Virus genome (UHGV): UHGV-2050067
Length of the DNA stretch: 56,618 bases
Reading direction: 5' to 3' (one strand)
From: a virus
The notes beneath the pieces are model-generated. The model had not been told where the DNA came from and did no database searches. It saw only the letters and a program-made list of their open reading frames with translations. The position numbers and the translations under genes were made by a program. Positions 1 to 56,618 of the stretch are shown here, one piece after another; position 1 is the stretch's first letter; each line of letters opens with the position of its first letter.

Positions 1-362
1 AGTTTGTAGCGCATATCGTCGATGAGTTCCAACATCTGCCGCCGCTGGTGCTCTTCACGTAGTAGCTGTGCGTATCCCTTCAGGTTGGCAGCAGACGGGC
101 ACGATCGCGCCGTTTGCATTAGCGGTACGAAATTTTCATTACCAATCTCATCACCGACCAGCAATGCATCAATAAGATTTCTGTTTCTGGCTTGTGCCCG
201 GATAACTTCAAACGCACGTTTATAGAGCGGGATCGTGAACACTTCAGGATCAAGCGTGGCGAGAACATCTTGCGCGTTAGGAGTAAGGCCGCCCAACAGC
301 AGCCCGCCGATAACTGACGCTTCACGTTCCTGCCGTAGTGAGTTTATTTGCTCAGTTACCAT
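1..362 (-). CDS. replicative DNA helicase (DnaB-like), 5' portion; gene runs off the window start
   Basis: Minus-strand ATG at 362 gives [57 protein letters not shown]..., colinear with the N-terminus of the helicase ORF at 55260-56555; SD ggagg upstream. Confidence 0.7.
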
Positions 363-380
363 TATGTCATTACCTCCGGT

Positions 381-1499
381 TTACAAAATGGAATATTCAG
401 GGTAATAAACAAAGCGCCCGATCTCCCCATGATCCTGGCTGTAAATAATCACCGCTGCCATACGACGTGACCGCCAGCCGCCATTAGTTGAGTAAGCGTC
501 TTTACCCGCTAACGTGCCGTGATACTCAACAACGCCTAACGATGATTCAATCAGCCGTTGATGATGCCAGTGCCCGCAATGAGCGTAAACCGCCGCAGAC
601 TTGCCGAAATCCTCCCGCCAGTCAGATACGCAAGCCGACAATAAATTTTCTGGCTTTTTGATAGTGTGCCCGTGGTGGTAAGCGAGGAATGTTTTGCCGT
701 ACTGCGTGTGGTGGACGATAGCAGGGGACACATCAACAGTTACGCGCGGTTCGTCTTCGTAAAAAGCTGCCAGCGCAGCACGTAGCCAGATCATTCCTGA
801 CTGGTCGTGATTGCCGGATAACACCTGGATTTCTACATCCTTATGATTTAACAACATCTTCCCGACCGCCCGCCGTACCGACCGGATCGCTACATAGACA
901 AGTTTTGCATAGCGACTATCTTGATCAAGAATGTGCCCGCTTGTTGGTGTAACAGGAACCATTCCATCAGAGTGAAGCAGGTCGCCACCGAGAAGCAAAA
1001 CGGCTTTTTCAGACATCGGCGCGGCGCCCACAGCGTAGTCAAAGAAGTCATTTAACACGCGCTCAGCGATCCCAGTGTCGTAGCTCTCGCCGCATTCTGC
1101 TTTGTGAGCAAGTGCCCCGATATGCAGATCGAATACCGGATAAAGGGCCAGGCTTTTTTGGAAATCAATTTCAGGCACTGGCACAGCCTCCGCGCGTGGT
1201 ATCTCATCCGTGAAAGCGTCGCGGGCCGCTTCCATTAGCTGTTCCATTTCGTCGCGGTCACGGGCTGTTTTAATCCAGCGCATGATCACATTGCCGTTTT
1301 TATCGACTAGCAATGACTCGCCATTGACGCCAAAACCAGGCGCGCGGCGTGTTGATAATAAACCACGTTTCGCAAGTTTTGCGCCCAGACGCTCGACGTT
1401 GCGTTTTGACATGCAATATTTTTCAGCGATCTGTTTATACGTTAAACCGTTGTTATATTCAGCGATCAATTGCTCATCGCTTATCTTTCTTTGTGACAT
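381..1499 (-). CDS. N-terminal HTH fused to calcineurin-like metallophosphoesterase (NinI-like phosphatase fold)
   Basis: 372-aa ORF; metallophosphoesterase motifs DLHIG, GGDLLHSDG, GNHD, HHGH, GHWH; HTH-like N-terminus; stop 19 nt before the helicase start. Confidence 0.65.
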   Translation of the reverse strand: MSQRKISDEQLIAEYNNGLTYKQIAEKYCMSKRNVERLGAKLAKRGLLSTRRAPGFGVNGESLLVDKNGNVIMRWIKTARDRDEMEQLMEAARDAFTDEIPRAEAVPVPEIDFQKSLALYPVFDLHIGALAHKAECGESYDTGIAERVLNDFFDYAVGAAPMSEKAVLLLGGDLLHSDGMVPVTPTSGHILDQDSRYAKLVYVAIRSVRRAVGKMLLNHKDVEIQVLSGNHDQSGMIWLRAALAAFYEDEPRVTVDVSPAIVHHTQYGKTFLAYHHGHTIKKPENLLSACVSDWREDFGKSAAVYAHCGHWHHQRLIESSLGVVEYHGTLAGKDAYSTNGGWRSRRMAAVIIYSQDHGEIGRFVYYPEYSIL

Positions 1500-1533
1500 A
1501 GTGTCATTTCCTCACGAATAACAAATTGTATAC

Positions 1534-2202
1534 TTAGTTACAAGTTAAAAGCTCAGTGATCCATACTTGTCCTTTAGCAGTGAATACAGCCTGCTCATAT
1601 CCATCGTGAGTTACCCTCATTTCACCGTAGCCCTCATCAATAAACCACTGACTAAATACACGGCGGCGACAGCGAAGATCGTAAACACCAACAGCCGAAA
1701 GTTTTCTGTTTAATTTTACGGCTGACATTCCCAGCGGTTTAGCAACCTCTGAAGCCGTTCGGTGCATATCGTTTTTGACTATCGCGTCACATACAGCCGC
1801 TTTTGGCGCAAGTTCCTTATTAACCAGTGCAAGCCGTTCTTTTTCCTCAGCAAGATCGGCAGCAAGGCGCAACGCTTCGCTTAATGTTTGAGGAATTGCA
1901 GGGGCGTTTTGCTGTACCCGTTTTTCAAGTTCCTGCCAGCGGTCGATGATGCGAGCACGTAACTCAACGCTATAGCCAGATACAACCAGCAAAGAGTCAC
2001 GCTTAGTTAAAAGCCATTCCCTCTGTGTTTGATTGTTGTATCCTTTGTAAGTTACTGATTTGCTTGATTCCCCCAAATTTGGGGCAATGGCGTCAATGTC
2101 TCTCAATATGTGATCGTGCCGTTTACCAGTTAGCTTGGCGATCTCACGAGAAGACATTGTTAATACTTCGTTCGCCCCATTAAGCGCCATTAATTCAGAC
2201 AT
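1534..2202 (-). CDS. Rha-family phage regulatory protein / antirepressor
   Basis: 222-aa ORF; N-terminal SSREIAKLTGKRHDHILRDI resembles the Rha domain; C-terminal Ant/KilAC-like region. Confidence 0.65.
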   Translation of the reverse strand: MSELMALNGANEVLTMSSREIAKLTGKRHDHILRDIDAIAPNLGESSKSVTYKGYNNQTQREWLLTKRDSLLVVSGYSVELRARIIDRWQELEKRVQQNAPAIPQTLSEALRLAADLAEEKERLALVNKELAPKAAVCDAIVKNDMHRTASEVAKPLGMSAVKLNRKLSAVGVYDLRCRRRVFSQWFIDEGYGEMRVTHDGYEQAVFTAKGQVWITELLTCN

Positions 2203-2220
2203 TTTATTTTCTCCGGTTTA

Positions 2221-2236
2221 CTGAATATATATTCAC
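2221..2236 (-). promoter_or_regulatory. palindromic operator candidate (SOS-box-like) upstream of the antirepressor gene
   Basis: cTGAATATATATTCAc contains a perfect 14-bp palindrome about 20 nt upstream of the ant start codon; resembles the LexA box with symmetric substitutions. Confidence 0.35.
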
Positions 2237-2283
2237 AAAGAAAATTGACATCACCCGCCATAAATGACGTGGTTCTAATGCTT

Positions 2284-4101
2284 TCAATGGTGAAATAAAC
2301 CTTTAACCTTGCTAAAGAATCCGTCTTCTGGCTTTTTATCGAGCCGGTACAGTAATTCTTTTACTTTGTCTTGCAATGCCATTATCAGCTTACGATAACG
2401 TTCATGATTGCGCTGTTGACGCTGTTTCAGGTCGCCCATGTACCGTTTTTGTGCTGCCCGGCGTTGCATGTTGCGAGCAATCAGTTTGTTATATCTGTCT
2501 GATAGTTGGTTATAGCCAGATTGTAAGATGTTCACATTATTTTGCAGTTCCAGTTTATCATCCTCAAGTTCTGCCACTTTAAGCTGATAGCCCTTGATAA
2601 CTAGAGCCTTGTTGCTTGCCTCCTGTTGTTGCGCTTTGATTGTTTCCTTCGCTTCTGCCAGATCTGTACGAATGTCGTTGATTGTTTGTTTGTCTGCCGC
2701 AGCTTTCGCTTTTGCGTCGTCGTTATTTGCAGCGTTGACCTTTTGTCTTAGTTCGCAATTAGTTTTAACCAGATTGTCGCGCTCACTTTCTAGCTTCTGG
2801 CGTTTACCCTGTTCGTCACCAAATGCCTTATTCGCCTTGCTGTATTGGTGTTTCCAATAATCAACGCGGAGTTGGTAGCTGTCGCGATCTTCTCTCGCTA
2901 TGTTGAGCACTCCATGTAATTCCTTGATTTGTCCCTCCAGCGTTTTTACCTGGCATTTAAGATCTCCCACCTGTTTGCTATCTGTTTGCTGCGCAATAGC
3001 CGCGCTGATAGGGTTGTCTTTAAATTTGCGAAAAGCTACTGATAAATCAACCCTGTCCTTTTCCGCTCCTATCCGTGCCACGATCATTCCTGCGATCTCA
3101 AGCGGTGCATATCCTTTTTTGATCTGCATGTCACATTGTTCAGTGCAATAAATATAGCCAGGTAATTTATTCAAGCTTTCAATGCGGTGGCGTAATTCAT
3201 CCTCATTAATACCATACGCCGCAGCAATATCCATCAGATTGATTTCATCGGCGTCATTAACGCTAATATTATGACCGTGAAATTTGAATACTCGCGGTAA
3301 CTCATGTTCATGCGGTTCCGTGTTACTTTCTTGTTTCATTTCGTCACCCTTGTAATAACGCTGTTTTATGCGCTCCGCTTCTTCTGGTGAGATATAATCA
3401 GGGAAGTGGTTCATTTGCTTACCGTAGTATCTAATTTCGCCGTTGATGCGCTCTTTTATTGCGTCGTTAATATTATCGAAATAACCAAAGCCGTGATTTA
3501 TTGTATTAACTTTAATTGTTGCTTCCCATTTATTTTTCGCCTTATTCCATAGAACGCCCTTGATACCGCTATTTCCCCAAGGCTTACGTTTTATGCCTCT
3601 TTCGCCGCGTGATATTAATTTCAGGTTTTCAATTTTCGCGCATGAATTATCGCCGTTTTCTATTACATACCCATCAGGAATAGGGCCGTTAAACATTTCC
3701 CACACAACGCGATGCAGTTGATAATAGCGATCTTTTACACCGATTTGCAAACGTTCATAATCAGTGCCTTTTTTGCATTTAAACCCGCGAATTATATCGC
3801 CTGGTTTAATACGACATTTCCCACGCCCCCTAGTCACCTTACTAATCAGAAAACCATCAGGATGATAATCAAACAGTTCAGGCCAATTTTCCGCGCACTG
3901 GCTGCAATCAGCGTACTGAATATCGCCAGCTTCCACCGCTGTTATTTCCTTCCAATAGCCACCGGCCACCATGCGTACAAACTCGCTTTCTTTACCCCAA
4001 TGATTCCACGTTTGATATTTACGCTTCCGCATAAACACCATTCCTTCATCAATTTTTGCAAACAATTTACTTCCTCTTATCGATATAAAATATCTAGACA
4101 T
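2284..4101 (-). CDS. HNH_3-like/AP2-domain homing-endonuclease-like protein with long C-terminal coiled coil
   Basis: 605-aa ORF; HRVVWEMFNGPIPDGYVIENGDNSCAKIENLKL matches the HNH_3 pattern but lacks the catalytic His-Asp; GIKGVLWNKAKNKWEATI is AP2-like; C-terminal ~300 aa heptad-rich. Confidence 0.55.
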   Translation of the reverse strand: MSRYFISIRGSKLFAKIDEGMVFMRKRKYQTWNHWGKESEFVRMVAGGYWKEITAVEAGDIQYADCSQCAENWPELFDYHPDGFLISKVTRGRGKCRIKPGDIIRGFKCKKGTDYERLQIGVKDRYYQLHRVVWEMFNGPIPDGYVIENGDNSCAKIENLKLISRGERGIKRKPWGNSGIKGVLWNKAKNKWEATIKVNTINHGFGYFDNINDAIKERINGEIRYYGKQMNHFPDYISPEEAERIKQRYYKGDEMKQESNTEPHEHELPRVFKFHGHNISVNDADEINLMDIAAAYGINEDELRHRIESLNKLPGYIYCTEQCDMQIKKGYAPLEIAGMIVARIGAEKDRVDLSVAFRKFKDNPISAAIAQQTDSKQVGDLKCQVKTLEGQIKELHGVLNIAREDRDSYQLRVDYWKHQYSKANKAFGDEQGKRQKLESERDNLVKTNCELRQKVNAANNDDAKAKAAADKQTINDIRTDLAEAKETIKAQQQEASNKALVIKGYQLKVAELEDDKLELQNNVNILQSGYNQLSDRYNKLIARNMQRRAAQKRYMGDLKQRQQRNHERYRKLIMALQDKVKELLYRLDKKPEDGFFSKVKGLFHH

Positions 4102-4267
4102 TATTAATACCTCGCATTTAGTAATTTGCTTTTACATAGATACAATCAATAAAACGCGCTACAACGCAAAATTCCACCGCGACACCCGTTTGCACAGGTT
4201 GCAGTGTCTTATTGCGCCAGAGGCGCTCTCATATGGCTAATTTTTGATTTACAGACTGGTAGGTTGG

Positions 4268-4369
4268 TTATGGATTGACTAGAAGGAACAAACCGCCGAA
4301 CAAGGCGACGTTAACAGCGATTGCCGCAGCGATGGCAAAAGCCAGGGCGAAAACGTGTTTACCGTCCAT
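4268..4369 (-). CDS. mini-ORF, 33-aa hydrophobic single-pass peptide
   Basis: MDGKHVFALAFAIAAAIAVNVALFGGLFLLVNP with SD gagagg 7 nt upstream; in the 400-bp gap between the organizer and HNH genes; absent from the track (<60 aa). Confidence 0.3.
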   Translation of the reverse strand: MDGKHVFALAFAIAAAIAVNVALFGGLFLLVNP

Positions 4370-4502
4370 TTTAAAATCCTCTCTGTAACGCTCTATAACG
4401 AGCTAATCGCAAAAAGGTAAGCAAGTATAGCACCACATGCGATTTATCTCGCTGGCGAGCTTGTTTTGCGGGTTATTTTGGGTTTTTGTGGATCGTGGTT
4501 AG

Positions 4503-5555
4503 TCAAATAGCGCCAGCGCGTGTATCGCGTAGCGTTTTTGGTTTAAGCAGGAAATCAAGTGTCGCTGTGAAGCCATCGCCGAAGTAAAAGTCTGAAGCCT
4601 TGCTCTTGAATGCTTCAAAGTAGGCGATAAAGCCGTTAATGCTTTTGTCTTTCAGGTAGTCAGTGAACGCATAGATCTTGCGTTCAAGATCCCGGTCCAG
4701 TTCAGCAGGTGGCAACAGGCCATCAAACGTGATGTTAAACTCATTTACCACATCGGCAGCGTTTACAGTAACTGACAGATTGCGCCATTGTTCAGCATCA
4801 GCAAGATACCCATCGAATTTAGTTACCCGGCAAATGTTAACAGGCTTAGGCACTCCACCACGGCTACGCCATTGCGTCAAAGCCCACTCAATCACTAATG
4901 TGATCTCATCCTCCGTATACGCTTTACGTGTTTTTGTTTCTGTCAGTAGTTCGATGAATGGCTTCGCATCACGACATTTGCATCCTGCCTTGTCGTTGTA
5001 GAAGGCCAGGCAACGCAACGCCGCTTCGTTTACGCCATCATGATTGACCATTTTTTGTTCATTTTCGACAATACACGAAGTGTATATATCTTTTTCTCTT
5101 TCTTCTTCTACTTCTAATTCTAATTCATGACCCTTTCCTGACCCGGTCATGACCCTATCATGACCTTTTTGTGTTGGATTGATTAACTTTTCTAATTTTA
5201 ATTGCTCCTTAGCTGTGTTTATGGCGGCCCTGTACGCGCTTTTAGAAGTCATTGATTGGTCAAGCCTTTTCAATAACTTTAAACAAGTTATGTGGCCTTG
5301 AGAACATTCAAACAAACCAATTTCGATGAAGTATTTCATCATTTCTTCTATACGTTTTTCAGTCGATCCGACGTTTCGCGCAATGATTCTCGCGTCATGT
5401 CGTAGGTCAAAAGTCAGATTGTGCTGATCTACGTCATAAGTTATTAGTTCGAGGCAATACCAATAAAGCCCGTACCCTTCCAGGCCATAATCAAGCAAGA
5501 CGTTTTGAAGTTTTTCATCGCGGTTCGCATCGCTATCATGCTTAAACCACTTCAT
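4503..5555 (-). CDS. replication initiation / replisome organizer protein (O-like role)
   Basis: 350-aa ORF; N-terminus MKWFKHDSDANRDEKLQNVLLDYGLEGYGLYWYCLELI resembles the phage replisome-organizer N-terminal domain; iterons and an AT-rich tract lie inside the gene. Confidence 0.6.
   Translation of the reverse strand: MKWFKHDSDANRDEKLQNVLLDYGLEGYGLYWYCLELITYDVDQHNLTFDLRHDARIIARNVGSTEKRIEEMMKYFIEIGLFECSQGHITCLKLLKRLDQSMTSKSAYRAAINTAKEQLKLEKLINPTQKGHDRVMTGSGKGHELELEVEEEREKDIYTSCIVENEQKMVNHDGVNEAALRCLAFYNDKAGCKCRDAKPFIELLTETKTRKAYTEDEITLVIEWALTQWRSRGGVPKPVNICRVTKFDGYLADAEQWRNLSVTVNAADVVNEFNITFDGLLPPAELDRDLERKIYAFTDYLKDKSINGFIAYFEAFKSKASDFYFGDGFTATLDFLLKPKTLRDTRAGAI
5080..5166. other. candidate origin of replication (AT-rich tract plus three TCATGACC iterons) inside the organizer gene
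   Basis: tcatgaccc at 5125 and 5147, tcatgacct at 5158, preceded by tgtatatatctttttctctttcttcttctacttctaattctaattc; analogous to lambda ori inside O. Confidence 0.4.
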
Positions 5556-5558
5556 AGA

Positions 5559-5891
5559 TCATTCCTCCGGTAACATCACTACATAGACATCACTGAACGC
5601 ATCAAGACGACAAACAAACCCTTTATGCATTAACGCGGCGAAGGCATCATGTACCGTATGAACAGGAAGTTCACACATTTTTGCGATTTCTTGTCGTGAT
5701 ACCATGACGTGACGGCGGTTATCTGCCTTTTCAGCCAGAGCCATTAAGACCAGTTTTTGAATCAGGCTGTTAAGTTTTACTTTCCATACTTCGCTAATCA
5801 TGTTCATGCTCATTGTATTTTCTCCTATGGTTAAAATGAACGCGCGGGCGGGCATCCCATTAGCATTAGATAGCAGTGACTGACCGCTCAA
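5559..5891 (-). CDS. winged-helix HTH protein, first gene of the leftward early operon
   Basis: 110-aa ORF; LIQKLVLMALAEKADNRRHVMVSRQEIAKMCELPVHTVHDAFAALMHKGFV resembles HTH_36 domains of replication proteins; divergent from the CI-like gene. Confidence 0.5.
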   Translation of the reverse strand: MSGQSLLSNANGMPARAFILTIGENTMSMNMISEVWKVKLNSLIQKLVLMALAEKADNRRHVMVSRQEIAKMCELPVHTVHDAFAALMHKGFVCRLDAFSDVYVVMLPEE

Positions 5892-5921
5892 CAGATCCCG
5901 CCGTTGCGTGATATTTGTTTT

Positions 5922-5955
5922 TCGCTTCGCAGCGACACCGGATTTTTAAAGAGCT
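5922..5955 (-). promoter_or_regulatory. candidate nut-like site (boxA-like GCTCTTTAAAAA plus short hairpin) on the minus-strand transcript
   Basis: Minus strand reads GCTCTTTAAAAA, then 8 nt, then tcgc-tgcgaa-gcga stem-loop, upstream of the 5891 start. Confidence 0.3.
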
Positions 5956-5994
5956 TAAGTGGTTGGCCTTTTGTGCTTTCCTTTATCTTTTTTC

Positions 5995-6058
5995 TTGCAT
6001 CATTGCAACTATGGCCTTACCTTGTTTGCAAGTTTACAGAATGGCGTTGACAGGTCAA
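5995..6058. promoter_or_regulatory. immunity switch region: three palindromic operator candidates spaced about 26 bp apart
   Basis: TTGCAtcatTGCAA (5995-6008), cTTGtttgCAAg (6021-6032), TTGACaggTCAA (6047-6058) between divergent early and repressor genes. Confidence 0.45.
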
Positions 6059-6117
6059 GGCTTTAAAAATACGTTTTGTGACTTGTATCAAACTTTTTTA
6101 GGTTATAGGGTAGCGAC

Positions 6118-6765
6118 ATGAAAACAAAATGGTATGACTTAGCAAAACAACTCATGCGGGCGCAGGGCATGAGCCAGGATTCATTGGCTGATCTCATGGG
6201 GATAACCAAAGGTGGCCTTTCGCACTGGCTGAACGGTCGCCGTGAGCCGAATCTTGAAGATATTGCGCGTATCATGCGGGCGCTTGGGCGTCGGCAATTC
6301 ACTGTTACTCATGACGGAATGGTCATTGATGATTCTGTTTCTAACACGTTGCCGGGAGCGCCACCGCGTGATTTAGGCAGTTACCCGGTTGTTGACTGGA
6401 AGGATGTAGCAAACAATATGGAAGGCACACACCGATCAACATTGCCACACGTTGCTACTAGCGTTATTTGTTCGGATGATAGTTATTGGCTGGTTGCTAA
6501 AGGTGAATCAATGAACGCACCGCAAGGGTTGAGCATCCCGGCGGGGACTATGATACTTGTTGACCCGCACGCGCCAGCTATTGACGGAAAACTTGTTATA
6601 GCACAACTGGAGGAAGGGCAGATACCTACGTTTAAACAGTTGATTATTGATGGAGGCCGAAAACTTTTGCGTTCACTAAATCCGTTGTATCCGCCGATCC
6701 CTATGAATCCAGAGTCAAAAATCATTGGCGTGGTTGTTGACGCGAAGATCGTAAACCTGCCATAA
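6118..6765 (+). CDS. CI-like phage repressor (HTH_XRE plus S24 LexA-like peptidase domain)
   Basis: 215-aa ORF; N-terminal HTH (QDSLADLMGITKGGLSHWLNGRREP); C-terminal S24 motifs (VAKGESMNAPQ Ser, IDGKLVIAQL Lys). Confidence 0.85.
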   Translation: MKTKWYDLAKQLMRAQGMSQDSLADLMGITKGGLSHWLNGRREPNLEDIARIMRALGRRQFTVTHDGMVIDDSVSNTLPGAPPRDLGSYPVVDWKDVANNMEGTHRSTLPHVATSVICSDDSYWLVAKGESMNAPQGLSIPAGTMILVDPHAPAIDGKLVIAQLEEGQIPTFKQLIIDGGRKLLRSLNPLYPPIPMNPESKIIGVVVDAKIVNLP

Positions 6766-6770
6766 ACATT

Positions 6771-6796
6771 AGCCGCCGAATGGCGGCTTTTCTTTG
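6771..6796 (+). terminator. rho-independent terminator downstream of the repressor gene
   Basis: agccgcc-gaat-ggcggct hairpin followed by tttctttg. Confidence 0.6.
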
Positions 6797-6888
6797 CCTG
6801 GAAAACACCAAAACGTAAACAGAAAACGTTATTTATTATTTAAATATCAATGGGATATAAAATATTTTAAAAAAGTATACAAAATGGA

Positions 6889-6917
6889 TTGACTCGGTGT
6901 TTTACGGGGCGTATATT
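6889..6917 (+). promoter_or_regulatory. sigma70-like promoter (pL-like) for the rightward operon
   Basis: TTGACT, 17-bp spacer, TATATT; about 45 nt upstream of boxA. Confidence 0.5.
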
Positions 6918-6960
6918 GCGAGTCAAAGGAGGTAGCAAGGCAGGGAAAGGGAAGGTTATT

Positions 6961-6998
6961 TGCTCTTTAACAATCTGGTCAGCCGCTGGAAGTGCGGC
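6961..6998 (+). promoter_or_regulatory. nut-like site: boxA (TGCTCTTTAACAA) plus boxB-like hairpin
   Basis: boxA at 6961-6973 is identical to the rrn-type boxA consensus; gccgc-tggaagt-gcggc stem-loop at 6982-6998; between promoter and N-like ORF. Confidence 0.5.
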
Positions 6999-7055
6999 AA
7001 TTAACGAAGATGATTTTTTTATTAAGTATCATCAAGGATATACGGAGATCAGATT

Positions 7056-7346
7056 ATGAGCGTTACAATCATGTATGGCAAATGTGACAGTAAACTGAAT
7101 GCCAGGGAACGCAGAAAAATAAAAAGAGAAAACGAAAGAAAATCATCACCTGCAATTAATAAAACAGACAATGTGGATAAAGCTATTCGATTTGCAAACG
7201 AGGAAAGGTGCAAACCAAATAGCATTAAAGAACGTCGCAAAGGATCAGTAAAATGGTATATGGAAAATGAAAGCGGCAGCTACTACCACGCAACGCAACC
7301 ACGCCATTTAGGGGAAAAACCCCTGGATAAAGTCCGCTATCATTAA
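7056..7346 (+). CDS. N-like transcription antiterminator candidate (arginine-rich motif)
   Basis: 96-aa basic ORF with N-terminal NARERRKIKRENERK arginine-rich motif; first gene after the promoter and nut-like site. Confidence 0.4.
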   Translation: MSVTIMYGKCDSKLNARERRKIKRENERKSSPAINKTDNVDKAIRFANEERCKPNSIKERRKGSVKWYMENESGSYYHATQPRHLGEKPLDKVRYH

Positions 7347-7376
7347 TACAAAATGTAAACATTCGGAGGTGACATT

Positions 7377-7496
7377 ATGGTTATTCAGGCGCTCCAATTC
7401 AAACTAGCAGTAGCGGAAATGCTTCACGATGCCGAAATGTGGAGCGCCGCGAATAAAGCCTTATGCATAGTGTTAACAGCGAAGGAGGCTAGTTAA
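7377..7496 (+). CDS. small ORF (39 aa), hypothetical
   Basis: ATG at 7377 preceded by SD cggaggtgacatt; stop overlaps the HNH start (taATGg). Confidence 0.3.
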   Translation: MVIQALQFKLAVAEMLHDAEMWSAANKALCIVLTAKEAS

Positions 7497-8026
7497 TGGC
7501 TTATTCAAAACATGGAATGACGCACACAAAACTTTATGAAGTTTTCAAAGGAATGAAAACGAGATGCAGGAAAAGCGATAAGAATCCAAAAAATAAACAC
7601 TATAAAGATAAAGGTATAGCCATATGTGATGAGTGGTTGAATGATTCATCAAGGTTTATCGAGTGGGCTTTAAATAACGGTTATCAGGAAGGGTTAGAAA
7701 TAGACAGGACTGATAACGATAAAGGTTACTCCCCGGATAATTGCCGATGGGTTACACATGCTGAAAACATGCGTAATACATGTAAAACCAGAATATTAAC
7801 AGTGAATGGGGAAACTAACACAATACATTATTTTTCTGAAAAATACAGTATAGGTGAGGACACCATACGTTCAAGATTACGTCGCGGCTGGAGTCATGAA
7901 GCCGCTGTACTTCTTCCTTTAAGAAAGGGGAAACGATGTGAAGAAAGATTTATACAAAAAATTGTGGCTAATTCAGCAGCAATTAAAAGCGCCAAAATCT
8001 CAACGCAACTCATACGGTGGTTATAA
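7496..8026 (+). CDS. HNH endonuclease
   Basis: 176-aa ORF; DRTDNDKGYSPDNCRWVTHAENMRNT is an HNH-type motif; strong SD gaaggagg; 3' end overlaps the erf start by about 89 nt. Confidence 0.65.
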   Translation: MAYSKHGMTHTKLYEVFKGMKTRCRKSDKNPKNKHYKDKGIAICDEWLNDSSRFIEWALNNGYQEGLEIDRTDNDKGYSPDNCRWVTHAENMRNTCKTRILTVNGETNTIHYFSEKYSIGEDTIRSRLRRGWSHEAAVLLPLRKGKRCEERFIQKIVANSAAIKSAKISTQLIRWL

Positions 8027-8590
8027 TTACAGATCAGCGGAGGACATATTAGAGGCTGTTAAACCTTTATTAGAAGGCATCACATTGACTATTAACGATG
8101 AAGTAGTGTTAATTGGCGATCGTTATTACATTAAGGCAACGGCAATATTGAGCGATGGCGAGGACGAAATAACAGTTACTGCTTTCGCTCGCGAGGAAAA
8201 AGAACAAAAAGGCATGTCGGCAGGGCAGTTAACTGGCGCGACATCAAGTTACGCGCGGAAATATGCCCTGAACGGCCTGTTCTGTATAGACGATGCGAAA
8301 GATTTAGATACTGACGCTTACGCTAAGCAGACAGGCCAACAGCCTCGCCAGCAGAAAAACCCACCAAAACAAAAAACTAATCAGAAACCACAGCAGCAGA
8401 AAGCGCCGCCAAATCCTGACGAGGTGTTAGCGCGTTTCTGTGATGCAGCAGCTAAAGCGCCGGACGAAAAGGCATTAAAAGAAATTTTTGCTAAATGCTG
8501 GAAGTTGTTGCCGGAGGGTTCTGAGCAGCGAGTGAAAGCGCAAGATTGTTACCAGATCAGGAAAAGTGAACTTAATGGGGAGATTGCTTA

Positions 8591-8591
<1 letters not shown>
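7938..8591 (+). CDS. erf: Erf-family single-strand annealing recombinase
   Basis: 217 aa, GTG start; NSYGGYNYRSAEDILEAVKPLLEG...LIGDRYYIKATA...GATSSYARKYALNGLFCIDDAKD closely parallels P22 Erf as recalled. Confidence 0.85.
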
Positions 8592-9013
<422 letters not shown>

Positions 9014-9028
9014 TTCAGTAGGTTAGCG

Positions 9029-9307
9029 ATGGGTGATTATTTAAAACCGCCACCGCCACCGCGAACAAAAGAGCAAGTTTTAAAAGAAGCCCGTGATCAT
9101 ATCGATCATGGGCTTTTTTTATGCGGAACGGCAGCGGAACGGATGGCAAAAAGATTTAGTGACCTGTACGCAAAACAAATATGGTTCGACAACTGGCAGG
9201 CAAGTTTTTACCCACTGCAAAGAAAACCGGATATGCATTGGCCTGAATATGTCGATCCACGTATGCGCAAATATCGCGGGCGTATGGGCCAGGTCATTAA
9301 CGATTAA
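9029..9307 (+). CDS. hypothetical protein (92 aa)
   Basis: ORF track; same-strand operon packing. Confidence 0.4.
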   Translation: MGDYLKPPPPPRTKEQVLKEARDHIDHGLFLCGTAAERMAKRFSDLYAKQIWFDNWQASFYPLQRKPDMHWPEYVDPRMRKYRGRMGQVIND

Positions 9308-9319
9308 TGAGGTGTTATC

Positions 9320-9544
9320 ATGATTGAAGAAAAAGAAGTAGATAAGGAAATTCCTGACGGTCGTGATGAGCTTATTTGTTTTGACGGCGGCCTGTATGAG
9401 TTCGAAACGTCTGCGGGGTGGCACGATAAATGGCCTAAGCCTACTCGCCAGGAATTAAGCGACCGTAAATCATTCGGCGAAGATGCCGAACGGCTGGCTA
9501 ATAACAAATGGCTTGATAAGTTAATTGCGGAGGGTGGCAAATGA
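9320..9544 (+). CDS. hypothetical protein (74 aa)
   Basis: ORF track; stop overlaps the next start (ATGA). Confidence 0.4.
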   Translation: MIEEKEVDKEIPDGRDELICFDGGLYEFETSAGWHDKWPKPTRQELSDRKSFGEDAERLANNKWLDKLIAEGGK

Positions 9545-9654
9545 GCTTTGCAAAAATTGCCGCATTGCTTGCGGCTTTATCTATCGCTGTGCTGTATCTC
9601 AGCGTATCTCTTTATATCACGGTAGCGATTATTAAACTCATTACTAACATGTGA
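9541..9654 (+). CDS. mini-ORF, 37-aa hydrophobic peptide
   Basis: MSFAKIAALLAALSIAVLYLSVSLYITVAIIKLITNM; start overlaps the upstream stop. Confidence 0.35.
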   Translation: MSFAKIAALLAALSIAVLYLSVSLYITVAIIKLITNM

Positions 9655-9662
9655 GGCCAATC

Positions 9663-9782
9663 ATGAAAGTCGGTAAGGATATTGTGACTGTAGCGTTTTG
9701 CATTATTTGCTTCCTGTTTGTGGTTGTTTTTTGTGGCGCATTTGCCGCGCTGGTTAGCCTTATTTTCAGGGGATTACTGTGA
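9663..9782 (+). CDS. mini-ORF, 39-aa hydrophobic peptide
   Basis: MKVGKDIVTVAFCIICFLFVVVFCGAFAALVSLIFRGLL; SD gtgagg upstream; stop overlaps the next start. Confidence 0.35.
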   Translation: MKVGKDIVTVAFCIICFLFVVVFCGAFAALVSLIFRGLL

Positions 9783-10054
9783 TGAAAACATGGGATGCAA
9801 AGGCTGGTGATCTTGTCGTGTTGCCTGAATATCGTGATGACCCTGGTCTGGTTGTACTGAATAAGATGTGTAACGATCTCGAACGTCCATTACTGGTTAA
9901 ATACCTGGACGGAACAATCATAGAGCCGCGTTTCTTTGATGATATTGAACTGAAGGCCCGCAATGTTCGCGTTAAGCCGTTCCGGGCTTATGTTGAAAAC
10001 CACTGGCGGAAATTGTTTGCCGGACTGAATGGGATGTTTGGCGTATGGCTATAA
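9779..10054 (+). CDS. hypothetical protein (91 aa)
   Basis: ORF track; overlapping start/stop with neighbours. Confidence 0.4.
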   Translation: MMKTWDAKAGDLVVLPEYRDDPGLVVLNKMCNDLERPLLVKYLDGTIIEPRFFDDIELKARNVRVKPFRAYVENHWRKLFAGLNGMFGVWL

Positions 10055-10236
10055 AATTAGTGAAAGTTAAAGACCTGAAAGGCGGCGAAAAGATCCGCAC
10101 ATGGTATGGCTATAAATTTATTGTCGCTGCCTTTTCTTTCGGGCCAGGGGGGCAAGTAACATTATTTGATGAAGAAGACGACGAGGTGGGTAAATGGCAT
10201 CTTGAACAATATGTTGAGGTGTTAAATGAAAATTAA
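10045..10236 (+). CDS. hypothetical protein (63 aa)
   Basis: ORF track; operon packing. Confidence 0.35.
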   Translation: MAIKLVKVKDLKGGEKIRTWYGYKFIVAAFSFGPGGQVTLFDEEDDEVGKWHLEQYVEVLNEN

Positions 10237-10558
10237 ATTACATAAGGCCTATGATAGCGAAACAAATAAGCTATCACTATTTATTGAGTTCGAACGCCGG
10301 ATAGTGTGTGTACCGTGGGCGCGTCGCTTTAATGATGCAGCTGGGCGGCGACAGTTCGCGTTAGACATGTTGTTGCGCGGTTGCGGCCTTATGCGCCCGC
10401 TATCTGATTTAAAACGGATGATGCCTGGATCGTTCGGTCAGATTGATGAAATAGAAATAGGCCAGGAAGAGCTAAAACGGGCGCGTGATTTATTCCTTTC
10501 AAGTGAAGGAAACCCGTTCAACCCAGAAACTGAAATGAAATGGCATCACCCACTATAA
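10226..10558 (+). CDS. hypothetical protein (110 aa)
   Basis: ORF track; operon packing. Confidence 0.4.
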   Translation: MKIKLHKAYDSETNKLSLFIEFERRIVCVPWARRFNDAAGRRQFALDMLLRGCGLMRPLSDLKRMMPGSFGQIDEIEIGQEELKRARDLFLSSEGNPFNPETEMKWHHPL

Positions 10559-10562
10559 AAGG

Positions 10563-11192
10563 ATGAACATCATGAACGACATCAAAACAGCTTATTCACT
10601 TGGCAGCAATGGCATGTTAATCACTCGCTACACTGAAGATGCAAGTTTTCATGAAGTGGAAACGAAGGATTATCACGAAGTATTAAAAGATATGGAAGCT
10701 GGCGCGTATGACGCTGATTTAAACCTGGCTATGCAGATTGTTGATATTATGATGGACGCGTCGATCCGCGATTATGTGTCTTTAAACGCTGAAGAAAAAA
10801 CTGCCGTAGCTCGTTATGTCTTCTGCCTTGCTTTCGTAAAACGCATGGAAGAAGAATTTGGACGAGTACCAGTGCCGGAAGAAATTGACCCACTGGCGTT
10901 CGGAAGTGCTGTTATTTTCCCGTTAGATGAAAATCATACGGGTAGCGTTGCGCTGTATTCTGTGCGCGGCGTAATGAAAAAAGTATTCGAGGCTAAAGCG
11001 TTACAGAAGTGTATTGATGAAGGGCACAAAGAGGAAGAAGTAAAGGCGATCATGCCATTATTTTACGGCGAAATGGTTGGCAATAATATGCGCGCAAATG
11101 ATTTAGGTGTACAGGCAGCTATAGCTGTGCTTAATGACGCGCGGAAAGACGCACAGCTAGTGCCTGAACCTGAAAAACGCGTACTTCATTAA
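10563..11192 (+). CDS. hypothetical protein (209 aa)
   Basis: ORF track; no motif recognised. Confidence 0.45.
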   Translation: MNIMNDIKTAYSLGSNGMLITRYTEDASFHEVETKDYHEVLKDMEAGAYDADLNLAMQIVDIMMDASIRDYVSLNAEEKTAVARYVFCLAFVKRMEEEFGRVPVPEEIDPLAFGSAVIFPLDENHTGSVALYSVRGVMKKVFEAKALQKCIDEGHKEEEVKAIMPLFYGEMVGNNMRANDLGVQAAIAVLNDARKDAQLVPEPEKRVLH

Positions 11193-11195
11193 CAT

Positions 11196-11211
11196 TGTGA
11201 TTGCGATCACA
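11196..11211. promoter_or_regulatory. perfect TGTGA-N6-TCACA palindrome (CRP-consensus-like) in an intergenic gap
   Basis: tgtgattgcgatcaca; further TGTGA half-sites at about 11231 and 11249; about 80 nt upstream of the 11292 ORF. Confidence 0.4.
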
Positions 11212-11291
11212 TAAATATACATTTTGTTTTGTGATCGCATGTCCGTTTTGTGAACTGAAATCAAAAGGTTTACGGCGCGGAGGAAAACAAG

Positions 11292-11510
11292 ATGGCCCGC
11301 GAATTAATGCTTTATTGCGTTGAGGGTGGCGTAGGCCATGATGCCTATGTCGCAGGGAAAAGCTATCCAGCCGATGAAGTGCTTTCTAATATGCACTTCC
11401 GGGAAAATGAAAGCCGGGTGTCTGTGTGGAAACGGTGCATTGATGGTATTGAAGTTGTAAGTATAGAACGGTATTTAGGCACGTTTGATTACGGTGTTAT
11501 TGAGGCTTAA
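11292..11510 (+). CDS. hypothetical protein (72 aa)
   Basis: ORF track. Confidence 0.4.
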   Translation: MARELMLYCVEGGVGHDAYVAGKSYPADEVLSNMHFRENESRVSVWKRCIDGIEVVSIERYLGTFDYGVIEA

Positions 11511-11608
11511 TTATGGACGATACATTGTTTTATATGTGCTGTTGCTGGGGTTTTATTGCCTTATGCCTGTTTATCAGGTGGTTTATTGAATACCATATGA
11601 GGTGAGGC

Positions 11609-11803
11609 ATGGAACAGGAAACTGATTATAGAATACCTGAAAACCTGAAGTTAGTCGGCATTGGTTTTGGTTGTCGTTTTGTATCTGACGCAAACGGGGC
11701 GATTTATTTAGTGCGCCTCATTGATGGTGTTCAGCATATAAGAAGGCTAGGACTTTACATCAAAGCATTCAGAAGAGGTTATTTAAAAGCTCATGAAGTT
11801 TAA
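11609..11803 (+). CDS. hypothetical protein (64 aa)
   Basis: ORF track. Confidence 0.35.
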   Translation: MEQETDYRIPENLKLVGIGFGCRFVSDANGAIYLVRLIDGVQHIRRLGLYIKAFRRGYLKAHEV

Positions 11804-11996
11804 ACACTATAAAGAATGGAAAATTCCAGAATCAGCAACAAAGGCAGCGCCAGGAAATTTTTCTGGCGTTTATTTTTATATGGATGGCAAATGGTATTTC
11901 GGCAGCAGGCCGGATCACTATTATCAGGAAATATGCAAGCCTCACGTATGGGATATTAAAGAGCGCGTGAAAGGCGGTGTGATTGAGGACGTTTAG
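11793..11996 (+). CDS. hypothetical protein (67 aa)
   Basis: ORF track. Confidence 0.35.
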   Translation: MKFKHYKEWKIPESATKAAPGNFSGVYFYMDGKWYFGSRPDHYYQEICKPHVWDIKERVKGGVIEDV

Positions 11997-11997
11997 A

Positions 11998-12225
11998 ATG
12001 ATGCGTGCACTTATTGACTTTATTATGGGCTGGCTATTTTGTTCTTTTTTTGTATTCTCATGTATAGCTACGGTTCTTATTGGAATTTTATGCGGTGTGT
12101 CTTTTGTTACATGGGAACTACCAGAAATGCCATCACCTGATGATGCGCTTTATATGTTAAGGATCATTATTGCTGTTAGTGTATTTGTTGGGTTCTTTTT
12201 CGCTGATTCTACTGATGTTTTATGA
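11998..12225 (+). CDS. small membrane protein (two predicted TM helices)
   Basis: MMRALIDFIMGWLFCSFFVFSCIATVLIGILCGVSFV...IIIAVSVFVGFFF; ATG at 11998 just after the upstream stop. Confidence 0.4.
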   Translation: MMRALIDFIMGWLFCSFFVFSCIATVLIGILCGVSFVTWELPEMPSPDDALYMLRIIIAVSVFVGFFFADSTDVL

Positions 12226-12460
12226 AATGGCTTTATTTAACCTGTCAGAGCCGCAATTTAACGCCGTAAAAACTGCCGCACGCGCGGCGCTTTCTGCCTG
12301 CAAAACGGAGGTAGAAAAGAACGGCTACAGCGATAAAGCCACGCGGCTGATACTCGACAAGCATTATCGCAAGGTCGCCCCGCTAATCAGTATTGAGCGT
12401 TTTGTGTGGTTGGTTGGGTATTTAAACAACCGTTGGGGGACTGAACAAGATTATTTTTAA
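12215..12460 (+). CDS. hypothetical protein (about 81 aa)
   Basis: In-frame ATG at 12215 within track ORF 12170-12460, overlapping the upstream stop. Confidence 0.35.
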   Translation: MFYEMALFNLSEPQFNAVKTAARAALSACKTEVEKNGYSDKATRLILDKHYRKVAPLISIERFVWLVGYLNNRWGTEQDYF

Positions 12461-12470
12461 GGGGGGCGTA

Positions 12471-13010
12471 ATGAAAAATGATTTTGGAGGCAGCAGCACA
12501 CCGAAGGAAATTAAAGACCTGTGGCAGACACCTAAACCAGTTTTTAGAGGAATGGACCGCGAGTTTGAATTTGTCGCTGACGTGGCGGCAAACAAGGCAA
12601 ACGCATTAATCCCGCGATATATAACCGAAGAAATGGACACGCTTACTTATCCGTGGGGAGCGGTGGCAATGCCTGGCGAATATGTATGGATGAATCCGCC
12701 ATACTCAAATCCGGGTCCATTTATTGATAAAGCGGCGCTCGAACATCAACGGAATCACATCGGTTGCGTGATGTTGTTGCCCGCTGACATTTCTGTTAGC
12801 TGGTTTATGAACGGCGTGGAGACTGCAAACGAATGCCGATTAATCACGCGCGGGCGGCTGGCGTTTATCAATGCTGCAACAGGTAAACCAGCAAGTGGAA
12901 ACAATAAAGGGAGCTTGTTCTTGATCTGGCATCCACGATGCAGACATGAATGTATTTTCACGCAGATAACACGTAAAGAGCTATATGCAAGAGGTGCAGA
13001 AAATGAATAA
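12471..13010 (+). CDS. DNA N6-adenine methyltransferase (phage Dam-like)
   Basis: 179 aa; NPPY catalytic motif (VWMNPPYSNPGPF). Confidence 0.7.
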   Translation: MKNDFGGSSTPKEIKDLWQTPKPVFRGMDREFEFVADVAANKANALIPRYITEEMDTLTYPWGAVAMPGEYVWMNPPYSNPGPFIDKAALEHQRNHIGCVMLLPADISVSWFMNGVETANECRLITRGRLAFINAATGKPASGNNKGSLFLIWHPRCRHECIFTQITRKELYARGAENE

Positions 13011-13494
13011 AGCGGCTGAATTGCTGAGACTTGCGGCTGAAACTATCGAGGCAAGAGGAGAACAAAACGGATACGATCGAAAAGAAGAAAAATCAGCGCC
13101 AAAAATAGCCACTATTTACAACGCTAAGAAGGGGACAAGTTTAACCCCGCTTGATGTATGGGATCTAATGATTTGCCTCAAGGAGGCGCGATTAGAGGCC
13201 ATTTTAAGCAATGGAAGCGATCCGCTCGACACTCTCATAGACCTTATTGCTTACAACGCGCTAAAAGCGGAGCAAATATTAGCGGAGCGGGAGGAAGAGC
13301 AAAAGAAAAAACAGGGTGATTTTGATATGTCGTTAAATTGCCGCTGTAAGAAAACCTCAATACCAGGCGACCTAATCGCTAGTGGTGAAGTAATAATGAA
13401 TGGTAGCTTCCAGCTTGGTAACGGCTGGCGGTTTAATAAAGAGGCTTTATTGTATACACCGAAGGATCATAAAAATGGAAAGGGTGACGATTGA
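13003..13494 (+). CDS. hypothetical protein (163 aa)
   Basis: ATG at 13003 with SD gaggtg; overlaps the Dam stop; no motif recognised. Confidence 0.45.
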   Translation: MNKAAELLRLAAETIEARGEQNGYDRKEEKSAPKIATIYNAKKGTSLTPLDVWDLMICLKEARLEAILSNGSDPLDTLIDLIAYNALKAEQILAEREEEQKKKQGDFDMSLNCRCKKTSIPGDLIASGEVIMNGSFQLGNGWRFNKEALLYTPKDHKNGKGDD

Positions 13495-13978
13495 CAGGTT
13501 ATTAGCCTGCGTTTATGTCGCCGTTTTTGTGATCATCAACCTTATTGTTAACCACTGCGGCCCGTGGGTAATTCCGATCACCACGGTAGCCGCCGTGTGT
13601 GTCAATATGATGATCCGCGACTTTCTGTTATATGACGGCGGTCTGAAATGGTCGGCTACAACATGCGCCGCCGCTGGCGCAATCACGGTGCTGATAAATT
13701 ACGACGCAGGAATGGTGGCGATCGCGTCATTCGTTGCGGTTGTTTCCGGTGCGCTTATTTCTGGCGGCGTTTACCGGGTTTTACCTGGTGATTTCGATTC
13801 GAAACGCTGGCCTGCAAATATAGCGTCCGCCATCGGCGATGCGTTAATTTTTCCTACGCTATCGTTTATGGCATTTATGCCGGAAATATCAGCTATGCAA
13901 TTCATCTCAAAAATGGCAGCGGTAACGGTGATCACCATCATTATGCGCCGCTATTTCACGTTTGAGGGTAGAAAATGA
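13475..13978 (+). CDS. multi-pass membrane protein, YhhQ/VUT-family-like (queuosine-precursor transporter family)
   Basis: ATG at 13475; hydrophobic throughout; DSKRWPANIASAIGDALIFPTLSFMAF resembles the YhhQ motif SRRWWLAPTASTLFGNVSDTLAFFFIAF as recalled. Confidence 0.45.
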   Translation: MERVTIDRLLACVYVAVFVIINLIVNHCGPWVIPITTVAAVCVNMMIRDFLLYDGGLKWSATTCAAAGAITVLINYDAGMVAIASFVAVVSGALISGGVYRVLPGDFDSKRWPANIASAIGDALIFPTLSFMAFMPEISAMQFISKMAAVTVITIIMRRYFTFEGRK

Positions 13979-14733
13979 GCAGGGCTAAACATTGGTTAAA
14001 TAATTGGCTTAGAAGTTGGGTGGTGTGGTCGCTGTACGACGGCAGCGGGTACGCCGTTAAAGATTGGGCGGAAGCTGGATATAAGTGCTATTGCTTCAAC
14101 TATGACGGCGCAAATCACGGAGATTATGAAGGCGTTAAAATCATTCATCCAAATATTGAATACGTTAACATCTGGATTGATAGCCATTTCCTGGGAATGT
14201 TCTCCCCTGAATTGTCTGTTTATCCAGGGCCTGACATTATCCTGGGCTTTCCTCCATGCGACGATCTCGCTGTGTCAGGCGCTCGCTGGTTCGTTGATAA
14301 ATACAGGAAAGATCCTTGTTTTCAGAATAGGGCGGCAAGAAACGCAATGTTGGTTGAATCTCTGGCTAACATGTATAACGTGCCGTGGATGGTGGAGAAT
14401 CCTGTTGGTGTGCTGTCAACGCTATGGCGTAAACCGGATTTTATCTTCAATCCTTGCGCTTACGGTGGCTACCTGCCGGAAGATGACAAGCATCCTGCTT
14501 TCCCTGATGTTTACCCACCGCGCGACGCGTACACGAAGAAAACTTGCATATGGTGCGGCAACGGATTCAGGCAGCCGCTTTTTAGACCTGTAGATCTTAA
14601 CTCTGGTGATAACCCTGGGTGGGCGAAAACCGGAGGCAGGACGAAACGAACAAAGATGATCCGCTCACTAACACCGCGTGGCTTTGCCCGTGCTGTATTC
14701 CTGGCTAACCATGACCGCGTTTTACCGGACTGA
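13975..14733 (+). CDS. DNA cytosine-5 methyltransferase (short, orphan-type)
   Basis: 252 aa; LYDGSGY (motif I-like), GFPPCDDLAVSG (PC motif), MVENPVG (ENV motif). Confidence 0.6.
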   Translation: MSRAKHWLNNWLRSWVVWSLYDGSGYAVKDWAEAGYKCYCFNYDGANHGDYEGVKIIHPNIEYVNIWIDSHFLGMFSPELSVYPGPDIILGFPPCDDLAVSGARWFVDKYRKDPCFQNRAARNAMLVESLANMYNVPWMVENPVGVLSTLWRKPDFIFNPCAYGGYLPEDDKHPAFPDVYPPRDAYTKKTCIWCGNGFRQPLFRPVDLNSGDNPGWAKTGGRTKRTKMIRSLTPRGFARAVFLANHDRVLPD

Positions 14734-14892
14734 AGTTTACAAAATGGCGTCATTGCGTGATATGGATCACATAATGGCGCTTTTCGCCTTGTTCTGGTGT
14801 ATCCATTTTGTATACTTCAAGCAAACAAAATGCTCTTTAAAAATCCGGCAGCGCTGAAATGCGTAGAAATCACCTGAAAAGGAGAGAGCATT

Positions 14893-15069
14893 ATGACTTT
14901 TGATAATTACCAATGGCATGACGACTATGAACGAGAAAGCGTCATGCGTGCAATGTGCAATGTATGCAGCACGAAGAAAGGAGGCTGTAACGAGTGCAAC
15001 GAATGCTTAGAACATTGGCTAAAGGCCGGACACGCCGAAAGGCTGAACGAAACAGAGAATCAAAAATAA
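14893..15069 (+). CDS. small Cys-rich (zinc-ribbon-like) protein, 58 aa
   Basis: Strong SD aaaaggagagag 6 nt upstream of ATG 14893; MTFDNYQWHDDYERESVMRAMCNVCSTKKGGCNECNECLEHWLKAGHAERLNETENQK. Confidence 0.45.
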   Translation: MTFDNYQWHDDYERESVMRAMCNVCSTKKGGCNECNECLEHWLKAGHAERLNETENQK

Positions 15070-15083
15070 TCGGGGTGGTTTTT

Positions 15084-15689
15084 ATGCAGAACCCTAAAAA
15101 ACCTATAAGACGCCGTTGCAAATGCTGCGGCGTTTTTTTTGAGCCTAAATATCACAATCAAACGTGGTGCAGCGATGAATGTCTGGAAGAACTGAAGTTT
15201 GATCAGCTATGCCGCGATCGTGAAAAGGCTATGAAGGCTATGGAGCGGAAGAAACGCCGTGATAGCCAGCGGGAAGAACGCAACCGGAAACGGAAACAGT
15301 TAAATCCGCGTAGCTACTGGATTAAACAGGCACAAAACGTTTTTAACGCTTATATACGCGAGCGTGACGCGGGTCAGCCGTGTATATCTTGCGGGACTTA
15401 TTATTACGAACAATGCGGCGCTGATGCTGGACACTGGCGCACAGTAGCGGCAGCCGGACACCTTCGCTTTAACGAGGATAACGTAAACCTACAATGCCGA
15501 CATTGCAATCAGGTATTAGACGGCAATGTTGAGTTATACAGAATAAATTTAATAAAAAAAATAGGATTAGAAAGGGTGGAGGCATTAGAAAATAATAACG
15601 AAACTCACAAATGGACGATCGAAGAATGTAAGGAGATCATTAAAGTTTATCAGGCGAAATTAGACGCCTTAAGGAGAAAGGCGGCATGA
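15084..15689 (+). CDS. ninG: NinG/Rap-like recombination-associated protein
   Basis: Internal ATG at 15084 of track ORF 14994-15689; Cys-rich (CKCCG, CSDEC, CISCG, CRHCN) with basic region; directly followed by rusA. Confidence 0.6.
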   Translation: MQNPKKPIRRRCKCCGVFFEPKYHNQTWCSDECLEELKFDQLCRDREKAMKAMERKKRRDSQREERNRKRKQLNPRSYWIKQAQNVFNAYIRERDAGQPCISCGTYYYEQCGADAGHWRTVAAAGHLRFNEDNVNLQCRHCNQVLDGNVELYRINLIKKIGLERVEALENNNETHKWTIEECKEIIKVYQAKLDALRRKAA

Positions 15690-16114
15690 ATGAATATTCT
15701 TTTATCCTGCCTTACCCGCCATCATGTAACAGGTATTACCGCCACGCCAGAGGGGTTAACTATATAAGCAAGGAGGGGAAAAAATACAGAGAATGGGTGA
15801 GGGAAGTCATAAGGCGTTTTAATCTTGATATAAATCTAAAATGCAGGTTATCAATAACGGTTTATATTGCGCCGCCAGACAACAGGAGACGCGATATAGA
15901 TAATATAGGGAAAGCGTTATTTGACGCTATAACCTATTCCGGCTTTTGGGCCGATGACAGCCAGGTTGACGCAATGAAGTTTGTTCGTTGCCGGAAGGTA
16001 AAAGGCGGACTCTTATTTATCAAGGTGCGAGAACGCAACGACATGTTGCCGGATATTAATGAATACTTAACTGATATGTGGGGCGACAATGGAGTTAATA
16101 AACATTGTTGTTAA
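15686..16114 (+). CDS. rusA: RusA-family Holliday junction resolvase
   Basis: 142 aa; LPYPPSCNRYYRHARG...DNRRRDIDNIGKALFDAITYSGFWADDSQV matches RusA. Confidence 0.85.
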   Translation: MNEYSFILPYPPSCNRYYRHARGVNYISKEGKKYREWVREVIRRFNLDINLKCRLSITVYIAPPDNRRRDIDNIGKALFDAITYSGFWADDSQVDAMKFVRCRKVKGGLLFIKVRERNDMLPDINEYLTDMWGDNGVNKHCC

Positions 16115-16325
16115 ATGTACTCAATCAAGCGTCGATTTTTTCACTGAAGGTAAAAAATATTCAGGTTTTATAAAGCATGGGTGCTTTGCTTTCATTCTAC
16201 AAGACGATCTTGTATCGGATTTCGACGACGCCGACGCATGGCGATTAGTCCAGTATTTCCCATCAAAAAATGAGTATTTTTTGCAGGGTCATTTTAAAAC
16301 TCGGTTTAAGGTGGTAGAGAAATGA
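16089..16325 (+). CDS. hypothetical protein (78 aa)
   Basis: ORF track. Confidence 0.35.
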   Translation: MELINIVVKCTQSSVDFFTEGKKYSGFIKHGCFAFILQDDLVSDFDDADAWRLVQYFPSKNEYFLQGHFKTRFKVVEK

Positions 16326-16504
16326 AAAACGAAATTAAAGATCTGCAAATAGATATTCAGCGCGATGAGCATGATTTAGAGACTGTGCGACAAATACAGG
16401 CTTTCCACATGCGAGAATTGCTTGCGCTTAAAGAGCTTGAAAGAAAGTTGGTGCAAGCAATATCTGATCGCAAAAGACTTGTTGCGCGTTACGGGGGCAA
16501 GTAA
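16322..16504 (+). CDS. hypothetical protein (60 aa)
   Basis: ORF track. Confidence 0.35.
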   Translation: MKNEIKDLQIDIQRDEHDLETVRQIQAFHMRELLALKELERKLVQAISDRKRLVARYGGK

Positions 16505-17226
16505 TGAATCTGGAATCTATTCTCAAATTCCACTTCCCAAAATCACCGCGTTTATCAGATGAAAGCCGGGGAACGTCCCCGGATGCTCTTAATACTACGG
16601 ATGCACTAACTGCCGCAGGTATGGCGCAATCGCGCGTAGAGCTTGGTTACAGCGCTTTTTTAGGGAAGATGGAACTATCACAAGCCGAAAAGCATAAGGC
16701 CGTAGTTTTGCTTACAGAGCGTTTAAGGGCTATGGCAAAAGATTATGAATACGTTATGGAACTGGACGAGGCCAAACGCAATGATCTCATTATTCTTGTT
16801 GCCGTTTTCGCATTTCGGGATTATTGCCAGAGTGCCGCGACGGAAAAAACTTGTATGGAGTGCGGCGGATATAAATTTACGTTTGACGAATACGGAGAAA
16901 AACACCTTTGCAAAAAATGCAAGGGGCATGGGACAGTTCGCAATCATTGTAAACAATGCAAGGGCCGTGGCGAAGTACCGGATAAAGCAGCCAGTGAAGC
17001 GGCGGAAATGCCAGTGTTCAAAACGTGCCAGCATTGCGGCGGGCGCGGGTACTCGCGTTTCCCTGTAGATCTTGTACGGCGGGCGGTTAATCAGCTTGTT
17101 TTCCCGGTAAGCCGATCAACGTGGTGGAAGAAATACCGCGCTTTCTATGAAGACGCCATTGCTGAATTGTTCAAAGAAGAGGCGCGGGCTGACAACGAAA
17201 TCAAACGAGTAACACGGGGTGAATGA
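16504..17226 (+). CDS. DnaJ-type zinc-finger protein (four CxxCxGxG repeats); possible Q-like regulator
   Basis: 240 aa; CMECGGYK, CKKCKGHG, CKQCKGRG, CQHCGGRG. Confidence 0.5.
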   Translation: MNLESILKFHFPKSPRLSDESRGTSPDALNTTDALTAAGMAQSRVELGYSAFLGKMELSQAEKHKAVVLLTERLRAMAKDYEYVMELDEAKRNDLIILVAVFAFRDYCQSAATEKTCMECGGYKFTFDEYGEKHLCKKCKGHGTVRNHCKQCKGRGEVPDKAASEAAEMPVFKTCQHCGGRGYSRFPVDLVRRAVNQLVFPVSRSTWWKKYRAFYEDAIAELFKEEARADNEIKRVTRGE

Positions 17227-17429
17227 TGGATAAGCTGGAAATAAACGATCAGTTTGCTGTTATCTTGTTCGAAGATAAAACAGGCGGTGCATGGTGTAAG
17301 AAAGTCACTGGTGCTGAAGCGCGTTTAATATTAGGCATGGCAAGCGCGTTAAATGATGGTGAATTGCCAGCCGTACCGGTTGAGCCAGTACATATTTACG
17401 GACGGAATAAAGACAATGAAAATACTTAA
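17223..17429 (+). CDS. hypothetical protein (68 aa)
   Basis: ORF track. Confidence 0.35.
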   Translation: MMDKLEINDQFAVILFEDKTGGAWCKKVTGAEARLILGMASALNDGELPAVPVEPVHIYGRNKDNENT

Positions 17430-24780: not shown

Positions 24781-25266
24781 ATGGCCCGCACTAAAAAGGC
24801 AAGTGCTGACGATAAAAAGCCAGCCGCCAAAAAGGTGGGCCGTCCGCATGGTTATACCGAAGAAAAGGCATTAGAGATCTGTGAGCTGGTTGCGGACGGT
24901 CAGAGTATTAACAAAATCTCGAAGATGCCTGACATGCCGAACCGTTCAACAATCCTCAAATGGTTCCGTGATGTGCCCGAGTTTTCCACCATGTACGCGC
25001 GCGCGAAGGAGATCGGATTTGAGGTATTGGCTGATGAGATCATCGACATAGCCGATGCAGCGGAGAACACCGATAAAGACCAATGCCGCCGCCATCAATT
25101 GATGATTGAAACCCGTAAATGGCTATTGGCAAAACTGCAACCGCGTAAGTATGGCGAACGCGTTACGCAGGAAATCGTAGGCAACAGGGAAGAAGCGCCC
25201 GTACAGGTAGAAGTCACAAAAGAAGAGATCGCCCGCATCGTTCAGGAAGTAGAAGATGAGGTGTGA
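24781..25266 (+). CDS. terminase small subunit
   Basis: 161 aa; basic HTH-like N-terminus (KKVGRPHGYTEEKALEICELVADGQSINKISK); SD gagaggtg; directly precedes the large subunit. Confidence 0.7.
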   Translation: MARTKKASADDKKPAAKKVGRPHGYTEEKALEICELVADGQSINKISKMPDMPNRSTILKWFRDVPEFSTMYARAKEIGFEVLADEIIDIADAAENTDKDQCRRHQLMIETRKWLLAKLQPRKYGERVTQEIVGNREEAPVQVEVTKEEIARIVQEVEDEV

Positions 25267-25268
25267 TT

Positions 25269-26747
25269 ATGTTGACAATCAAAGAACGAGTTATTCAGTC
25301 CAAATGTGAAAACGATGGCCTGTTTTTCAATCGCTACTTCTACAAGCAAGCGAACGGAACGAAGATGTTAATCTCAGGCCATCATTTAGCTATCCGCGAC
25401 GCACTGCAACACGTTATTAATGGTGAGATAACCCGACTCATCATCAACATCCCCCCAGGGTACGGCAAAACCATGATCGCCACTATCAACATGATGGCGC
25501 GGTCCCTCGCAATAAATCCCCGCACAAGATTCCTTCACGTTTCATATTCCAACAACCTGGCGTTACTCAACTCCTCTACTGTAAGAAACATGATTTGTAC
25601 GCCTGAGTATCAGGCAATGTGGCCCATGAAGATCCGCAACGATGCAAACAGTAAATCGATGTGGTGGACTGAATACGGTGGCGGCGTGTATGCAACGTCA
25701 TCGCTTGGTCAGGTAACTGGGTTCCGTGCTGGGTATATGGAACCAGGATTTAACGGCGCGTTAATCATCGACGACCCATTAAAACCCGCTGACGCTTATT
25801 CTGACGTGGTGAGAAAGCAGGTTAACACTAACTATAACGACACGCTTGCTTCACGTCTGGCAGTGCAAACGACGCCTGTTATCGTCATCATGCAGCGCAT
25901 CCACTACGATGATTTGTCCGGCTACCTGCTACGCGGTGGAAGTGGTGAGAAATGGCATCACCTTAACCTGCCAGTGAAGATTGACAACAGAATCGACTAT
26001 TGGGATCTGTACCCGGAAAACGAATTCGCTATTCCTATCGCTCACAACCTGCCGGACGGCTGGCTGTGGCCTAAAAAGCACAATGACGCCCATGAAGCTG
26101 GATTGAAGGCACACAGACGGTCATTTGAGGCCCAGTACATGCAGCGCCCGCGTAAATTCGACGAAGAGGGTGCATTGTGGACTGAAGCGATGATAACCGC
26201 AGCGCACCGGATGCAGATAACGCAGGACAAGATCCGCACGGTGATAGCCATTGACCCAGCGACAACGTCATCTGATGAGTCTGACGAAACGGGGATCGTG
26301 GCGTGTTCCGCATATGGTGGCGGCAAGAATGCTCAGTATTCTGTTGATGGTGACTATTCAGGCCGCATGTCGCCTAACGACTGGGCGCAAGCATCAATGA
26401 ACGCCTACAACATCCATGAAGCTGACGCGATGGTTATCGAAACCAACCAGGGTGGGGAAATGGCAGAGGCCACACTACGCAATGCAGGATTTAAGGGCCG
26501 CATTGTTAAGGTGCACGCAAGTAAAGGTAAATTCGCCCGCGCCGAACCAATATCAGCACTATATGCCCAGGGCAGAGTAGCCCACACTGGCAGCCTGTAC
26601 ACGCTGGAAAATCAAATGATGGAATACGTGCCAGCTACCGCAAAAAAATCCCCTGACCGTATGGATGCGATGGTGTGGGGCATCACTGAATTAAGCCAAC
26701 CACAGGCAATGGGCCTCATGTTACCGAAGCGCCTGCGCGGATTTTAA
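25269..26747 (+). CDS. terminase large subunit (ATPase plus nuclease)
   Basis: ATG at 25269 within track ORF 25263-26747; P-loop-like PPGYGKT, Walker-B-like LIIDDPLK, C-terminal acidic nuclease-like region (VIAIDPATTSSDESDETGIV). Confidence 0.8.
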   Translation: MLTIKERVIQSKCENDGLFFNRYFYKQANGTKMLISGHHLAIRDALQHVINGEITRLIINIPPGYGKTMIATINMMARSLAINPRTRFLHVSYSNNLALLNSSTVRNMICTPEYQAMWPMKIRNDANSKSMWWTEYGGGVYATSSLGQVTGFRAGYMEPGFNGALIIDDPLKPADAYSDVVRKQVNTNYNDTLASRLAVQTTPVIVIMQRIHYDDLSGYLLRGGSGEKWHHLNLPVKIDNRIDYWDLYPENEFAIPIAHNLPDGWLWPKKHNDAHEAGLKAHRRSFEAQYMQRPRKFDEEGALWTEAMITAAHRMQITQDKIRTVIAIDPATTSSDESDETGIVACSAYGGGKNAQYSVDGDYSGRMSPNDWAQASMNAYNIHEADAMVIETNQGGEMAEATLRNAGFKGRIVKVHASKGKFARAEPISALYAQGRVAHTGSLYTLENQMMEYVPATAKKSPDRMDAMVWGITELSQPQAMGLMLPKRLRGF

Positions 26748-26825
26748 AATCTGCCTCACAATCACCCACAAGTTTTTCTATTTTTCGCGTAGCAACGCGT
26801 AAACATGTATTCAGGAGTAAACATT

Positions 26826-28196
26826 ATGCCATCAAATTTAGATTTGGCGGTTAATGCTGCCTTGTCACAACGCCAGGCGGCCTATGCCCGCTATGCAGCC
26901 GCCAACCCATTCACTATGGGGATAGATGCCAAACGCGATACTGCATGGAGTGAATACGGATTCAAAGAAGAGATCACGTATAGCGACCTATACAAATTGT
27001 ATCGACGTGGCGGTATCGCTCATGGTGCTGTAGAAAAGATTATTACAACTTGCTGGCGCACAATGCCAATGATGATCGAGGGAACAGAAGACGAGAAAGC
27101 GGAAACGGAAACACCCTGGGAAAGAGAAATCAAGAAACGGTTTGATAACAGGTTCTGGCGCATCATTGCCGAATGTGACCGCCGCCGCCTCATTGGTCGT
27201 TATGCTGGCCTGTTGATTCATGTCAGAGATAACCAGCCGTGGGATCAGCCAGTGACAAAAGGCGTAGGCATTGCCAAATTTACCCCGGTATGGGCTGGCG
27301 CTCTTACACCGAAGGACTTCGAAGAAAACCCTGATAATGAAAACTATGGCCTGCCTACATGGTGGGAATACAAGGAACGCATTAACAATAAGACCATTGC
27401 AAGAAAGATCCACCCTGACCGCATATTTATCTTTGGTGACTATTCTGATGATGCTATCGCTTTCCTTGAACCTTCCTATAACGCATTTGTGTCACTGGAG
27501 AAAGTGGAGGGGGGTAGCGGTGAATCATTCCTGAAAAACGCCGCCCGTCAGCTTGCTATCTCATTCGATAAGGATATTGATTTTCGTTCCCTGGCAGCTA
27601 CATACGGATGCGACGTCACAGAGCTACGCGAAAGATTCAATGAGGCTGCGGCTGAAATGAACAAGGGTAACGATGTGATGATGGCATTACAAGGGGCGAC
27701 AGTAAGCCCGCTGGTGACTGCCGTATCTGACCCGTCAGCAACCTATGACGTCAACCTGCAAACCGCCGCCGCTGGTATTGATATTCCAACCCGCATCCTG
27801 GTTGGGAACCAGCAGGGGGAACGCGCATCAACTGAAGACCTCCGCTATTTCAACAGTCGCTGCATGACACGCAGGGAGGAAATCGGGGGTGAGCTTGAAG
27901 ATCTGTTTCGCAAGATGGCAGATCTCCGCCTTGTCAGTATGCCAGTCGATGTATCAGTCTTATGGGACGACCTAAACGCCATGACCAAAGCCGAACTACT
28001 GGAAGCGGCATACAAAATGGCACAAATCAATCAGGCTTGTTTGGCTACTGGTGAAGAAATATTTAGCGGTGATGAGATCCGCGAGGCTGCCGGATACGAA
28101 GGCCCAGCCAGTGAGGTAGAAACGGAAGAGGAGGACGATGATGAAGGTGAAAAAGATAATCAGGCGAATACCTCCAGCCGCGATAATGCCATCTAA
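26826..28196 (+). CDS. portal protein (putative)
   Basis: ATG at 26826 with SD aggag 8 nt upstream; about 456 aa; acidic C-terminal tail; sits between terminase and head-morphogenesis gene. Confidence 0.6.
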   Translation: MPSNLDLAVNAALSQRQAAYARYAAANPFTMGIDAKRDTAWSEYGFKEEITYSDLYKLYRRGGIAHGAVEKIITTCWRTMPMMIEGTEDEKAETETPWEREIKKRFDNRFWRIIAECDRRRLIGRYAGLLIHVRDNQPWDQPVTKGVGIAKFTPVWAGALTPKDFEENPDNENYGLPTWWEYKERINNKTIARKIHPDRIFIFGDYSDDAIAFLEPSYNAFVSLEKVEGGSGESFLKNAARQLAISFDKDIDFRSLAATYGCDVTELRERFNEAAAEMNKGNDVMMALQGATVSPLVTAVSDPSATYDVNLQTAAAGIDIPTRILVGNQQGERASTEDLRYFNSRCMTRREEIGGELEDLFRKMADLRLVSMPVDVSVLWDDLNAMTKAELLEAAYKMAQINQACLATGEEIFSGDEIREAAGYEGPASEVETEEEDDDEGEKDNQANTSSRDNAI

Positions 28197-29082
28197 CACC
28201 GAAGACCCGACCATGACAGGGAAGTTAAGGTCTGGTGCTATCAAGCGTTTTAAAGCCTGCCTGAAGAAAGTAGCCGATCCATATATCGCCATACTGGACA
28301 GAATACAATATACCCTGGCTGTTAATAAAAAATACACCTTCCAGATCTACATCGACGAATTACATGATTTGCTGGAGGACGCCAGCGACATGATTGATGA
28401 AATATTCGAGTTAACCGACCCGGAAGACTTCTGGTTCTGGCAGGAATACGTGAAGGTGGCGTATCAGCGTGGCACTTCCCAAGAGTACGCTAACCTCGCC
28501 AATCAGTCAGTTACATATTCCAGGGCTTACCCCGAAGTGTCAGCGGTATTAACCAGCCAGACCTATCGCACGCGCCTTGCCCTGGTTCGTACCCGTGTAT
28601 TTGAAGAGATGCGCGGGCTGACCGCGCAGATCAAGAAGGATATGGCCCGCCGATTAACCGAAGGCATGGCCCGTGGCTTAAACCCACTTGAAATAGCGCG
28701 CACATTGCAGCAGGAAACGCAATTGCCGCTATACAGGTGCAAACGTATTGCCCGTACTGAAATATGTACAGCGTTGCGCACAGCGCGTATGGATGAGGCA
28801 GAAGCAGCTTCAGAAGAGCTTAACTTGCGCACCATGCAAATGCACATTTCGGCATTGTCACCGACTACCAGGCTATCACACGCACAGCGACACGGGAAAA
28901 CATACACCATAGAAGAGCAGCGCGAATGGTGGAGCAGATCCCCTAATTCAATTAACTGCAAATGTAGCACGATTACCGTATTAGTTGACGAAGACGGTAA
29001 TATATTAAACAAACGAATATTAGATCGGGCGCAAGAAAACTATAAGGTTGCGCACGCTAAATATGGCGAAGATTGGGAGTAA
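28138..29082 (+). CDS. head morphogenesis protein (Mu F / SPP1 gp7-like)
   Basis: 314-aa track ORF; LEIARTLQQE...RIARTEICTALRTARMDEAE contains the ARTE signature; true start may be 28186 or later. Confidence 0.6.
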   Translation: MMKVKKIIRRIPPAAIMPSNTEDPTMTGKLRSGAIKRFKACLKKVADPYIAILDRIQYTLAVNKKYTFQIYIDELHDLLEDASDMIDEIFELTDPEDFWFWQEYVKVAYQRGTSQEYANLANQSVTYSRAYPEVSAVLTSQTYRTRLALVRTRVFEEMRGLTAQIKKDMARRLTEGMARGLNPLEIARTLQQETQLPLYRCKRIARTEICTALRTARMDEAEAASEELNLRTMQMHISALSPTTRLSHAQRHGKTYTIEEQREWWSRSPNSINCKCSTITVLVDEDGNILNKRILDRAQENYKVAHAKYGEDWE

Positions 29083-29087
29083 AAATC

Positions 29088-30356
29088 GTGAGTAAAGAAC
29101 TGATTCAGGTTAATACCAAATTAACCGCTAATACCATCCGCCGGGAAACATATAACGGGCGTGAACACATTGTAGTCCCGTCGTATACGTTGCCCTTCAA
29201 TATCGTTATGAATCGTGAATATTACCCGGAAGCCGAAATCATTGCTAATTATCAATCTCTGGAAGGCACGCTCGCACCGCTGGGCCATCCTACGGTTGAC
29301 GGCGAATTTGTTTCCGCATTTAGCCCTGAAGGTCTGAATATTGGCTTTTGTGGCGCATGGAACAGGAATGTAGAATTACGCGGGAACCGTGTTTATGTGG
29401 AAAAGTGGGTGGATGTTGAAACCGCCAGCCATTCAGAACAAGGCCGCGAATTATTAAGCCGACTGGAAGCACTGGAAAAAGGCGAAAGCAAAGATCCGAT
29501 CTGGTCATCTGTTGCCGTATATCGTCAGCGTATGCCAGCTACTGAAGAAATGAAAGCCCAGGGCGCTGACAGCGTTGTCAAAATCATGTCGATTGACCAT
29601 GACGCCATCTTACTGCATGAACCGCCAGCCGCATCGCCTGAACAGGGCGTTGGCCTGATGGTTAACACTGACCAGGCGAAGCCGTTAATGGCGGTGGCAA
29701 TGAAAGAAAACAGCTATCGCACGCTTGAAAGACAACTTGAGGAAGCGGCGCGTAAACTGTTCCCCGATGCAGATTATGTCTATGTCGTGGACTTCACTGA
29801 TAAAGAAGTGACGATTGCTACTAACGCTGAAAATGCTCAAGTTTGCACGTATGAAAAACAGGCTGATAAAATAATTCTCAATAATGGCGAGCTTGCAACC
29901 AATGAGGAAAGTAAATCATGGTTCGCTCAGTTCGCTGAACACCTATCTAATCTTTTCTCACTAAGCGAAAAAATTAAGGCCAATAAATCGGAGGACGATC
30001 CCATGCCTTTGACCAAAGAAGAACGCGCCGAACTGGTAAAAGAAATTAACGAAAGCATCACCGCTAATATGGCTAATGCAATCGCTGAAGCACTTAAACC
30101 AGTGCAGGCAAGCGTTGAAGAATTACAGACCAATCAGAAAGCGATTAAAGAAGAGATCGCAGCAAACGCAGATAAAGAAGTAGCAGAAAAACGCGCCGCA
30201 GTAGCAAAAGTACACGGCGAAATTGTTGCTAACGCATTAAGTGGTGAAGCGTTAGAAGCAATGTTTAAATCCCTGGGCAAAGCCGCGCCGATGGCAACCA
30301 ATGCAGCAAGCGAAGGTAAAAAAGGCGAAGTACCAGACTTTAACACTTATTTCTAA
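29088..30356 (+). CDS. scaffolding / prohead core protein (DUF2213-like as recalled)
   Basis: GTG at 29088 after SD gggag; about 422 aa; C-terminal half alanine/glutamate-rich coiled coil; upstream of the capsid gene. Confidence 0.45.
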   Translation: MSKELIQVNTKLTANTIRRETYNGREHIVVPSYTLPFNIVMNREYYPEAEIIANYQSLEGTLAPLGHPTVDGEFVSAFSPEGLNIGFCGAWNRNVELRGNRVYVEKWVDVETASHSEQGRELLSRLEALEKGESKDPIWSSVAVYRQRMPATEEMKAQGADSVVKIMSIDHDAILLHEPPAASPEQGVGLMVNTDQAKPLMAVAMKENSYRTLERQLEEAARKLFPDADYVYVVDFTDKEVTIATNAENAQVCTYEKQADKIILNNGELATNEESKSWFAQFAEHLSNLFSLSEKIKANKSEDDPMPLTKEERAELVKEINESITANMANAIAEALKPVQASVEELQTNQKAIKEEIAANADKEVAEKRAAVAKVHGEIVANALSGEALEAMFKSLGKAAPMATNAASEGKKGEVPDFNTYF

Positions 30357-30372
30357 TTAAAAGGGGATCACA

Positions 30373-30801
30373 ATGTTTCGTTTTCGTCGTGTAAATATTG
30401 ATGGTAAGTCCATCACCGAAACCCGCCTCGCTGGTGCTGAATTAAAACCGGGTGAACTGGTTAAACTGGCTAGCGGTAAATTTGCTAAAGCCACCCCAAC
30501 TGATGTGGGCGCAACTCAACTGTTTGTCGTTAACCCGGCATTCCATGAAGGTAAAACCATTGCTGATGCAATTGCAGCTAATGCTACGGCTGTTGCTGAT
30601 TATGTAGAACAGGGCCGTGAGTTTGCTCTTCGTGTTCCCGCTGCCACTTACACCAAAGGCGCGGCTATCGCTCTTTCTGCTACTGGCGTCAAGCTGTTTA
30701 CCGCGCCGGGTGATGAGGGTACTGCGGACCCAATCATCGCATACTGCCAGGAAGACGTAACCCTGGAAGCGGAAGACTTCATTCGCGTTCGCGTAGCTTA
30801 A
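30373..30801 (+). CDS. head decoration / cement-like protein (DUF2190-like as recalled)
   Basis: 142-aa ORF between scaffold and major capsid genes. Confidence 0.4.
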   Translation: MFRFRRVNIDGKSITETRLAGAELKPGELVKLASGKFAKATPTDVGATQLFVVNPAFHEGKTIADAIAANATAVADYVEQGREFALRVPAATYTKGAAIALSATGVKLFTAPGDEGTADPIIAYCQEDVTLEAEDFIRVRVA

Positions 30802-30818
30802 TTTAAAAGGGGAAAAAC

Positions 30819-31868
30819 ATGTACTTTACTAAAGAAAACCTCGCTACCAACGCCCGTATGCAGGGCCATTGGAAAGAACTGTGGGCGCAACGCAACATCT
30901 TCAACGATCAGCATGACGCCATGATTGCAGCAAATAAAGCAAACATGACCGCTGAAATGATTGCCTGTAACGCCGTTGGTGGCTTTGCAAAAGAGTTCTG
31001 GAAAGAAATCGATAACCAGATCATCGAACTGAACACCGAAGAAATCGGCATTGAAATCGTAAATGACCTGATGGGTGTACAAACCGTACTGCCTATCGGT
31101 AAAACGCTGAAAATGTACAGCGTATCCGGCGACATCAACGATGAAGTCGTAATGTCTATGGATGGTCAGGCGCCTCACGGCTATGATCACACCGAATACG
31201 GCAGCGATGGCGACCCGATCCCGATGTTCGCAGCGGGTTACGGTGTTAACTGGCGTTTAGCCCAGGGGTTAAATACCGTAGGCATCGACCTTGCCCTGGA
31301 CAGTCAGCGCCTGAAACTGAAAAAATTCAACAAAGCACGCGTTAAATTCTACCTTGAAGGTAACGAAAACATCGTGGTTGATGGTCATAAAGCTATGGGT
31401 ATTAAAAAACATAAAAACACCCAACAACTGACGCTGACCGCTGACCTTACCACTGCAAAATTTGACGCACTGATCGACTTCTTCACCGTTGGTGAATTTG
31501 GTGTTCTGGCCCGCAATAACTTCGTTGCAAAATATGATGTGATGTGGGTATCACCTGAAATCATGGCTAACCTGGCACGTCCGCATATCGTTAACGGCGC
31601 TGTCGTTGGCAGTGTACTTAATACGGTTATGCCGTTCGCCCCTGTTGGTGAAATCCGTCAGACCTTTGCACTGAAAGGCAACGAAATCATTGCTTATCAG
31701 CGCCGCCGTGATGTCATCACCCCGCTGATCGGTATGACTACTGGTGTGGTTCCTGTTCCGCGCATGATGCCTACTGATAACTACAACTTCAAAATCATGT
31801 CTGCCGAAGGCTTACAAATCACCTGCGACATGCTGGGCCGTTCCGGTGTAGTTTACGGTCACAAATAA
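30819..31868 (+). CDS. major capsid protein
   Basis: 349-aa ORF at canonical position; followed by a strong terminator. Confidence 0.7.
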   Translation: MYFTKENLATNARMQGHWKELWAQRNIFNDQHDAMIAANKANMTAEMIACNAVGGFAKEFWKEIDNQIIELNTEEIGIEIVNDLMGVQTVLPIGKTLKMYSVSGDINDEVVMSMDGQAPHGYDHTEYGSDGDPIPMFAAGYGVNWRLAQGLNTVGIDLALDSQRLKLKKFNKARVKFYLEGNENIVVDGHKAMGIKKHKNTQQLTLTADLTTAKFDALIDFFTVGEFGVLARNNFVAKYDVMWVSPEIMANLARPHIVNGAVVGSVLNTVMPFAPVGEIRQTFALKGNEIIAYQRRRDVITPLIGMTTGVVPVPRMMPTDNYNFKIMSAEGLQITCDMLGRSGVVYGHK

Positions 31869-31886
31869 TTTCTTATTTCCTGTAAC

Positions 31887-31916
31887 TCCCCGGCGCGATG
31901 CCGGGGATTTTTTTTG
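31887..31916 (+). terminator. rho-independent terminator after the major capsid gene
   Basis: tccccggc-gcgat-gccgggga hairpin followed by nine T. Confidence 0.7.
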
Positions 31917-31933
31917 TATGTGGAGAAGACAAA

Positions 31934-32320
31934 ATGGTCACTACAGAACAGGCGCGGGAATATCTTGAAAGCCAGGGTATTGACCTGCCAGACATTATCT
32001 TATCCTTGCTGGTGGAGCAGGCAAATAGCGTTAATGAATGCCTTGATGCCAACTATCCGGCCTCCACTGCAACATTGATCCAACTTTATCTGATCGGCCT
32101 GTTAGGACTCACCCAGGCTAACAAGTACGTTTCCTCGCAAACTGGTCCGAACGGTGCAGGCCAGTCATACCGCTATGTCGATTTTAATAAGAAATGGAAG
32201 GCGGCCTATTCGTTGCTTTATTCCCTGGACAAACATAACTGTACAGCAGAACTAATTCCACCAGATCCAGAAAACACAGCACACGCCGGGCTGTGGATAG
32301 GTAAAAGCGGGAGGATGTGA
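31934..32320 (+). CDS. head-tail connector / DNA packaging-stabilisation protein (putative)
   Basis: ATG at 31934 with SD tggagaag; about 128 aa; position-based call. Confidence 0.4.
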   Translation: MVTTEQAREYLESQGIDLPDIILSLLVEQANSVNECLDANYPASTATLIQLYLIGLLGLTQANKYVSSQTGPNGAGQSYRYVDFNKKWKAAYSLLYSLDKHNCTAELIPPDPENTAHAGLWIGKSGRM

Positions 32321-32508
32321 CGATGTGGAACGACCTTACATTACCGGACCCGTTATTACCGAAACTGTTTACCCGTGTATGGGTGAAAACTGACGCCGGG
32401 CGACAGGTGGCGGCCTATCTTAATGACGCTGGCGAATGGGTAATTCTTTGCCCGCGCGTGGCGAAAACCCATCCGAAAATTGTTAAATGGAGCTATGGCT
32501 ATGAGTAA
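32317..32508 (+). CDS. hypothetical small structural protein (63 aa)
   Basis: ORF track; overlapping start/stop. Confidence 0.35.
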   Translation: MTMWNDLTLPDPLLPKLFTRVWVKTDAGRQVAAYLNDAGEWVILCPRVAKTHPKIVKWSYGYE

Positions 32509-32887
32509 GATTGCGAGATTCAGCTACAAGGCATTAGCCACCATTTACCCCGTAACGCGTGACGACTGGAATAATTCGAAGGTATACGGGCAACCTTACC
32601 TGATTGATTGCGCCTGGACATCGACGGAAGGTAAAGACGAAGACGAGCGCGGGAGTGAAACCGATGTTAGTTACGTCATATTTACCGAACTGCTTTACAA
32701 CCTGCAACCAGTGGAGCGCCCCCAGAAAGGGTGGATGATTGCACCAGGTGACACCACGGCTTTTTCTGATCCGCTTGAAGCTGGCGCGAATGAGATCTCC
32801 GGCGTGGTTGAATGGGATATGAGCATGTTTAACGACACGCCGGATTATAAAATCATTACAGGTAACAGCATGTACAGTAAATATTAA
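32501..32887 (+). CDS. head-tail joining protein (putative)
   Basis: Internal ATG at 32501; about 128 aa; position-based. Confidence 0.4.
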   Translation: MSKIARFSYKALATIYPVTRDDWNNSKVYGQPYLIDCAWTSTEGKDEDERGSETDVSYVIFTELLYNLQPVERPQKGWMIAPGDTTAFSDPLEAGANEISGVVEWDMSMFNDTPDYKIITGNSMYSKY

Positions 32888-32897
32888 AGGGGTTTTT

Positions 32898-33338
32898 ATG
32901 CCTATCAAGGGTGTTAAACGTGTCAGGGAGCGATTGAAGCAGGAAATAAAGGAAATTACAGACAGAAAAACGCACGATGTATTATGGCGAGTGGGGCTTG
33001 TTGCTGGTGGATTCGCTGCGAACATGACACCGATCGATACTGGTTTTTTAATTAACAGTCAATTCCAGTACATAGGTAACACGGCTGAGGGTATGCAGTT
33101 ACGGCTGGGATATACGGCCCGTTACGCTGAATGGGTGCATAATATGCCGGGTAAATTAAAAGGCCAGCCGCGCGAACATTTCGGTAAAACAAGAGAAGGC
33201 GTCGAATTTGGCGGCGGTACTGGTAAGGGTGATTACTGGGATCCAAACGCGGAACCGGAATTTTTGCGCAAGGCATTCGAAAAACCAGATAACGCCGACG
33301 ATATTTATAAAACGATTGTAGAAGGTTACAAAACATGA
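32898..33338 (+). CDS. tail component, HK97 gp10-like (putative)
   Basis: 146-aa ORF; position-based. Confidence 0.4.
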   Translation: MPIKGVKRVRERLKQEIKEITDRKTHDVLWRVGLVAGGFAANMTPIDTGFLINSQFQYIGNTAEGMQLRLGYTARYAEWVHNMPGKLKGQPREHFGKTREGVEFGGGTGKGDYWDPNAEPEFLRKAFEKPDNADDIYKTIVEGYKT

Positions 33339-33721
33339 AACGCAGCGAAGTATACGACGAAATAAGGGATTGGATTAAATCCCACGGGTACGACGAAGGT
33401 TATATTTTGCAGGCCCGTTTCTGGAATGAGCGATCCAATTCGAATAACAGCAGATATATTGTCATACAGCAAAACGGCGGAGCGGCGGGAGAAGAGGCGA
33501 TAACCCGCGACTATTTCCGCATCCTGGTTATTTCAGCGCGTAATGACGCAAATATCAGTGAAGTGGAAGATCTCGCCGACGCTATACGGCAAAGTATGAT
33601 AACAGAGTATAAAACTGATAAAATTACACACATGAAGCCAGTAGGCGCTATTCCTGCAATGCAGACAAGAGAAGGGCGCTTTATTTTTACCGTAGCTTTT
33701 CAAACTACCATATCAAGATAA
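33335..33721 (+). CDS. tail completion / tail terminator protein (putative)
   Basis: 128-aa ORF immediately upstream of the major tail protein gene. Confidence 0.4.
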   Translation: MKRSEVYDEIRDWIKSHGYDEGYILQARFWNERSNSNNSRYIVIQQNGGAAGEEAITRDYFRILVISARNDANISEVEDLADAIRQSMITEYKTDKITHMKPVGAIPAMQTREGRFIFTVAFQTTISR

Positions 33722-33734
33722 GAGGTAATAAGAC

Positions 33735-34211
33735 ATGTCTGAGACTTGCAAAAATGGCTCATTTACAGGCCGTGACGTTGCTGTATTCTTTGCTATCGCT
33801 TGCCCTAACGCCAAACCGGAAACTGGAGCGTACAAGGCGTTAGGCATGATGCGCGGCAAAACACTTTCCGTAGAATGGGAAACCGCAGACGCCACCGCTG
33901 ATAAATCCGCCGACTATACCAAAGAATCCCTGGTCACTTACAAATCTGTTTCTTTCTCCGGCGACGGCGTATCACGTAGTGATGCTCTACACAACCAGAA
34001 AGAACTAAAGCGTCATGTAATGTCACCGGGCACTGCTACCGGAAATCAGCCATACGTGTGGCTAAAAATCGTCACTCCCACCGATGTGACTGAGGGTCCA
34101 TTCCTTTGCACATCTTTCGAAGAAGAGGCGCCGCACGATGATGTGACAACCTGGTCCATTGAGTGCGAAAGCGCGGGCCAGGTAACTGTAACCGATCCGG
34201 TTGCCGCATAA
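33735..34211 (+). CDS. major tail (tube) protein
   Basis: 158-aa ORF followed by a terminator and the chaperone/tape-measure genes. Confidence 0.55.
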   Translation: MSETCKNGSFTGRDVAVFFAIACPNAKPETGAYKALGMMRGKTLSVEWETADATADKSADYTKESLVTYKSVSFSGDGVSRSDALHNQKELKRHVMSPGTATGNQPYVWLKIVTPTDVTEGPFLCTSFEEEAPHDDVTTWSIECESAGQVTVTDPVAA

Positions 34212-34218
34212 ACAATAA

Positions 34219-34246
34219 AAGGGGGCCATTTGGCCCCCTTCCTTTT
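34219..34246 (+). terminator. rho-independent terminator after the major tail gene
   Basis: gggggcca-tt-tggccccc hairpin followed by T-rich tract. Confidence 0.6.
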
Positions 34247-34258
34247 AGGGTGAAGACT

Positions 34259-34939
34259 ATGATTCATGTTCGTACCGGACAATTTGCGGCTGTGGTGAAC
34301 GGTAAGCGCTATAAATTTAACCCGTGTTTCGCTGCGATGGCTAAAATCGGTAATGACAGGGAGCTTGTGGAATGTTTCGCAACCATCCACGGTAGCAAAT
34401 ACCCTTCACGATTACCTACAGATCCAGGCCTCCGCAATCGCATTATGGCGCGGTGTTATGGTGAGATAGTACAAACGTCAATGCGCATCCTGAAATGTTG
34501 CTCAGACGACGAAACAGGCCCGTTATTAGGCGAATGCTGGTTCACTCCTTCGGGTAAATTGAGATTAAAACCGGGAATAATGCCAGTTGATGATGTTATC
34601 ACGCTGGCGCAACACTGCATGTACCACGGTTTAATTGGTGACGGCCCTGAAGAGGTCGCAAGCGAGAGGCGGGAAGGTGAATACAAACCAACGTTCGACA
34701 TACTGGAGTTTGTTTATTCTGCCGTTGCTCACCTGGGGTTATCAGAATCAGAAGCGTGGAATATGACAATGACCGGATATAGGGCCGCTGTGCGTGCTAA
34801 AACGCCGCCAGAAGCAAGAAACAAACAAAAACGACCAGATGTATTACTGGATAAAAAGGCTTATGACGATGGAATGAGGGAGGCTATGGAGATACTAAAA
34901 AGAATGGAAAATAGCGAGCAAGAAAAAGCCCGGGATTAG
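34259..34939 (+). CDS. tail assembly chaperone (G/GT-position)
   Basis: ATG at 34259 within track ORF 34163-34939; about 226 aa; between major tail and tape-measure genes; no convincing slippery heptamer seen. Confidence 0.45.
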   Translation: MIHVRTGQFAAVVNGKRYKFNPCFAAMAKIGNDRELVECFATIHGSKYPSRLPTDPGLRNRIMARCYGEIVQTSMRILKCCSDDETGPLLGECWFTPSGKLRLKPGIMPVDDVITLAQHCMYHGLIGDGPEEVASERREGEYKPTFDILEFVYSAVAHLGLSESEAWNMTMTGYRAAVRAKTPPEARNKQKRPDVLLDKKAYDDGMREAMEILKRMENSEQEKARD

Positions 34940-34945
34940 CCGGGC
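34923..34945 (-). terminator. terminator for the minus-strand moron
   Basis: gcccgg-gattag-ccgggc hairpin; on the minus strand it is followed by TTTTT. Confidence 0.45.
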
Positions 34946-34960
34946 CTCTAAAATTCTGTG

Positions 34961-35320
34961 TTAGTTGAAATACGCATCAACTCTGTGGGCCACGTTTACA
35001 CCATAAGACTCGCCATCCTTAAACGCATTTAGTGACGCTTTATTGTTTTTTGCCGCCTCTTTTAATCCATTGTACTTGCTATTAAGATCTTTCCATTCAG
35101 CGGTTTTTTCTAATACTGGCTTCATTGCGTAATGAATACAGCCAACGTTAAATGGCATTTCCAGATCACCATTACCGTCACCATGCTTTATATCGTACAA
35201 CTGAGCATTATGCGCACATTCACGAAGTATGTATTTTGCGGACGGAGAGTGCTCAGCATTAGCATTAAGCGCAACTCCTGCAAGTACCGCCACGATTAAG
35301 ATTTTTGCCAGACTTTTCAT
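34961..35320 (-). CDS. secreted protein moron (signal peptide, two Cys), unknown function
   Basis: 119 aa; N-terminal MKSLAKILIVAVLAGVALNANA; opposite strand to flanking tail genes. Confidence 0.6.
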   Translation of the reverse strand: MKSLAKILIVAVLAGVALNANAEHSPSAKYILRECAHNAQLYDIKHGDGNGDLEMPFNVGCIHYAMKPVLEKTAEWKDLNSKYNGLKEAAKNNKASLNAFKDGESYGVNVAHRVDAYFN

Positions 35321-35332
35321 ATTTCACCCCGC

Positions 35333-35422
35333 TTAGTTTTTGTTTTTCAGCGCTTTTAACATTTGCTCGATAAAGTCAGCATAGCGCTCATGTTCGTTGG
35401 GGTGGTAGTTTACGTTTTTCAT
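35333..35422 (-). CDS. small ORF (29 aa) upstream of the secreted moron
   Basis: MKNVNYHPNEHERYADFIEQMLKALKNKN with SD aagagga; same strand as the moron. Confidence 0.25.
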   Translation of the reverse strand: MKNVNYHPNEHERYADFIEQMLKALKNKN

Positions 35423-35500
35423 TTTCTTATCCTCTTTTGCTTCCTCCGGTCAATCCGGCCTTTTAAGTCCCTTCGCTCTATCCCTTTCCTTTGGCTTCTT

Positions 35501-35570
35501 TATACAAAATGTGTTCACTGAAGTAAATCCATTTTGTATAAAATAGAGGCATAGATCACATTTTGTATGA
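35501..35570. promoter_or_regulatory. inverted TACAAAATG / CATTTTGTA motif cluster in divergent intergenic region (candidate moron promoter/operator)
   Basis: tatacaaaatg (35501-35511), ccattttgtataa (35529-35541), cacattttgtatg (35558-35570); same motif recurs at other junctions. Confidence 0.4.
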
Positions 35571-35579
35571 GGTTAAATC

Positions 35580-38500
35580 ATGTCAACAAATTTAGGCACA
35601 ATTTATTACGAGGTTGATGCAAAAACGGGTCAGCTTCTGACTGTTCAGCGCGAGGTAGATCGCGCAACTGGCAAAATGGAAAAGGATTTGGAGCGCGTGG
35701 ATAGTGCCGCCACTCAGGCAAGTAAGTCACTGTCAAAGCTATCCTCGATTGCCAGTGCCCTGGGTGCTGCAATGGCAGCAAAAAAAATCATTGAGTATGC
35801 AAACGCCTGGCAGGAGGTGAATAACAGGCTAATCAATAGCGTTCGTGCTGGTGAATCACTGGCAGACGTTAATCAGCGTGTATTTCAGATCGCGCAAAAT
35901 TCACGAAGCGATCTTGATGCTACGGCAGATCTTTACGGTAAATTAGAGCGCTCGACGCGCGACGCTGGTTTATCGACGCAAGCACTTGGTGATATGGTTG
36001 AAACCATTAACAAAACATTCCGCATTTCTGGCGCTTCTGCCGCTGAAGCAGAAGGCGGGATCCGTCAGTTAGGTCAGTCCCTCGCCAAAGGTATTTTGAA
36101 TGGCGATGAATTTAACTCCGTTACAGAAAACGCCACCAGGCTGTCAGAGGGTTTGGCTAAATCATTGGGCGTATCGTCGGCAGAAATGCGCAAGATGGCA
36201 GCAGAAGGGAAAATCACCCGTGAAGCTATCATTAAAGCCCTTAAGGAAATGAAAGCGGAGGTTGATGCTGAGTTTTCTAAACTCACCCCAACTATGCAGG
36301 AGGCTTTCACTGTTGCAGGCAACAACGCAGCTAAATTTTTCGGCAGCAATTCGTCAATTATGGGCGGGATTGGTGCTTTTAATTCGGCAGTTGTAACCCT
36401 GTCAGAAAACCTTAACGAAATAGCTACTGCATTTATTGGCCTTGCCACTGTGATGGGTGGCAGAGTGGTAAATAAATTCGTGGCTGCAACAGCAGAGGCA
36501 TTAACTAACGCTCAGGCAACCAGGGCACAAACGGCAGCGGCACGGCAGGCCGCTCAGAGTGAATTGGCGCTAGCTAACGCTCAGGTGGTATCAGCACGGC
36601 AATCAGCGGCGGCGTCGGCGGCAAGGCTGAGAGAGGCACAGGCTTATGCTGCGGCAAATGCCGGAACAAAATTCGAAGTTCAGACGCTGAAAGAGTTGGC
36701 TGTAGCCAAAGCACAGAACACAGCGGCATCAAACGCCCTTACTGCGGCAGAGCAGCGCCTTGCTGCGGCCCACACTGCGGCGGCGACTAATGCGGGACTA
36801 CTAAAAACAGCATTTAGCGCTACTCTGGGCGCGATCGGCGGTATCCCTGGCGCGTTAATGCTTGCTGTTTACGGGTTGACAGCATATGTAGATCACGTAG
36901 ATCAAACAGCAGAGGCAAACCGCAACCTTGCTGATTCAGTGGATGTTAGTACCGAATCACTGGAGCGAATGAGCAAGGCGGCTAAACTGGCTGGCGCAGA
37001 TAAACTACAAATATCAATGGGTCAGTTAGAGGAAGACATTGACAGTCTTAACAAACAGATTGACCAGGACACGCAGGCGCTGGAACTGAATAAGCGGGCA
37101 CTGGAGAACGCCGAGGAGGGATCACGCGCTTACGCCAACCTATCGAAAGCTAATCAGGAAATCACAGCCCGCCTGACCAGGGAAGAAGCACAGCGTGAAG
37201 ATATTCTCGACCGCCTTAATCAAATGCAGCGCAAATATATTCTGCTTATGCAGGATACAGATCCGCTAATGAAGACCATTGCCACTTCTTTGGGGTTGGT
37301 GGCAGACGCATACGGAAGAATCACCACAGAAGCAGAACGCGCAGCAGCAGCAACGCAACACGCTTCAGCAGCGCTTAACGCAGATCAACAAGAACTAATG
37401 GATCTGGCAAACCGCCGCCTGGAACTGGCAAAACTCGACTCCAAAACAGCCAGCAGGGAAAAGGCGATTGATGGGTTTAAGCGTGAGGCTGAGAAAGCAA
37501 ACCTGACCGGGGAAGCGTATGAAAAATACATGGCTACAATGACCAAAGCATACGACACAGAGCAGAAACGCGCCGAAGCTGAAAGAAAGGCCAGTCATGG
37601 GAAAAAAACTGGCGAAAGCGAGGAGAAAAAACGTCTAAAAGAGGCTGAACGCCTGCGCAAAGAGCTTGAGAAGCGGGGCCAGAATGTTGCAGACAAATAC
37701 AACGTAGAAGCCGCAGCACAACGGAAATTAAAAGAGGATCAGGATGCGCTAAACGCCGCACTTAAAAGCGGAAAAATAAATACCGAACAATATACTACGG
37801 CATGGAAAGCGCTGGTTGCGGCGGAAGAGCAACGCAAACGCCAATCTAGTTGGGATAATCTGGTAAACAATGAGCTGCAACTACGCGGGCAGCTAGACCC
37901 AATTCAGCAGGCGATGAACGAATGGGCGGTTCGCAAGCAGATGCTCACAGATTTAGGCGCTACAGAGCAATATATGAGGGAGCAAGAAAAAGCGCATGAG
38001 AGGGAAATGCTATCACTTCAGTGGGAGAGGTATAAGGCGCAGTCATTGACCAACCAACTGTTAGGCGATGCTGTTGATGCAATGAGCGGATCTGCAACTA
38101 ACGCGCTTGTCGGCCTGATTAACGGTACTCAAAATTGGCAACAGGCGATCGCTAACATTGGCAATACAATCCTTTCCTCCGTGATTGGTACGATTGTTCA
38201 AATGGGTACTGAGTGGGTCAAGCAGCAATTGATTGGTGATACGGCAAGAACTATGGCAACAACCAAAGCACTGGCAGAGGCGGCAGCGTTATCATCAGCG
38301 TGGGCTACTCCTGCATACTTGGCAAACGTAGCCACGATGGGCGGCGCGGCGACCGTGGGGACTACGAGCCTTACTACTGGTGTGGCTGGAGCAAAAGCGC
38401 TTGGCCTGGCTGGCGCTCGTTATAACGGCGGTGCGGTGGCTGCGGGCAGCCTCTACAAGGTCGGCGAACACGGCAAACCGGAAATCTTTCAGGCAAGCAA

Positions 38501-38732
38501 TGGGAGTCAGTACATGATTCCTGGTGACAACGGCAGGGTAATACCAAATCGCGACATTGGCGGCAGTGGTGGCAACGTTAGTATAAACGCGCCGATTAGT
38601 GTTTACCCACAAAATGGATGGAGTGATGAGGACGCCAAAAAGCTACAGCAGGATATGGAAAAGATCTGCATGGGCCTGATACACCGCGAATCATCCAGAC
38701 CGGGCGGAATGCTGCAACCGCGCCGCAAATAA
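35580..38732 (+). CDS. tail tape measure protein
   Basis: 1050-aa ORF, Ala/Gln-rich extended helical composition, between chaperone and minor tail genes; followed by a terminator. Confidence 0.85.
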   Translation: MSTNLGTIYYEVDAKTGQLLTVQREVDRATGKMEKDLERVDSAATQASKSLSKLSSIASALGAAMAAKKIIEYANAWQEVNNRLINSVRAGESLADVNQRVFQIAQNSRSDLDATADLYGKLERSTRDAGLSTQALGDMVETINKTFRISGASAAEAEGGIRQLGQSLAKGILNGDEFNSVTENATRLSEGLAKSLGVSSAEMRKMAAEGKITREAIIKALKEMKAEVDAEFSKLTPTMQEAFTVAGNNAAKFFGSNSSIMGGIGAFNSAVVTLSENLNEIATAFIGLATVMGGRVVNKFVAATAEALTNAQATRAQTAAARQAAQSELALANAQVVSARQSAAASAARLREAQAYAAANAGTKFEVQTLKELAVAKAQNTAASNALTAAEQRLAAAHTAAATNAGLLKTAFSATLGAIGGIPGALMLAVYGLTAYVDHVDQTAEANRNLADSVDVSTESLERMSKAAKLAGADKLQISMGQLEEDIDSLNKQIDQDTQALELNKRALENAEEGSRAYANLSKANQEITARLTREEAQREDILDRLNQMQRKYILLMQDTDPLMKTIATSLGLVADAYGRITTEAERAAAATQHASAALNADQQELMDLANRRLELAKLDSKTASREKAIDGFKREAEKANLTGEAYEKYMATMTKAYDTEQKRAEAERKASHGKKTGESEEKKRLKEAERLRKELEKRGQNVADKYNVEAAAQRKLKEDQDALNAALKSGKINTEQYTTAWKALVAAEEQRKRQSSWDNLVNNELQLRGQLDPIQQAMNEWAVRKQMLTDLGATEQYMREQEKAHEREMLSLQWERYKAQSLTNQLLGDAVDAMSGSATNALVGLINGTQNWQQAIANIGNTILSSVIGTIVQMGTEWVKQQLIGDTARTMATTKALAEAAALSSAWATPAYLANVATMGGAATVGTTSLTTGVAGAKALGLAGARYNGGAVAAGSLYKVGEHGKPEIFQASNGSQYMIPGDNGRVIPNRDIGGSGGNVSINAPISVYPQNGWSDEDAKKLQQDMEKICMGLIHRESSRPGGMLQPRRK

Positions 38733-38736
38733 ACAA

Positions 38737-38766
38737 AACCCCGGTACAATGCCGGGGTTATCTTTT
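38737..38766. terminator. bidirectional rho-independent terminator
   Basis: aaccccgg-tacaatg-ccggggtt hairpin with T/A-rich tracts on both sides. Confidence 0.6.
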
Positions 38767-38941
38767 AGTTGTTCTCAAAACCTGTGTATCCTCTCTCAAT
38801 TTTCCCGCCTCTTACGCTTTTAGCGAATACAGCGTCAGTGTATCTGAAAAACGGTTCTGTGTATGTCTCACCTTTGCTATCCATCCATTTAACTACCCAG
38901 GCCATGCGTTTAATGTTGCTTTTGCTTGCTGTAGTTTTCAT
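38765..38941 (-). CDS. small protein (58 aa), third gene of minus-strand moron cassette
   Basis: MKTTASKSNIKRMAWVVKWMDSKGETYTEPFFRYTDAVFAKSVRGGKIERGYTGFENN with SD ggagg; stop abuts the terminator; absent from the track. Confidence 0.4.
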   Translation of the reverse strand: MKTTASKSNIKRMAWVVKWMDSKGETYTEPFFRYTDAVFAKSVRGGKIERGYTGFENN

Positions 38942-38972
38942 TTTGTTTTCCTCCGCAACATTCCAGTCTGTA

Positions 38973-39227
38973 TCACTTGTGAGCGCCTTTTACGCCACAT
39001 AACTTGTTATAGGCATGGTGCTCAACAATTAACCAAACCTTCAAATCTTCGCTAAACAGCCTCCAATCAAGATTGATATCCATTTTGTATCCGTAACCGT
39101 CGCGTAACTTTTTGGGGTAAACTTCTTTTCTCAGAAAGGCGTTAAGCAATTCCTTACCTTTCTTGATGATCCGGTCCTGTGCGTTTTTCTGTGCTTTCAA
39201 GTTTTTACCAATCGCCACCAATTTCAT
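38973..39227 (-). CDS. RelE/YafQ/ParE-superfamily-like toxin candidate
   Basis: ATG at 39227 with SD gtgggg; ...YKMDINLDWRLFSEDLKVWLIVEHHAYNKL resembles the RelE/YafQ C-terminal pattern. Confidence 0.4.
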   Translation of the reverse strand: MKLVAIGKNLKAQKNAQDRIIKKGKELLNAFLRKEVYPKKLRDGYGYKMDINLDWRLFSEDLKVWLIVEHHAYNKLCGVKGAHK

Positions 39228-39245
39228 AACACACCCCACAATCCA

Positions 39246-39401
39246 TTAGTTGACCACTTTCAGGAAGAAATCACGGTATTCATCTTCTTTTGCATTCATC
39301 ATGAATTGACCGTATTTGAATGCATCATCAAAGCCCTTCACAATCGCAACTTCCACCTGTTCGAATGCTTTGTTCAGCATCACAACCACATAGCGTTCCA
39401 T
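39246..39401 (-). CDS. small protein (51 aa) upstream of the RelE-like gene; possible cognate partner
   Basis: ATG at 39401 with strong SD agggggg; MERYVVVMLNKAFEQVEVAIVKGFDDAFKYGQFMMNAKEDEYRDFFLKVVN. Confidence 0.4.
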   Translation of the reverse strand: MERYVVVMLNKAFEQVEVAIVKGFDDAFKYGQFMMNAKEDEYRDFFLKVVN

Positions 39402-39571
39402 GTTGTCCCCCCTTTGTCGGTACTGCTTTTTCTTCTTGCTTACTATATACATCTTGTCACGCCTTATGTGAAGCCATTTTGTAAACTGGTTATAATTCTT
39501 GTGATGAATTTCTCATTTTTCGCGTAGAAGCGCGTAAAGATGTATGCAATATGTAACTTATAGGGGGAATC

Positions 39572-39925
39572 ATGCCAGAAGTTTTCAGATGGACGCCGCA
39601 AAGAAGCTACAGCGTGACCAGGGAACCAAATGTGTCTGTCGTTAAACTTGGTGACAACTATGAACAAAGGCAGGCGAAAGGGATTAACACGTTGCTTGAT
39701 AGTTATACCCTGGTTTTCAAAGGCAGTAGCGCGGGATGTGGTGATGGTGGAAACGTGGCGATCCAGGCTGAAGCATTTTTGAGGGCGCGCGGCGCTGTCG
39801 ATGCTTTCTACTGGACGCCTTCGATGGATGGGGTGCAAAGGCTTTTCGTTTGCCGTAGCTGGAGCATGACCAAAGACGGGCCTGTGTACACGCTAAACGC
39901 AACGTTTGAACAAGTTGTTGGCTAA
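39572..39925 (+). CDS. minor tail protein M-like
   Basis: 117 aa; MPEVFRWTPQRSYSV...ATFEQVVG parallels lambda gpM (FRW...FEQVV) as recalled. Confidence 0.7.
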   Translation: MPEVFRWTPQRSYSVTREPNVSVVKLGDNYEQRQAKGINTLLDSYTLVFKGSSAGCGDGGNVAIQAEAFLRARGAVDAFYWTPSMDGVQRLFVCRSWSMTKDGPVYTLNATFEQVVG

Positions 39926-40122
39926 TGGGGGTTGTTATGTACGGGACTTGTGTAGTTGACAAAACTTACGCTTTTACATTGTTTGACGACTATGAGATCA
40001 ACGACCTTACTGTAAAAGCTGACAACGGCGATATATGGTATCTTCACGACGTTGGTGATGGGTACGTGGGGTGTAGATCCCGGGAAGGGAAGGAGGTTTT
40101 ATTTTTGGTTGATGGCGTATAA
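39925..40122 (+). CDS. hypothetical protein (65 aa)
   Basis: ORF track; start overlaps the M stop; followed by a terminator. Confidence 0.35.
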   Translation: MGVVMYGTCVVDKTYAFTLFDDYEINDLTVKADNGDIWYLHDVGDGYVGCRSREGKEVLFLVDGV

Positions 40123-40126
40123 ACAC

Positions 40127-40155
40127 AACCCCGCGAGAAGCGGGGTTATTGTTAT
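40127..40155. terminator. bidirectional rho-independent terminator
   Basis: aaccccgc-gagaa-gcggggtt hairpin followed by attgttatt. Confidence 0.55.
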
Positions 40156-40268
40156 TCCATTTCCATTAATGCTATATTTTCCGCTATCGTTTTCCAGTCC
40201 AGTTCTACAGCATGAACACCAAATACTATCAATCCCATTATTATTAGCGCCAAAACTTCTATTTTCAT
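40152..40268 (-). CDS. mini-ORF, 38-aa hydrophobic peptide, last gene of minus-strand cassette
   Basis: MKIEVLALIIMGLIVFGVHAVELDWKTIAENIALMEME with SD aggtga. Confidence 0.3.
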   Translation of the reverse strand: MKIEVLALIIMGLIVFGVHAVELDWKTIAENIALMEME

Positions 40269-40278
40269 AATCTGTCAC

Positions 40279-40527
40279 CTATAAGTTATCACGCAGATAA
40301 TTAACGCCCTTATCAGTGACGAATGAATGATTAACCTGGTTTTCGTCCGTCATGATGATAAATAACTTTTCCTGTAGGTATTTCGCTTTTGGGTACAGCG
40401 TTAAACAGACCTGGTACAGTATCCCGCGCTCAATCAGCAAATCAATAAATTCGTGCTCATGATAACCGATGAGGCGGGCGGCCTGTTTCAACGTGTACAC
40501 ATAATCGCCGTGATTGCGCCTCCCCAT
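40279..40527 (-). CDS. hypothetical protein (82 aa), moron cassette
   Basis: ORF track; opposite strand to tail genes. Confidence 0.45.
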   Translation of the reverse strand: MGRRNHGDYVYTLKQAARLIGYHEHEFIDLLIERGILYQVCLTLYPKAKYLQEKLFIIMTDENQVNHSFVTDKGVNYLRDNL

Positions 40528-40536
40528 GTTGCCGCC

Positions 40537-40887
40537 TTATTTATCGAATGCGCCCAGGTTATCTATGCAGAAGTCTTTCGCAGCTTTTTCGTATTCGCGT
40601 TTTGCTTCTGGATCGTCAGCAGGGAAACCTTTTGCGTGTATTTCACCAGGGCAAGACTGATCCATAGAGTCAGCAAATTCAACACTGACGTTAAAGTTAA
40701 TATCTTTCGGGTTCATCTCTTCCACCTTATCCTGCACTTGTACCGGAATAACATAATAATCACGAGCACTAGACCAACAGCGGAGCAATTCACAACCTTC
40801 ATCACGCGCTGATTCGAATGTGTCAAATAGCCCCATGCTTTCCCATTCGCATTTATCAGTCCACACGTCTAACCTGTATTTTTTCAT
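40537..40887 (-). CDS. hypothetical protein (116 aa), moron cassette
   Basis: ORF track; acidic, four Cys. Confidence 0.45.
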   Translation of the reverse strand: MKKYRLDVWTDKCEWESMGLFDTFESARDEGCELLRCWSSARDYYVIPVQVQDKVEEMNPKDINFNVSVEFADSMDQSCPGEIHAKGFPADDPEAKREYEKAAKDFCIDNLGAFDK

Positions 40888-40901
40888 TTTTTGTTAACCT
40901 C

Positions 40902-41132
40902 CTATTTGGCAGGTTCGATCCTGTATCCCAAAACGCGGTCATCTTCAGCAAGTAAAAGCGCGTCAGTTAGTGCCTCGCCTTCGTCTTTATACAGAGCTAC
41001 AGTCATTTCCCTGCCGCCTGACAGGAATACCGTCAACCTCCACACCTTATCAGCCATCCCACACCTCCGCGCCATTTTGTTAACCCTGCTTCCTTTTGAG
41101 TACAATATACATATTGTAAAAAGCGCTATCAA
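40902..41132 (-). CDS. hypothetical protein (76 aa or shorter), first gene of moron cassette
   Basis: ORF track; inverted repeat TACAATAT-ac-ATATTGTA lies just upstream at about 41100-41120. Confidence 0.4.
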   Translation of the reverse strand: MIALFTICILYSKGSRVNKMARRCGMADKVWRLTVFLSGGREMTVALYKDEGEALTDALLLAEDDRVLGYRIEPAK

Positions 41133-41185
41133 CCGTTTTGGTATGATTTAGCGTGACAGCGATCACAAAATGACAAGGTGAAAAA

Positions 41186-41890
41186 ATGCGCAGCATACCT
41201 ACAGAAATGATTATTGATTCCGTCGATGCCGGAGTCGGCGCAGTAATTGACTTGTTTGAATTAGACCTAACGCCCCTGGGTGGCGAGGTTATCCGCTTCC
41301 ATTCCGGCGCGAATGGCTATTACGGCCCGGTTATCTGGAAGGGAGTGACTTACAACAGCTACCCAATCGAGGCTACTGGCTTCGAAATGAAAAACGAAGG
41401 CGTTTACTCGCGCCCGCAAATGGTTGTAGCCAACATTGGCGGACTCATTACGGGGATGAATAACGATTTCAACGACCTGCGAGGAATGAAGGTTACGCGC
41501 CGCCAGGTGGAAGTAAAATACCTGGATGCCATCAATTTCCCTAACGGCAATCCAGATGCAGATCCATCTATTGAGGCTGTATCTTTTTACGTCGTTGAAG
41601 CGATGAGCGAAGAAACAGCGGACCAGGTGCAATATGAACTGTCAACGCCAATTGATGCTGATAAGGCGGTTATCCCTGGGCGCACAATTCTCGCTGACGT
41701 TTGCCAGTGGCAATATCGCGGCGACGGTTGCAGATACAGTGGCGGCCCCGTAGCTACTGACAAAGACGAGCCAACCAGTGATCCGAAGCTGGATAAATGC
41801 AGCCACCGCCTGAGCGGTTGCCGTTTGCGTTTTCCGCGTCCTAATCCGTTACCAATTTCCTGTTTCCCAGGATCCAGCAAGGTGGGTTGA
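41186..41890 (+). CDS. minor tail protein L-like
   Basis: 234 aa; lambda gpL-like N-terminus and Cys-rich C-terminus (CQWQYRGDGCRYSG...CSHRLSGCRLRF). Confidence 0.75.
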   Translation: MRSIPTEMIIDSVDAGVGAVIDLFELDLTPLGGEVIRFHSGANGYYGPVIWKGVTYNSYPIEATGFEMKNEGVYSRPQMVVANIGGLITGMNNDFNDLRGMKVTRRQVEVKYLDAINFPNGNPDADPSIEAVSFYVVEAMSEETADQVQYELSTPIDADKAVIPGRTILADVCQWQYRGDGCRYSGGPVATDKDEPTSDPKLDKCSHRLSGCRLRFPRPNPLPISCFPGSSKVG

Positions 41891-42624
41891 TTATGGCGCT
41901 TGAAGATAAAATGATTCGCTATGCAGCGGCCCACCCTGACGAGGAAGTATGCGGGCTGGTGATAGATAACGATTATTTTTACCCGTGTTTAAACGTGTCT
42001 GAAACGCCTTATAACAGCTTTAAAATCTCGTCTGACGATTATATCAAAGCTGACGAATTAGGCGTTATAACAGCCGTCTTCCACTCTCACATTGAAGATA
42101 TTCCTGTATTGTCAGCACGGGATCGACAACAGCAGGTTATTTCCGGCCTACCGTGGTTTTTATGTTCCGGTGGCAGGGTAAGAAAATTCCGCCCGGTAGC
42201 GCACCTGTTAGGTCGTAAATTTGAGCACGGGAAAACAGACTGCTACTCGCTTTTTCGTGACTCCTATCACCTTTGCGGCGTGGATCTACCGGACTTTGAG
42301 CGCCACGATGGGTGGTGGCTGCGTGGGGAAAACCTGTACATAAAAAACCTGCCATTGAACGGGTTTTTCATGGTTGACGCGCAAAGTATTCAGCCAGGTG
42401 ACGTAATTATCCGTCAGCCGTTTAAAGGCGCTGACCCATGTCACGCGATGATTTACCTGGGCGATAACACTGTTTTGCATCATGACAATGCCGGACTGTT
42501 AAGCCGCCGCGAGCAAATGCGGCCCGCGTATGTTCGACAAACGCATTCAATATGGAGATCTGACAAATGCTCAAATTTAGATTTACGGGCAATCTTCGAA
42601 GATATTACGGCAAAGTGTGTTTAA
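41887..42624 (+). CDS. tail assembly protein K-like (MPN/JAB plus NlpC/P60-like)
   Basis: 245 aa; EEVCGLV...AVFHSHIEDIPVLSARD is an MPN/JAMM-like motif; Cys/His pattern in second half. Confidence 0.7.
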   Translation: MIMALEDKMIRYAAAHPDEEVCGLVIDNDYFYPCLNVSETPYNSFKISSDDYIKADELGVITAVFHSHIEDIPVLSARDRQQQVISGLPWFLCSGGRVRKFRPVAHLLGRKFEHGKTDCYSLFRDSYHLCGVDLPDFERHDGWWLRGENLYIKNLPLNGFFMVDAQSIQPGDVIIRQPFKGADPCHAMIYLGDNTVLHHDNAGLLSRREQMRPAYVRQTHSIWRSDKCSNLDLRAIFEDITAKCV

Positions 42625-43097
42625 ACGTTGATACGCCAGCGCAAGGACTTAGCTTATTGACCGCGCAGGATCAGGAGTTCAAGAAGGCTTTTTTAAATAC
42701 ACCTTTGCGCTTACGAATTGCCGGAAAAGATTATGACGAAAACACCGCACCCGCAGCGGTTAACAGTAAATACCCGGATGGGACTACCGTCATTATTGCC
42801 CCAGTGGTTGAAGGTGGTATTGCTGGGATTGGTGTCGTTGGTTGGATCTTGATTGGTGTTTCAGTAGTTAGCGTTGCGTTCTCGATCTTTATGTCACGCA
42901 ACATGAAGATAAAAACATCAGCAGAAAGCGCACAAGATAACACCATAACTAACAACACCTACACCAGCATTGAAAACAAGGTTGGACAGGGCAGGCCAGT
43001 ACCAATCCTGTTGGGTGAAATGAAAATAGGTTCAAACGTCGGATCGTTAGGCATAGACACAAGCAACAACAAAGACGCCTTAGACGTTGTAAGTTAA
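42567..43097 (+). CDS. tail assembly protein I-like
   Basis: 176 aa; N-terminal ubiquitin-like region and C-terminal hydrophobic segment; overlaps the K stop. Confidence 0.6.
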   Translation: MLKFRFTGNLRRYYGKVCLNVDTPAQGLSLLTAQDQEFKKAFLNTPLRLRIAGKDYDENTAPAAVNSKYPDGTTVIIAPVVEGGIAGIGVVGWILIGVSVVSVAFSIFMSRNMKIKTSAESAQDNTITNNTYTSIENKVGQGRPVPILLGEMKIGSNVGSLGIDTSNNKDALDVVS

Positions 43098-43110
43098 CAG
43101 GAGAAAAACC

Positions 43111-46100
43111 ATGAGTAGCGGCGGCGGCAAAGCCAAAACACCAGTATTATTAAACGATAACCTGTATCATAAACAGTTTTATCGTGTTTTAGATATTCTC
43201 AGCGAAGGGCCGATATACGGTCCGGTAAACCAGAAAGCGCCACTGAATGACGTGATGCTTAATGACACGCCTGTTACTGACGCAAACGGGAATACATCAA
43301 TCCCGGGGATTAGTGTAGCCTGGCGCAACGGCACGGCTGACCAATCGCCGATTAATGGCTTTAATGCCATCGAGTCAACCGTTATTGTCAACACAAAGGT
43401 AACTCACGACACACCAATAATCAGGACTGTTTCAGATCCAAACGTTACCCGCGTTAGGTTAAATCTTGGTGTCGATGCTCTGGTCCAGTCAGATGAAAAG
43501 GGCAACCAGTACAATACTTCCGTCATGTTGATGGTCGATGTTAAACCTTCATCATCTTCTACGTGGTCGCTGATTAAGGATATACAAATTGGCCCCGGAA
43601 AACAAAGCGGTGAGTATCTGGAAGCTCACATCATTAAAGCACCGGACGAAAAACCGTTTGATATTCGCGTGCGTCGCATAACAGCAGACAGCCACAGCGA
43701 TCTATTGCGGAACGATACGCGGTGGAGCAGTTACAGCGAAATAATTGACGATAACCTGTCTTATCCTCATACCGCTGTAGCTGGCGCAGTAATTGACCAC
43801 GATCAATATACTGATACGCCTACGCGTACCTATCACCTTCGCGGCCTGATTGTTGATGTTCCTGATAACTACAACACAGAAACGCGCACATATTCTGGTT
43901 TATGGCTTGGTGGATTCAAAAAAGCGTACACCAATAACCCTGCGTGGATTTTCCGGTATCTGGTTAAAAATGAGCGCTTCGGGCTTGCTAAACATGCTGG
44001 TTACATTGATGTTGATGATGGCGCTTTGTACGTGCTTTCTCAATACTGCGACCAGTTGGTTGATGATGGCTATGGTGGCCTTGAACCTCGCATGACTCTC
44101 AACGCTTACATTACGGAGCAAATGAGCGCCCGCGACCTACTGGATAACATCGCAGGTATGTTCCGTGGTATCGCGTTATGGGATGGACAGCGCCTTACTG
44201 TAATGATTGATGCACCGCAAGATCCAATTGCCACCATCACAAACGCAAACGTCGTTGATGGCGCGTTTACTCGCTCAAGTCTTCCGCTTGCAGAGTGTTA
44301 CAACGCCGTGATCGTATCATGGACTGACCCGGAAAACGGCTGGGAGCAATCAAAAGAATACGTGGCAGATGATGAACTAATCGCCCGCGATGGTTATAAC
44401 GAAACCACGTTGGAGGCGTTCGGGTGCACGTCACGCGGGCAAGCGTACCGCGCTGGTAAATGGCTGATAGAAACAGCAAAACGCGAGCCGTCTAAATTCA
44501 CGTTTAAAATGGCCCGTGACGCAATTCACTTCACCCCCGGTGATATTATCGAGATACTCGACAATAACCGCGCTGGCGCTCGTTTAGGCGGTCGCATCGT
44601 GGCAAACAACGGCAGGGTTATCACTGTCGATAAGGTTGATTCTGAATATATCGCCCCCGGCGACACCATTAGCCTGCTTGATAGTGACGGCAAATTTAAA
44701 AAACACCAGATCACCGGAGTTAGCGGAAACAAAATTACCCTTGCATCTGCCCCGGCATGGATTCGTAACGGTACTGTGTTTGCCGTGTCAACTAACGCAG
44801 CAAAACCCGTATTGTGTCGAATCGTCAGCGTGGCGGAAACTGAAAATAACAGCGTGTACACCATAGAGGCTGCACAGCATGATCCGCACAAACAGGCTGT
44901 AGTAGATAATGGCGCAATCTTTGAGGTCAACAACGATACGCTTAATCACTTCCGCGTGCCGAACATTGAAAACCTGAAGGTGTTAAACATTGGATCTGAA
45001 ACAGTTCAATGCCGCGCAACATGGGAAACATTGACGACAACTCATCGCCTGACCTTTGAAATCCGCGTATACAATTCAGCGGGGGCAGTAGTTAAATACT
45101 ACGAAACTACTAATTACAGTTATGATTTTTATGGCATTGATGCGGGAACCTACTCATTAGGCATCCGTGGCAGAAATGACACGGGCATGAAGGGTGCAGA
45201 AAGTATTGTGGATCTGGTTATTGGTGCACCAGCGGCCCCGGTAGGAGTTAACTGGGTTCCCGGTGTATTTCAGGCTACAGTTTACCCGATCAGCAGAACA
45301 ACACTTACCACTGACACCAGTTATGAGTTTTATTACTCAGGCGAAACACAAATCACCGATCCGACATCAGTAACCACTAAGGCACAATATACCGGGCGTG
45401 GTCATCAGTGGACGTTTGGCGGCATGAACACGGGCCACACCTATTACGTTTATGTGCGCACACGCAATGCTTTTGGCGTGTCTGACTTTGTGGAGGCATC
45501 AGGTAAGCCGACAGAGAATTTTGATGAAATCAGCGATTACGTCACCAAAGACGTGATGAACTCAGAACAGTTCAAGGAAATGATTGGTGACATCAAAGAT
45601 CTTGGTAACCGCACGGATGTTATTGAAAATGCTACAAATGAACTAAAAGCAGCTACTGACAACCTCAAAACTGCAACTGATAATCTGACCAATATAACTG
45701 ACGATTTAAGAACTGAAACCGACAACCTGACTAACATAACCGAAGATTTAAGAAATGATACTGACAACCTAATTACAGAAACAGGATCAATAAAAGCTGA
45801 TACCGATACGCTAAAAAAAGAAACAGAAGATCTTTATAAAAGAGTTAAGGAAAACGCCGATGATATTGGTCAGCATGAGTCAAGAATTGATTCATTAGAA
45901 GTGTCCAGCGAAAAAGTTGGCAGCGAACTGGCGCAAGCGAAAGCAAGCATGCAAAACGCGTCACTTGCTCTTATTAATAACTCACTTGCACAGACTAACA
46001 CCCGCGTAACTCTTACCGCTCAGTACAAGAAAGGCAGGACAGAGACGAAAGCGGAAATTGACCGTATTGACAACGTTATCGCTGAAGAGAAGAAGGCGAC

Positions 46101-48552
46101 AGCGGAATCACTGAAAACCATCACGGCAGAAATGAATACGATGGATTCAAACCTCAAAGGTCAGATTTCTAGCGTGCAACGCGCAGTAGCTGACGAGGCC
46201 AGCGCACGCGCTGAAGCTATTAACGGTGTAAACGCCTCAATAAGCAATCTTGACAAGAAAACTGACGCCAGCGTTAACCGCCTTGATCAAGCTATCGCCG
46301 ACGAAACAAGCGCACGCACCCAGGCAGTCAGCGACGTTAACGCAAATATCTCAGCACTTGACAAGAAAACTGACGCCAGCGTTAAACGTTTGGATCAAGC
46401 TATTGCAGACGAAACAAGCGCCCGCAGCGAGGCTATTAGTGGAGTAAACGCCTCGGTATCAGCTCTCGACAAGAAAACTGACTCAAGTATAAGCCGTCTT
46501 GATAAGGCAATAGCAGACGAGACGAGCGCGAGAACTGAAGCCATTAACGGTGTGAAGGCGTCAATTTCCACACTTGACGGTAAGGTCACAAGTAACGTTA
46601 ATCGTCTTGATAAGGCGATTGCTGACGAAACGAAGGCGCGCACTGACGCTATCAGCAGTGTAAATGCAAGTATTAGCACACTTGAAAGCAACACCAAATC
46701 AGAAGTAAGCAGACTTGATCAGGCGATTGCTGACGAGGCCAGCGCACGCGCACAAGCAATCAGTGGCGTGAACGCCTCAATAGACAGTCTAGAAAGAAAA
46801 ACCGACGCGAGCGTTTCCCGTCTTGATAAAGCAATAGCAGATGAAACGCAGGCAAGAAGCGACGCAATAACAGAGGTTAAAGCAGATTTAACAACGCTTG
46901 AGAACAGCACAAACGCCAGCGTTAAGCGTCTTGATCAGGCAATTGCCGATGAATCAAGCGCCCGCGCACAGGCAATATCAGGCCTCAGCGCAAATCTTGG
47001 CACTGTTGAAAATAATGTTGGCAAAAACAGCGACGAAATAAATCAGGCAAAAGCAAGCCTGCAAAACGCATCTATTGCACTTATCAATAACTCAATCGCT
47101 CAAACCAACACGCGAGTTACTCTTACGGCCCAATACAAGAAAGGCCTCAGAGAAACAAACGCGCAAATTGACCGTATTGACAATGTTATTGCTGAAGAAA
47201 AAAAAGCTACGGCAGAAGCCATTAGCGGGGTAAACGCATCTATCACTAATCTTGATGATAAGACTGAAGCAAGCGTAAACCGTCTTGATCAGGCAATTGC
47301 AGACGAAACAAGCGCCAGAGGACAAGCTATCAGCGAAGTTAGCGCAAGTGTCAGCACGCTTGATAATAAAGTGACAAGCAACGTCACCAGGATGGACAAA
47401 GCCATCGCCGACGAAACAAAAGCACGCACAGACGCAATAAGCGGCCTCAGTGCATCGCTTACCAGTACGATTAATTCAAAAGTATCTGAAGTGTCGACAG
47501 CGCTCTCTACGCATGAGGAATCAAGCGCGGAAAAATTTAGCCAGATCTCAGCGTCTTTCGAATCAGTAAACTCAAGTATTACAGAATGGTCGCAGGCAAT
47601 GGCAACGGCTGACGAGGCATTATCAAGCAAAATTGATCAGTTGACAGTAACAGTTAACGGGAACAAAACGGCGATAGAGACGACATCGAAAGCGTTAACC
47701 GACTTCAAAGGTAATGTTGATGCGTCGTACTCTATCAAGCTGGCGACCGACAACAACGGAATGAAATACGCAACAGGTATGTCGCTTGGCCTCACTGGTG
47801 ACGGCACTAACTTTCAGTCACAGTGTATTTTCCTTGTTGACCGTTTCGTGTTAATGACCGCAGCAAACGGCACATATACAACGCCTTTCTATGTCACCAA
47901 TGGCGCAATGTATGTAAGAGAAGCGTTTATTAAGGACGGAACTATCAACTCCGCCAAAATAGCCGATCGAATACAGTCAGTTAATTACAGCTGGGGAAAC
48001 GGTACAGGATGGGCGATAGATAAAGCCGGTGACGCAGTATTTAACCAGGTAACCGTAAGGGGTACGGTATACGCTTATGCTGGTGTGTTTAACGGTACTG
48101 TTTACGCAACTGGCGGTAAATTTACTGGAGCAGTTGAAGCTACAAGTTTTGTTGGTGACGTAGCAAGTATGTCAGTGATAAACGAGGATGTATTTCCGTC
48201 AATGAGGGGAAATGGCAGCAGGCGCGTTTCGAAAACTTATCTTGATTCAAGTTCATCAAGTTTATCAAAAACAGTTTACGTTATGATTCCATATGATTTG
48301 TCATACTATACATATGGGGAATCTTCTCGCATCAATGTAACTATAAATATAAGCGGACACGCAAAAACAATTGATATAGAAAGGCCAGCATCAACCCCAG
48401 CAATGTCAACTGTCGCGGTGCACTGTGTATCTGGCCTCACATACCCAACAATTACAGTAGAGGTGACGGAAAACTTTACCAATACATCTAATGCAGCAAA
48501 AAGAAAACCAGGTTTAATACTTATAACAAGAAGTTCAGGAACATGGATATAA
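43111..48552 (+). CDS. host specificity / central tail fiber protein (J-like), 1813 aa with internal repeat domain
   Basis: Largest ORF; conserved J-like N-terminal region followed by repetitive fibrous region; follows I-like gene. Confidence 0.85.
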   Translation: MSSGGGKAKTPVLLNDNLYHKQFYRVLDILSEGPIYGPVNQKAPLNDVMLNDTPVTDANGNTSIPGISVAWRNGTADQSPINGFNAIESTVIVNTKVTHDTPIIRTVSDPNVTRVRLNLGVDALVQSDEKGNQYNTSVMLMVDVKPSSSSTWSLIKDIQIGPGKQSGEYLEAHIIKAPDEKPFDIRVRRITADSHSDLLRNDTRWSSYSEIIDDNLSYPHTAVAGAVIDHDQYTDTPTRTYHLRGLIVDVPDNYNTETRTYSGLWLGGFKKAYTNNPAWIFRYLVKNERFGLAKHAGYIDVDDGALYVLSQYCDQLVDDGYGGLEPRMTLNAYITEQMSARDLLDNIAGMFRGIALWDGQRLTVMIDAPQDPIATITNANVVDGAFTRSSLPLAECYNAVIVSWTDPENGWEQSKEYVADDELIARDGYNETTLEAFGCTSRGQAYRAGKWLIETAKREPSKFTFKMARDAIHFTPGDIIEILDNNRAGARLGGRIVANNGRVITVDKVDSEYIAPGDTISLLDSDGKFKKHQITGVSGNKITLASAPAWIRNGTVFAVSTNAAKPVLCRIVSVAETENNSVYTIEAAQHDPHKQAVVDNGAIFEVNNDTLNHFRVPNIENLKVLNIGSETVQCRATWETLTTTHRLTFEIRVYNSAGAVVKYYETTNYSYDFYGIDAGTYSLGIRGRNDTGMKGAESIVDLVIGAPAAPVGVNWVPGVFQATVYPISRTTLTTDTSYEFYYSGETQITDPTSVTTKAQYTGRGHQWTFGGMNTGHTYYVYVRTRNAFGVSDFVEASGKPTENFDEISDYVTKDVMNSEQFKEMIGDIKDLGNRTDVIENATNELKAATDNLKTATDNLTNITDDLRTETDNLTNITEDLRNDTDNLITETGSIKADTDTLKKETEDLYKRVKENADDIGQHESRIDSLEVSSEKVGSELAQAKASMQNASLALINNSLAQTNTRVTLTAQYKKGRTETKAEIDRIDNVIAEEKKATAESLKTITAEMNTMDSNLKGQISSVQRAVADEASARAEAINGVNASISNLDKKTDASVNRLDQAIADETSARTQAVSDVNANISALDKKTDASVKRLDQAIADETSARSEAISGVNASVSALDKKTDSSISRLDKAIADETSARTEAINGVKASISTLDGKVTSNVNRLDKAIADETKARTDAISSVNASISTLESNTKSEVSRLDQAIADEASARAQAISGVNASIDSLERKTDASVSRLDKAIADETQARSDAITEVKADLTTLENSTNASVKRLDQAIADESSARAQAISGLSANLGTVENNVGKNSDEINQAKASLQNASIALINNSIAQTNTRVTLTAQYKKGLRETNAQIDRIDNVIAEEKKATAEAISGVNASITNLDDKTEASVNRLDQAIADETSARGQAISEVSASVSTLDNKVTSNVTRMDKAIADETKARTDAISGLSASLTSTINSKVSEVSTALSTHEESSAEKFSQISASFESVNSSITEWSQAMATADEALSSKIDQLTVTVNGNKTAIETTSKALTDFKGNVDASYSIKLATDNNGMKYATGMSLGLTGDGTNFQSQCIFLVDRFVLMTAANGTYTTPFYVTNGAMYVREAFIKDGTINSAKIADRIQSVNYSWGNGTGWAIDKAGDAVFNQVTVRGTVYAYAGVFNGTVYATGGKFTGAVEATSFVGDVASMSVINEDVFPSMRGNGSRRVSKTYLDSSSSSLSKTVYVMIPYDLSYYTYGESSRINVTINISGHAKTIDIERPASTPAMSTVAVHCVSGLTYPTITVEVTENFTNTSNAAKRKPGLILITRSSGTWI
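45640..45790 (+). repeat. short in-frame coding repeats (TDNL-type) within J-like gene
   Basis: NATNELKAATDNLKTATDNLTNITDDLRTETDNLTNITEDLRNDTDNLITE. Confidence 0.7.
46174..47470 (+). repeat. about ten tandem 108-bp (36-aa) coding repeats in J-like gene, plus a higher-order duplication
   Basis: Units of the form V-x-RLDQAIADETSAR-x-x-AISGVNASIS-x-LDKKTDAS repeated; AKASxQNASxALINNSxAQTNTRVTLTAQYKKG block at about 45940 duplicated at about 47050. Confidence 0.85.
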
Positions 48553-48557
48553 AAAAT

Positions 48558-48585
48558 AACCCCGCTTCGCGCGGGGTTTTCTTTT
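48558..48585. terminator. bidirectional rho-independent terminator between J-like gene and lipoprotein moron
   Basis: aaccccgc-ttcgc-gcggggtt hairpin flanked by A-run upstream and T-run downstream. Confidence 0.65.
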
Positions 48586-48832
48586 AGTAGTTAGCTACAC
48601 AGTTAGAAGGGCTACCGATGCGGCGCATGTTGTGATCGAGTTCGTGACACCATTGACCAGTATAAGGCAGTTTTTCAGTGTCATAGACAAGATGCCCGTT
48701 AACATCATAAACAACATCCTGTGGAATTACTCCACTATTCGGCAGGTTATGCAATGCAGCTTCCTTATCAACAGCACATCCAGTAAGAGCTACAGCCGCA
48801 GCGAACAAAACCACTTTGAACATGTTTTTCAT
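48584..48832 (-). CDS. lipoprotein moron (possible Cor-like superinfection-exclusion lipoprotein)
   Basis: 82 aa; signal peptide with lipobox (VALTGC); opposite strand between J and tail fiber genes. Confidence 0.55.
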   Translation of the reverse strand: MKNMFKVVLFAAAVALTGCAVDKEAALHNLPNSGVIPQDVVYDVNGHLVYDTEKLPYTGQWCHELDHNMRRIGSPSNCVANY

Positions 48833-48926
48833 TTTTAAAGCCTCATTCTCGTTTGTTCATCCGGTTCATCCGGTGGCTTAAATATCCGACAAAAGCACAT
48901 TTCGTATATTGACACAAATCAACAAA

Positions 48927-49000
48927 TACATTTTGTGTAAGCAGAAAATGCAACACAGATCACAAAATGGTAGAATTATTCCGTTAATTAACAAAATGGA
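48927..49000. promoter_or_regulatory. TACAAAATGG-family motif cluster upstream of tail fiber gene / lipoprotein moron
   Basis: tacattttgtg (48927), atcacaaaatgg (48958), aacaaaatggagtcattgcg (48990) immediately before the fiber ATG. Confidence 0.35.
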
Positions 49001-49009
49001 GTCATTGCG

Positions 49010-51214
49010 ATGATTTACACAACTGGAACAATTGCCATCAACGGCAATACTGTTACAGGCACGGGAACAAACTTTTCCGCGCCGCTTTCTCTTATTCGTG
49101 TAGGTTGCACGCTCATTGCTGTTGGCAATCCGGTACAGATCTTTACCATCACAGAAATTAAAAGCGGCACTGAACTGTCAGTGACGCCAGCGGCTAACCC
49201 CGCCATCCCTGCCGGGACAAAATTCAGCATCCTGCTATCTGACTCGATCTCAGTTGATGGGCTTGCTCAGGATGTGGCTGAAACCCTGCGTTACTACCAG
49301 GGCAAGGAAACAGAGATCGCCGCCGCTGTCGAGTGGTGGGAGGATTTTGGCGGCGAAGGTCAGTTGGATCAGCTTCTTACCAACATTCGCGCAGAGACAG
49401 CCAAATCAACCGCCAACGCTCAAAAAACAGGATCCGACAAAAACGCAGCAGAAGCGTCAAAAACAGCGGCTGCAAAATCCGCCACGGCAGCGAAAACATC
49501 AGAAACCAACGCTAAGGCAAGTGAGACGGCAGCGAAAACAAGCGAAACCAACGCCAAAACATCAGAGAACAGGGCGCAAAAATATCTGAATCAAATGGGA
49601 AGGCTTACCAGCCCAATGGTCCAATGTGCTTGGCCTGTTAATACTAGCGGTAATGGCGCTTACGTTAAGATTGCTAAACTTAGCGATCCAAAGTTTTCAG
49701 AGTGCCACTTAACGCTAATGGTTACAAATGGCGGTGGCTACGGTTTAAGTTACGGGAATATTGACTTTATAGAGATCTCCGCTCGAGATCTTAACGACAC
49801 AGGCGAAGTAACCAGTGAAAATATATCTAAATTTTTAAGTATTCGCCGACTCGGTTCACCAAACCTTCCCAATAATAGTCAAATGCGTTACGGCCTGGTT
49901 AAAGGTGACGGCTATATCGAGGTCTGGTGCTACCAGCGATCTTATATTCAAGGCACAAAAGTAGCGGTGCTGGCGCAGACTGGCAACACGGAATTATACA
50001 TTCCTGAAGGATTTGTTAAACAAGACAATGCACCTTCAGGATTTATTGAAAGCCCAGCAGCAAGGATTTACGACCAGGTAAACAAACCTACTAAAGCAGA
50101 TTTAGGCCTTTCTAATGCTATGCTTATAGGCGCTTTTGGTCTTGGCGGTAGCGGTCTTACTTTGGATGGTAAAATGACCGATAAGGAACTACTACAAGAG
50201 CTAAGGGCGAAAGGTGGGTGTTTCTGGAGGTCAGGAAAACCAACAGGTAGCGAATCAACAATTTTCAGCCACGGTTCTGGTATATTCTCGCGGTGCGGCG
50301 ATACGTGGTCAGCTATTAATATCGATTACGAAAGCGGTAGAGTAAAGATTTACTCTAGTAACGATAATAGACTCAACAATGGTACTTTTAACATAAATGA
50401 GCTATACGGAACCAAATACAAGCCGTCGAAATCGGATGTTGGACTTGGTAACGTAACTAACGATGCGCAGGTGAAAAAATCCGGCGACATTATGTCAGGT
50501 GATCTGTCGATCACTAAAGCAACACCTTCACTATACCTGCGTTCAAAAAGTGGAACCGCCCATGTATGGTTCCAAAATGAGGATCAGTCGGAACGCGGCG
50601 TTATTTTTGCGCCTACAAATACTGATACGCTTGGAGAAGTTCACATCAGGGCTAAAAACGCAAAAGGTGAAACAAACGGTGATCTTATTGTTCGCCACGA
50701 TGGGAGGGTTGAAGTCCGTGATCTCTCAGTAGAGTATAAGATTAAAAGCGCCACCGCAGAAGTTAGCGGTAATATCACATGCCAGACACTTCACCAATCA
50801 TCTGACCGCGACCTTAAAGATAACATTCAGGTTATAGGTGAAGCCACTGAATTAATCCGCAAAATGAACGGGTACACCTACACGCTCAAGGAAAACGGCC
50901 TTCCTTATGCTGGCGTTATTGCACAGGAAGTAATGGAGGCGCTACCGGAAGCCGTAGGATCGTTTACTCGTTACGGTGAAGAATTGCAGGGTCCGACCGT
51001 TGACGGCAACGAGCTACGAGAAGAAACACGTTACCTTAATGTTGACTATGCGGCGGTGACTGGTTTACTTGTCCAGGTGGCACGCGAAACGGATAACCGC
51101 GTCACCGAACTGGAAGAGGAGAACGCAAGCCTGAAAGCTAACATTGCCGCAATGGATGAGCGGATAGCAAAACTTGAAGCGCTTATCAGTCAGTTGACCG
51201 GAAGCGAAGAATAA
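49010..51214 (+). CDS. tail fiber protein with C-terminal intramolecular chaperone (S74-type) domain
   Basis: 734 aa; Ala/Thr-rich repeats (KTSETNAKASETAAKTSETNAKTSE); C-terminal DLKDNIQVIGEATELIRKMNGYTYTLKENGLPYAGVIAQEV and final coiled coil typical of autoproteolytic chaperone domains. Confidence 0.75.
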   Translation: MIYTTGTIAINGNTVTGTGTNFSAPLSLIRVGCTLIAVGNPVQIFTITEIKSGTELSVTPAANPAIPAGTKFSILLSDSISVDGLAQDVAETLRYYQGKETEIAAAVEWWEDFGGEGQLDQLLTNIRAETAKSTANAQKTGSDKNAAEASKTAAAKSATAAKTSETNAKASETAAKTSETNAKTSENRAQKYLNQMGRLTSPMVQCAWPVNTSGNGAYVKIAKLSDPKFSECHLTLMVTNGGGYGLSYGNIDFIEISARDLNDTGEVTSENISKFLSIRRLGSPNLPNNSQMRYGLVKGDGYIEVWCYQRSYIQGTKVAVLAQTGNTELYIPEGFVKQDNAPSGFIESPAARIYDQVNKPTKADLGLSNAMLIGAFGLGGSGLTLDGKMTDKELLQELRAKGGCFWRSGKPTGSESTIFSHGSGIFSRCGDTWSAINIDYESGRVKIYSSNDNRLNNGTFNINELYGTKYKPSKSDVGLGNVTNDAQVKKSGDIMSGDLSITKATPSLYLRSKSGTAHVWFQNEDQSERGVIFAPTNTDTLGEVHIRAKNAKGETNGDLIVRHDGRVEVRDLSVEYKIKSATAEVSGNITCQTLHQSSDRDLKDNIQVIGEATELIRKMNGYTYTLKENGLPYAGVIAQEVMEALPEAVGSFTRYGEELQGPTVDGNELREETRYLNVDYAAVTGLLVQVARETDNRVTELEEENASLKANIAAMDERIAKLEALISQLTGSEE

Positions 51215-51243
51215 GAGGTGATGTGCGAAGAACATCGCCGCGC

Positions 51244-51273
51244 GAAACGAGGCTAACGCCTCGTTTCTTTTTG
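51244..51273 (+). terminator. rho-independent terminator after the tail fiber gene
   Basis: gaaacgaggc-taac-gcctcgtttc hairpin followed by ttttt. Confidence 0.7.
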
Positions 51274-51535
51274 TGTACCAAATAGTGACCAAATACCCAA
51301 AACCAAAAACAAAAGCACTGCAACATACTGTTTTATAAATTATTATTCACAAAGCTAACCATTCCAGACAGTAACGATTCGTGGTGTTCAATCCCGTTCA
51401 GACTCGTTCACGGTTGATAAAAAATATCATTTAAATTCACTAAGTTACATCTCAATCATCCTGTCGTGTGTTTAAATCCGTTCAATGGTGTTAATATCCG
51501 TTCAGATAAAACTGTGTACCAAATCGTGACCAAAA
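51272..51535. other. attP-like / prophage junction region with direct repeats and candidate integrase arm sites
   Basis: 22-bp direct repeats tgtgtaccaaat(a/c)gtgaccaaa at 51272-51293 and 51514-51535; TCCGTTCA-type motifs at about 51393, 51405, 51478, 51498; AT-rich; directly upstream of int. Confidence 0.45.
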
Positions 51536-51550
51536 AAAAGAGGTATCAGA

Positions 51551-52765
51551 ATGCTGACGGATACGAAATTACGCGCAATAGCAAACAAGCCATATGACGG
51601 CCCGAACGAGATAGCGGATCGCGACGGCTTGTCTGCCAGGATAAGCCCGAAGGGGAAAATTATTTTCCAGTTCAGGTACAGGTTCAACGGTAAGCCTGTA
51701 AGGATGAAGATTGGCGATTACGGCAGTATGACATTGAAAGATGCACGCTACGCGGTGGCAGAATACAAAGAGCTATTAGCGAAGGGGAAAAACCCAACTG
51801 TTTCAGTAAAGCAAGCGATAAATATTGAGCGTGGCAAATTAACAATAAGCGCCATTGTGAGTGACTATTTATCCCTGCCGAACGTTATTAAGCTGGTTGC
51901 ATATAATGACGTCAGGAGCGCGCTTAAGCGCCATGTTGTCGATAAATTCGGTGAGTATATTGCCGATGATGTCAGCACTAAACAATGGATGGACATATTC
52001 GGCGAGATCACTGCGGCGGGCCACGCGGTTACGGCTGGGCTGATACTCAAGCGAATGAAGATTGTTGTGAACAGCGCTATCCGGCGCGGGCTAATGACCA
52101 GTACAGCGATAAACAATATCAGGGTTGTTGACGTAGGCGAAAATTATGCGGTTGGCGAGCGTTATTTATCGTGCGATGAAATAGGCCATTTCTGGCGAAC
52201 GGTGGATGATTCGCAGATCTACCGTCAGAACAAGATAGCATTAAAGCTATTATTGCTAACCGGGTGCAGGGTGGGGGAGTTGCAGAAAATGAGAAGGGAA
52301 CACCTCGACCTGGACAACGGAGTATGGACCGTCCCGGCGGCGGTGGCGAAGACAAGAAGTGAAATCAGGCGTGGATTATCAGATTTGTCGATAAAAATGC
52401 TCAGGGAGGTATTATCCTCCCATGAGTATGATTATGTGTTCCCGCCAGTGATTAACGGAGGGAACAGACCAGTAAACGCATCAGTGATAAAAGTAGCTGC
52501 AATCTTCGTGCGTAAAAGGATGGGAGGCAAATCATGGTCCTGTCACGACCTCCGCAGGACGTGCCGTACACACCTTTCAGCTATAGGTGTTCCGGTACAT
52601 GTCGCGGAAAAGGTATTAGGCCATTCACTCAGGGGAATACTGGCAGTGTACGACAAATATGATTATCTTGATGAACAAAAGGAGGCGTTAAATAAATTTG
52701 CGGATTACGTCTTATCCCTGGCTGGCGTTAATCCGATCTTATCAAAGAACCGCATCACCTCCTGA
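51551..52765 (+). CDS. int: tyrosine integrase (P4-type)
   Basis: 404 aa; arm-binding-like N-terminus; catalytic region with GCRVGELQKMRREHLD (Arg), HDLRRTCRTH (His-x-x-Arg), VLGHS, VYDKYDY (Tyr). Confidence 0.9.
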   Translation: MLTDTKLRAIANKPYDGPNEIADRDGLSARISPKGKIIFQFRYRFNGKPVRMKIGDYGSMTLKDARYAVAEYKELLAKGKNPTVSVKQAINIERGKLTISAIVSDYLSLPNVIKLVAYNDVRSALKRHVVDKFGEYIADDVSTKQWMDIFGEITAAGHAVTAGLILKRMKIVVNSAIRRGLMTSTAINNIRVVDVGENYAVGERYLSCDEIGHFWRTVDDSQIYRQNKIALKLLLLTGCRVGELQKMRREHLDLDNGVWTVPAAVAKTRSEIRRGLSDLSIKMLREVLSSHEYDYVFPPVINGGNRPVNASVIKVAAIFVRKRMGGKSWSCHDLRRTCRTHLSAIGVPVHVAEKVLGHSLRGILAVYDKYDYLDEQKEALNKFADYVLSLAGVNPILSKNRITS

Positions 52766-52935
52766 TAGCGGTACATGACGCCCCGCCCGGTCCCCAACAC
52801 ATCAACAGGGTCCGGGAATGGAGTTCCGTTTTCCTCCCACTTTTTACGCCATGAATAGAACGTTCCCCTGCTAATTCCCCCAAGCATACGGCAGATGGCA
52901 GGGCGACTAAGAAGAATTGTTGCCGTCTTATCCAT
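52705..52935 (-). CDS. AlpA-family excisionase / transcriptional regulator
   Basis: 76 aa; RPAICRMLGGISRGTFYSWRKKWEENGTPFPDPV matches the AlpA-type HTH pattern; convergent with and overlapping the int 3' end by about 61 bp. Confidence 0.65.
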   Translation of the reverse strand: MDKTATILLSRPAICRMLGGISRGTFYSWRKKWEENGTPFPDPVDVLGTGRGVMYRYQEVMRFFDKIGLTPARDKT

Positions 52936-53594
52936 TATCTTTTCCCCGTGTATTCAACGTGTCCGATACATCCATCAATAATTGCTTGCGCCATATTGCG
53001 ATAATCGCACGTAAAATCGTTGTCACGTTTAAAGTCAATCTCTTTTGCCGCGTCTTCACCCATGACCTTAGTTGCAAGTGCGAACGCTATTTCAGCAAGC
53101 GCCTTTTCTATCGGACCAACATGAATCCTGAAAGCGCATGTCGTCCATGATATCGGCCTCTCTAAGCCTAAATCTTCCTTGCTTTCACATATAGCCCATT
53201 TATCACCAACATATTTAAATTTAACGACATCGAGAACCGTTCCGCTCGTAAGACCTACACAATCAAGCCACACACCAACAGGAGGCTTTTCGCCTGCCAA
53301 CCATTCAGTTTTTTCCGGTTGCGTTTCGCAATCATGCCGCTCATCTTCGATTAATTCATCAATGATCTCACTTTCTTTATTCATGCCGTCATCATCCTTA
53401 TTAGATAAATTAGCGTATTTATCAAATTTCCAGCTTGCAGCCATAACCGAATAAGTGCCGCCATCCGCGCGAACACCCAATAAATAGTATGATCCAAAAT
53501 TATATTCTGTGCGGCATGTTGTTACCTCAAACGATGGGTAACACTCAGGGTTAGTGCGATGGCTAATCACGCCAATTACTTTAAGTTTATTCAT
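52935..53594 (-). CDS. hypothetical protein (219 aa)
   Basis: ORF track; no motif recognised. Confidence 0.45.
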   Translation of the reverse strand: MNKLKVIGVISHRTNPECYPSFEVTTCRTEYNFGSYYLLGVRADGGTYSVMAASWKFDKYANLSNKDDDGMNKESEIIDELIEDERHDCETQPEKTEWLAGEKPPVGVWLDCVGLTSGTVLDVVKFKYVGDKWAICESKEDLGLERPISWTTCAFRIHVGPIEKALAEIAFALATKVMGEDAAKEIDFKRDNDFTCDYRNMAQAIIDGCIGHVEYTGKR

Positions 53595-53608
53595 TTGCTT
53601 ATCCTCAA

Positions 53609-53770
53609 TTACGCCACAGTTACATTGTCAACTTTGATAAAATATTCAGGGTGATTTTCTATTTCGTGCTTAAAGTGCGCGTGACACAATCGCCAATCAC
53701 GCGCCTGGTTGTGAAAGTAATAAACGTATTCGCCATCAATCTTATACAAAATGCCTGTAGGTTTAGCCAT
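53609..53770 (-). CDS. small ORF (about 53 aa), hypothetical
   Basis: MAKPTGILYKIDGEYVYYFHNQARDWRLCHAHFKHEIENHPEYFIKVDNVTVA; alternative upstream start at 53785; absent from the track. Confidence 0.3.
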   Translation of the reverse strand: MAKPTGILYKIDGEYVYYFHNQARDWRLCHAHFKHEIENHPEYFIKVDNVTVA

Positions 53771-53784
53771 GTAATAACTAACCA

Positions 53785-54216
53785 TTATTGCCCCCAGCGT
53801 TTTATAAATTCCTCGTTCAACTTAGTGTCACCAGACCATTGAACATTATGTTCAGCGCCGAACGAGTAGATCAGTTCAATTAATTCGCTAAATTCTGTTT
53901 TACTCATCCGGCTGGTTGACGTTCCCAGCACAACAAAGCCGGATTTATCCAGATTAGGGACAACGCCATATTTCTTAAGCCCGGCAGTGAATACCGCCTT
54001 CCAGTCTTCCGGTGACAGCTTTTTACCGTACCAATTAACCTGATCGCTAACGTCTGTTAATAGCGCCCATAAAAGGCTGTTTTGACTCAGTGATCGTGTT
54101 TTCTCCTGGATGGTAATTATCAGCGGGCTTTTGCTATCAGGCTGGATCTCCCTTATCTGCCTGATAGCGTTTTCTTTTACGGCGTCGTTTACTATCTCAA
54201 ATCTAATTTGCTTCAT
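53785..54216 (-). CDS. ninB: NinB-family recombination protein
   Basis: 143 aa; MKQIRFEIVNDAVKENAIRQIREIQPDSKSPLIITIQEKTRSLSQNSLLWALLTDVS...GFVVLGTSTSRMSKTEFSELIELI parallels lambda NinB as recalled. Confidence 0.8.
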   Translation of the reverse strand: MKQIRFEIVNDAVKENAIRQIREIQPDSKSPLIITIQEKTRSLSQNSLLWALLTDVSDQVNWYGKKLSPEDWKAVFTAGLKKYGVVPNLDKSGFVVLGTSTSRMSKTEFSELIELIYSFGAEHNVQWSGDTKLNEEFIKRWGQ

Positions 54217-54410
54217 AATACACCGTTGCTATTTTTCCATTGCGCCCGCGCATACATGATCGCCCGCAAAGAAATTAGGCGCGAGCTTGTCATGAAAGCG
54301 CTTTTTAAGTACCTCATATCAACAACAACAGGCTTATCAGGATCGTCGCCGCGCATGTATTCCGCAATTGTGCTTAAGTCTTCCACGGTCAAATCTAATT
54401 CCCTATTCAT
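54213..54410 (-). CDS. hypothetical protein (65 aa)
   Basis: ORF track; overlapping stop/start with neighbours. Confidence 0.35.
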   Translation of the reverse strand: MNRELDLTVEDLSTIAEYMRGDDPDKPVVVDMRYLKSAFMTSSRLISLRAIMYARAQWKNSNGVL

Positions 54411-54419
54411 GGTCGCCCC

Positions 54420-54626
54420 TTACACAATCCGCATTGTGTTTCGTAATTCACCGCGCAACGCCTGCAAAGCGTAACGAATCGGCACAAAAGCCCGGTTAAA
54501 TTTTACGTGCTTATACTTGCGCATTAGTGGCGGCGTATAAACCATTGTGCCGCAAGGATCGCATGCGAATTTAAAGTGAGATTCGTCAACAAACGTTTCA
54601 ACTGAATAAAAAATTACCCGTCTCAT
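54420..54626 (-). CDS. hypothetical protein (68 aa)
   Basis: ORF track; Cys-containing (CDPCG). Confidence 0.35.
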   Translation of the reverse strand: MRRVIFYSVETFVDESHFKFACDPCGTMVYTPPLMRKYKHVKFNRAFVPIRYALQALRGELRNTMRIV

Positions 54627-55216
54627 AATTCCAACCCCGTTTCGCCGTTAAGTTTTTCAATCTCAAATACTGGTTTATCCGGTAGCAGGCCGTTATTTTT
54701 CCGGTATTCGTTCAGACGACTGTCAAAGTCAAACGCCAAATCATTAGCGTGACCGAATCGCCCAGGTTTAAACAGTGAGTAAAAATTAACCCCGTGCCTA
54801 TTTGGATCAACGCAAAGCGTTTCATCAATCACCATTAAACGCATAGTACGAGAAAGATAATTCCACGGTATTCCCGTTTCAGCGCTAATGTCGCGCATAC
54901 GCTTTTTAACGCTGTAGTCACTAAATAACGCCGCCACACGATCGCGCCGTTGCGCATACAAATATTTAATTCGATACCCCAACAAGCGGCGGCGCGGTCC
55001 AAAATATGTATATACACGCTCAACAATACCAGTGTCGATTAAGTGTTTAATTGTCTCAGGTAAGCATCCGGCTTCGTCATATTCCGCTGATAATCCTGTT
55101 TTCTGGCGTAACTGGTGCATTGTGTCGATGCCATCAAGTTCAAGGATATTGATAATTTTTGCTTCAAGTTCAATGCTCATTGTTTTTCGCCTCGTTTTAA
55201 GCACAAAAACAGCCAC
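54623..55216 (-). CDS. hypothetical protein (185-197 aa) downstream of helicase
   Basis: ORF track; likely start at MSIELEAKIINILELDG (about 55180). Confidence 0.45.
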   Translation of the reverse strand: MAVFVLKTRRKTMSIELEAKIINILELDGIDTMHQLRQKTGLSAEYDEAGCLPETIKHLIDTGIVERVYTYFGPRRRLLGYRIKYLYAQRRDRVAALFSDYSVKKRMRDISAETGIPWNYLSRTMRLMVIDETLCVDPNRHGVNFYSLFKPGRFGHANDLAFDFDSRLNEYRKNNGLLPDKPVFEIEKLNGETGLEL

Positions 55217-55259
55217 CAGAAAGCGGTCAACTTTCCGGTAAGCCGTTTGCTCAAGTTAA

Positions 55260-56618
55260 TTAAAAGGATGCGTTATTCTGGTTGTTTCGTTGGTTAAATC
55301 GACTTGTGCGATGATTCATCGACTGAATACATGCAGACGCTGCGCGGGCCTGGTCGCAAGGGAGGATATTGCCGTTGTCGTCAAATCGCTGGTAAACAGT
55401 CCCCGTTTTCCCGTGACGGTTTTTCGAAACAATGATCTCCATATATTCGCGGGCAACAGACTGTTCATCATAGTACCCGTCGCGATAGACCATGATGATC
55501 CGGTCTGCGTCCTGTTCAAGATTCCCGGAATCGCGCAGATCAGAATTATTCGGGCGCTTGTTCGGTCGTTCCTCAACGCGGCGGGATAATTGCGCCAGCG
55601 CCAACACTGGTACGCGCAATTCTTTCGCCATCATCTTCAACGACCATGACAATTGCCCTACAGCGAGATCGTGACGTTCGGCCTTAGCCAGCTTCATTAG
55701 ACCGATGTAGTCAATCATTACCATACCCAGGTTCGGGTGTTCCTGCTTCATGCGTTCCGTTGTTGCGCGTATTTCCTCAACCGTCAACTGCGACGCGTCA
55801 ACGATCCACACCTCAAGATTAGCAAGTGCGCTCATCCCCTGGCCTACATGCGCCCAACCCTCATCATCAAGTTTTACCGGATTGCGCAGGCAGTCAGTTG
55901 ATAAATTACCAGCGCCAGCGATAGCACGCTCAGTCATCTGATCGAGTGACATTTCAAGCGTGAAGAGCAAAACGCCAACCCGCTGTTCTTTACCACCAGG
56001 GTAAGGGCGTTCAGCGGCTGCGCGGGCAATTGTCAGCGCCAACGCAGATTTACCAGACCCAGGGCGTCCGGCGAGAAGTACCAAATCAGTAGCGTTAATG
56101 CCGCCCAACATTTCGTCGAGTGGTTCTATACCTGTTTTGATGTTGTCAGAATTGACACCGCATTCCATGCGCGTGCTTAAAACATCCGTATATTCCTGTA
56201 CCGCATCGCGCAACAGAACCGGAATGATCTTATCTTTCGTTACCTTCAATTTTGAATACCGGGAATCAAAATCTTTCATCGTCTCTTTGACGACCTCAAG
56301 CGTCCCCGTTTCCAGTTTGTAGCGCATATCGTCGATGAGTTCCAACATCTGCCGCCGCTGGTGCTCTTCACGTAGTAGCTGTGCGTATCCTTTCAGGTTT
56401 GCGGCAGAAGGACACGATCGCGCCGTTTGCATCAGAGGAACAAAGTTTTCATTGCCAATCTCATCGCCAACCAATAACGCGTCGATAAGATTCCTGTTTC
56501 TGGCTTGCGCCCGGATAACCTCAAACGCACGTTTGTAAAGCGGGATCGTGAACACTTCAGGATCCAGAGTGGCGAGAACATCTTGCGCGTTAGGAGTGAG
56601 GCCGCCTAACAGCAGCCC
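55260..56618 (-). CDS. replicative DNA helicase (DnaB-like); 5' end lies beyond the window end
   Basis: Walker A LLAGRPGSGKSALALT and DnaB-like C-terminal domain; reading frame stays open upstream of the track start at 56555 to the window edge, matching the longer N-terminus of the left-edge copy. Confidence 0.85.
   Translation of the reverse strand, partial: GLLLGGLTPNAQDVLATLDPEVFTIPLYKRAFEVIRAQARNRNLIDALLVGDEIGNENFVPLMQTARSCPSAANLKGYAQLLREEHQRRQMLELIDDMRYKLETGTLEVVKETMKDFDSRYSKLKVTKDKIIPVLLRDAVQEYTDVLSTRMECGVNSDNIKTGIEPLDEMLGGINATDLVLLAGRPGSGKSALALTIARAAAERPYPGGKEQRVGVLLFTLEMSLDQMTERAIAGAGNLSTDCLRNPVKLDDEGWAHVGQGMSALANLEVWIVDASQLTVEEIRATTERMKQEHPNLGMVMIDYIGLMKLAKAERHDLAVGQLSWSLKMMAKELRVPVLALAQLSRRVEERPNKRPNNSDLRDSGNLEQDADRIIMVYRDGYYDEQSVAREYMEIIVSKNRHGKTGTVYQRFDDNGNILPCDQARAASACIQSMNHRTSRFNQRNNQNNASF

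Follow-up and report, generated by a model that had tools for sequence, protein, structure and literature searches.

An HTH-metallophosphoesterase of the phrog_704 family beside the helicase gene of an mEp021-like phage

The HTH-MPE locus

The window, a stretch of 56,618 nucleotides (UHGV virus genome UHGV-2050067), carries on its minus strand an HTH-metallophosphoesterase (HTH-MPE) gene, with genes for an O-like replication initiator and a DnaB-like helicase on its two sides (Table 1). The ORF starts with ATG at 1499-1497 and ends with TAA at 383-381. It matched phrog_704 over its full length (E 1.4e-140, residues 4-368 on profile positions 2-387 of 390), and homologues of 98% identity were found in E. 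coli prophages. On these two grounds, we regard it as a real gene and not as a chance ORF.

Table 1. Features of the HTH-MPE gene, its neighbours and the window's far end
Feature	Position	Strand	Basis
DnaB-like replicative helicase gene, 5' part, cut by window edge	1..362	minus	Pfam, phrog_19
Spacer, 18 nt, HTH-MPE stop to helicase ATG; GGAGG at 373-377	363..380	minus	sequence
HTH-MPE CDS, 372 aa, phrog_704 family	381..1499	minus	ORF list; phrog_704 profile; AlphaFold2
MPE core, aa 114-365	405..1160	minus	AlphaFold2 alpha/beta fold
Motif V, G309-H310-W-H312	564..575	minus	H312 invariant; G309, H310 at least 90% conserved
Motif IV, H275-H276-G-H278	666..677	minus	H276 invariant
Motif III, G229-N230-H231-D232	804..815	minus	N230, H231 invariant; D232 at least 90% conserved
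Motif II, G171-G-D173-L-L-H176	972..989	minus	G172, D173 invariant; H176 at least 90% conserved
Motif I, D124-L-H126	1122..1130	minus	D124, H126 invariant
Conserved beta-hairpin (aa 58-78, W75-x-K77) and helix (aa 82-97)	1209..1328	minus	AlphaFold2; alignments
Three-helix HTH, aa 8-44, LuxR/GerE / sigma-70 region 4-like	1368..1478	minus	AlphaFold2; family profile against PDB; Pfam in relatives
Shine-Dalgarno GAGG of HTH-MPE gene, 10 nt before ATG	1510..1513	minus	sequence reading
Rha/KilAC antirepressor-like gene, upstream neighbour, variable insert	1534..2202	minus	Pfam Phage_pRha 3.6e-17, ANT 2.2e-11
605-aa HNH-plus-coiled-coil protein	2284-4101	minus	Pfam/PHROG
Lin1244_N/O-like replication initiator, 350 aa, phrog_20981	4503-5555	minus	Pfam/PHROG
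Small MarR-like (MarR/TrmB-like) winged-helix replication protein, 110 aa, phrog_4617	5559-5891	minus	Pfam/PHROG
Second, nearly complete copy of helicase gene	55260..56618	minus	translation; overlapping 101 aa identical to window-start copy

The downstream gene, with ATG at 362-360, had been taken for a helicase gene in a sequence-only reading of this DNA, and its match to the Pfam DnaB N-terminal domain (3.2e-13) agreed with this. The gap of 19 nt given there was right to within counting convention. Since the helicase gene has its own GGAGG ribosome-binding site, the two genes do not overlap at start and stop; translational overlap is absent. No terminator-like site was found between them, and they are probably co-transcribed.

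The surrounding region shares 88-92% identity with the mEp021-like (mEpimmI) temperate coliphages and with phage MagusPhagus. The mEp021-like group is non-lambdoid, and the HTH-MPE gene is not discussed in its description (PMC11893012). A homologue was found in mEp021-like phages, in MagusPhagus and in 35 of 5,426 complete E. coli genomes. These copies were mostly annotated as 'hypothetical protein' (RefSeq, E. coli prophages) and once as 'DNA repair exonuclease'.

The antirepressor-like gene just upstream was not at that position in mEp013, mEp021 or MagusPhagus. The slot between the O-like initiator and HTH-MPE also varies, with a zinc-ribbon protein in mEp021 and three tiny ORFs in MagusPhagus. 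In the window it holds the 605-aa protein, which is unusually long for a homing-endonuclease-like insert. HNH_3 endonuclease and AP2-like DNA-binding sequence makes up its N-terminal region (aa about 70-260), and its C-terminal part of ~230 aa gave only weak matches, all to coiled-coil-type Pfam families. The replication initiator (4503-5891, minus strand) appears split into its 110-aa and 350-aa proteins, which lie 3 nt apart.

Protein architecture and the phrog_704 family

An AlphaFold2 model was built from a 46-sequence alignment (mean pLDDT 84, pTM 0.74). It placed the helices of the N-terminal HTH at residues 8-16, 21-27 and 32-44 with pLDDT of 88-91. The window protein alone gave only sub-threshold Pfam HTH matches (Rrf2 0.011, MarR 0.023). 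Clear matches were found in its relatives (Sigma70_r4_2 1.5e-9, GerE 2.4e-8), with HTH_1 in 26 of 120, HTH_8 in 19 of 120, and HTH_23/28, HTH_50 and others as well. The top PDB matches of the family profile were GerE, RhlR, DesR and FixJ, all weak (E 0.017-0.9). A three-helix bundle with a recognition helix, together with the profile matches of the relatives, identifies this region as an HTH domain, as the sequence-only reading had suspected. The HTH type varies from relative to relative, and Campylobacter phage homologues have no HTH while retaining the core.

The HTH is followed by a beta-hairpin (strands 58-65 and 71-78) and a helix, and W75 was invariant or nearly invariant across homologues. 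Family-wide conservation begins at about aa 50-58, and the most distant homologues align from there onward.

The core has the alpha/beta sandwich of an MPE, and all five calcineurin-like motifs claimed earlier (DxH / GDxx(D/H) / GNH(D/E) / H / GHxH) were found. Conservation was examined in 120 representatives with 29-58% identity to the window protein; T184 was invariant in addition to the residues in Table 1. Because the motif residues were invariant or at least 90% conserved in such divergent relatives, the binuclear metal site is under strong selection. Pfam Metallophos did not match the window protein at E<=0.1, so the MPE assignment rests on fold and motifs. Among the relatives, Metallophos (PF00149) matched 25 of 120 and Metallophos_2 (PF12850) 20 of 120 at E<=0.01, below the gathering score. 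A PDB sequence search with the window protein alone gave no meaningful match. The protein belongs to a divergent MPE lineage.

The phrog_704 name 'DNA repair exonuclease' is a prediction; other deposited names are 'putative phosphoesterase', 'HTH-type regulator/nuclease SbcD' and 'calcineurin-like phosphodiesterase'. By tblastn, homologues were present in 2,039 of 50,697 phage records, and 1,957 of these covered at least 80% of the protein. Carriers, about 4% of sequenced phage genomes, include Drexlerviridae, Dhillonvirus, Jerseyvirus/Kagunavirus and many others, among them phages of Escherichia, Klebsiella, Salmonella, Vibrio, Shigella, Campylobacter, Flavobacterium and Rhodobacter. HTH-MPE is near-universal in T1-like phages. 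In an exhaustive HMMER search of 1.84 billion cluster representatives, 4,421 clusters reached E<=1e-3 and 952 of them E<=1e-30, and the length was 370-450 aa in nearly all of the 150 matches listed. With full-length homologues in about 2,000 phage genomes, the fusion, which had been called unusual, is a common phage feature and no oddity.

The window protein is an ordinary new member of this known, very large family. It is 58-67% identical to the proteins of T1-like phages, equal to them in length and architecture, and no different as a protein. What differs from Drexlerviridae is its position, in the initiator-helicase interval instead of beside the lysis cassette (PMC13164509). A full-text literature search found no biochemical or genetic study of the phrog_704 family. 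The window locus itself, a routine member of a family already named by annotation pipelines, is of little import. The family deserves attention for its abundance, its near-universality in T1-like phages and its invariant catalytic residues, and to know its substrate would close a gap that recurs in phage genome maps.

Gene neighbourhoods and candidate function

The comparison of neighbourhoods covered 101 loci, drawn from deposited phages and from IMG/VR and metagenome contigs. The MPE proteins were grouped at 70% identity into 29 clades, and neighbours were clustered within four genes on either side. Six-frame ORF calls gave spurious reverse-frame ORFs in high-GC contigs; only neighbour clusters backed by deposited annotation or a PHROG were kept.

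A DnaB-like helicase gene lay downstream in only one of the 29 clades, the mEp021-like clade. There HTH-MPE was always between the O-like initiator and the helicase. In 21 of 24 loci the helicase gene followed directly, at +1, and the 18-nt spacer was identical; the other three had one or two inserted ORFs in between, an HNH homing endonuclease where annotated. HTH-MPE was far from any helicase gene in T1-like, Dhillonvirus, Jerseyvirus, Casjensviridae, Vibrio, Yersinia and Autographiviridae members. The link to the helicase proposed in the sequence-only reading holds as adjacency within the mEp021-like clade; as a family-wide coupling it was rejected by these neighbourhoods. On the whole, the observation made in that reading was confirmed and its interpretation was partly right.

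Elsewhere, other genes adjoin HTH-MPE. In Drexlerviridae these are holin, endolysin and spanin genes, and an endolysin cluster was found within four genes in 6 clades. Dhillonvirus has lysis genes upstream and terminase downstream, and TerL was within four genes in three further clades. In Jerseyvirus and in one marine contig, HTH-MPE forms an island inside tail modules. Three clades, which span Drexlerviridae, an Autographiviridae podovirus and a Yersinia phage, have polynucleotide kinase in the +1 position and dNMP kinase in the +2 position; in the podovirus, endonuclease VII and DNA ligase also flank HTH-MPE. Recurrence of this gene string in phages of three different families suggests that HTH-MPE, polynucleotide kinase/3'-phosphatase and dNMP kinase form a conserved functional module. 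A dNMP kinase was a neighbour in a fourth clade and a MazZ-like dGTP diphosphohydrolase in 3 clades. Neighbours seen at single loci were dCMP deaminase; an HD protein; ThyX with the Pol III beta clamp; an SNF2 helicase with a methyltransferase; and NinG. What the neighbourhoods have in common is DNA/nucleotide metabolism and the boundary between early and late genes; it is not the replisome.

The kinase string was located at L013 4723-5781, at L015 4656-5779 and in Drexlerviridae clade 1; its Autographiviridae member is Gajwadongvirus, where DNA ligase follows. An Ant/Rha gene was a neighbour in 4 of the 29 clades, the window included, with a Rha/KilAC gene within two genes of HTH-MPE in the window (1534-2202), L004/L007 (Jerseyvirus), L020 and L101. 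Three of the four Ant contexts are otherwise unrelated: a replication operon, a reverse-oriented Jerseyvirus tail-module island and a marine contig. This recurrence may be due to chance, as Ant genes are common, or to a small mobile module. DNA methyltransferase genes were found within a few genes of HTH-MPE in several unrelated phages (L003, L005, L009, L010 and L102; pSf-1, RcPutin, Flavobacterium snusmum, Synechococcus S-CBS2 and a marine contig), a possible association. Window 12471-13010 is listed among these genes.

When the predicted structure was compared by Foldseek, Mre11 entries took ranks 1-5. The margins were small: the best matches were nucleases, with small-molecule MPEs close in the ranking. 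The fold of the nuclease domain was nearest to Mre11/SbcD (PDB 3qg5, 4o43, 4tug, 7dog and 6s6v), with ~186-191 residues aligned to targets of 319-400 residues. Similarity of the family profile to PDB Mre11/SbcD sequences was not significant (hmmsearch E 0.16-0.9), and hhalign with E. coli SbcD gave a probability of 3% with motif III alone aligned. The window protein ends at aa 372, right after the MPE core, and lacks the C-terminal capping domain and the Rad50-binding helices; instead of these parts it has the N-terminal HTH and beta-hairpin. No Rad50/SbcC ABC-ATPase partner gene adjoined it in the window, where its neighbours are Ant and the helicase, and none was found among the conserved neighbour clusters of the 29 clades. 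Membership in the true Mre11/SbcD family was rejected for lack of sequence support, a capping domain and a Rad50 partner. The archaeal PolD small subunit DP1, a 3'-5' proofreading exonuclease (PDB 5ihe), was 13% identical; the window protein lacks an OB-fold domain, and the genes examined included no DP2 partner.

The nuclease Gp48 of mycobacteriophage A10ZJ24 is expressed early, breaks down host DNA and is required for the phage to replicate in M. tuberculosis (PMC12287305). Like HTH-MPE in the window, the cluster A MPEs (Gp48; Bxb1 gp47 / L5 gp54) are stand-alone phage MPEs in a replication-gene region, but they belong to phrog_221, are about 255 aa long and have no HTH. Between the phrog_704-type family and Bxb1 gp47, which the deposited record names recombination directionality factor, the hhalign probability was 3.7% with only motifs IV-V aligned, and a shared lineage was rejected.

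The sequence-only reading had drawn a comparison with the lambdoid nin region and its phosphatase NinI, and had named as its own refutation a protein that has no HTH and is a standard NinI-type phosphatase. NinI (Nin221, lambda protein phosphatase; phrog_246) is also from a temperate coliphage and shares the superfamily of five-motif binuclear metallophosphoesterases, and the temperate phage studied here does have nin-like genes (NinB at 53785-54216). However, NinI has PPP-type motifs, 221 aa and no HTH, and the hhalign probability was 0.3%. The GDxxDRG and GNHE motifs, a phrog_246 match and a single domain of ~220 aa were all absent from the window protein. That the protein is a Ser/Thr/Tyr phosphatase of this type is effectively refuted. 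One IMG/VR contig carries a NinI-like Ser/Thr phosphatase (phrog_246, 1e-44; L089 8067-8780) four genes downstream of an HTH-MPE, so the two MPE types are not functional substitutes. As profile similarity was no closer to SbcD than to gp47 or NinI and the fold margins were small, the family is an MPE lineage of its own with a nuclease-like catalytic domain, outside the Mre11/SbcD family.

We give an even chance to the reading that HTH-MPE is a DNA-tethered, metal-dependent (probably Mn2+) Mre11-like nuclease of phage DNA/nucleotide metabolism. DNA as the substrate, the nuclease chemistry and the biological role are what we infer here from the invariant catalytic residues, the DNA-binding module that is family-wide but interchangeable, the nuclease-first fold ranking and the neighbourhoods. 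The protein would be a binuclear-metal phosphodiesterase of the calcineurin-like superfamily, tethered to DNA by its HTH and perhaps also by the W75/K77 beta-hairpin; these would provide the DNA binding that in the canonical enzymes comes from Rad50/SbcC and the capping domain. It would most likely act on DNA as a nuclease in the manner of the Mre11, SbcD and PolD-DP1 nuclease domains. Expressed as an early or middle gene and without a dedicated helicase partner, it might trim DNA ends or structures during recombination-dependent replication and concatemer maturation, or it might degrade host DNA to feed the dNMP pool.

Two other readings start from parts of the same evidence. In one, HTH-MPE is a bifunctional regulator and phosphodiesterase: the HTH would bind specific phage or host operators and regulate genes, possibly the late lysis and packaging genes, and the MPE would hydrolyse a small nucleotide (NDP/NTP, Ap4A, a 2',3'-cyclic phosphate, or an immune signal made of a cyclic or linear oligonucleotide) as an anti-defence or nucleotide-pool enzyme. 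The lysis and packaging genes that adjoin HTH-MPE and the small-molecule MPEs that rank close by in the fold comparison are consistent with it, but the best structural matches were nucleases, a regulator that recognises specific sequences in conserved targets would hardly be expected to vary in HTH type, the Campylobacter phage homologues keep the core without an HTH, and no PADLOC or anti-defence family matched. We consider it unlikely, though it is the main rival. In the other, HTH-MPE is a replisome accessory factor coupled to the DnaB-like helicase, such as a loader or origin-processing factor. The constant order and spacer in the mEp021-like clade and the lack of a terminator-like site before the helicase gene would fit, and there is a precedent in the MPE-like Bxb1 gp47 of a replication module, reportedly required for phage DNA replication. 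That precedent is of another lineage, however, the helicase gene has its own ribosome-binding site, and the helicase is a neighbour in a single clade and far off elsewhere, with some HTH-MPE genes in tail modules. These points make a replisome factor distinctly improbable.

A broader form of the nuclease reading, which we put forward only tentatively, is that the phrog_704 HTH-MPEs form a distinct class of Rad50-independent, HTH-tethered Mre11-like nucleases serving a core step in thousands of siphoviruses, with the gene of the mEp021 lineage recruited into a replication operon. One candidate for that step would be the host-chromosome-degrading nuclease of T1-like phages, which would feed the dNMP kinase and make the methylated-dAMP signal that the Metis and PUA-Cal-HAD defences detect; another would be a factor destroying host DNA or defence signals. 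The papers on Metis and PUA-Cal-HAD were rejected as direct evidence: the MPEs there are host defence proteins and the escape mutations lie in T4/T2 denA, so the papers do not bear directly on the phrog_704 family. The literature search found nothing relevant on T1 host-DNA degradation or on phosphoesterase escapers in T1-like phages. The anti-Tmn protein of Dhillonvirus, a small rod-like protein, was rejected as an HTH-MPE. PADLOC defence models gave no family at E<=1 for the window protein, and a defence-system protein was rejected. The family is a reasonable target for those who seek the missing nuclease activities of T1-like phages, and assigning its substrate might also reveal which nuclease breaks down the host DNA in them.

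Other features of the window

The 5' part of the helicase gene is repeated at the two ends of the window. Positions 1-305 and 56314-56618 were identical at 278 of 305 nt, and all 27 differences were synonymous. The window therefore slightly exceeds one genome unit of 56,313 bp and holds two alleles of this part. Possible explanations are that related phages formed a tandem double lysogen, or that a mixed population gave a concatemer or chimeric assembly.

An HNH endonuclease ORF (7496-8026, plus strand; phrog_3377) overlaps the GTG start of the Erf ORF (7938-8591) by ~90 nt. A homing endonuclease has probably inserted here, directly upstream of erf, and Erf may actually start downstream of the listed GTG. 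A 219-aa ORF between the integrase gene and NinB (52935-53594, minus strand) had no PHROG match at E<=1e-5; E. coli strain 190 and mEp013 have a hypothetical gene at this position.

What the first reader, a model, noticed from the sequence alone, without database searches (positions are those of the whole stretch)
2284..4101. HNH_3/AP2 homing-endonuclease-like protein with degenerate catalytic motif fused to a 300-aa coiled coil, inside the replication operon
The HNH_3 pattern is present but the usual His-Asp catalytic pair appears replaced (VIENGDN), suggesting a DNA-binding rather than nucleolytic role. The long C-terminal coiled coil is atypical for homing endonucleases. It sits between the initiator and antirepressor genes, separated from the initiator by a 400-bp gap that also holds a mini-ORF.
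Basis: partly seen in the sequence, partly recalled or inferred. Interest (0 to 1): 0.45.

Follow-up and report, generated by a model that had tools for sequence, protein, structure and literature searches.

The report
Dead homing endonuclease with coiled-coil tail
An optional early gene of an E. coli temperate phage encodes a homing-endonuclease-derived protein that has lost every catalytic residue and is fused to further DNA-binding-type domains and a long coiled coil, so it most likely binds DNA rather than cutting it; its role is untested.

Summary
The ORF is real: 2284-4101, minus strand, 605 aa, with a good RBS.

Pfam HNH_3 matches aa 127-167 (E=2e-11). Alignment to I-HmuI (1u3e) and to intact phage relatives shows that three catalytic residues are replaced:
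- Asp74 becomes E148.
- His75 becomes N149, in 47 of 47 family members.
- Asn96 becomes R168, which is never Asn in the family.

The family is still under purifying selection (dN/dS 0.20-0.27, every domain below 0.5), so this is a retained pseudo-nuclease, not a decaying gene.

After the nuclease-like part come three further elements:
- an AP2-like sheet-plus-helix domain;
- about 215 aa of two-segment coiled coil, not 300 aa, ending in a conserved basic tail.

The C-terminal 351 aa match nothing outside this E. coli-restricted family among 1.84 billion cluster representatives.

The gene is a clean 1,934-bp presence/absence cassette. Its slot also holds T5orf172-type homing endonucleases in relatives.

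Best reading: a domesticated homing endonuclease acting as an oligomeric DNA-binding early protein. Function is untested. I rate it a new variant of a known kind, of moderate interest.

The parts
2284..4101 (-). Complete ORF, 605 aa including stop: the HNH_3-like / AP2-like / KilA-N-like / coiled-coil protein
   Evidence: ORF list. 47 full-length homologs at 51-85% identity. dN/dS 0.20-0.27.
4110..4113 (-). Ribosome-binding site GAGG, 8 nt upstream of the ATG
   Evidence: Sequence. Anti-SD duplex energy -7.2 kcal/mol, top 3.6% of background.
2216..4149 (-). The 1,934-bp presence/absence cassette: the ORF plus 48 bp upstream and 68 bp downstream
   Evidence: In the E. coli 2-331 prophage (L003), window 2215 is joined directly to window 4150. 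In mEp010 the missing block is 1540-4149, which is this gene plus Ant.
3937..4101 (-). N-terminal small beta-rich domain (aa 1-55), with several allelic versions in the family
   Evidence: AF2 strands and one helix, pLDDT 69-80. Variable in A1/A2. No family match.
3592..3918 (-). Homing-endonuclease core (aa 62-170): an invariant C66-x2-C69...H80...C154 cluster, NUMOD4-like strands and the HNH_3 beta-beta-alpha region
   Evidence: phrog_99 covers aa 70-260. 37% identity to the intact mEp010_11 homing endonuclease, E=7e-18. Invariant residues listed. Aa 61-90 is the most constrained stretch, pN/pS 0.14.
3601..3723 (-). Pfam HNH_3 match (aa 127-167)
   Evidence: E=2.1e-11, 43.7 bits against cut-off 24.8.
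3655..3660 (-). E148-N149, which replace the metal-ligand Asp and the general-base His (I-HmuI D74-H75)
   Evidence: Alignment A5 with 1u3e and seven intact relatives. Family tally: N149 in 47/47; position 148 is E in 33, K in 11.
3598..3600 (-). R168, at the position of the metal-ligand Asn of the helix (I-HmuI N96)
   Evidence: A5. In the family this position is R/C/G/S/K/L/I, never N.
3424..3570 (-). AP2-like domain (aa 178-226): three strands plus a helix
   Evidence: Pfam AP2 is sub-threshold, E=0.0022-0.025. AF2 topology E183-186, E191-198, E201-208, H211-226. Foldseek hits to TEM1 and PfAP2 AP2 domains, prob 0.63-0.99. The region aligns to the AP2 part of intact relatives.
3016..3300 (-). 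Globular middle domain (aa 268-362) with a KilA-N/APSES-like fold; two allelic versions about 30% identical
2338..2979 (-). Coiled coil (aa 375-588) in two segments, 375-458 and 471-588, separated by the conserved hinge NDDAKAKAAADKQT; includes the conserved basic stretch RRAAQKRYM...YRKL...LLYRLDKK
   Evidence: AF2 helices. No Pro, and a consistent heptad register that changes near aa 462. Only generic coiled-coil matches. Heptad-scale indels in the family. Tail pN/pS 0.19-0.22.
2287..2337 (-). C-terminal tail (aa 589-605): KKPEDG linker plus the short conserved helix GFFSKVKGLFHH
   Evidence: A2 invariant residues G594, K600, F603. AF2 helix 595-603. Amphipathic moment is unremarkable.
4102..4502 (-). 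Conserved 401-bp intergenic gap between the initiator gene and the cassette. It is present whether or not the cassette is there.
   Evidence: 87-95% identical in mEp010, mEp021 and L003. No sigma-70-like promoter was found for the gene in this gap.
4155..4168 (-). Weak terminator-like hairpin plus T-run, immediately upstream of the cassette boundary (4149/4150)
   Evidence: Scan. Junction sequences. mEp010 annotates a terminator here.

Best explanation
The gene encodes a domesticated, catalytically dead homing endonuclease.

Shown:
- Aa 62-236 are a complete free-standing HNH_3 + AP2-type homing-endonuclease module, of the I-HmuI group.
- In that module the general-base His, the preceding metal-ligand Asp and the helix metal-ligand Asn are replaced by N149, E148 and R168.
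- The module is fused to a KilA-N/APSES-like domain, a roughly 215-aa two-segment coiled coil and a conserved basic tail.
- The gene is an optional single-gene cassette. It lies in a homing-endonuclease landing site of the early leftward replication operon.
- It has its own RBS. No sigma-70-like promoter of its own was found.
- It is under purifying selection.

Inferred:
- The gene is made early after induction or infection, by read-through from the repressor-controlled early promoter.
- The protein no longer cleaves DNA.
- The ex-nuclease/AP2 module and the KilA-N-like domain bind specific DNA.
- The coiled coil makes the protein dimeric or higher-order.
- Together this gives a multivalent DNA binder that acts as a repressor, roadblock or DNA-bridging factor on phage or competitor DNA. 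This is how CapR and Smad MH1 reuse nuclease-derived DNA-binding modules.
For: Loss of catalysis:
- A5 aligns I-HmuI (sequence verified as 1u3e_M) and seven intact relatives, which all read (I/V)DH...NN.ENLR...(E/Q)N. The target reads IEN...-- .ENLK...ER.
- The family tally gives N149 in 47/47, E or K at 148, and never Asn at 168.
- Residue roles are taken from PMC2816704.
- PMC5714182 describes the His as nearly invariant and describes His-less His-Me fingers as inactive DNA binders.

Retention by selection:
- dN/dS is 0.20-0.27 overall and 0.14-0.40 for the HNH core.
- No sliding window exceeds 0.69.
- 47 full-length homologs exist.

Extra DNA-binding-type domains:
- AP2-like domain.
- KilA-N/APSES-like fold.

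Coiled coil.

Optional cassette in a homing-endonuclease hotspot:
- Clean junctions.
- The gene is absent from 33 E. coli prophages that share both flanks and from mEp010 and mEp021.
- The same slot holds CapR-domain + T5orf172 homing endonucleases in mEp021 and L015.

Early-operon expression: an RBS is present but no promoter was found.

Precedent for a domesticated homing-endonuclease module used as a repressor: PMC8096241.
Against: - No experiment supports any of this. DNA binding, oligomeric state and the target are all inferred.
- AP2 and KilA-N both fail their Pfam thresholds. hhalign against one genuine KilA-N protein found nothing.
- The full-length model is poor over the HNH region (pLDDT 42-52), so the structural integrity of the dead active site is unverified.
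- N159, equivalent to I-HmuI N87, is retained, and E148 could still ligate a metal.
- The promoter scan is a crude consensus search.
- The C-terminal 351 aa have no detectable relatives, so that half's role is open and could be protein-protein rather than DNA-related.
Confidence: 0.55

Rival explanations
1. It is still an active, mobile homing endonuclease or nickase that uses non-canonical chemistry. For example, E148 and N159 could bind the metal, and another residue such as H130, K156 or a Tyr could activate water. The presence/absence pattern would then reflect ongoing homing.
For: - The clean intergenic presence/absence polymorphism lies in a slot that also receives T5orf172 homing endonucleases.
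- The HNH_3 fold signature is retained above threshold.
- N159 is kept in 41/47 and K156 is invariant.
- PMC2816704 reports about 1% residual activity for a general-base His-to-Ala mutant of HpyAV.
- PacI-type enzymes substitute Tyr for the His.
Against: - Three catalytic positions are replaced at once, family-wide.
- Position 148 is Lys in 11 members, which is incompatible with a metal ligand.
- Position 168 varies freely (R/C/G/S/K).
- H130 is Ser/Thr in 21 of 47 members, and there is no conserved Tyr in the loop.
- The gene is embedded and translationally coupled in a second prophage type. That arrangement fits an established gene better than a freshly homing one.
Confidence: 0.07
2. It is a decaying remnant: a homing endonuclease that lost activity after fixation and is drifting towards loss, with no function of its own.
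For: - The catalytic residues are lost.
- One allele is split by an in-frame stop at codon 179 and is found on 13 contigs.
- The gene is rare: there is no blastn match in 5,426 complete RefSeq E. coli genomes.
Against: - dN/dS is 0.20-0.27, and every domain including the dead HNH core is below 0.5.
- 47 intact full-length homologs diverged to 51% identity.
- The substituted residues are themselves conserved: N149 in 47/47, S153, C154 and K156 invariant.
- The gene occurs in two different prophage types.
Confidence: 0.03
3. It is mainly a protein-binding effector of the antirepressor / Bro / KilA type. On this reading the KilA-N-like domain, coiled coil and basic tail bind a repressor, a replication protein or a host factor. 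The dead nuclease module would be only an anchor or a vestige.
For: - In the mEpimmI contexts examined it is always followed by a Rha-type gene, with a KilAC/ANT domain in most.
- The tail is the most constrained C-terminal part, pN/pS 0.19-0.22.
- BFVD neighbours of the middle domain include antirepressor N-terminal domains.
- Coiled coils are typical protein-interaction modules.
- The gene lies next to replication-initiator genes in both prophage types.
Against: - The nuclease/AP2 half is as strongly conserved as the rest; aa 61-90 give pN/pS 0.14.
- In the eutB-site prophage there is no neighbouring Ant.
- No partner gene is shared between the two contexts.
- KilA-N/APSES domains are DNA-binding domains (PMC8096241).
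Confidence: 0.2
4. It is an inter-phage conflict factor. A dead endonuclease that still recognises a homing-endonuclease target, or a competitor's DNA, could shield the site from cleavage (anti-homing immunity) or silence co-infecting relatives or satellites.
For: - Relatives carry intact HNH-AP2 homing endonucleases (mEp010_11, mEp021_10) that are 37% identical to the dead module and share a 44-nt patch of 91% DNA identity.
- All 9 contexts with an intact copy lack that homing endonuclease at the 372-aa-gene/helicase junction, whereas the lineage with the broken copy has it.
- The most variable parts are the loop before the HNH helix and the first AP2 strand, pN/pS 0.57-0.69.
- CapR is a precedent.
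Against: - The co-occurrence pattern is not informative. The canonical homing endonuclease also has no megablast match (roughly >=85% identity) in any complete E. coli genome, including the 33 that carry the flanks but lack the gene.
- The broken-copy contigs are clonal.
- No window reaches pN/pS above 1.
- PADLOC finds only a generic homing-endonuclease model.
Confidence: 0.15

Closest known systems
I-HmuI and the HNH_3 / His-Me finger group 2 homing endonucleases (PDB 1u3e; PF13392)
   Same: The Pfam HNH_3 match is above threshold. The order NUMOD4-like strands, beta-beta-alpha region, then a C-terminal DNA-binding domain is the same. The region is alignable over the whole catalytic stretch, and N87-equivalent N159 is kept.
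   Different: D74, H75 and N96 equivalents are E148, N149 and R168, and the NN loop residues are deleted. The protein is 3.5 times longer, with about 345 extra C-terminal residues and a 60-aa N-terminal domain.
Free-standing HNH_3 + AP2 homing endonucleases of related phages (mEp010_11, mEp021_10; Klebsiella KLPN1-type)
   Same: 37% identity over aa 73-232, E=7e-18. The WEMFNGPIPDG and IENL motifs, the SG..GV.W.K..NKW AP2 strands and an intergenic, optional location are shared.
   Different: Those proteins are 150-200 aa and keep the IDH...EN motif. The target has lost it and carries the KilA-N-like domain and coiled coil. It also sits in a different slot of the operon.
CapR of the Vibrio PLE satellite (domesticated homing-endonuclease DNA-binding domain acting as a repressor; PMC8096241)
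   Same: The concept is the same: a homing-endonuclease-derived module without nuclease activity, kept by a mobile element as a DNA-binding regulator. CapR-domain T5orf172 homing endonucleases occupy the very same slot in mEp021 and L015.
   Different: There is no sequence relationship. CapR derives from the zinc-finger DNA-binding part of GIY-YIG/T5orf172 homing endonucleases and has lost the nuclease domain altogether. Here an HNH_3 nuclease domain is retained but disabled, and other domains have been added.
Smad MH1 domain (inactive His-Me finger recruited as a transcription-factor DNA-binding domain; PMC5714182)
   Same: It is a His-Me finger that lacks the catalytic His and is kept as a DNA-binding module.
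   Different: It is eukaryotic, belongs to a different His-Me group, and has no AP2, KilA-N or coiled-coil parts. This is an analogy only.
KilA-N / Bro-N / APSES DNA-binding domains of phage and large-virus regulators (PF04383; Mbp1 1bm8)
   Different: There is no sequence-level membership: Pfam E is about 0.05 on the other allele only, and hhalign was negative. The domain is internal here, not N-terminal.
Plant and apicomplexan AP2/ERF transcription factors
   Same: The three-strand-plus-helix AP2-like domain is a DNA-binding module thought to derive from HNH-AP2 homing endonucleases (Magnani 2004, cited in PMC5714182).
   Different: Those proteins have shed the HNH domain. The match here is sub-threshold in Pfam.

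Membership tests
HNH_3 / I-HmuI-type His-Me finger homing endonuclease | Sequence match to the PF13392 profile above the gathering score | tested here: met
   43.7 bits against 24.8, E=2.1e-11, aa 127-167. phrog_99 E=3.6e-36.
HNH_3 / I-HmuI-type His-Me finger homing endonuclease | General-base His in the first beta-strand (I-HmuI H75) | tested here: not met
   N149 at this position, in 47/47 family members. All seven intact relatives and 1u3e have His.
HNH_3 / I-HmuI-type His-Me finger homing endonuclease | Metal ligand preceding the His (I-HmuI D74; D/E/H allowed in the superfamily) | tested here: inconclusive
   E148 in the window, which is chemically permissible, but Lys in 11 of 47 members, which is not. 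Superfamily rule from PMC5714182.
HNH_3 / I-HmuI-type His-Me finger homing endonuclease | [quoted passage not shown] | tested here: not met
   R168. The family has R/C/G/S/K/L/I here, never N or H.
HNH_3 / I-HmuI-type His-Me finger homing endonuclease | Central Asn of the HNH motif, which hydrogen-bonds the His (I-HmuI N87) | tested here: met
   N159, in 41/47 members. Role from PMC2816704.
HNH_3 / I-HmuI-type His-Me finger homing endonuclease | Site-specific DNA cleavage and homing into empty alleles | not testable with these tools
   Only the presence/absence pattern is visible. Any mosaic accessory gene would give the same pattern.
AP2 DNA-binding domain (PF00847) | Profile match above the gathering score | tested here: not met
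   15.3-18.7 bits against 33.3, and only the first 23 of 54 profile positions match.
AP2 DNA-binding domain (PF00847) | Three-stranded antiparallel sheet packed on one helix | tested here: met
   AF2 gives E183-186, E191-198, E201-208, H211-226 at pLDDT about 70-79. Foldseek hits to TEM1 and PfAP2 AP2 domains have prob 0.63-0.99 but weak E (0.1-0.3).
KilA-N / APSES DNA-binding domain (PF04383) | Profile match above the gathering score | tested here: not met
   No hit for the window's allele. The other allele gives E=0.047-0.055, 14 bits against 23.8. hhalign against a genuine KilA-N protein gives probability 0.4%.
KilA-N / APSES DNA-binding domain (PF04383) | APSES/KilA-N fold | tested here: inconclusive
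SMC / Rad50-type coiled-coil proteins | ABC ATPase head domains flanking the coiled coil | tested here: not met
   Only the coiled-coil region matches SMC models (22.6 bits against 567). There is no ATPase domain in Pfam. Structural hits are to coiled-coil arms only.
Anti-phage defence systems (PADLOC) | Match to a known defence-system protein model | tested here: not met
   Only the generic 'HEase' model matches, at the HNH motif (E=4.6e-6). The neighbours have no hits.

The most novel reading that the evidence does not exclude
The dead endonuclease may still recognise a homing-endonuclease target, or a sequence in rival phages. Held as a multivalent coiled-coil oligomer, it could act as a sequence-specific shield or silencer in phage-phage conflict. 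One version is immunity against invasion by the active HNH-AP2 or T5orf172 homing endonucleases that circulate in the same phage group. Another is repression of a co-resident prophage or satellite. Either would be a phage-encoded 'anti-homing' or CapR-like weapon built from an inactivated nuclease.
Probability: 0.12. Interest if true: 0.7.

Novelty: new variant of a known kind. Interest (0 to 1): 0.4.

Why it matters
Homing endonucleases are usually thought to cycle between invasion, decay and loss. Documented cases where the DNA-recognition machinery is instead kept and re-used are few; CapR, Smad MH1 and the AP2 transcription factors are examples.

This family shows an intermediate state that is rarely seen. 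The whole HNH nuclease fold is kept with all catalytic residues replaced. It is under purifying selection and is welded to a KilA-N-like domain and to an orphan coiled-coil module. The gene also sits in a slot that still receives active homing endonucleases.

If its target and role were found, two things would follow. It would give a tractable E. coli model for how phages domesticate selfish nucleases. It would also assign a function to a C-terminal module that has no detectable relatives among 1.84 billion protein cluster representatives.

As it stands, this is a well-supported annotation refinement with no demonstrated function.

Tried and rejected
1. **Homology of the C-terminal 351 aa.** phmmer against 1.84 billion representatives found only the protein's own family. 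A word-indexed search with the middle domain found two fragments. tblastn against 50,697 phage genomes and 72,556 plasmids found nothing. PDB sequence searches were empty.

2. **Homology with the gene in the same slot of mEp021 (mEp021_12).** There is none. That gene is a CapR/DUF4379 + T5orf172 homing endonuclease.

3. **Full-length fold search.** It was swamped by generic coiled-coil hits.

4. **Internal translation start at M255, giving a KilA-N + coiled-coil isoform.** A conserved AAGG(T/G)G lies upstream. However, the anti-SD energy of -4.3 kcal/mol is unremarkable and the motif is explained by Lys/Glu/Gly codons. Rejected. M24 has a strong SD (-7.6), but the conserved N-terminus favours M1.

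5. **C-terminal GFFSKVKGLF as a MinD-like membrane-targeting amphipathic helix.** The hydrophobic moment is 0.39, the 65th percentile within the protein. Not supported.

6. **bZIP-like reading of the basic tail plus LQDKVKELL.** The spacing differs from the bZIP signature, members have a variable insert between the two parts, and there is no Pfam bZIP hit. Rejected.

7. **Positive selection on DNA-contact surfaces.** No window has pN/pS above 0.69.

8. **Anti-correlation with the canonical homing endonuclease at the helicase junction.** The count is 0 of 9 for intact copies. This is uninformative, because that homing endonuclease also has no megablast match in any of the 5,426 complete genomes, which include the 33 prophages carrying the flanks but lacking the gene.

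9. **Defence-system models.** Only a generic homing-endonuclease hit.

10. **Structured RNA in the gap.** No Rfam hit. No iterons or notable repeats.

11. **Literature on mEp021/mEpimmI phages.** The literature does not discuss this gene.

12. **AFDB50 fold search.** Not available on the machine.
Full report
**What the window is**

The window is slightly more than one unit length of an mEp021/mEpimmI-type temperate coliphage. It is about 88% identical over 66-77% of its first 25 kb to phages mEp010, mEp044, mEp554, mEp515, mEp013 and mEp021. Its first and last 305 bp are 91%-identical copies of the same stretch of the DnaB-type helicase gene.

The finding lies in the leftward early operon that diverges from a LexA-type repressor gene (6118-6765, + strand). 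On the minus strand the gene order is:
- an HTH/MarR-like gene, 5559-5891;
- the Lin1244/O-like replication initiator, 4503-5555;
- a 401-bp gap;
- the target ORF, 2284-4101;
- a Rha + KilAC antirepressor, 1534-2202;
- a 372-aa phrog_704 'DNA repair exonuclease', 381-1499, which is 93% identical to mEp021_11;
- the helicase.

**Checking the observation**

The ORF is 605 aa. A GAGG Shine-Dalgarno sequence lies 8 nt upstream. Its predicted anti-SD duplex energy of -7.2 kcal/mol is in the top 3.6% of positions in the gene. Homologs share the M(A/S)RYF start.

Pfam HNH_3 matches aa 127-167 at E=2.1e-11 (43.7 bits, cut-off 24.8). PHROG phrog_99 'HNH endonuclease' covers aa 70-260 at E=3.6e-36. AP2 is only sub-threshold, at 15-19 bits against 33.3.

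The gap and its 33-aa hydrophobic mini-ORF (4268-4369, with its own RBS) are real. The peptide is 97-100% conserved in mEp010 and two metagenomic relatives.

**The catalytic motif**

I verified the I-HmuI sequence against PDB chain 1u3e_M. I then aligned it with seven intact HNH_3(+AP2) relatives and six family members (A5; see also A4, and the BLASTP against mEp010_11).

Intact proteins read (I/V)-D-H-x-D...N-N-x-I/S-x-N-L-R...(E/Q/D/I)-N. The target reads V-I-E148-N149-G-D-N-S-C-A-[two-residue gap]-K-I-E-N159-L-K...E167-R168.

According to PMC2816704, I-HmuI's residues have these roles:
- the His is the general base;
- the preceding acidic residue, Asp74 in the verified 1u3e sequence (the paper's text says 'glutamate'), and an Asn bind the metal;
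- Asn87 hydrogen-bonds the His.

I assigned the metal-binding Asn to N96 from my recollection of Shen et al. 2004. [quoted passage not shown]

Across 47 aligned family members:

| Position | I-HmuI equivalent | Residues in the family |
|---|---|---|
| 149 | H75 | Asn in 47/47 |
| 148 | D74 | Glu 33, Lys 11 |
| 168 | N96 | R/C/G/S/K/L/I, never Asn or His |
| 159 | N87 | Asn in 41/47 |

PMC5714182 states that the β1 His is nearly invariant in the superfamily. It also states that groups lacking it, with no substitute Tyr, are inactive yet can retain DNA binding, as in Smad MH1.

**Not a decaying gene**

Nei-Gojobori dN/dS against four diverged homologs is 0.20-0.27 overall. It is 0.14-0.40 for the HNH core and below 0.5 for every domain. 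In 30-codon windows over 15 pairs the ratio ranges from 0.14 to 0.69:
- lowest at aa 61-90, which holds the invariant C66-x2-C69...H80 residues;
- 0.19 in the basic tail;
- highest in the loop before the HNH helix.

The replaced residues are themselves conserved: N149, S153, C154 and K156 are invariant. C66, C69, H80 and C154 are invariant and absent from intact relatives. That suggests a structural zinc site, but this is an inference and was not tested.

The gene is mosaic. Against its closest homolog, the DNA encoding aa 1-60 and 546-605 is identical, while the centre has pS 0.3-0.57. One lineage, seen on 13 contigs, carries an in-frame stop at codon 179.

**The rest of the protein**

AlphaFold2 on the 47-sequence alignment gave mean pLDDT 64. 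The model shows:
- a small β-rich N-terminal domain, aa 1-55;
- a poorly resolved nuclease region;
- an AP2-type three-strand-plus-helix unit, aa 183-226;
- a compact domain, aa 270-362;
- two very long helices, aa 375-458 and 471-588;
- a short terminal helix.

Foldseek on this model returned only coiled-coil arms and, with prob 0.63-0.99 but weak E-values, AP2 domains.

Its weak neighbours among viral models are mostly KilA-N, N1R/p28, Bro-N and antirepressor proteins. The family has two versions of this domain, about 30% identical. The other version gives a sub-threshold Pfam KilA-N hit at E of about 0.05. hhalign against a single genuine KilA-N protein was negative. I therefore call it KilA-N/APSES-like in fold, with family membership unproven.

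The coiled coil has these properties:
- no proline in aa 373-590;
- a consistent heptad register that switches at a conserved NDDAKAKAAADKQT hinge;
- heptad-scale indels between homologs;
- only composition-level matches to SMC models, with no ATPase heads.

It covers about 215 residues, not 300.

The C-terminal 351 aa have no relatives outside the family:
- one hit, from its own family, among 1.84 billion cluster representatives;
- none in 50,697 phage genomes or 72,556 plasmids.

**Locus comparison**

The gene is an optional cassette.
- In the E. coli 2-331 prophage (L003), window position 2215 is joined directly to 4150. The missing 1,934 bp are the ORF plus 48 bp upstream and 68 bp downstream.
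- In mEp010 the missing block is 1540-4149, which is this gene plus Ant.
- 33 complete E. coli genomes carry the flanks and none carries the gene. The gene has no blastn match in 5,426 complete RefSeq E. coli genomes.

About 50 homologs, all from E. coli or metagenomes, are 51-85% identical over their full length. Intact copies sit in the same slot of mEpimmI-type prophages. In a second prophage type, integrated beside eutB, they lie in a different and translationally coupled block.

The slot is a homing-endonuclease landing site. mEp021 carries there a protein with six DUF4379/CapR-type zinc-finger repeats plus a T5orf172 domain. One prophage (L015) has such a gene immediately upstream of the family member.

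No σ70-like promoter precedes the gene. A weak hairpin plus T-run lies just upstream of the cassette boundary. These phages are described as Nus-dependent (PMC11893012). Together these points suggest read-through expression from the early promoter near 6031-6058. This is an inference.

**Interpretation**

Shown:
- the homing-endonuclease ancestry;
- family-wide loss of the catalytic residues;
- purifying selection;
- the extra domains;
- the optional-cassette status;
- the hotspot location.

Inferred:
- the protein binds DNA through the ex-nuclease/AP2 and KilA-N-like modules;
- it oligomerises through the coiled coil;
- it acts early as a repressor, roadblock or bridging factor.

The nearest functional analogues are CapR of the Vibrio PLE satellite, a domesticated homing-endonuclease DNA-binding domain that represses phage genes (PMC8096241), and Smad MH1.

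Rivals are weighed in the report sections:
- residual non-canonical nuclease activity, about 0.07;
- junk remnant, about 0.03;
- a protein-binding antirepressor-like effector, about 0.2;
- a phage-phage conflict or anti-homing role, about 0.15.

The anti-homing idea drew on one pattern. All nine contexts with an intact copy lack the canonical HNH-AP2 homing endonuclease at the helicase junction, whereas the broken-copy lineage has it. That homing endonuclease, however, has no megablast match in any of the 5,426 complete genomes, including the 33 that carry the flanks but lack the gene. The pattern therefore carries no weight.

**Verdict**

The protein is a previously uncharacterised, E. coli-restricted family. 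Its sources name it only 'HNH endonuclease' or 'hypothetical protein', and the mEpimmI paper does not discuss it. I class it as a new variant of a known kind, a domesticated homing endonuclease. Interest is moderate because no function has been demonstrated.

Noticed in passing
window 4268-4369 (minus strand): A 33-aa strongly hydrophobic mini-ORF (MDGKHVFALAFAIAAAIAVNVALFGGLFLLVNP) with a good RBS. It is 97-100% identical in mEp010 and two metagenomic relatives, and gene callers predict it in several prophages. It has no PHROG match. It could be a small membrane peptide of the early operon.
   Followed up: partly
window 2215-2251 and about 1500-1545; L001 6975-7002; L002 4455-4485: A similar short linker (GTTTAC-N6-TATAT on the + strand; on the coding strand a TATATT-like box followed by GTAAACCGGAG and the RBS) recurs just upstream of successive genes of the leftward operon. 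It coincides with the cassette junctions. It could be a module-boundary sequence used in recombination, or a weak internal promoter.
   Followed up: partly
L002 4482-5969 (mEp021_12); L015 4827-5969: The same slot downstream of the conserved gap holds, in relatives, proteins with 3-6 DUF4379/CapR zinc-finger repeats plus a T5orf172 (GIY-YIG superfamily) domain. mEp021 annotates its copy only as 'zinc-ribbon domain-containing protein'. These look like ICP1-type homing endonucleases, which makes the slot a homing-endonuclease hotspot.
   Followed up: yes
window 1-305 and 56314-56618: The two ends of the window are 305-bp direct copies of the same helicase-gene segment but differ at 27 positions, mostly third codon positions. 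The window is therefore more than one genome length and joins two helicase alleles. Possible causes are a strain mixture in the assembly, a concatemer, or tandem related prophages.
   Followed up: partly
window 7496-8026 (+): A second HNH-like ORF of 176 aa (phrog_3377, E=6e-48; Pfam HNH_3 only E=0.015). In a low-identity alignment (A4) it shows EIDRTDND where intact relatives have EIDHID, so it may also lack the general-base His.
   Followed up: no
window 381 to about 362 junction; L001 5304-5894; L010 8156-8662: Relatives (mEp010, mEp021 and the L010-L012 prophages) carry an intact 168-196-aa HNH_3+AP2 homing endonuclease between the 376-aa exonuclease-like gene and the helicase. The window lacks it, and the upstream gene is then 372 aa rather than 376 aa. 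A 44-nt patch (window 3671-3714) is 91% identical to that homing-endonuclease gene.
   Followed up: partly
L011 3412-5319 (also L010, L012): An allele of the family is split into 186-aa and 412-aa ORFs by a single in-frame stop at the codon equivalent to G179. It is seen on 13 contigs, probably one clonal prophage lineage.
   Followed up: yes
window 6709-6793 (+): A sub-threshold Rfam match to the isrK Hfq-binding sRNA (26.1 bits against gathering 50, E=0.017, full-length model). It overlaps the 3' end of the repressor gene and the region just downstream.
   Followed up: no
window 1534-2202 versus L003 4035-4775: The antirepressor gene is itself mosaic. Its C-terminal KilAC half is 96% identical to the E. 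coli 2-331 prophage copy. Most of the N-terminal half has no detectable DNA similarity, and some relatives have Rha-only or BRO-family versions.
   Followed up: partly
L007, L013, L014 (prophage beside eutB): The longer family members (677-688 aa) sit in a different prophage integrated next to eutB/eutC. There they lie in a conserved block: 63 aa, 107 aa, the gene, 71 aa, then 526-601 aa. The neighbours scanned (L007 and L013) have no PHROG match. The stop of the 107-aa ORF overlaps the gene's start.
   Followed up: partly

Follow-up and report, generated by a model that had tools for sequence, protein, structure and literature searches.

In phages of Gram-positive bacteria, origins of replication are found within replisome-organizer or initiator genes (oriL of SPP1 in gene 38; the lactococcal phages Tuc2009 and r1t), with the repeats inside the gene of their own binding protein and with the initiator gene followed by a gene for a helicase loader or helicase. 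Iteron plasmids such as pSC101, R6K, RK2 and pPS10 combine phased direct repeats and a winged-helix initiator with an adjoining A+T-rich unwinding element, and they recruit the host helicase without a replicon-encoded loader. In phage lambda, the O-some is formed by binding of O to four iterons located centrally in its own gene, and unwinding takes place at the A+T tract next to them (PMC7466680). The mEpimmI phages are Nus dependent and non-lambdoid, and their prevalence in human gut isolates was reported to be equal to that of lambdoid phages; the same report makes no mention of an origin, iteron, helicase or primase (PMC11893012). Here, we analyzed a stretch of viral DNA of 56,618 nucleotides (UHGV virus genome UHGV-2050067; the window). 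The region under study was 89 to 93% identical to MagusPhagus, mEp515, mEp021, mEp010, mEp013, mEp044 and mEp554, and prophages with the same range of identity were found in E. coli (35 of 5426 complete genomes). The window is an mEp021-like (mEpimmI) temperate coliphage of the gut. From the comparisons described below, we estimate a probability of about 80% that the segment 5071-5166, which lies in the linker-coding part of an initiator gene, is the theta-type replication origin of this phage.

The initiator (Table 1) consists of an N-domain (~aa 1 to 120), a linker (aa 122 to 172) and a C-domain (aa 173 to 350). The only Pfam family reported for the protein is Lin1244_N (PF14297, formerly DUF4373), which matched aa 3 to 87 with 43.1 bits (gathering threshold, 25), and relatives of the initiator are annotated as DUF4373 or Lin1244. 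Pfam revealed neither a lambda O-type N-terminal domain nor Rep_3 (PF01051) WH1/WH2 in the 350-aa protein. The C-domain gave no Pfam match even at E values of up to 1 and no NCBIfam family; indeed, NCBIfam returned nothing for the initiator as a whole or for the 84-aa protein encoded upstream of it. The whole initiator or parts of it matched PHROG replication-initiation families, including the O-like phrog_345 (E = 1.7e-16), although the label "O-like" is the functional annotation of a different cluster and does not mean homology to lambda O. In an AlphaFold2 model built on 66 sequences, the N-domain is predicted to adopt a helix-turn-helix fold with a beta-hairpin wing (helices at 51-62 and 66-78, strands at 83-90). 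The pLDDT was <50 in the linker and 27 to 35 for codons 130 to 158, which encode the iterons and the A+T tract; both elements would thus lie within a predicted disordered linker between the N- and C-domains. A profile of 25 N-domains matched the Crp/Fnr winged helix-turn-helix weakly (E = 0.04), a single-sequence search against the PDB gave a best hit with an E of only 0.43, and Foldseek found no significant match in the PDB (all E > 0.1). The structure matches are modest but consistent.

Table 1. Features of the candidate origin and its surroundings (window coordinates)
Feature	Position	Strand	Remarks
Initiator gene, 350 aa	4503-5555	-	Lin1244_N winged-helix N-domain, disordered linker (predicted), helical C-domain
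Four contiguous 11-bp iterons	5123-5166	-	Codons 130-145 of initiator; core TCATGA, a palindromic hexamer
Iteron 1, AGGTCATGATA	5166-5156	gene strand	
Iteron 2, GGGTCATGACC	5155-5145	gene strand	
Iteron 3, GGGTCAGGAAA	5144-5134	gene strand	Degenerate
Iteron 4, GGGTCATGAAT	5133-5123	gene strand	
A+T-rich purine tract, ATTAGAATTAGAAGTAGAAGAAGAAAGAGAAAAAGATATATA (gene strand)	5083-5124	-	Codons 144-158; candidate DNA-unwinding element
Palindrome ATACAC-TTC-GTGTAT (gene strand)	5071-5085		Far end of A+T tract; hairpin in single-strand DNA fold
84-aa free-standing winged-helix protein, HTH_36 type	5559-5813	-	3 nt upstream of initiator, same operon
Candidate early promoter, TTGACC-16 nt-TAAACT	6031-6058	-	Consensus scan only

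For 5080-5166, the initial annotation had described three iterons next to an AT-rich, pyrimidine-rich tract and within the 350-aa initiator-like gene. The repeats are real, but there are four of them and not three: on the + strand, TCATGACCC is found at 5125 and 5147 and TCATGACCT at 5158, and TCCTGACCC at 5136 is a fourth, degenerate unit, giving four units in one orientation with an exact spacing of 11 bp. The other two statements were confirmed, the iterons and the tract together taking up codons 130 to 158 of 4503-5555 (- strand). On the gene strand, the units read, in order, AGGTCATGA, GGGTCATGA, GGGTCAGGA and GGGTCATGA. Independently, Tandem Repeats Finder reported an array at 5124-5169 (period of 11, 4.2 copies, score of 57), the best in the window among periods that are not multiples of three, and no second phased repeat cluster was detected in the window outside these positions. 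The octamer GGTCATGA occurs four times in the whole window, each time within 5125-5165. The 9-mer RGGTCAKGA was observed five times, compared to 0.83 expected, and 0 of 100 shuffles reached five; four of the five copies are in the array, all on the same strand. The array is translated as KGHD / RVMT / GSGK / GHE. Since the period of 11 places the units in three reading frames, the repeat is a feature of the DNA and not a peptide repeat. The three GGTCATGA cores were invariant across 29 unique close relatives, with changes confined to the spacers and the third unit. However, the nucleotide diversity of the repeat region in these relatives was not clearly below that of the rest of the gene, and therefore the information lies solely in where the changes occur (spacers and third unit).

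The A+T tract abuts the iterons on their promoter-distal side, i.e., it comes next after the array in the direction of the gene. On the gene strand, purines make up 81% of its 42 nt (the + strand is pyrimidine-rich, as had been noted in the initial annotation), GC accounts for 21%, and the sequence follows a 6-nt period, NNAGAA. Also, the length of the tract differs by 6-nt steps among close relatives. With a 40-nt duplex stability of -42.4 kcal/mol, compared to a window mean of -55.2 (standard deviation, 4.1), the tract is ~3 standard deviations less stable than average. It ranks fifth among the least stable non-overlapping 40-mers of the window; therefore, composition alone would not single it out, and the tract is unusual but not unique. 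This rank was counted against the origin reading.

A comparison of eight mEpimmI initiators revealed a C-domain common to all of them and two alternating N-modules, which we refer to as type A and type B; 97 of the 109 alignment columns that are invariant between the two types fall in aa 178 to 348. Type A (window, MagusPhagus and mEp515) has the Lin1244_N domain followed by the array of four GGTCATGA units, and the arrays of the three phages are identical except for the third unit of mEp515 (GGTCAAGA). Type B (mEp021 [gp13], mEp554, mEp010, mEp044 and mEp013) has an N-domain of the HTH_36 family (PF13730), and the initiators of mEp554, mEp010, mEp044 and mEp013 are annotated as "DNA replication protein O." Type-B initiators share gene position and C-domain with that of the window but differ in N-domain and repeats: hhalign detected no homology between the Lin1244_N and HTH_36 N-domains, and the place of the type-A array is taken by four 20-bp dyad-symmetric units with a spacing of 22 to 23 bp (e.g., GGTGACTCTGTGACACTACC). 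Thus, the swap point of the N-modules falls at the repeat segment, and the repeats are swapped along with the N-domain. Both types have an A+T tract, the ATACACTTCGTGTATTG palindrome and a small winged-helix gene upstream. Translation of the 17-mer ATACACTTCGTGTATTG uses a different frame in each type (IYTSCIV versus NTLRVLE), and its flanks are non-homologous. Of 22 unique type-A origin segments, 18 contained the palindrome with its 17-mer. Since it was missing from the other four, it is probably accessory; it may be an accessory element of the origin but is not a universal one.

The same arrangement was found far beyond the mEpimmI phages. A scan of viral contigs for the N-domain gave 80 loci. 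At those with 60 to 75% N-domain identity, the encoded proteins have 221 to 370 aa and differ in their C-terminal parts, and RTCATGAY units follow directly after the N-domain, succeeded by a purine-rich A+T tract. The initial annotation had named absence of the iterons from relatives as an argument against an origin; in fact, the four-unit TCATGA array and the purine-rich A+T tract are retained by all of the 37 distinct distant relatives, which come from phages of Vibrio, Pseudoalteromonas and Pantoea and from viral metagenome contigs. Their third unit is degenerate (TCAG), as it is in the window (GGTCAGGA). The consensus of the 37 sequences, anchored on the last unit, is TCATGAc-N4-TCATGAc-N4-aTCAGa-N5-gtCATGCAAGATaAGAttAGATtAGA (last part also as gtCATGCAAGATaAGAttAGATtAGAtaAGAat), and conservation of the array is close to 2 bits at the DNA level, although the N-domain proteins are only ~65% identical. 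In loci L044 to L087, TCATG is 14-fold enriched on the gene strand in the 170 nt after the N-domain (1.52 versus 0.107 per 100 nt), and successive copies are spaced by 11 (44 times), 21 to 22 (20 times) or 32 nt (5 times). The tract of the distant relatives is made up of AGATW pentamers with a 5-nt period in 37 of 37 cases, compared to the 6-nt period in the lineage of the window; a 5-nt period is incompatible with a peptide repeat. A reverse search with the 20-mer CATGCAAGATAAGATTAGAT gave 25 exact matches in 2.9 million viral contigs. In 24 cases, a Lin1244_N domain is encoded on the same strand 36 to 78 nt upstream of the match, and the 25th match is cut by the end of the locus. Moreover, L080 has an additional domain inserted behind the N-domain; there, the repeats and the tract come after the insertion. 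The next gene encodes a DnaB-type helicase in five loci (L057, L060, L062, L066 and L087), a DnaC/IstB-like ATPase in L046 and L049, a homologue of lambda P in L084 and in Pantoea phage PdC23, and a DUF6475 protein in L051 and L075.

If the N-domain reads the repeats, their core should change with it. In L044 and L045, which are mEpimmI-like and have the same C-domain as the window, the N-domain is 75% identical to that of the window, and the array consists of five 11-bp units with CCATGG-type cores. Vibrio phage Athena1 (L091; N-domain identity of 56%) has three 21-bp units, Vibrio phage 1.155.O (L090; 50%) has four TCCGGAG units at 11 bp, and Vibrio phage VBM1 (L093; 36%) has three ACATG units. 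In all of these loci, a purine-rich A+T tract follows the repeats. One wing residue of the N-domain differs between the groups, being T in the TCATGA group (ITC) and R in the CCATGG and TCCGGA groups (VRC / IRC). The 84-aa protein and the window-type C-domain were found only in L008 to L045, and therefore the repeats travel with the Lin1244_N domain. At the level of sequence comparison, these data showed that the repeats and the tract are inherited with the Lin1244_N domain across very different phages and that the core changes with the domain.

The 84-aa protein deserves attention of its own. It matched positions 1 to 90 (of 223) of PHROG phrog_4617, "replication initiation protein" (E = 1.7e-17), and is 33% identical to aa 3 to 92 of the mEp021 type-B initiator (E = 8e-14), whereas its match to Rep_3 had an E of only 0.14. 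It may have a regulatory or co-factor role in replication. That a second DNA-binding protein resembling an initiator N-domain is encoded just upstream was counted against the origin reading. Conceivably, the segment is an origin whose repeats are read by the 84-aa protein, with the 350-aa protein being only an adaptor. Homology links the protein both to the DNA-binding N-domain found in type-B initiators and to the replication initiators of PHROG at their N-termini; this would fit the idea, as would the position of its gene in the same operon and the fact that the protein differs between type-A and type-B phages. However, the 84-aa proteins of the window and of MagusPhagus and mEp515 are only 60% identical, yet the repeats and the Lin1244_N domain of these phages are identical, and the protein was not detected in L046 to L087, which keep the TCATGA array. 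Furthermore, the homologue in L045 is 70% identical to that of the window, much like those in L039 and L041 (71%), which keep GGTCATGA, but the repeats of L045 are of the CCATGG type; this change tracks the N-domain and not the 84-aa protein. We therefore consider it improbable that the 84-aa protein is the reader of the repeats.

We consider it just as improbable that the repeats are sites at which the initiator regulates its own gene or blocks transcription within it, with the origin lying elsewhere. Iteron-binding initiators commonly autoregulate, as in iteron plasmids, and there are other A+T-rich segments in the window that could be considered, e.g., around 6830, 4069 and 15534. But these segments do not carry TCATGA repeats, the array is the only phased cluster in the window, and in the relatives TCATG occurs at background frequency outside the segment that follows the N-domain. 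Moreover, the family-wide coupling of the repeats to a periodic A+T tract fits the needs of an origin and not those of an operator. On the + strand, a terminator-like site and two promoter-like sites with 9 of 12 matches were found, and the single-strand fold of the segment is unusually stable (z = -4.3), which would fit an intrinsic terminator or an antisense RNA like lambda oop, formed by a hairpin at 5145-5165 followed by TTTTTGTGTT and fed by weak promoter-like sites at 5044-5092. This candidate was judged very unlikely. Promoter-like and terminator-like sites are present in the region at a frequency near chance (5 versus 3.2 and 5 versus 2.9, respectively), Rfam gave no match at the array (there was only a sub-threshold, unrelated match at 5710-5795), and the T-tail of the antisense transcript would require a run of A upstream of the repeats, which only 15 of 39 relatives have and which is thus not conserved. 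Also, a terminator would explain neither four units phased by 11 bp nor the co-variation of their core with a DNA-binding domain. Finally, the swap point of the N-modules, the 6-nt steps in tract length and the predicted disorder of the linker would be in line with a segment that has no cis function and is merely a junction for recombination between exchangeable gene modules or an acidic protein linker of low complexity, but such a reading has hardly any probability in view of repeats with an 11-nt period that are read in three frames, a tract period of 5 nt in 37 of 37 distant relatives and a conservation of the array that indicates selection on the DNA itself.

The origin reading was also examined in the context of the neighboring genes. 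The candidate promoter is located in the divergent region beside a cI-like repressor gene (6118-6765); it would drive the 84-aa gene and the initiator gene and, thereby, send transcription through the origin. The cumulative GC skew has its minimum at 6021. This minimum falls at the divergent promoters and follows the orientation of the genes, and therefore it cannot serve as independent evidence for an origin. DnaA boxes were not found near the segment, the nearest being at 7172, and the window contains three of them, compared to seven expected. The initial annotation had taken the downstream gene of 605 aa for a helicase, but this part did not hold: that gene encodes an HNH domain and an SMC-like coiled coil, and the ORFs scanned at 381-6765 and 7496-17226 yielded no match to a helicase, loader or primase. 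The other early ORFs scanned encode an SbcD-like exonuclease, Ant/Rha, a second HNH protein, Erf, SSB, methyltransferases, NinG and Q. That the step of helicase recruitment has no partner among the early ORFs scanned was counted against the origin reading. Among the plasmids in PLSDB, no replicon carries the Lin1244_N domain of the initiator, and therefore no natural minimal replicon is at hand for support; this was counted against it as well.

How does the locus compare with the known systems? Features of a lambda-type origin that were found here are at least three iterons in the same orientation, an adjacent A+T element, a location in the linker-coding part and co-variation of the repeats with the N-domain; a gene for a helicase loader or helicase directly after the initiator was not found in the window. 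As in the lambda origin, an A+T tract lies downstream of four repeats with respect to transcription, and both are located centrally in the initiator gene, between the parts coding for the N- and C-terminal domains. As in lambda O, the specificity of the repeats travels with the N-domain, and the gene is part of an early operon that is divergent from a cI-type repressor gene. Also, distant relatives have a gene for lambda P, a DnaC-like protein or DnaB in the next position, as is the case for lambda O. Unlike in lambda, however, the DNA-binding domain is Lin1244_N (PF14297), with no Pfam match to the lambda O-type domain. The lambda iterons are ~19 bp long and spread over ~95 bp, whereas the units described here measure 11 bp each, adjoin one another without gaps over a total of 44 bp and have a palindromic core of 6 bp. 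Furthermore, no P-like loader or helicase gene was found here, and there is an extra, free-standing winged-helix gene upstream. In contrast to the iteron plasmids, there is no Rep_3 domain and no nearby DnaA box, and the origin would be within a coding sequence; recruitment of the host helicase without a replicon-encoded loader, as in these plasmids, would be needed here, too. By comparison, the layout with ori inside O that had been proposed in the initial annotation is thus supported, and every sequence-level prediction of it that could be tested came true. Taken together, the sequence evidence supports the view that the segment would work like the lambda origin but that its initiator does not belong to the lambda O family.

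By analogy with lambda, initiation at this origin can be envisaged as follows. The four repeats would be bound by N-domain dimers along a single face of the helix, giving rise to a compact nucleoprotein complex that resembles the O-some of lambda. The resulting distortion, together with transcription from the early promoter through the gene, would melt the adjacent A+T tract, and the C-domain would then recruit the replicative helicase, i.e., host DnaB with or without DnaC. Since neither a phage helicase nor a loader was detected among the early ORFs scanned, it is the host DnaB that would be recruited in this phage. In the distant relatives, the N-domain plus origin would be a cassette fused to other C-domains, followed by genes for a phage DnaB, a DnaC-like loader or lambda P. 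A more far-reaching idea, which we put forward tentatively and regard as rather doubtful in its entirety, is that the Lin1244_N domain, the 44-bp array of four repeats and the periodic purine tract make up a portable origin cassette that gamma-proteobacterial phages have fused to interchangeable helicase-recruiting C-domains. The tract (AGATW in the marine relatives, NNAGAA here) would then not be passive but a sequence-specific single-strand element recognized by the initiator or the helicase, with a role like that of DnaA-trios, and the C-domain of the mEpimmI phages would load host DnaB without a phage loader.

In the searchable literature, including that on Lin1244, DUF4373 and PF14297, no description was found of this segment as an origin or of a cassette with Lin1244_N. 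In kind, the predicted origin follows the classical lambda design, with an origin inside the initiator gene, but uses an unrelated DNA-binding domain. The segment is a concrete candidate origin for the mEpimmI phages, and the absence of a phage helicase or loader among the ORFs scanned frames the question of how the host helicase is recruited. Proteins with PF14297/DUF4373, most of which carry the annotation "hypothetical" in phages of Vibrio, Pseudoalteromonas and Pantoea, gain a predicted role as the origin-binding domain of a replication initiator, with a predicted DNA target. The natural specificity variants TCATGA, CCATGG, TCCGGA and ACATG would provide a ready system for studying the recognition of repeats by winged-helix domains.

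The 17-mer ATACACTTCGTGTATTG (gene strand) forms an island of identity between the type-A phages, whose initiators carry Lin1244_N, and the type-B phages, whose initiators carry HTH_36; the sequence on its flanks is unrelated, and its reading frame differs between the two types. It was absent from 4 of the 22 type-A variants (loci L025, L027, L042 and L045). The type-B phages have dyad-symmetric repeats of their own, which vary slightly from phage to phage (GGTTGCTCTCTGCCACTACC, GGTGTCTCTCTGACACTACC and GGTGACTCTGTGACACTACC) and are not annotated in the records of these phages. Coordinates are listed in the table.

Features of the window and of mEp021 (L001)
Feature	Location	Strand	Remarks
SbcD-like exonuclease	window 381-1499	-	
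Ant/Rha gene	window 1534-2202		between the 605-aa and SbcD-like exonuclease genes
605-aa protein	window 2284-4101	-	HNH domain (aa 127-167) and SMC-like coiled coil
17-mer ATACACTTCGTGTATTG	window 5069-5085		gene strand; 6-3-6 palindrome
Free-standing winged-helix protein, 84 aa	window 5559-5813	-	3 nt upstream of initiator gene
Perfect DnaA box TTATCCACA, single	window 7172-7180	-	~2 kb from candidate origin
Tandem repeat, 42 nt, 2.4 copies	window 45669-45770		in-frame, within 1813-aa ORF 43111-48552
Tandem repeat, 108 nt, 3.2 copies	window 46183-46529		in-frame, within the same ORF
Four 20-bp dyad-symmetric repeats, 22-23 bp spacing	L001 3730-3817		inside 'protein O' gene; equivalents in L004-L007

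In the distant relatives (L046-L088), the A+T tract (~36 nt after the last repeat of each) is a strict 5-nt repeat (AGATA/AGATT/AGAAT) of 6 to 8 copies in all 37 of 37 sequences, whereas the repeat in the window is 6 nt long. The periodicity of the purine strand suggests that the tract is a single-strand element with sequence specificity, as opposed to a region that unwinds passively. In one relative, L080 (2501-3532), an insertion of ~95 aa separates Lin1244_N from the repeats. The inserted domain is similar to T5orf172 (PF10544), as precomputed for proteins P0142 and P0160, and downstream of it this relative has kept its repeats as well as its A+T tract.

The (+) strand, which is antisense to the initiator gene, has a hairpin made of two of the repeats that, with TTTTTGTGTT after it, resembles a terminator (5145-5175); weak promoter-like sites are found on the same strand at 5044-5092. 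DnaA-box-like sites were not enriched in the window (3 versus 7 expected). The 1813-aa ORF that contains the tandem repeats presumably encodes a protein of the tail fibre or tail tip.

The 605-aa protein and the SbcD-like exonuclease may constitute an SbcCD-like pair. Because the mEp021 counterpart has only 495 aa and carries a zinc-ribbon annotation, the HNH part may have been inserted. The 605-aa protein is not a helicase.

Antisense to the small winged-helix gene, an Rfam match to the Legionella sRNA LPR69 was seen at 5710-5795 (+); it is subthreshold (24.8 bits, with the gathering score at 40; E = 0.011) and probably due to chance. The winged-helix protein is 33% identical to the DNA-binding N-domain of the mEp021 type-B initiator (E = 8e-14) and highly variable, with identities of 34 to 100% across phages of one shared immunity type. 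It may be a replication regulator or cofactor.

Follow-up and report, generated by a model that had tools for sequence, protein, structure and literature searches.

A probable N-type early antitermination module with three nut sites in a mEp021-like coliphage genome

The window analysed here is the whole 56,618-nt stretch of UHGV-2050067, and all coordinates refer to it. In a megablast search with positions 5800-7500, six Escherichia phages (mEp021, mEp010, mEp013, mEp044, mEp515, and mEp554) matched at 92-96% DNA identity, and 35 of 5426 complete E. coli genomes carry the same region in prophage form. By this high identity and a shared CI-like repressor, the window can be assigned to the mEp immunity-I coliphage group, which is formally classed as 'non-lambdoid'.

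The early region of the window runs in the order repressor, terminator, promoter, nut site, N-like gene, kil-like ORF, Erf, and SSB, an order that parallels the PL operon of lambda and P22. The mEp021 record shows the same synteny, with leftward replication and HTH genes and, in the rightward direction, the gp15 repressor, a terminator, gp17, a small ORF, Erf, and SSB. Unlike mEp021, the window has an HNH endonuclease gene between the kil-like ORF and erf. The features around the first nut site, nutR1, are as follows.

6118..6765, plus strand: CI-like repressor gene (Pfam HTH_3, 4.9e-13; Peptidase_S24, 1.5e-18), a Rep021 homologue immediately 5' of the unit
6771..6796, plus strand: intrinsic terminator with a 7-bp GC-rich stem and a T-run, named TERM_1/T1/T2 in related records
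6889..6917, plus strand: putative early sigma-70-type promoter TTGACT-17-TATATT, 10/12 consensus positions, upstream of nutR1 and the N-like operon
6961..6973, plus strand: boxA of nutR1, TGCTCTTTAACAA, the same sequence as the rrn boxA of E. coli
6982..6998, plus strand: boxB-like hairpin of nutR1, GCCGC-UGGAAGU-GCGGC, with a 5-bp stem and a 7-nt loop, separated from boxA by the 8-nt spacer TCTGGTCA
7044..7047, plus strand: Shine-Dalgarno GGAG, 8 nt 5' of the ATG, conserved
7056..7346, plus strand: probable N-like antiterminator gene, homologue of mEp021 gp17, 96 aa, with an arginine-rich motif (ARM) at residues 15-28

A first-pass annotation had described a TTGACT-17-TATATT promoter, an exact rrn boxA, an 8-nt gap, a hairpin with a 5-bp stem and a 7-nt loop, and a 96-aa ORF in this interval, and each of these was recovered precisely where it had been placed.

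Promoters and terminators of the early region

Sequence reading of positions 5400-8000 places TTGACT at 6889-6894 and TATATT at 6912-6917, with a 17-nt spacer between them. A scan of the first 20 kb of the window gave 29 consensus matches, and this promoter ranks in their top four. Such matches are not enriched as a class (29 observed against 40 expected in the first 20 kb), and the promoter match on its own therefore proves nothing. In an alignment of the repressor-to-gp17 intergenic region, the two hexamers are unchanged in seven mEp genomes. The divergent relatives L015 and L016 have TTGACA/TATAGT and TTGACA/TATATT at exactly 17-nt spacing and with a diverged spacer sequence. Hexamers and spacing that are kept while the spacer diverges are the usual footprint of a working promoter, and the site would be the functional analogue of lambda PL. 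Transcription probably starts near 6924, and the boxA of nutR1 begins 44 nt after the -10 hexamer. On the opposite strand, a second promoter-like site lies upstream of nutL.

6031..6058, minus strand: leftward promoter-like site TTGACC-16-TAAACT, 9/12 match, upstream of nutL, with a putative role

In seven genomes its TAAACT is invariant and its -35 hexamer is either TTGACC or TTGATC.

The terminator at 6771-6796 closes the repressor transcript and insulates the promoter of the N-like gene from prophage transcription. It had been proposed earlier as a read-through target, a suggestion that has to be dropped: as it is located 5' of both the promoter and the nut site, it is not a target for RNA polymerase modified at nutR1. 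Candidate targets on the rightward path are listed below.

9559..9582, plus strand: intrinsic terminator, GCCGCATTGCTTGCGGC followed by TTTATC, the first strong one 3' of nutR1 and a candidate read-through target
11846-11880, 15114-15140, and 19145-19170, plus strand: further candidate intrinsic terminators
14747..14785, plus strand: predicted terminator, a long imperfect hairpin followed by TTTT, just 5' of nutR2, conserved, TERM_4 of the mEp021 record

The terminator at 9559-9582 is syntenic with TERM_2, which follows gp22 in the mEp021 record.

The three nut sites and their hairpins

The 13-mer TGCTCTTTAACAA occurs as a single exact copy in the window, with none expected from 100 shuffles. 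E. coli K-12 has the same 13-mer in its rrnB leader, which verifies the claim of identity to the rrn boxA. The adjoining hairpin is the minimum free energy structure (-8.8 kcal/mol) and can alternatively be read as a GGAAG pentaloop closed by U.U. In the intergenic alignment, seven mEp genomes show no change in the hairpin or in the leader as far as the ATG, and boxA falls into two subtypes. The canonical TGCTCTTTAACAA is shared by the window, mEp044, and mEp554, with mEp013 one change off. The second subtype, CGCTCATTAA[CA]AA, occurs in mEp021 (as CGCTCATTAACAA), mEp515, and mEp010. These three phages also have an insertion of about 215 nt (the gp16 region) between the promoter leader and boxA that the window lacks; Rfam gave no family for this insertion in mEp021. 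At 7009-7035, the window's leader holds a second small inverted repeat, GATGAT...ATCATC.

Two further sites with the same makeup are present in the window.

5955-5943, minus strand: boxA of nutL, AGCTCTTTAAAAA, followed by the spacer TCCGGTG, transcribed in the leftward direction toward the HTH and replication genes
5935-5922, minus strand: boxB-like hairpin of nutL, UCGCU-GCGA-AGCGA; the site spans 5922..5955
14831-14843, plus strand: boxA of nutR2, TGCTCTTTAAAAA; the site spans 14831..14864
14851-14864, plus strand: boxB-like hairpin of nutR2, GCGC-UGAAAU-GCGU, after a spacer

The minus-strand site at 5922-5955 had been noted before as a weaker mirror image of nutR1. It is indeed there, with the 12-mer GCTCTTTAAAAA at 5954-5943, but it is not the weaker of the two, being more conserved among relatives than the plus-strand site and near-invariant even when the divergent relatives L015-L018 are included. 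Its position is that of the nutL of the literature, upstream of the repressor gene gp15 (PMC11893012). The nutR2 site, a third site that the first-pass annotation did not mention, is situated 7870 nt 3' of nutR1, with the cytosine methyltransferase gene on one side and ninF/ninG on the other; it is invariant in eight phage genomes and agrees in position with the nutR2 of the literature. A possible promoter of its own (TTGTTC-16-TATACT, 14790-14817) matches three of six positions at -35, was not called by the scan, and is unsupported. That nutL and nutR2 are almost invariant among relatives while nutR1 varies fits the published account, in which nutR1 is described as the most variable of the three nut sites (PMC11893012). 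By position and by the description in that paper, the hairpins found here probably correspond to the published boxB elements; its supplements contain no nut sequences.

The 12-mer GCTCTTTAAMAA is present in three copies in the window, at 5954 (minus strand), 6962 (plus), and 14832 (plus), against 0.04 expected. The boxA pattern at two mismatches or fewer is not enriched (four occurrences against 2.1 expected). After each of the three boxA copies comes YCYGG, then a few bases and CGCTG, and each copy is paired with a hairpin at a fixed distance. None of these composite arrangements is expected by chance, a figure that is descriptive only because the pattern was derived after the sites had been seen. 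The three hairpin RNAs are GCCGCUGGAAGUGCGGC, GCGCUGAAAUGCGU, and UCGCUGCGAAGCGA. Their folding energies are unremarkable compared with shuffled sequences (z from -0.3 to -1.3, with nutR1 at -1.3). Thermodynamics alone gives no support for the hairpins, and the case was consequently built on conservation and covariation.

The divergent relatives L015-L018, found through the protein at 63-78% identity, carry the nutR1 hairpins GCAC-UGAAAA-GUGC, UCGC-UGAAAU-GCGA, and GCUAC-UGAAAU-GUAGC. Together with the window's three sites and the nutL variant of mEp515, the divergent nutR1 hairpins give a set of eight distinct sequences, which is a small sample that mixes orthologous and paralogous sites. Standard pairs fill 97% of the cells of this alignment, and in three of the five stem pairs both partners have changed (C-G/U-A/G-C, C-G/U-A, and G-C/A-U). 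The covariation score was reached by none of 500 shuffles, and sliding the 3' arm by one to three columns lowered pairing to 14-65% and left essentially no double changes. The hairpin is real and backed by compensatory changes, and the signal is clean despite the small sample. Its invariant core consists of C-U-G at the 5' stem/loop junction and a G at the 3' junction. Across the set, the loops UGGAAGU, UGAAAW, and UGCGAW are readable as GGAAG, GAAA, and GCGA closed by U.U or U-A. For each of those in the window (UGGAAGU, UGAAAU, and GCGA), a GNRA-type tetraloop or pentaloop is a possible reading, yet none is a canonical GNRA-like pentaloop.

A covariance model was built from the eight mEp-type sites. 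The window's three sites, being part of the training set, score 52-56 bits by construction, and the model finds no fourth nut site in the window, the next best match being 8.8 bits. On independent sequences, it matches a P22-type nutL over its full length at 19.9 bits, the rrnB leader at 14.3 bits through boxA alone, and lambda nutL weakly at 7.5 bits, in a match that overlaps the annotated Nutl. These matches mark the nut architecture as P22-like. An Rfam search of positions 5500-7500 in E-value mode returned no nut-region family; sub-threshold isrK-like and LPR69-like matches fell elsewhere.

The N-like protein

The 96-aa product of the ORF at 7056-7346 is basic, with a pI of 9.9 and 24 lysines and arginines. 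The ARM at residues 15-28 reads NARERRKIKRENER, and the densest basic stretch, residues 15-29, is NARERRKIKRENERK, with five arginines and three lysines. The protein is identical to mEp021 Gp17 at 89 of 96 positions (93%), and in a tblastn search it was 90.6-95.8% identical to copies in seven phage records. Lack of conservation of the ORF had been named in advance as an outcome that would speak against the unit; the ORF has 32 homologue clusters, almost all of them unnamed. In an alignment of 20 of these clusters, N15, A16, R17, R20, and R24 do not vary, and R19 hardly does. The survey of the mEp immunity-I group describes arginines 17, 19, 20, and 24 of Gp17 as fully conserved and R21 as present in 45 of 48 genomes (PMC11893012). 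The window protein has R17, R19, R20, and R24, with a lysine in place of R at position 21.

Profile searches point to the N family. Along its entire length, the protein matches PHROG 271 ('anti-termination protein N-like') at an E-value of 8.7e-12, and this family also matches lambda N (4e-23) and P22-type N (7e-40). Against Pfam PF25694, N_peptide of the P22 type, it scores 15.7 bits with a cutoff of 27.9. Lambda N itself scores only 16.4, and the cutoff thus does not bound the wider N family. Pfam PF11438 (N36) gave no match to the ORF, and a PDB sequence search with the protein returned nothing at E-values up to 10. The P22 ARM peptide as a PDB query likewise gave no match, which is probably an effect of limits on chain length. 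Likeness to lambda N is undetectable by direct comparison (an 11-residue hhalign match at 2% probability and a BLASTP E-value of 12). With the P22-type N of SF11, the N-termini align in an hhalign comparison of the family profile (E-value of 4e-4, probability 34%), with the blocks VTIMYGKCDSKLNARERRKIKR / TVITYGKSTFAGNAKTRRHERRRK and DNVDKAIRFAN / DRVTKAISLAG, and BLASTP gives 10 of 20 identities to P22-type N. The match to PHROG 271, the P22-type N-terminal alignment, and the failure to match lambda N mark the protein, as judged from sequence, as a remote member of the N family, closer to the N of P22 than to that of lambda. The first-pass description of the unit as lambda-like thus holds for the N type but not for closeness to lambda itself, the protein and the nut site both being nearer to the P22 type.

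A probable N-type module and its relation to known systems

The presence of the sites, their statistical unlikelihood, their conservation and covariation, and the homology of the protein are direct observations, and the element set is very probably the early N-type processive antitermination module of a mEp021-like immunity-group-I temperate coliphage. The initial reading of a promoter, a nut site with boxA and boxB-like hairpin, and an N-like gene is thereby supported. According to the published account, Gp17 of mEp021 has been shown experimentally to be an N-lambda-like early antiterminator (PMC11893012, citing Valencia-Toxqui 2023, Arch Virol 168:92). Antitermination by Gp17 is described there as dependent on the arginines of the ARM and as acting at three nut sites, with nutR1 5' of gp17, nutR2 3' of the cytosine methyltransferase gene, and nutL, which is on the other strand, upstream of the repressor gene (PMC11893012). 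The same source reports gp17 in 48 of 48 mEp immunity-I genomes and a need of the mEp phage group for host Nus factors (PMC11893012, Front Microbiol 2025). As far as these accounts go, the unit is already known, having been characterised experimentally in a 93%-identical relative and catalogued over 48 genomes of the group. Demonstration of the switch in so close a relative makes the unit real but ordinary. Read-through of a GFP reporter in the 2023 study by Valencia-Toxqui reportedly depended on Gp17 and its arginines, and nutR2 is said there to follow nutR1 at a distance of over 7.9 kb, as compared with 7870 nt in the window.

The proposed mechanism is modelled on the established lambda/P22 N mechanism and on the mEp021 experiments. 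In the absence of the CI-like repressor, RNA polymerase would start at the promoter at 6889-6917 and, about 40 nt on, transcribe nutR1 (boxA at 6961-6973 and hairpin at 6982-6998), after which the 96-aa N-like protein (7056-7346) would be transcribed and made. Its arginine-rich helix (residues ~15-28) may bind the boxB hairpin of the nascent RNA, while the perfect rrn-type boxA would recruit host NusB-NusE(S10). With NusA and NusG, the complex would stay tethered to the elongating polymerase and confer resistance to the terminators at 9559, 11846, and 14747. The leftward replication operon, presumably read from the TTGACC-16-TAAACT promoter-like site at 6058-6031, would be served by the same protein acting at nutL (5955-5922, minus strand). 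At nutR2 (14831-14864), the protein would also act and may reload or reinforce the complex ahead of the nin/late-regulator region. The parts of this scheme that we infer are how exactly protein and RNA make contact, where transcription starts, and which terminators are overridden in the window genome.

It might be argued that the boxA of nutR1 acts in the manner of the host rrn operons, recruiting NusB/NusE/NusA/NusG (and SuhB) by itself and leaving the hairpin and the protein irrelevant to read-through. Such a mode would be consistent with the identity of this boxA to that of rrnB and with the 14.3-bit match of the covariance model to the rrnB leader through boxA alone. However, mEp515 and mEp010, in which boxA is degenerate (CGCTCATTAAAAA), keep the hairpin invariant. 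The hairpin moreover covaries, it stands at a fixed distance from boxA in all three sites, and the literature reports Gp17-dependent read-through that requires the ARM arginines (PMC11893012). The locus belongs to a phage early operon in which an N-like gene accompanies a hairpin that covaries, which is not the composition of a boxA-only system of the rrn type, and we consider host-only antitermination very improbable. Equally, the hairpin could be a leader element for mRNA stability or translation (e.g., an RNase III or autoregulatory element), with the ORF encoding an unrelated basic nucleic-acid-binding protein and the resemblance to boxA being incidental. The second inverted repeat in the leader, the unexceptional folding energies, and the lack of an above-threshold Pfam match or a PDB relative for the protein would agree with this explanation. 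It does not account for the recurrence of the boxA and hairpin module at two places that do not precede the ORF, nor for a protein that shares PHROG 271 with lambda N and P22 N and is 93% identical to a published, experimentally characterised antiterminator. A leader element in place of antitermination is hence highly unlikely. In lambda, autoregulation coexists with antitermination, and the two could coexist here too.

The elements might also have come together by chance, as consensus-like motifs in an AT-rich intergenic region. Promoter-like matches (29 against 40 expected) and boxA at two mismatches or fewer (four against 2.1) are indeed not enriched, but the exact 13-mer is expected zero times and the 12-mer 0.04 times against the three copies found, and all elements are conserved in relatives with diverged flanks. 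Conservation and covariation effectively refute chance co-occurrence, to which we give almost no credence.

An N-type module thus being the favoured reading, the system of mEp021 is its closest known counterpart. The two share a 96-aa protein length, 93% identity, and arginines 17, 19, 20, and 24, and they have three nut sites at equal relative positions, with an identical nutR1 hairpin and with nutL and nutR2 sequences that are identical or nearly so. They differ in the leader insertion and in boxA, which in the window is canonical as in mEp044 and mEp554. The next relative is the P22-type N (gp24), read here from Salmonella phage SF11 (MK770415), whose N-terminus aligns with the window protein as MTVxxYGK...NA[KR]xRR..(K/R)R and which also belongs to PHROG 271. 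Identity is just ~50% over 20 residues, and the remainder is not confidently alignable. The P22-type nutL in MK770415, CGCTCTTTAAC-ttcgatgat-GCGCTGACAAAGCGC, has boxA GCTCTTTAAC, a spacer of ~8-9 nt, and a hairpin whose 5' arm is GCGCU and whose loop begins with G, as here (GCGCUGACAAAGCGC in the P22 type beside GCGCUGAAAUGCGU in the mEp type). A comparison with the boxB sequences of P22-type phages had been suggested, and it bears out the resemblance: at 19.9 bits, this nutL is the closest match to the architecture found here. The loops differ, the P22 loop being a GACAA pentaloop closed by U-A in contrast to UGGAAGU, UGAAAU, and the GCGA tetraloop of the window. The P22-type system has two nut sites in place of three.

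Lambda shares the logic and the order of the unit, namely a repressor-controlled early promoter, a leader with boxA and boxB, N as the first gene, and recombination genes downstream. Lambda N is likewise small, basic, and ARM-bearing and falls in PHROG 271, and Nus dependence is common to the mEp group according to the literature. In contrast, Trp18 of lambda N has no equivalent in the window protein, and lambda boxA (CGCTCTTA) and boxB (GCCCUGAAGAAGGGC), arranged in nutL (J02459) as CGCTCTTAA-aaattaa-GCCCTGAAGAAGGGC, differ from those of the window, which also has an extra nut site 7.9 kb downstream. The boxB loops of both established systems are GNRA-like pentaloops, GAAAA or GAAGA in lambda and GACAA in P22. 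E. coli rrn antitermination (NusB/NusE/NusA/NusG/SuhB) uses a 13-nt boxA identical to that of the window. It needs no phage protein and no N-binding boxB, whereas in the window boxA goes together with an N-like gene and with a hairpin that covaries.

A further, rather doubtful idea is that the boxB elements of the mEp group form a distinct RNA-recognition class, in which one ARM protein without an equivalent of Trp18 accepts three loops. If true, a conserved C-G-closed stem starting with CU-G would carry UGGAAGU (7 nt), UGAAAU (6 nt), or a GCGA tetraloop, and the binding mode would be unlike that of the pentaloop complexes known from lambda and P22. With a perfect rrn boxA at nutR1, as opposed to the degenerate one in mEp021, the dependence of the complex on N versus Nus factors would change in strength.

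Beyond correct annotation of a common gut coliphage and prophage group, the significance of the unit is small. Nearly all records list the Gp17-type protein as a 'hypothetical protein', and annotation improves once it is named an N-like antiterminator and the three nut sites are marked. Stem covariation, loop variants, and similarity to the P22-type nutL are a modest refinement of the published work, and the two boxA subtypes that correlate with the 215-nt leader insertion refine it further. Such comparative data could guide binding and structural experiments on the antitermination complexes of this phage group.

A recurrent 10-mer and a near-repeat

The 10-mer TACAAAATGG is over-represented in the window, where 24 matches with at most one mismatch were counted against 6.0 expected, a number that was equalled in none of 100 shuffles.

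Copies of TACAAAATGG in the window
382, 6035, 6878, 14738, 20093, 28011, 48961 and 48990, among others: single copies
14803, 39080 and 39474, minus strand: single copies
35503-35567: cluster of three copies

The copy at 6878 directly adjoins the -35 element of the promoter of the N-like gene, the one at 6035 overlaps the region of the divergent repressor and leftward promoters, and the terminator-like hairpin preceding nutR2 (14831-14864) is flanked by further copies. The cluster of three sits between a minus-strand ORF with a signal peptide (34961-35320) and the tape-measure gene. In comparison with the relatives of this phage, the copies are unchanged despite variable flanks. They could represent operators or regulatory half-sites; the literature consulted defines no operators for the repressor. 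A 25-nt near-repeat, ACAAAATGG[C/A]GTCATTGCG[T/A]TGAT, is also present at 14739-14763, immediately 5´ of nutR2, and again far off at 48991-49015, near 48990.

At 6709-6793 Rfam gives a match to isrK that stays below threshold (26.1 bits, compared with a gathering score of 50). The match spans the 3´ part of the repressor gene together with its terminator, and it is most likely the terminator hairpin that drives it.

The leader of the N-like gene

In mEp021, mEp515, mEp010, L017 and L018, the last two being more divergent relatives, an insertion of about 215 nt separates the promoter leader from the boxA of nutR1, the site preceding the N-like gene. The window is without it, the corresponding place being between 6946 and 6958, and its presence correlates with the degenerate boxA subtype. 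In mEp021 (L001) it occupies 3630-3875 and has been annotated as a tiny ORF, gp16. The insertion has boxA-like repeats, GGCACTTTAAAAA and CGCTCATTAACAA, on either side, and it folds at -78.9 kcal/mol (z -2.71), much better than shuffled sequences (0 of 200). One hairpin inside it carries compensatory changes between mEp021 and L017/L018, and an Rfam search of the insertion returned no family. The insertion may represent a structured RNA within the leader.

Past the boxB-like hairpin, and ahead of the ribosome-binding site of the N-like gene, the leader contains a small inverted repeat, GATGAT-(13 nt, T-rich)-ATCATC (7009-7035), which is unchanged in all seven genomes aligned. By analogy with the regulation of the lambda N leader, this repeat could help to control how the N-like gene is translated.

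Genes 3´ of the N-like gene

Genes following the N-like gene
7377-7496: 39-aa kil-like ORF, directly after the N-like gene
7496-8026: HNH endonuclease gene (PHROG 3377, E 5.7e-48), between the kil-like ORF and erf
8591-9013: SSB homologue with a ten-glutamine run preceding its acidic C-terminal tail

The resemblance of the 39-aa product to lambda Kil is weak, with a score of 21.2 bits to Pfam Lambda_Kil, under the cutoff of 27.6, and a match to PHROG 2055 at E 1.3e-3; it fits the content of a lambda PL-like operon. Whereas the window has an HNH gene, mEp021 has none at the corresponding position, where erf comes directly after gp18. The HNH gene is probably a mobile, homing-type insertion within the N-dependent operon.

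Follow-up and report, generated by a model that had tools for sequence, protein, structure and literature searches.

The window, by which we mean the whole stretch of DNA analysed (UHGV virus genome UHGV-2050067, 56,618 nucleotides), belongs to a temperate coliphage of the mEpimmI group, and the region round the palindrome considered here shares 84-90% identity with Enterobacteria phage mEp021 and with its relatives mEp515, mEp010, mEp554, mEp013, mEp044 and MagusPhagus. Phage mEp021 and its relatives have been described, under the name 'mEpimmI', as temperate coliphages that are Nus-dependent and non-lambdoid; among isolates from human faeces they are reported to match lambdoid phages in frequency (PMC11893012). 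Positions 1-305 and 56314-56618, at either end of the window, form a 305-bp direct repeat with 91% identity, which suggests that the window probably spans a whole prophage or phage genome together with an att-type or terminal duplication. The palindrome occupies 11196-11211 and belongs to the rightward early operon, where it is flanked by genes homologous to gp25 and gp26 of mEp021, with ipe about 0.9 kb downstream. The landmarks are as follows.

5562-5891, minus strand: gene for a small winged-helix protein of 110 aa, homologue of mEp021 gp14 ('MarR-like'), first gene of the leftward operon
6118-6765: CI-like repressor gene
6889-6917: early promoter PR
7056-7346: N-like antiterminator gene
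10563-11192, plus strand: gp25 homologue, a 209-aa ORF without assigned function, stop codon 11190-11192
11292-11510, plus strand: gp26 homologue (phrog_28996), a 72-aa ORF with its ATG at 11292, first gene downstream of the palindrome
16504-17226: Q-type antiterminator gene (PF03589)
about 21749-22900: lysis cassette

From the gp25 stop codon to the gp26 ATG the gap measures 99 nt, which bears out the intergenic gap of about 100 bp in the early region, upstream of the 11292 ORF, that a sequence-only reading of this DNA had described. In the portion of the mEp021 record available to us no promoter or operator is annotated, and in the mEpimmI papers at our disposal the control elements named are three nut sites and some terminators, with no promoters or operators. 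A metagenome contig (L046, OQVO01002719.1) encodes a gp25 protein 100% identical to that of the window and carries an identical gap, and is probably the same phage or a near-clone. Elsewhere, the SSB homologue (8591-9013) has a run of 11 glutamines ahead of its acidic C-terminal tail.

Positions 11196-11211 read tgtgattgcgatcaca, a perfect 16-bp palindrome (TGTGATTGCGATCACA) of the form TGTGA-N6-TCACA, as had been claimed from the letters, and its likeness to both halves of the CRP consensus is equally sound: when tested against the 22-bp form of that consensus (AAATGTGATCTAGATCACATTT) it matches at 10/10 core positions. The inner flanks T and A also match, extending the form to TGTGAT-N4-ATCACA, and the outer flanks (cat and taa) match in part. 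Such sites are strongly over-represented in the phage. The perfect form TGTGA-N6-TCACA occurs twice in the 56.6-kb window against 0.05 expected, and the core GTGA-N6-TCAC six times against 0.67 expected, with 0/100 shuffles reaching two of the former and 0/100 reaching six of the latter. Two of the six core sites lie within long ORFs and the other four are intergenic, at 11197 (site 1, in the gap), 14757 (site 3), 20073 (site 2) and 41153 (site 4); among these four candidate sites of the host-CRP type, the palindrome in the gap is the best match. The elements of the gap and of the three sister sites are listed below.

11197-11210: conserved core of the palindrome, GTGAT-N4-ATCAC
11212-11228, plus strand: A/T-rich linker of 17 nt, taaatatacattttgtt, free of indels in every relative, diversity 0.093
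11229-11234, plus strand: -35-like hexamer TTGTGA (TTGTTC at two sister modules), which begins the 3' arm of SL1
11243-11256, plus strand: CCGTTTTG followed by the -10-like hexamer TGAACT, homologous to CCATTTTG-TATACT (14803) and CCGTTTTGt-TATATA (20119)
11202-11239, plus strand: RNA hairpin SL1, in which TGCGATCACA (11202-11211) and its exact reverse complement TGTGATCGCA (11230-11239) form the outer stem, enclosing a short inner one
11242-11281, plus strand: RNA hairpin SL2 of 14 pairs, its 5' arm (11242-11256) including the -10-like hexamer and its 3' arm at 11267-11281
14756-14816, plus strand: sister module 3, CGTGATATGGATCACA, 17 nt, TTGTTC, 16 nt, TATACT, then the nutR2 boxA at 14832
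20072-20133, plus strand: sister module 2, TGTGACTAGTATCACA, 17 nt, TTGTTC, 17 nt, TATATA, upstream of genes leading into the lysis cassette
41104-41167, minus strand: site 4, CGTGACAGCGATCACA at 41152-41167, 19 nt upstream of a -35 hexamer

The three plus-strand sites (11196, 14756 and 20072) share one layout, in which the palindrome is followed by 17 nt, a -35-like TTGTnn, a spacer of 16-17 nt ending in CCRTTTTG, and a -10-like TAnAnT; the hexamers in this last position are T(G/A)AACT, TATACT and TATATA. At all three the TTG begins exactly 18 nt after TCAC, and since the frequency of TTG at any one position is 0.018, its recurrence at three of the six core sites would arise by chance with a probability of about 1e-4 by our own arithmetic. 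Site 4 faces leftward, and its promoter-like pair TTGATA-17-TATATT (41132 to 41104) has 10/12 consensus matches. The lac P1 promoter, whose sequence we checked against E. coli genomes and found 100% identical, presents a CRP core (TGTGAGTTAGCTCACT), then exactly 17 nt, then its -35 hexamer, the same gap as at the plus-strand phage sites. This places the phage sites where CRP acts as a class-I activator, with its centre near -60; the centre of the gap site lies at about -59.5 to -60.5 relative to the start predicted from the -10-like hexamer, and that of lac P1 at -61.5. A leftward promoter-like pair near site 2 (20061 to 20032) was rejected, as it is antisense within an ORF and stands at an unsuitable distance from the palindrome. 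As a side observation, the promoter-like TTGTTC-16-TATACT within 14789-14844 lies just upstream of the nutR2 boxA, and its -35 hexamer keeps TTGT among relatives.

At the gap itself the promoter-like element is weak. The pair TTGTGA-16-TGAACT has 7/12 consensus matches in the window and 8/12 in mEp021, whose -10-like hexamer is TAAACT; about a third of relatives have TAAGCC instead. A consensus promoter scan reported nothing at site 1; the promoters at sites 2 and 3 were also below its threshold, and no other sigma-70-like plus-strand match was found between 10256 and 12500. Since the TGAACT of the window lacks the critical A at its second position, the promoter in this copy may be weak or in the course of decay, however tightly CRP binds. 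The regulated internal promoter that had been proposed for this gap is thus upheld in one part and weakened in another: a CRP-type site tied to a promoter-like element is supported by the over-representation, the architecture common to three sites, the lac spacing and the conservation of the sisters, whereas the promoter at the palindrome itself is poor by hexamer match, by the missing A and by the silence of the scan.

Several other candidates for the function of the gap were tried and rejected. A small ORF at 11201-11323 is annotated in only 2/7 phage records (by PHANOTATE, in mEp010 and mEp554) and is absent from the annotation of mEp021, mEp515, mEp013, mEp044 and MagusPhagus; its TTG start at 11201 becomes TTC in 13/33 variants. 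A minus-strand promoter with the palindrome as its spacer operator would have to use the hexamers TATTTA and TGTTAA, which are too poor, and an operator for the CI-like repressor is disfavoured by finding no GTGA-N6-TCAC round PR. The scan of 11190-11291 for terminators returned nothing terminator-like, the UUUU run beginning 7 nt after SL1. Nor is the gap a nut site, as it holds no boxA (GCTCTTTAA), which on transcribed strands occurs only at 5946 (minus), 6962 (plus) and 14832 (plus). Two extra boxA-like copies of this 9-mer, at 11956-11964 and 16428-16436 (minus), lie antisense within coding sequence, making a total of five against 0.57 expected; they have no boxB-like continuation and are therefore probably not nut sites.

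The relatives comprised about 55 loci from IMG/VR and metagenomes, taken with 10 kb on either side; the conservation set for site 1 held 62 sequences, or 39 haplotypes. Distant relatives, sought for covariation, were not found among the GTDB species representatives, the best 120 protein matches were all from E. coli and at least 91% identical, and the metagenome scan contributed only 17 close loci. Across the set, GTGA and TCAC are both intact in 40/62 sequences and one or the other is broken in 22/62. The perfect TGTGA...TCACA form is present in 10/62, and the first T of TGTGA likewise in only 10/62, with CGTGA or AGTGA in most. The -10-like hexamer, with a diversity of 0.243, is the least conserved segment of the element (TAAACT in 21 sequences, TAAGCC in 20, TGAACT in 11, others in 10), its A2 and T6 being kept together in only 22/62. 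By these measures the gap site is the weakest member of the set of four. Its conservation has nonetheless a sharp edge: diversity is 0.48 in the 4 nt just upstream of the palindrome and 0.08 in GTGAT, with the onset exactly at the G of GTGA. It stays at about 0.09 over 11197-11281, the -10-like hexamer excepted, and is 0.136 over the whole gap, the third codon positions of the genes on either side giving 0.20-0.27, and no relative has an indel between the palindrome and the -10-like hexamer. The loops and the spacer are conserved as well, which implies that constraints other than a promoter act on this stretch.

The sister sites show the constraint on the palindromes more clearly. At site 3, GTGAT and TCAC are invariant in 34 haplotypes that carry 13 different centres, and TATACT is kept in 51/52 sequences; the palindrome there also sits at the tip of a hairpin of 15 pairs with TTTT behind it, annotated in mEp021 as terminator TERM_4. 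All 23 haplotypes conserve the left half of site 2, AAAYGTGATCT, identical to the CRP consensus half-site, and the right half drifts (TCACA, TCGCA, CCGCA and others); no RNA hairpin is kept, and the conserved cassette starts at the palindrome, with mosaic flanks upstream. At site 4, across all mEpimmI-type loci (80 loci collected), GTGA and TCAC are invariant and the centre is hypervariable. An RNA stem at site 4 would be only 4 bp long, so that RNA structure cannot explain the conservation there; nor can it account for site 2. Such a pattern, with half-sites held fixed and centres free, is what a dimeric DNA-binding protein would produce, host cAMP-CRP being the simplest candidate.

At the gap site, an RNA layer lies over the same bases. 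Folding of the plus strand scores z = -2.85 for the window and z = -4.09 for mEp021, compared with -1.30 for the minus strand, and RNAalifold on 33 distinct variants returned the same two hairpins, SL1 and SL2, the 3' arm of the latter covering 3/5 bases of the gp26 Shine-Dalgarno GGAGG (11279-11283). In a pairing test on the 10-bp outer stem of SL1 and six core pairs of SL2, 95% of cells were paired (99.5% for the six SL2 core pairs). At pairs that are mostly Watson-Crick, G.U variants occupy 52 cells in nine pairs and become frequent, and A.C variants occupy 7 cells in five pairs and remain rare, an asymmetry that is specific to RNA of the plus strand. The common SL2 variants are all G.U-compatible, and every change in the -10-like hexamer leaves SL2 intact. 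In the L009/L012 lineage, SL1 has one double compensatory change, A-U to G-C (col 24:47); both CRP halves are damaged there (GTGG, TCGC) and the RNA pairings are kept. In the relative L042, SL1 is destroyed and the palindrome persists, TTGT being retained although the rest of the SL1 3' arm has been replaced. The hairpins also dispose of the extra TGTGA half-sites that the sequence-only reading had counted with the palindrome: copies do stand at 11230-11234 and 11249-11253, within 42 nt of it, but they are not CRP half-sites, being explained by the -35-like hexamer and the two RNA stems. The second TGTGA doubles as part of that hexamer and of the 3' arm of SL1, and the third is TGTAA in most relatives. 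As a side observation, GATC is present in both SL1 arms (11205-11208 and 11233-11236) and in the consensus of the sister sites. A gene for an N6-adenine methyltransferase (12471-13010) is carried by the phage itself, and methylation could affect protein binding at GATC-bearing sites.

We consider it about an even chance that the palindrome is a CRP-type class-I candidate site on a weak, possibly decaying internal promoter module with RNA structure overlaid. That module is one of three paralogous plus-strand modules of the rightward operon. The proposed binder would be a dimeric helix-turn-helix protein with CRP specificity, centred some 60 bp ahead of the expected start. The simplest such protein is host cAMP-CRP, as we infer from the identity to consensus, the lac-like geometry and a specificity that is unchanged across all relatives. 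At high cAMP, CRP bound to the palindrome would draw the alpha C-terminal domain of RNA polymerase onto the A/T-rich 17-nt linker and assist initiation at TTGTGA-16-T(G/A)AACT, with a start predicted near 11263, about 7 nt after the hexamer and in the loop of SL2. Read-through RNA from PR would fold SL1 and SL2 and so mask the gp26 ribosome-binding site, whereas a transcript begun near 11263 would be without the SL2 5' arm and should leave that site open; translation of gp26 would then depend on which promoter had made the mRNA. The same DNA would in this way be put to double use: the palindrome would serve as the CRP-type site while its right half and centre supply the 5' arm of SL1, the -35-like hexamer begins the SL1 3' arm, and the -10-like hexamer sits in the 5' arm of SL2. 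Such doubly used DNA is the most economical reading, as neither layer alone explains all of the data; a promoter by itself does not account for the 10 complementary base pairs of SL1, for the restriction of changes in the -10-like hexamer to G.U-compatible ones, or for the conservation of the loops. In lineages with a decayed -10, the window included, the RNA constraint appears to have prevailed. As a control point that senses catabolite status, the gap site would be plausible and fairly ordinary.

Circumstantial support for an internal promoter comes from ipe. Lysogens of mEp021 express Ipe and show an Ipe-dependent haemolytic phenotype (PMC11893012), so that some promoter must escape the repression of PR, and the scan offers no other plus-strand sigma-70-like match nearby.

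The overlaid RNA structure could also be the whole of the matter. The gap would then be a structured intercistronic leader of the PR transcript, in which SL1 and the ribosome-binding-site-masking SL2 set gp26 translation or mRNA processing or stability and the likeness to CRP sites is incidental; the left arm may offer an alternative pairing (11197-11201/11206-11210 versus 11202-11211/11230-11239). The strand-specific fold, the consistent hairpins in the alignment with their high pairing, the compensatory change, the G.U/A.C asymmetry and the SL2-preserving variation of the -10-like hexamer all agree with this, yet we think it unlikely. Covariation is thin, with one pair changed on both sides and shuffle controls exceeded only mildly. 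Rfam 15 gave no match reaching a gathering score in the whole window, and nothing better than E = 0.44 in 11100-11400; the loops are conserved in sequence, not the stems alone. The left arm of the palindrome lies outside the minimum-energy fold and its conservation begins abruptly, which together call for another explanation of that arm. Nor does a purely structural role explain the identical spacing at sites 2 and 3, the conserved half-site of site 2 and 4-bp core of site 4, or the loss of SL1 in L042 with its palindrome and TTGT kept.

A protein other than CRP might instead be the binder, the palindromes being operators of a phage-encoded regulator, for which the winged-helix gp14 homologue (5562-5891, minus strand) is one candidate. 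This protein, 'MarR-like' in mEp021, has winged-helix matches including HTH_Crp_2 (E = 0.009), but these are below the curated Pfam cut-offs (16-18 bits against 25-27). A related half-palindrome, TGTGACTTGTATCAAA (6077-6092), lies across the predicted start of the repressor promoter, the place at which a Cro-like protein would be expected to work, and the half-sites are invariant across phages of one immunity group (PMC11893012). Against this, the sites fit the consensus of an abundant host factor, three of them are placed exactly where CRP acts at lac P1, and a centre near -60 is not a repressor position. Moreover, site 1 decays in some lineages and sites 3 and 4 are fixed, which gives no sign of a co-evolving specificity, and we regard operators of this kind as quite unlikely. 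That the module is a relic with no present function, either a decayed duplicate of the 14756 and 20072 modules or a chance palindrome, is very improbable: half-sites and -10 are degraded in many relatives and the core promoter of the window is poor, but the gap is less diverse than third codon positions and free of indels, and chance is excluded by the site counts against expectation and shuffles.

The gp14 homologue shows weak Pfam matches to TrmB, Rio2_N and HTH_Crp_2 and could be a Cro-like regulator. The half-palindrome TGTGACTTGTATCAAA combines a CRP-like left half, conserved in all relatives, with an FNR-like right half. The repressor promoter there consists of TTGACA (6047-6052), 17 nt and TACGTT, its TTGACA being specific to the window, with TTTTAA or TTTTTA in most relatives.

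To return to the CRP-type module with overlaid RNA structure, class I promoters such as lac P1 (CRP at -61.5) resemble it in the 16-bp TGTGA-N6-TCACA-type core, the 17-nt gap and the A/T-rich linker, and its weak core hexamers are as expected of activator dependence. The phage palindrome fits the CRP consensus better than that of lac P1. Unlike lac P1, however, the phage module has a poorly conserved -10-like hexamer, without A2 in the window, its bases also form RNA stems, and it lies within a long antiterminated operon rather than at its head. The hairpins recall the leader and intercistronic hairpins that mask Shine-Dalgarno sequences, with SL2 pairing 3/5 of the gp26 bases and being kept through G.U-compatible changes; the gap differs in having no Rfam match, and the alternative-start model proposed for it is inferred. 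Late promoters of the P2/186 type carry dyad activator sites (TGT-N12-ACA) near -55 for the Ogr/B family, and offer a parallel, several weak phage promoters each having a conserved dyad ahead of them at a set distance. The spacing and half-sites of mEpimmI phages differ (GTGA-N6-TCAC), and the window phage has a Q-type antiterminator (PF03589). Direct action of cAMP-CRP on a coliphage has a precedent in T1, at the promoters pir, dam and recE (PMC6737242). The two cases are alike in that the host catabolite regulator would address several promoters of a coliphage with temperate behaviour, whereas at T1 CRP represses, as shown experimentally, and the mEpimmI geometry, read from sequence, suggests activation; the phages are unrelated.

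Our analysis adds to the sequence-only reading that the gap site is one of a set of four CRP-type candidate sites in a prevalent, little-studied group of gut coliphages, and that a putative DNA code and a predicted RNA code overlap at it. CRP-type sites at a lac-like distance provide a hypothesis for how ipe, and with it lysogen haemolysis, could be expressed while PR is repressed. They provide another for the third nut site, which would head its own transcript: the near-universal -10 upstream of nutR2 suggests that the third mEpimmI nut site may do so and not only serve read-through from PR. A third concerns whether gut carbon status feeds into lytic gene expression. In its widest form, which we find doubtful and rather improbable, the idea would be that development of mEpimmI phages is wired to host catabolite status by a small regulon with three or four consensus CRP sites, the gap DNA being doubly coded: transcripts initiated with CRP would start within SL2 and free the gp26 ribosome-binding site that PR read-through masks. 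The sites of such a regulon lie ahead of gp26 and the accessory genes including ipe, ahead of the third nut site and the Q antiterminator region, ahead of the genes leading into the lysis cassette, and in the tail region. If the sites are inert, the gap is merely a well-conserved, structured intercistronic spacer.

A further motif recurs across the genome. The linker of the gap site includes ATACATTTTGT, an inverted copy of GTWTACAAAATGG, and this motif (inverted, CCATTTTGTAWAC) has 20 matches in the window at no more than two mismatches, against 3.1 expected, at 379, 6032, 6875, 14735, 14803 (minus), 20090, 35500, 35529 (minus), 39080 (minus), 39474 (minus), 41072 (minus) and other positions. 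The best matches, with 0-1 mismatch, lie mostly within or at the edge of intergenic regions. In one orientation GTWTACAAAATGG abuts the -35 hexamer, at PR, the repressor promoter, 20090, 35500, 35529 and 39474; inverted, it overlaps the -10-like hexamers at 11243, 14803, 20119 and 41133. From this placement the motif could be an UP-like element combined with an extended -10, or an operator for some protein. In a late-region intergenic gap (35490-35570), three copies of TACAAAATG form back-to-back promoter-like pairs, TTCACT-17-TATAAA on the plus strand and TTTACT-17-TATAAA on the minus strand.

Follow-up and report, generated by a model that had tools for sequence, protein, structure and literature searches.

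A short YhhQ/VUT-family membrane protein encoded between two orphan methyltransferase genes, without DpdA, in an mEp021-like coliphage

The virus genome UHGV-2050067, analysed here over its whole length of 56,618 nucleotides (the window), is that of an mEp021-like temperate coliphage of the mEpimmI group. It shares 86-90% DNA identity with mEp010, mEp044, mEp021, mEp515, mEp554, mEp013 and MagusPhagus. The phage is a distinct member: in the DNA comparison no record exceeded 94% identity across the cassette described below. Four genes occupy positions 12471-14733 on the plus strand, all of them at the positions given in an initial annotation made from the sequence alone, and encode a Dam-type methyltransferase, a DUF6378 protein, a VUT membrane protein and a protein with the fold of C5-cytosine methyltransferases (Table 1). 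Consecutive genes overlap by 8, 20 and 4 nt and are translationally coupled, and a Shine-Dalgarno-like sequence was found 5′ of each. Comparison with mEp021 and with an E. coli prophage gave dN/dS ratios, listed with the individual genes, that rule out chance open reading frames.

Table 1. Genes, motifs and RNA features of the cassette and its borders (window positions).
Feature	Position	Strand	Evidence or remark
ipe homologue (mEp021 ipe, inducer of pleiotropic effects), upstream neighbour	12227..12460	+	phrog_303, 2.4e-25
Orphan phage Dam-type N6-adenine DNA methyltransferase, 179 aa	12471..13010	+	PF05869, TIGR01712, phrog_111
Dam motif IV (catalytic), NPPY at residues 75-78	12693..12704	+	read from the translation
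DUF6378 protein, 163 aa	13003..13494	+	PF19905
VUT/YhhQ-family membrane protein of the short phage type, six helices, 167 aa	13475..13978	+	phrog_4899, 1.3e-46
Minimal orphan protein with the C5-cytosine methyltransferase fold, 252 aa	13975..14733	+	
PPC (motif IV) of the C5 protein, catalytic Cys95	14251..14259	+	P93, P94 and C95 invariant in a 44-sequence alignment
ENP (motif VI, ENV equivalent) of the C5 protein	14395..14403	+	E141, N142 and P143 invariant in a 44-sequence alignment
Hairpin followed by UUUUCG, end of the cassette	14746..14781	+	RNA fold -23.2 kcal/mol, z -3.4
nutR2-like site: boxA-like GCTCTTTAAA and boxB-like CGC-UGAAAU-GCG hairpin	14831..14863	+	placed by inference, boundaries approximate

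Upstream, the cassette is preceded by a homologue of ipe, which matched the mEp021 locus with phmmer (3e-46) and is syntenic with mEp021_29; it provides context and lies outside the modification genes. At the other end, the hairpin is the counterpart of the predicted terminator t4 and lines up with TERM_4 in the mEp021 annotation. The intergenic region with the nutR2-like site is 97% identical to that of mEp021, and the account of the early region in PMC11893012 puts nutR2 just 3′ of the cytosine methyltransferase gene. Based on that publication, the mEp021 annotation, the hairpin and the conserved intergenic region, we assign the four genes to the delayed-early accessory genes of the rightward early operon, where they are terminated by t4, followed by nutR2. 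The cassette as such is already known, having been published with the mEp021/mEpimmI phage group and deposited, partly annotated, for mEp021, a correspondence that the initial annotation had not recognised. That group has these four genes arranged identically (mEp021_30 to _33 in mEp021) and shares the flanks, with ipe upstream and t4/nutR2, NinF, NinG, RusA and Q downstream.

The assignment of the first gene is straightforward. Its product exceeded both curated thresholds, with 173.9 bits for PF05869 (3e-51; cut-off 28.1) and 137.4 bits for TIGR01712 (3.2e-40; cut-off 97.05), in which it resembles other orphan phage Dam proteins. It also matched phrog_111 (7e-63) and carries the NPPY motif on which the initial annotation had based its call of an N6-adenine methyltransferase. 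The gene has a dN/dS of 0.05-0.09. GATC sites occur in the window at an observed/expected ratio of 1.03, neither depleted nor enriched, and their count carries no information for or against m6A activity.

The second gene encodes the 163-aa protein previously listed as unknown, for which we obtained a match to PF19905 (2.4e-07, 31.3 bits; gathering score 27.1). Its 238 homologues, nearly all of them E. coli prophage proteins, carry PF19905 as well. All were single-domain proteins, with no informative domain fusion among them, and phmmer searches of PDB sequences gave chance-level matches only. It is the fastest-evolving gene of the cassette (dN/dS about 0.3), with amino-acid identities of 61-80% versus 91-99% for its neighbours, and its reading frame is split in six of 47 related loci. 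No function can be assigned to the DUF6378 protein, for which published work offered no clue either.

The fourth gene product had been described as a short C5-cytosine methyltransferase, and this description held: the 252-aa protein has the Rossmann-type fold of a C5-MTase catalytic domain together with the catalytic Cys and Glu motifs, and a profile alignment matches its PPC to the PC of DNMT3B and HaeIII. Motif I is present as a variant, (F/Y)DGSG, where FxGxG would be expected. Only a short stretch separates motif VIII from motif IX, and the protein ends directly after a motif IX-like RSLTPRGFARAV; no clear canonical motif X (GN-V) was seen in the 44-sequence alignment. Neither PF00145 nor any NCBIfam model matched, phmmer found no match among PDB sequences, and a precomputed PF00145 match was recorded for three of the 120 homologues listed. 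The protein is nevertheless far from isolated. It is 52-93% identical to hundreds of proteins that NCBI names 'DNA cytosine methyltransferase', its family counts more than 7,500 proteins, and the corresponding PHROG 757, a short 'DNA cytosine methyltransferase' family, is common in Drexlerviridae and prophages. Members are about 230-250 aa long, compared with 320 aa or more in characterised C5-MTases, and carry ENP in place of ENV. The dN/dS was 0.125 against mEp021 and undefined against the E. coli prophage, where dS was 0. CCWGG is not depleted in the window. Orphan phage methyltransferases are commonplace.

The third gene is the one for which our analysis changes the annotation. The initial annotation had noted a likeness of the membrane protein to YhhQ/VUT. 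Its best start is the ATG at 13475, which yields 167 aa. Direct scans were negative: neither the 192-aa nor the 167-aa form matched any Pfam family at E ≤ 0.1 (the gathering score of PF02592 is 27.2 bits), and no match was obtained with NCBIfam models or with phmmer against PDB sequences. The profile evidence, in contrast to the direct Pfam scan, assigns the protein to the VUT/YhhQ family. Of 82 homologues found by profile search, 79 match PF02592 (best 5.1e-15), and an HMM made from distant homologues, from which the window protein and its two closest relatives had been left out, matched the window reading frame at 1.2e-36. Alignment of the family with E. coli YhhQ by hhalign gave a probability of 94.3% and an E-value of 9.8e-8 over 143 columns. 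Several representative homologues of this protein come from contigs of about 1 kb. Phrog_4899 also includes CAjan gp41, a 'putative preQ0 transporter', and the VUT protein of PEAT2. A pairwise BLASTP comparison of the window protein with CAjan gp41 was not significant (E 1.4), so this link requires profiles. Structural predictions are in line with the assignment: an AF2 model (pLDDT 69.8) consists of six long helices, the mEp021 orthologue is annotated with six transmembrane segments (TMHMM, Phobius), and the top BFVD Foldseek match, although weak (E 0.16, probability 0.97), is a 'Putative vitamin uptake transporter'.

We therefore place the membrane protein in the VUT/YhhQ family, as a short and divergent representative. 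Its homology to E. coli YhhQ (COG1738, PF02592) is detectable at the profile level over nearly the full length, and the two proteins share the RD, ASxxA, N...D-S..F and Q...K motifs. It differs from YhhQ in length (167 versus 221 aa), and from the YhhQ family in the missing direct Pfam match and in the replacement of two conserved acidic residues. CAjan gp41, PEAT2 gp18 and the VUT proteins of T1-like phages, all in PHROG 4899, are likewise about 155-170 aa long with six helices, and PEAT2 gp18 and the T1-like proteins are 28-35% identical to the window protein. Family residues N22, G29, R48, D49, A82, A84, S85, N115, D122, F126, P127, F131, Q142 and K146 are kept; replacements were found at D44N, D96S, S123A, A130S and G149A. 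Position 44 holds D in 65 of the 82 homologues and position 96 in 61 of 82, and the two replacements, D44N and D96S, suggest that substrate or mechanism may differ from the rest of the family. The gene is under strong purifying selection over its whole length, with a dN/dS of 0.013-0.026 against mEp021 and the E. coli prophage. The mEp021 protein is 98% identical to that of the window. In GenBank records of the mEpimmI group the transporter is labelled only as 'putative membrane protein' or 'hypothetical protein', and we found no YhhQ/VUT assignment in these annotations or in the searched text of PMC11893012.

Some 50 related phages and prophages carry the cassette, and it is present in 35 E. 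coli chromosomes. Among 47 IMG/VR loci the order ipe-Dam-DUF6378-VUT-C5MT-NinG-RusA-Q was identical in 31, and most of the others deviate by split reading frames or contig ends alone. A more distant phage carries a 52%-identical VUT inside the same cassette. The genes can be lost separately. One IMG/VR locus has a deletion of DUF6378 and of the VUT N-terminus, one related locus with a Dam/VUT deletion retains the C5-MTase gene, and in three of the 47 loci the C5-MTase gene is absent while VUT is intact. These three losses exclude an obligate coupling of VUT and the C5-MTase. Because of them, the proposed modification module cannot be upheld as one functional unit; the four genes are operon neighbours and not one obligate machine.

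In all nine other cultured phages examined, VUT lies beside or near the transglycosylase gene dpdA. The two genes are directly adjacent in the eight phages found by tblastn (LHE71, RCIP0319, Opt-719, PEAT2, Phc, Tbat1_6, ECO111 5-P and AB3P2), with DpdA immediately 3′ of VUT in seven and immediately 5′ in AB3P2, and two metagenomic contigs show the same neighbourhood. The gene 3′ of VUT in T1-like phages had been considered a member of the C5-MTase family and turned out to be DpdA. In CAjan, VUT and DpdA belong to one cluster, in which VUT adjoins DpdA, FolE, QueD, QueE and QueC, whereas the window VUT adjoins methyltransferases and, unlike those of PEAT2 and the T1-like phages, has no DpdA next door. 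VUT relatives without DpdA were also seen in unrelated contexts on the P0133 and P0138 contigs.

No other part of a deazaguanine system was detected, which bears out the earlier remark that the window contains no DpdA/TGT-like or Que gene. Searching the window by tblastn with FolE, QueD, QueC and QueE of CAjan and with five phage DpdA proteins returned a single marginal match (PEAT2 DpdA, 40 aa, E 0.01), located in the tail-gene region and read as chance, and none other below E 0.3. A DpdA HMM that recovered DpdA in positive controls at 1e-42 to 1e-145 reached a best E-value of 0.72 against the 657 window reading frames of at least 40 aa, and Pfam scans of the large unassigned reading frames gave nothing related to DpdA or Que. 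In the 47 related loci there was no DpdA within 6 kb of VUT, and preQ0 synthesis genes were absent from these loci as well as from the window, which of the parts of such a system carries only the transporter. Given that neither DpdA nor preQ0 synthesis genes occur in the window or the related loci, 7-deazaguanine DNA made by the phage, a modification with which the initial annotation had associated phage YhhQ homologues, is not supported.

The best explanation overall, and one we regard as fairly probable, is a delayed-early cassette of mEpimmI phages that combines two orphan methyltransferases with a YhhQ-type permease and a DUF6378 protein. Adenine N6 and cytosine C5 of replicating phage DNA would be the most likely targets of the Dam-type and C5-MTase-fold enzymes, and methylated progeny DNA would resist restriction enzymes that cut unmethylated sites. 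The folds and motifs were observed, whereas methyltransferase activity, target sequences and an anti-restriction effect are inferred, the last being a reasonable reading of a delayed-early operon that carries two orphan methyltransferases. The VUT protein, whose family membership is observed, would most likely import 7-deazaguanine bases (preQ0/preQ1) by analogy with YhhQ, which transports preQ0/preQ1 in E. coli (Zallot et al. 2017, cited in PMC6884629). A phage without DpdA and preQ0 synthesis genes cannot itself put deazaguanine bases into DNA, and the sink for imported bases is most likely Tgt and the queuosine-tRNA pathway of the host. The VUT gene is probably derived from a VUT-DpdA pair such as those of the related transporters in other phages, and was probably retained for a benefit independent of DpdA. 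E. coli has a YhhQ of its own and synthesises preQ1 de novo, so the gain from extra import is not obvious. Codon usage of the phage showed no NAU bias pointing to a need for queuosine (NAU fractions 0.43-0.56), and no tRNA genes were found in the window. In CAjan, deletion of yhhQ left DNA modification unaffected in rich medium (PMC7544227), and Hutinet et al., in their proposal on such genes, suggest that phages with Q-pathway genes and without DpdA may boost host Q synthesis.

Several other readings were weighed against this cassette of methyltransferases and permease. The strongest of them, though still unlikely, is that VUT has been repurposed for another small molecule or as a membrane effector, acting for instance in phage exclusion or in an Ipe-like perturbation of the membrane. 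The replacement of acidic transmembrane residues (D44N, D96S), along with S123A and G149A, is consistent with this, as are the lack of Q or DpdA partners in the window, the DpdA-less relatives in unrelated contexts, and the location of VUT two genes downstream of ipe, overexpression of which is described in PMC11893012 as having membrane-related effects. However, the rest of the family signature (N22, G29, R48-D49, A82/A84/S85, N115, D122, F126, Q142, K146) is intact, the D96 replacement is common to the DpdA-adjacent VUT proteins of T1-like phages, and the very low dN/dS along the entire protein agrees with conservation of a transport fold. We consider it improbable that precursor import directed by the phage serves a DpdA-independent role of its own, either in manipulating host Q-tRNA and deazaguanine pools or in supplying one of the cassette's own proteins as a non-homologous modification enzyme.

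Slightly more doubtful still is the idea that the C5-MTase-fold protein is something other than a plain maker of 5-methylcytosine in DNA, with an RNA target, altered catalysis or transfer of another group, which could be carboxymethyl from Cx-SAM as in phage CmoX. Least probable of all, in our judgement very much so, is cryptic deazaguanine DNA, in which preQ0/preQ1 imported by VUT would be inserted by a transglycosylase beyond homology detection; this could be the C5-MTase-fold protein, the DUF6378 protein or a DpdA that comes from the host or another prophage. The constant DpdA neighbour in the eight tblastn-found phages argues for it, as does the C5-MTase-fold gene overlapping the VUT stop codon in what is usually the downstream slot of DpdA, and the strong selection on a transporter without visible partner. 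Against it stand the absence of DpdA-like sequence from the window and from within 6 kb of VUT in the 47 loci, and a protein in that slot that has a Rossmann-type fold and not the TIM barrel of TGT. Moreover, the C5-MTase gene was lost from three related phages with VUT intact, its large family shows no sign of needing a VUT neighbour, and the T1-like phage LHE71 has a gene of this family alongside a VUT-DpdA pair.

The gain of our analysis is small and one of assignment, in that a 'hypothetical membrane protein' from a PHROG of 'unknown function' can be placed among the phage YhhQ/VUT transporters; unannotated two-gene VUT-DpdA modules were flagged in several T1-like phages in addition. If a DpdA-independent role of import were true in its host version, a shift in Q-tRNA or deazaguanine during lytic growth would possibly harm competing DpdA-dependent phages; in its enzyme version, the imported base would be used by DUF6378 or by the C5-MTase-fold protein that occupies the 'DpdA slot'. 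VUT without DpdA is carried by a widespread group of gut coliphages, in contrast to the nine of nine other cultured phages checked, and mEp021 on E. coli K-12 offers a clean and genetically tractable case for asking what a phage may gain from importing queuosine precursors without inserting them into DNA.

The four ORFs of the cassette, referred to in order as Dam, DUF6378, VUT and C5MT, are real genes. Successive ORFs overlap by 8, 20 and 4 nt and each of the four is preceded by a Shine-Dalgarno-like sequence. When compared with the reference phage mEp021 and one E. coli prophage, dN/dS was 0.05-0.09 for Dam, approximately 0.3 for DUF6378 and 0.013-0.026 for VUT, while C5MT gave 0.125 against mEp021 and an undefined value against the prophage, since dS was 0. 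The VUT reading frame begins at 13400 in its longest form, with the ATG at 13475 as conserved start.

Coordinates of cassette genes, adjoining intergenic elements and VUT-DpdA gene pairs in T1-like and other siphophages (L numbers)
Feature	Position	Strand	Remark
Dam ORF	12471-13010	+	179 aa
DUF6378 ORF	13003-13494	+	163 aa
VUT ORF	13475-13978	+	167 aa
C5MT ORF	13975-14733	+	252 aa
Hairpin + U-tract, t4-like	14746-14781	+	-23.2 kcal/mol, z -3.4
boxA-like, GCTCTTTAAA	within 14734-14892	+	seen in intergenic sequence
boxB-like, CGC-UGAAAU-GCG	14852-14863	+	seen in intergenic sequence
VUT-DpdA pairs	L010 4016-5319; L011 4001-5301; L009 4989-6292; L065 3989-5285; L066 3989-5247; L067 3992-5265

The cassette DNA is 86-90% identical to that of the temperate coliphages mEp010, mEp044, mEp021, mEp515, mEp554, mEp013 and MagusPhagus; 35 complete E. 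coli genomes also contain it within prophages, with identities of up to 94%. The phages make up the published mEpimmI group (PMC11893012), gut coliphages that are non-lambdoid and Nus-dependent. On mEp021 the four counterparts carry the labels putative Dam, hypothetical protein, putative membrane protein (6 TM) and putative DNA cytosine methyltransferase, with ipe upstream and terminator t4, NinF, NinG, RusA and Q downstream, and nutR2 is located just 3' of the cytosine methyltransferase gene (PMC11893012). The cassette therefore belongs to an early operon under N-like (Gp17) antitermination. The window has the same neighbours (NinG, 4e-65; RusA; Q, 3.9e-30), and the intergenic region 14734-14892 is 97% identical to mEp021, compared to approximately 89% for the adjoining coding DNA. 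Judged by sequence, its t4-like hairpin and boxA-like and boxB-like elements are in keeping with nutR2 as published.

Bases 1-30 of the window recur at 56314, so that its ends (1-305 and 56314-56618) overlap by approximately 305 bp, and it appears to represent a complete phage genome of ~56.3 kb, assembled in circularly permuted or circular form. Wrapped round its ends are the integrase (51551-52765) and the leftward replication genes. Amid the latter lies a 605-aa ORF (2284-4101, minus strand) with an HNH_3 endonuclease domain (2.1e-11), and the matching stretch in a related prophage of E. coli GF66.2 holds no gene as large. On locus L002 a gene between large terminase and minor head protein (35370-36749, window ~26805-28196) carries the PGAP label 'anti-CBASS protein Acb1 family protein', which looks like an annotation artefact, as the position is that of a portal gene.

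Dam matched PF05869 (3e-51) and TIGR01712 'phage N-6-adenine-methyltransferase', both far over cut-off, and has its NPPY motif at residues 75-78. The DUF6378 protein scored 31.3 bits (cut-off, 27.1). Its homology search gave 238 matches, essentially all of them single-domain E. coli prophage proteins, and neither these nor a PDB sequence search or the literature provided a function. DUF6378 is the most variable cassette gene, with amino acid identities of 61-80% where VUT shows 98-99%, and its ORF is split in six of 47 related loci (IMG/VR mEpimmI loci). Such fast evolution and splitting would suit a protein engaged in host interaction or counter-defence. The 252-aa C5MT protein had no Pfam or NCBIfam match. 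It matched PHROG 757 'DNA methyltransferase' (2.5e-86); its homologues, ~227-260 aa in length, number more than 7,500, and NCBI gives some of them the name 'DNA cytosine methyltransferase'. Invariant in the family alignment are (F/Y)DGSG (motif I-like), PPC (motif IV), ENP (motif VI) and RSLTPRGFA (motif IX-like), and C5-methyltransferases were the only PDB matches of the family profile, weak but in register. Motifs and profile matches thus identify it as a minimal C5-methyltransferase-fold enzyme.

Direct scans of the membrane protein gave no Pfam, NCBIfam or PDB match; despite this, profile evidence consistently places it in the YhhQ/VUT family. A close-family profile searched against 1.84 billion representative proteins found 257, and 79 of the 82 full-length homologues matched PF02592 (Vut_1; best 5.1e-15). 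An HMM of distant homologues, built without the window VUT and its two closest relatives, matched the VUT ORF at 1.2e-36 and no other window ORF. Alignment of the family with E. coli K-12 YhhQ by hhalign reached 94.3% probability (E 9.8e-8, 143 columns), and tblastn found phage proteins labelled 'VUT family protein' at 28-35% identity (E 1e-22 to 1e-10). VUT also matched PHROG 4899 (1.3e-46), which it shares with PEAT2 gp18 and with CAjan gp41, named 'putative preQ0 transporter' in a 7-deazaguanine cluster. Six helices are present in the AF2 model (pLDDT 69.8), for which the top BFVD match, with probability 0.97 and E 0.16, was a 'Putative vitamin uptake transporter'. Most family-invariant residues are kept, with D44N and D96S at positions where 65 and 61 of 82 homologues, respectively, have Asp. 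Approximately 20 distant homologues (P0151, P0158, P0159, P0162 and others) are longer (~290-340 aa) and have a fusion architecture: one more hydrophobic segment, and at the C-terminus a beta-rich extension often ending F/W-R-R or R-K.

The cassette genes are not always kept together. C5MT is absent from three of the 47 related loci, with VUT intact in all three: in L024 (6501-7028) and L040 a 175-aa HNH-type (homing-like) endonuclease ORF takes its place, and in L056 (6505-6780) it is cleanly deleted. On one further locus, which keeps C5MT, Dam and the C-terminal half of VUT have been fused by a deletion. Split ORFs occur now and then for each of Dam, DUF6378 and C5MT, and the C5MT family is very widespread without VUT. 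Therefore, the cassette genes behave as independent accessory genes in a common operon. In the T1-like phage LHE71 a C5MT-family gene lies ~2 kb from a VUT-DpdA pair.

That phage YhhQ homologues accompany 7-deazaguanine DNA modification, as the initial annotation held, agrees with all other cultured phages that matched the window VUT and were examined: DpdA, the transglycosylase of this pathway (PHROG 887), immediately adjoins VUT in LHE71, RCIP0319, Opt-719, PEAT2, Phc, Tbat1_6, ECO111 5-P and AB3P2, and in CAjan lies in the same cluster with FolE, QueD, QueE and QueC. VUT and DpdA are likewise adjacent in two metagenomic relatives. In LHE71, RCIP0319, Opt-719, Phc, Tbat1_6 and ECO111 5-P (T1-like and other siphophages) the compact VUT-DpdA pair has no preQ0 synthesis genes nearby, and its genes are mostly 'hypothetical protein' in GenBank. 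The adjacency of VUT and DpdA in these phages would favour a cryptic deazaguanine pathway in the window, which we regard as very unlikely. The earlier failure to find a DpdA/TGT-like or Que gene there was upheld: when five DpdAs and the Que proteins of CAjan served as tblastn queries, the only match was a marginal one of 40 aa (E 0.01) inside tail genes, read as chance; a DpdA HMM reached at best E 0.72 on 657 window ORFs, compared to 1e-42 to 1e-145 on positive controls; and in the large unassigned ORFs Pfam detected no domains other than Rha/ANT, HNH, Lin1244 and integrase. In all 47 mEpimmI loci the sequence within 6 kb of VUT is free of DpdA. Few other VUT contexts lack DpdA: P0133 belongs to a temperate phage and has an N6/N4 methyltransferase close by, and P0138 is on a contig of ~129 kb. 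At the former (44%-identical VUT; L004, 5516-6363) downstream of the transporter come two small PHROG 2510 paralogues and then the methyltransferase, a second case of a DpdA-less VUT close to a methyltransferase. Hutinet et al. found phage YhhQ homologues to correlate with no one group (PMC6884629).

During lytic growth the early operon would express two orphan methyltransferases that pre-methylate phage DNA, a classical anti-restriction strategy that may apply to this phage. By default, C5MT would be taken to transfer a plain methyl group to cytosine in DNA; transfer of another group, for which the cofactor-selecting position of such enzymes (HhaI Asn304/CmoX Arg350; PMC12783734) is of relevance, appears very unlikely. 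The operon would also express a YhhQ-type permease, most likely importing preQ0/preQ1; as the phage is without DpdA, the only known sink would be host Tgt and Q-tRNA. Such feeding of host queuosine fits the published proposal that Q-pathway genes of DpdA-less phages boost host queuosine synthesis (PMC6884629). Our confidence in this step is low, because E. coli owns YhhQ and makes preQ1 de novo, yhhQ deletion in CAjan had no DNA-modification phenotype in rich medium (PMC7544227), two conserved acidic residues are replaced and codon usage in the window gives no sign of a queuosine requirement. That the VUT-like protein is instead a repurposed membrane protein is unlikely in our view.

The four-gene module of the initial annotation is thereby borne out and its interpretation supported in part. 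The cassette is a further example of that of the mEp021 group, with phage Dam, PHROG 757 C5-methyltransferase-like enzyme and phage YhhQ all of known kinds. Only one aspect is non-trivial: a phage group without DpdA has a strongly conserved orphan transporter of the YhhQ type, which poses a modest but testable question.
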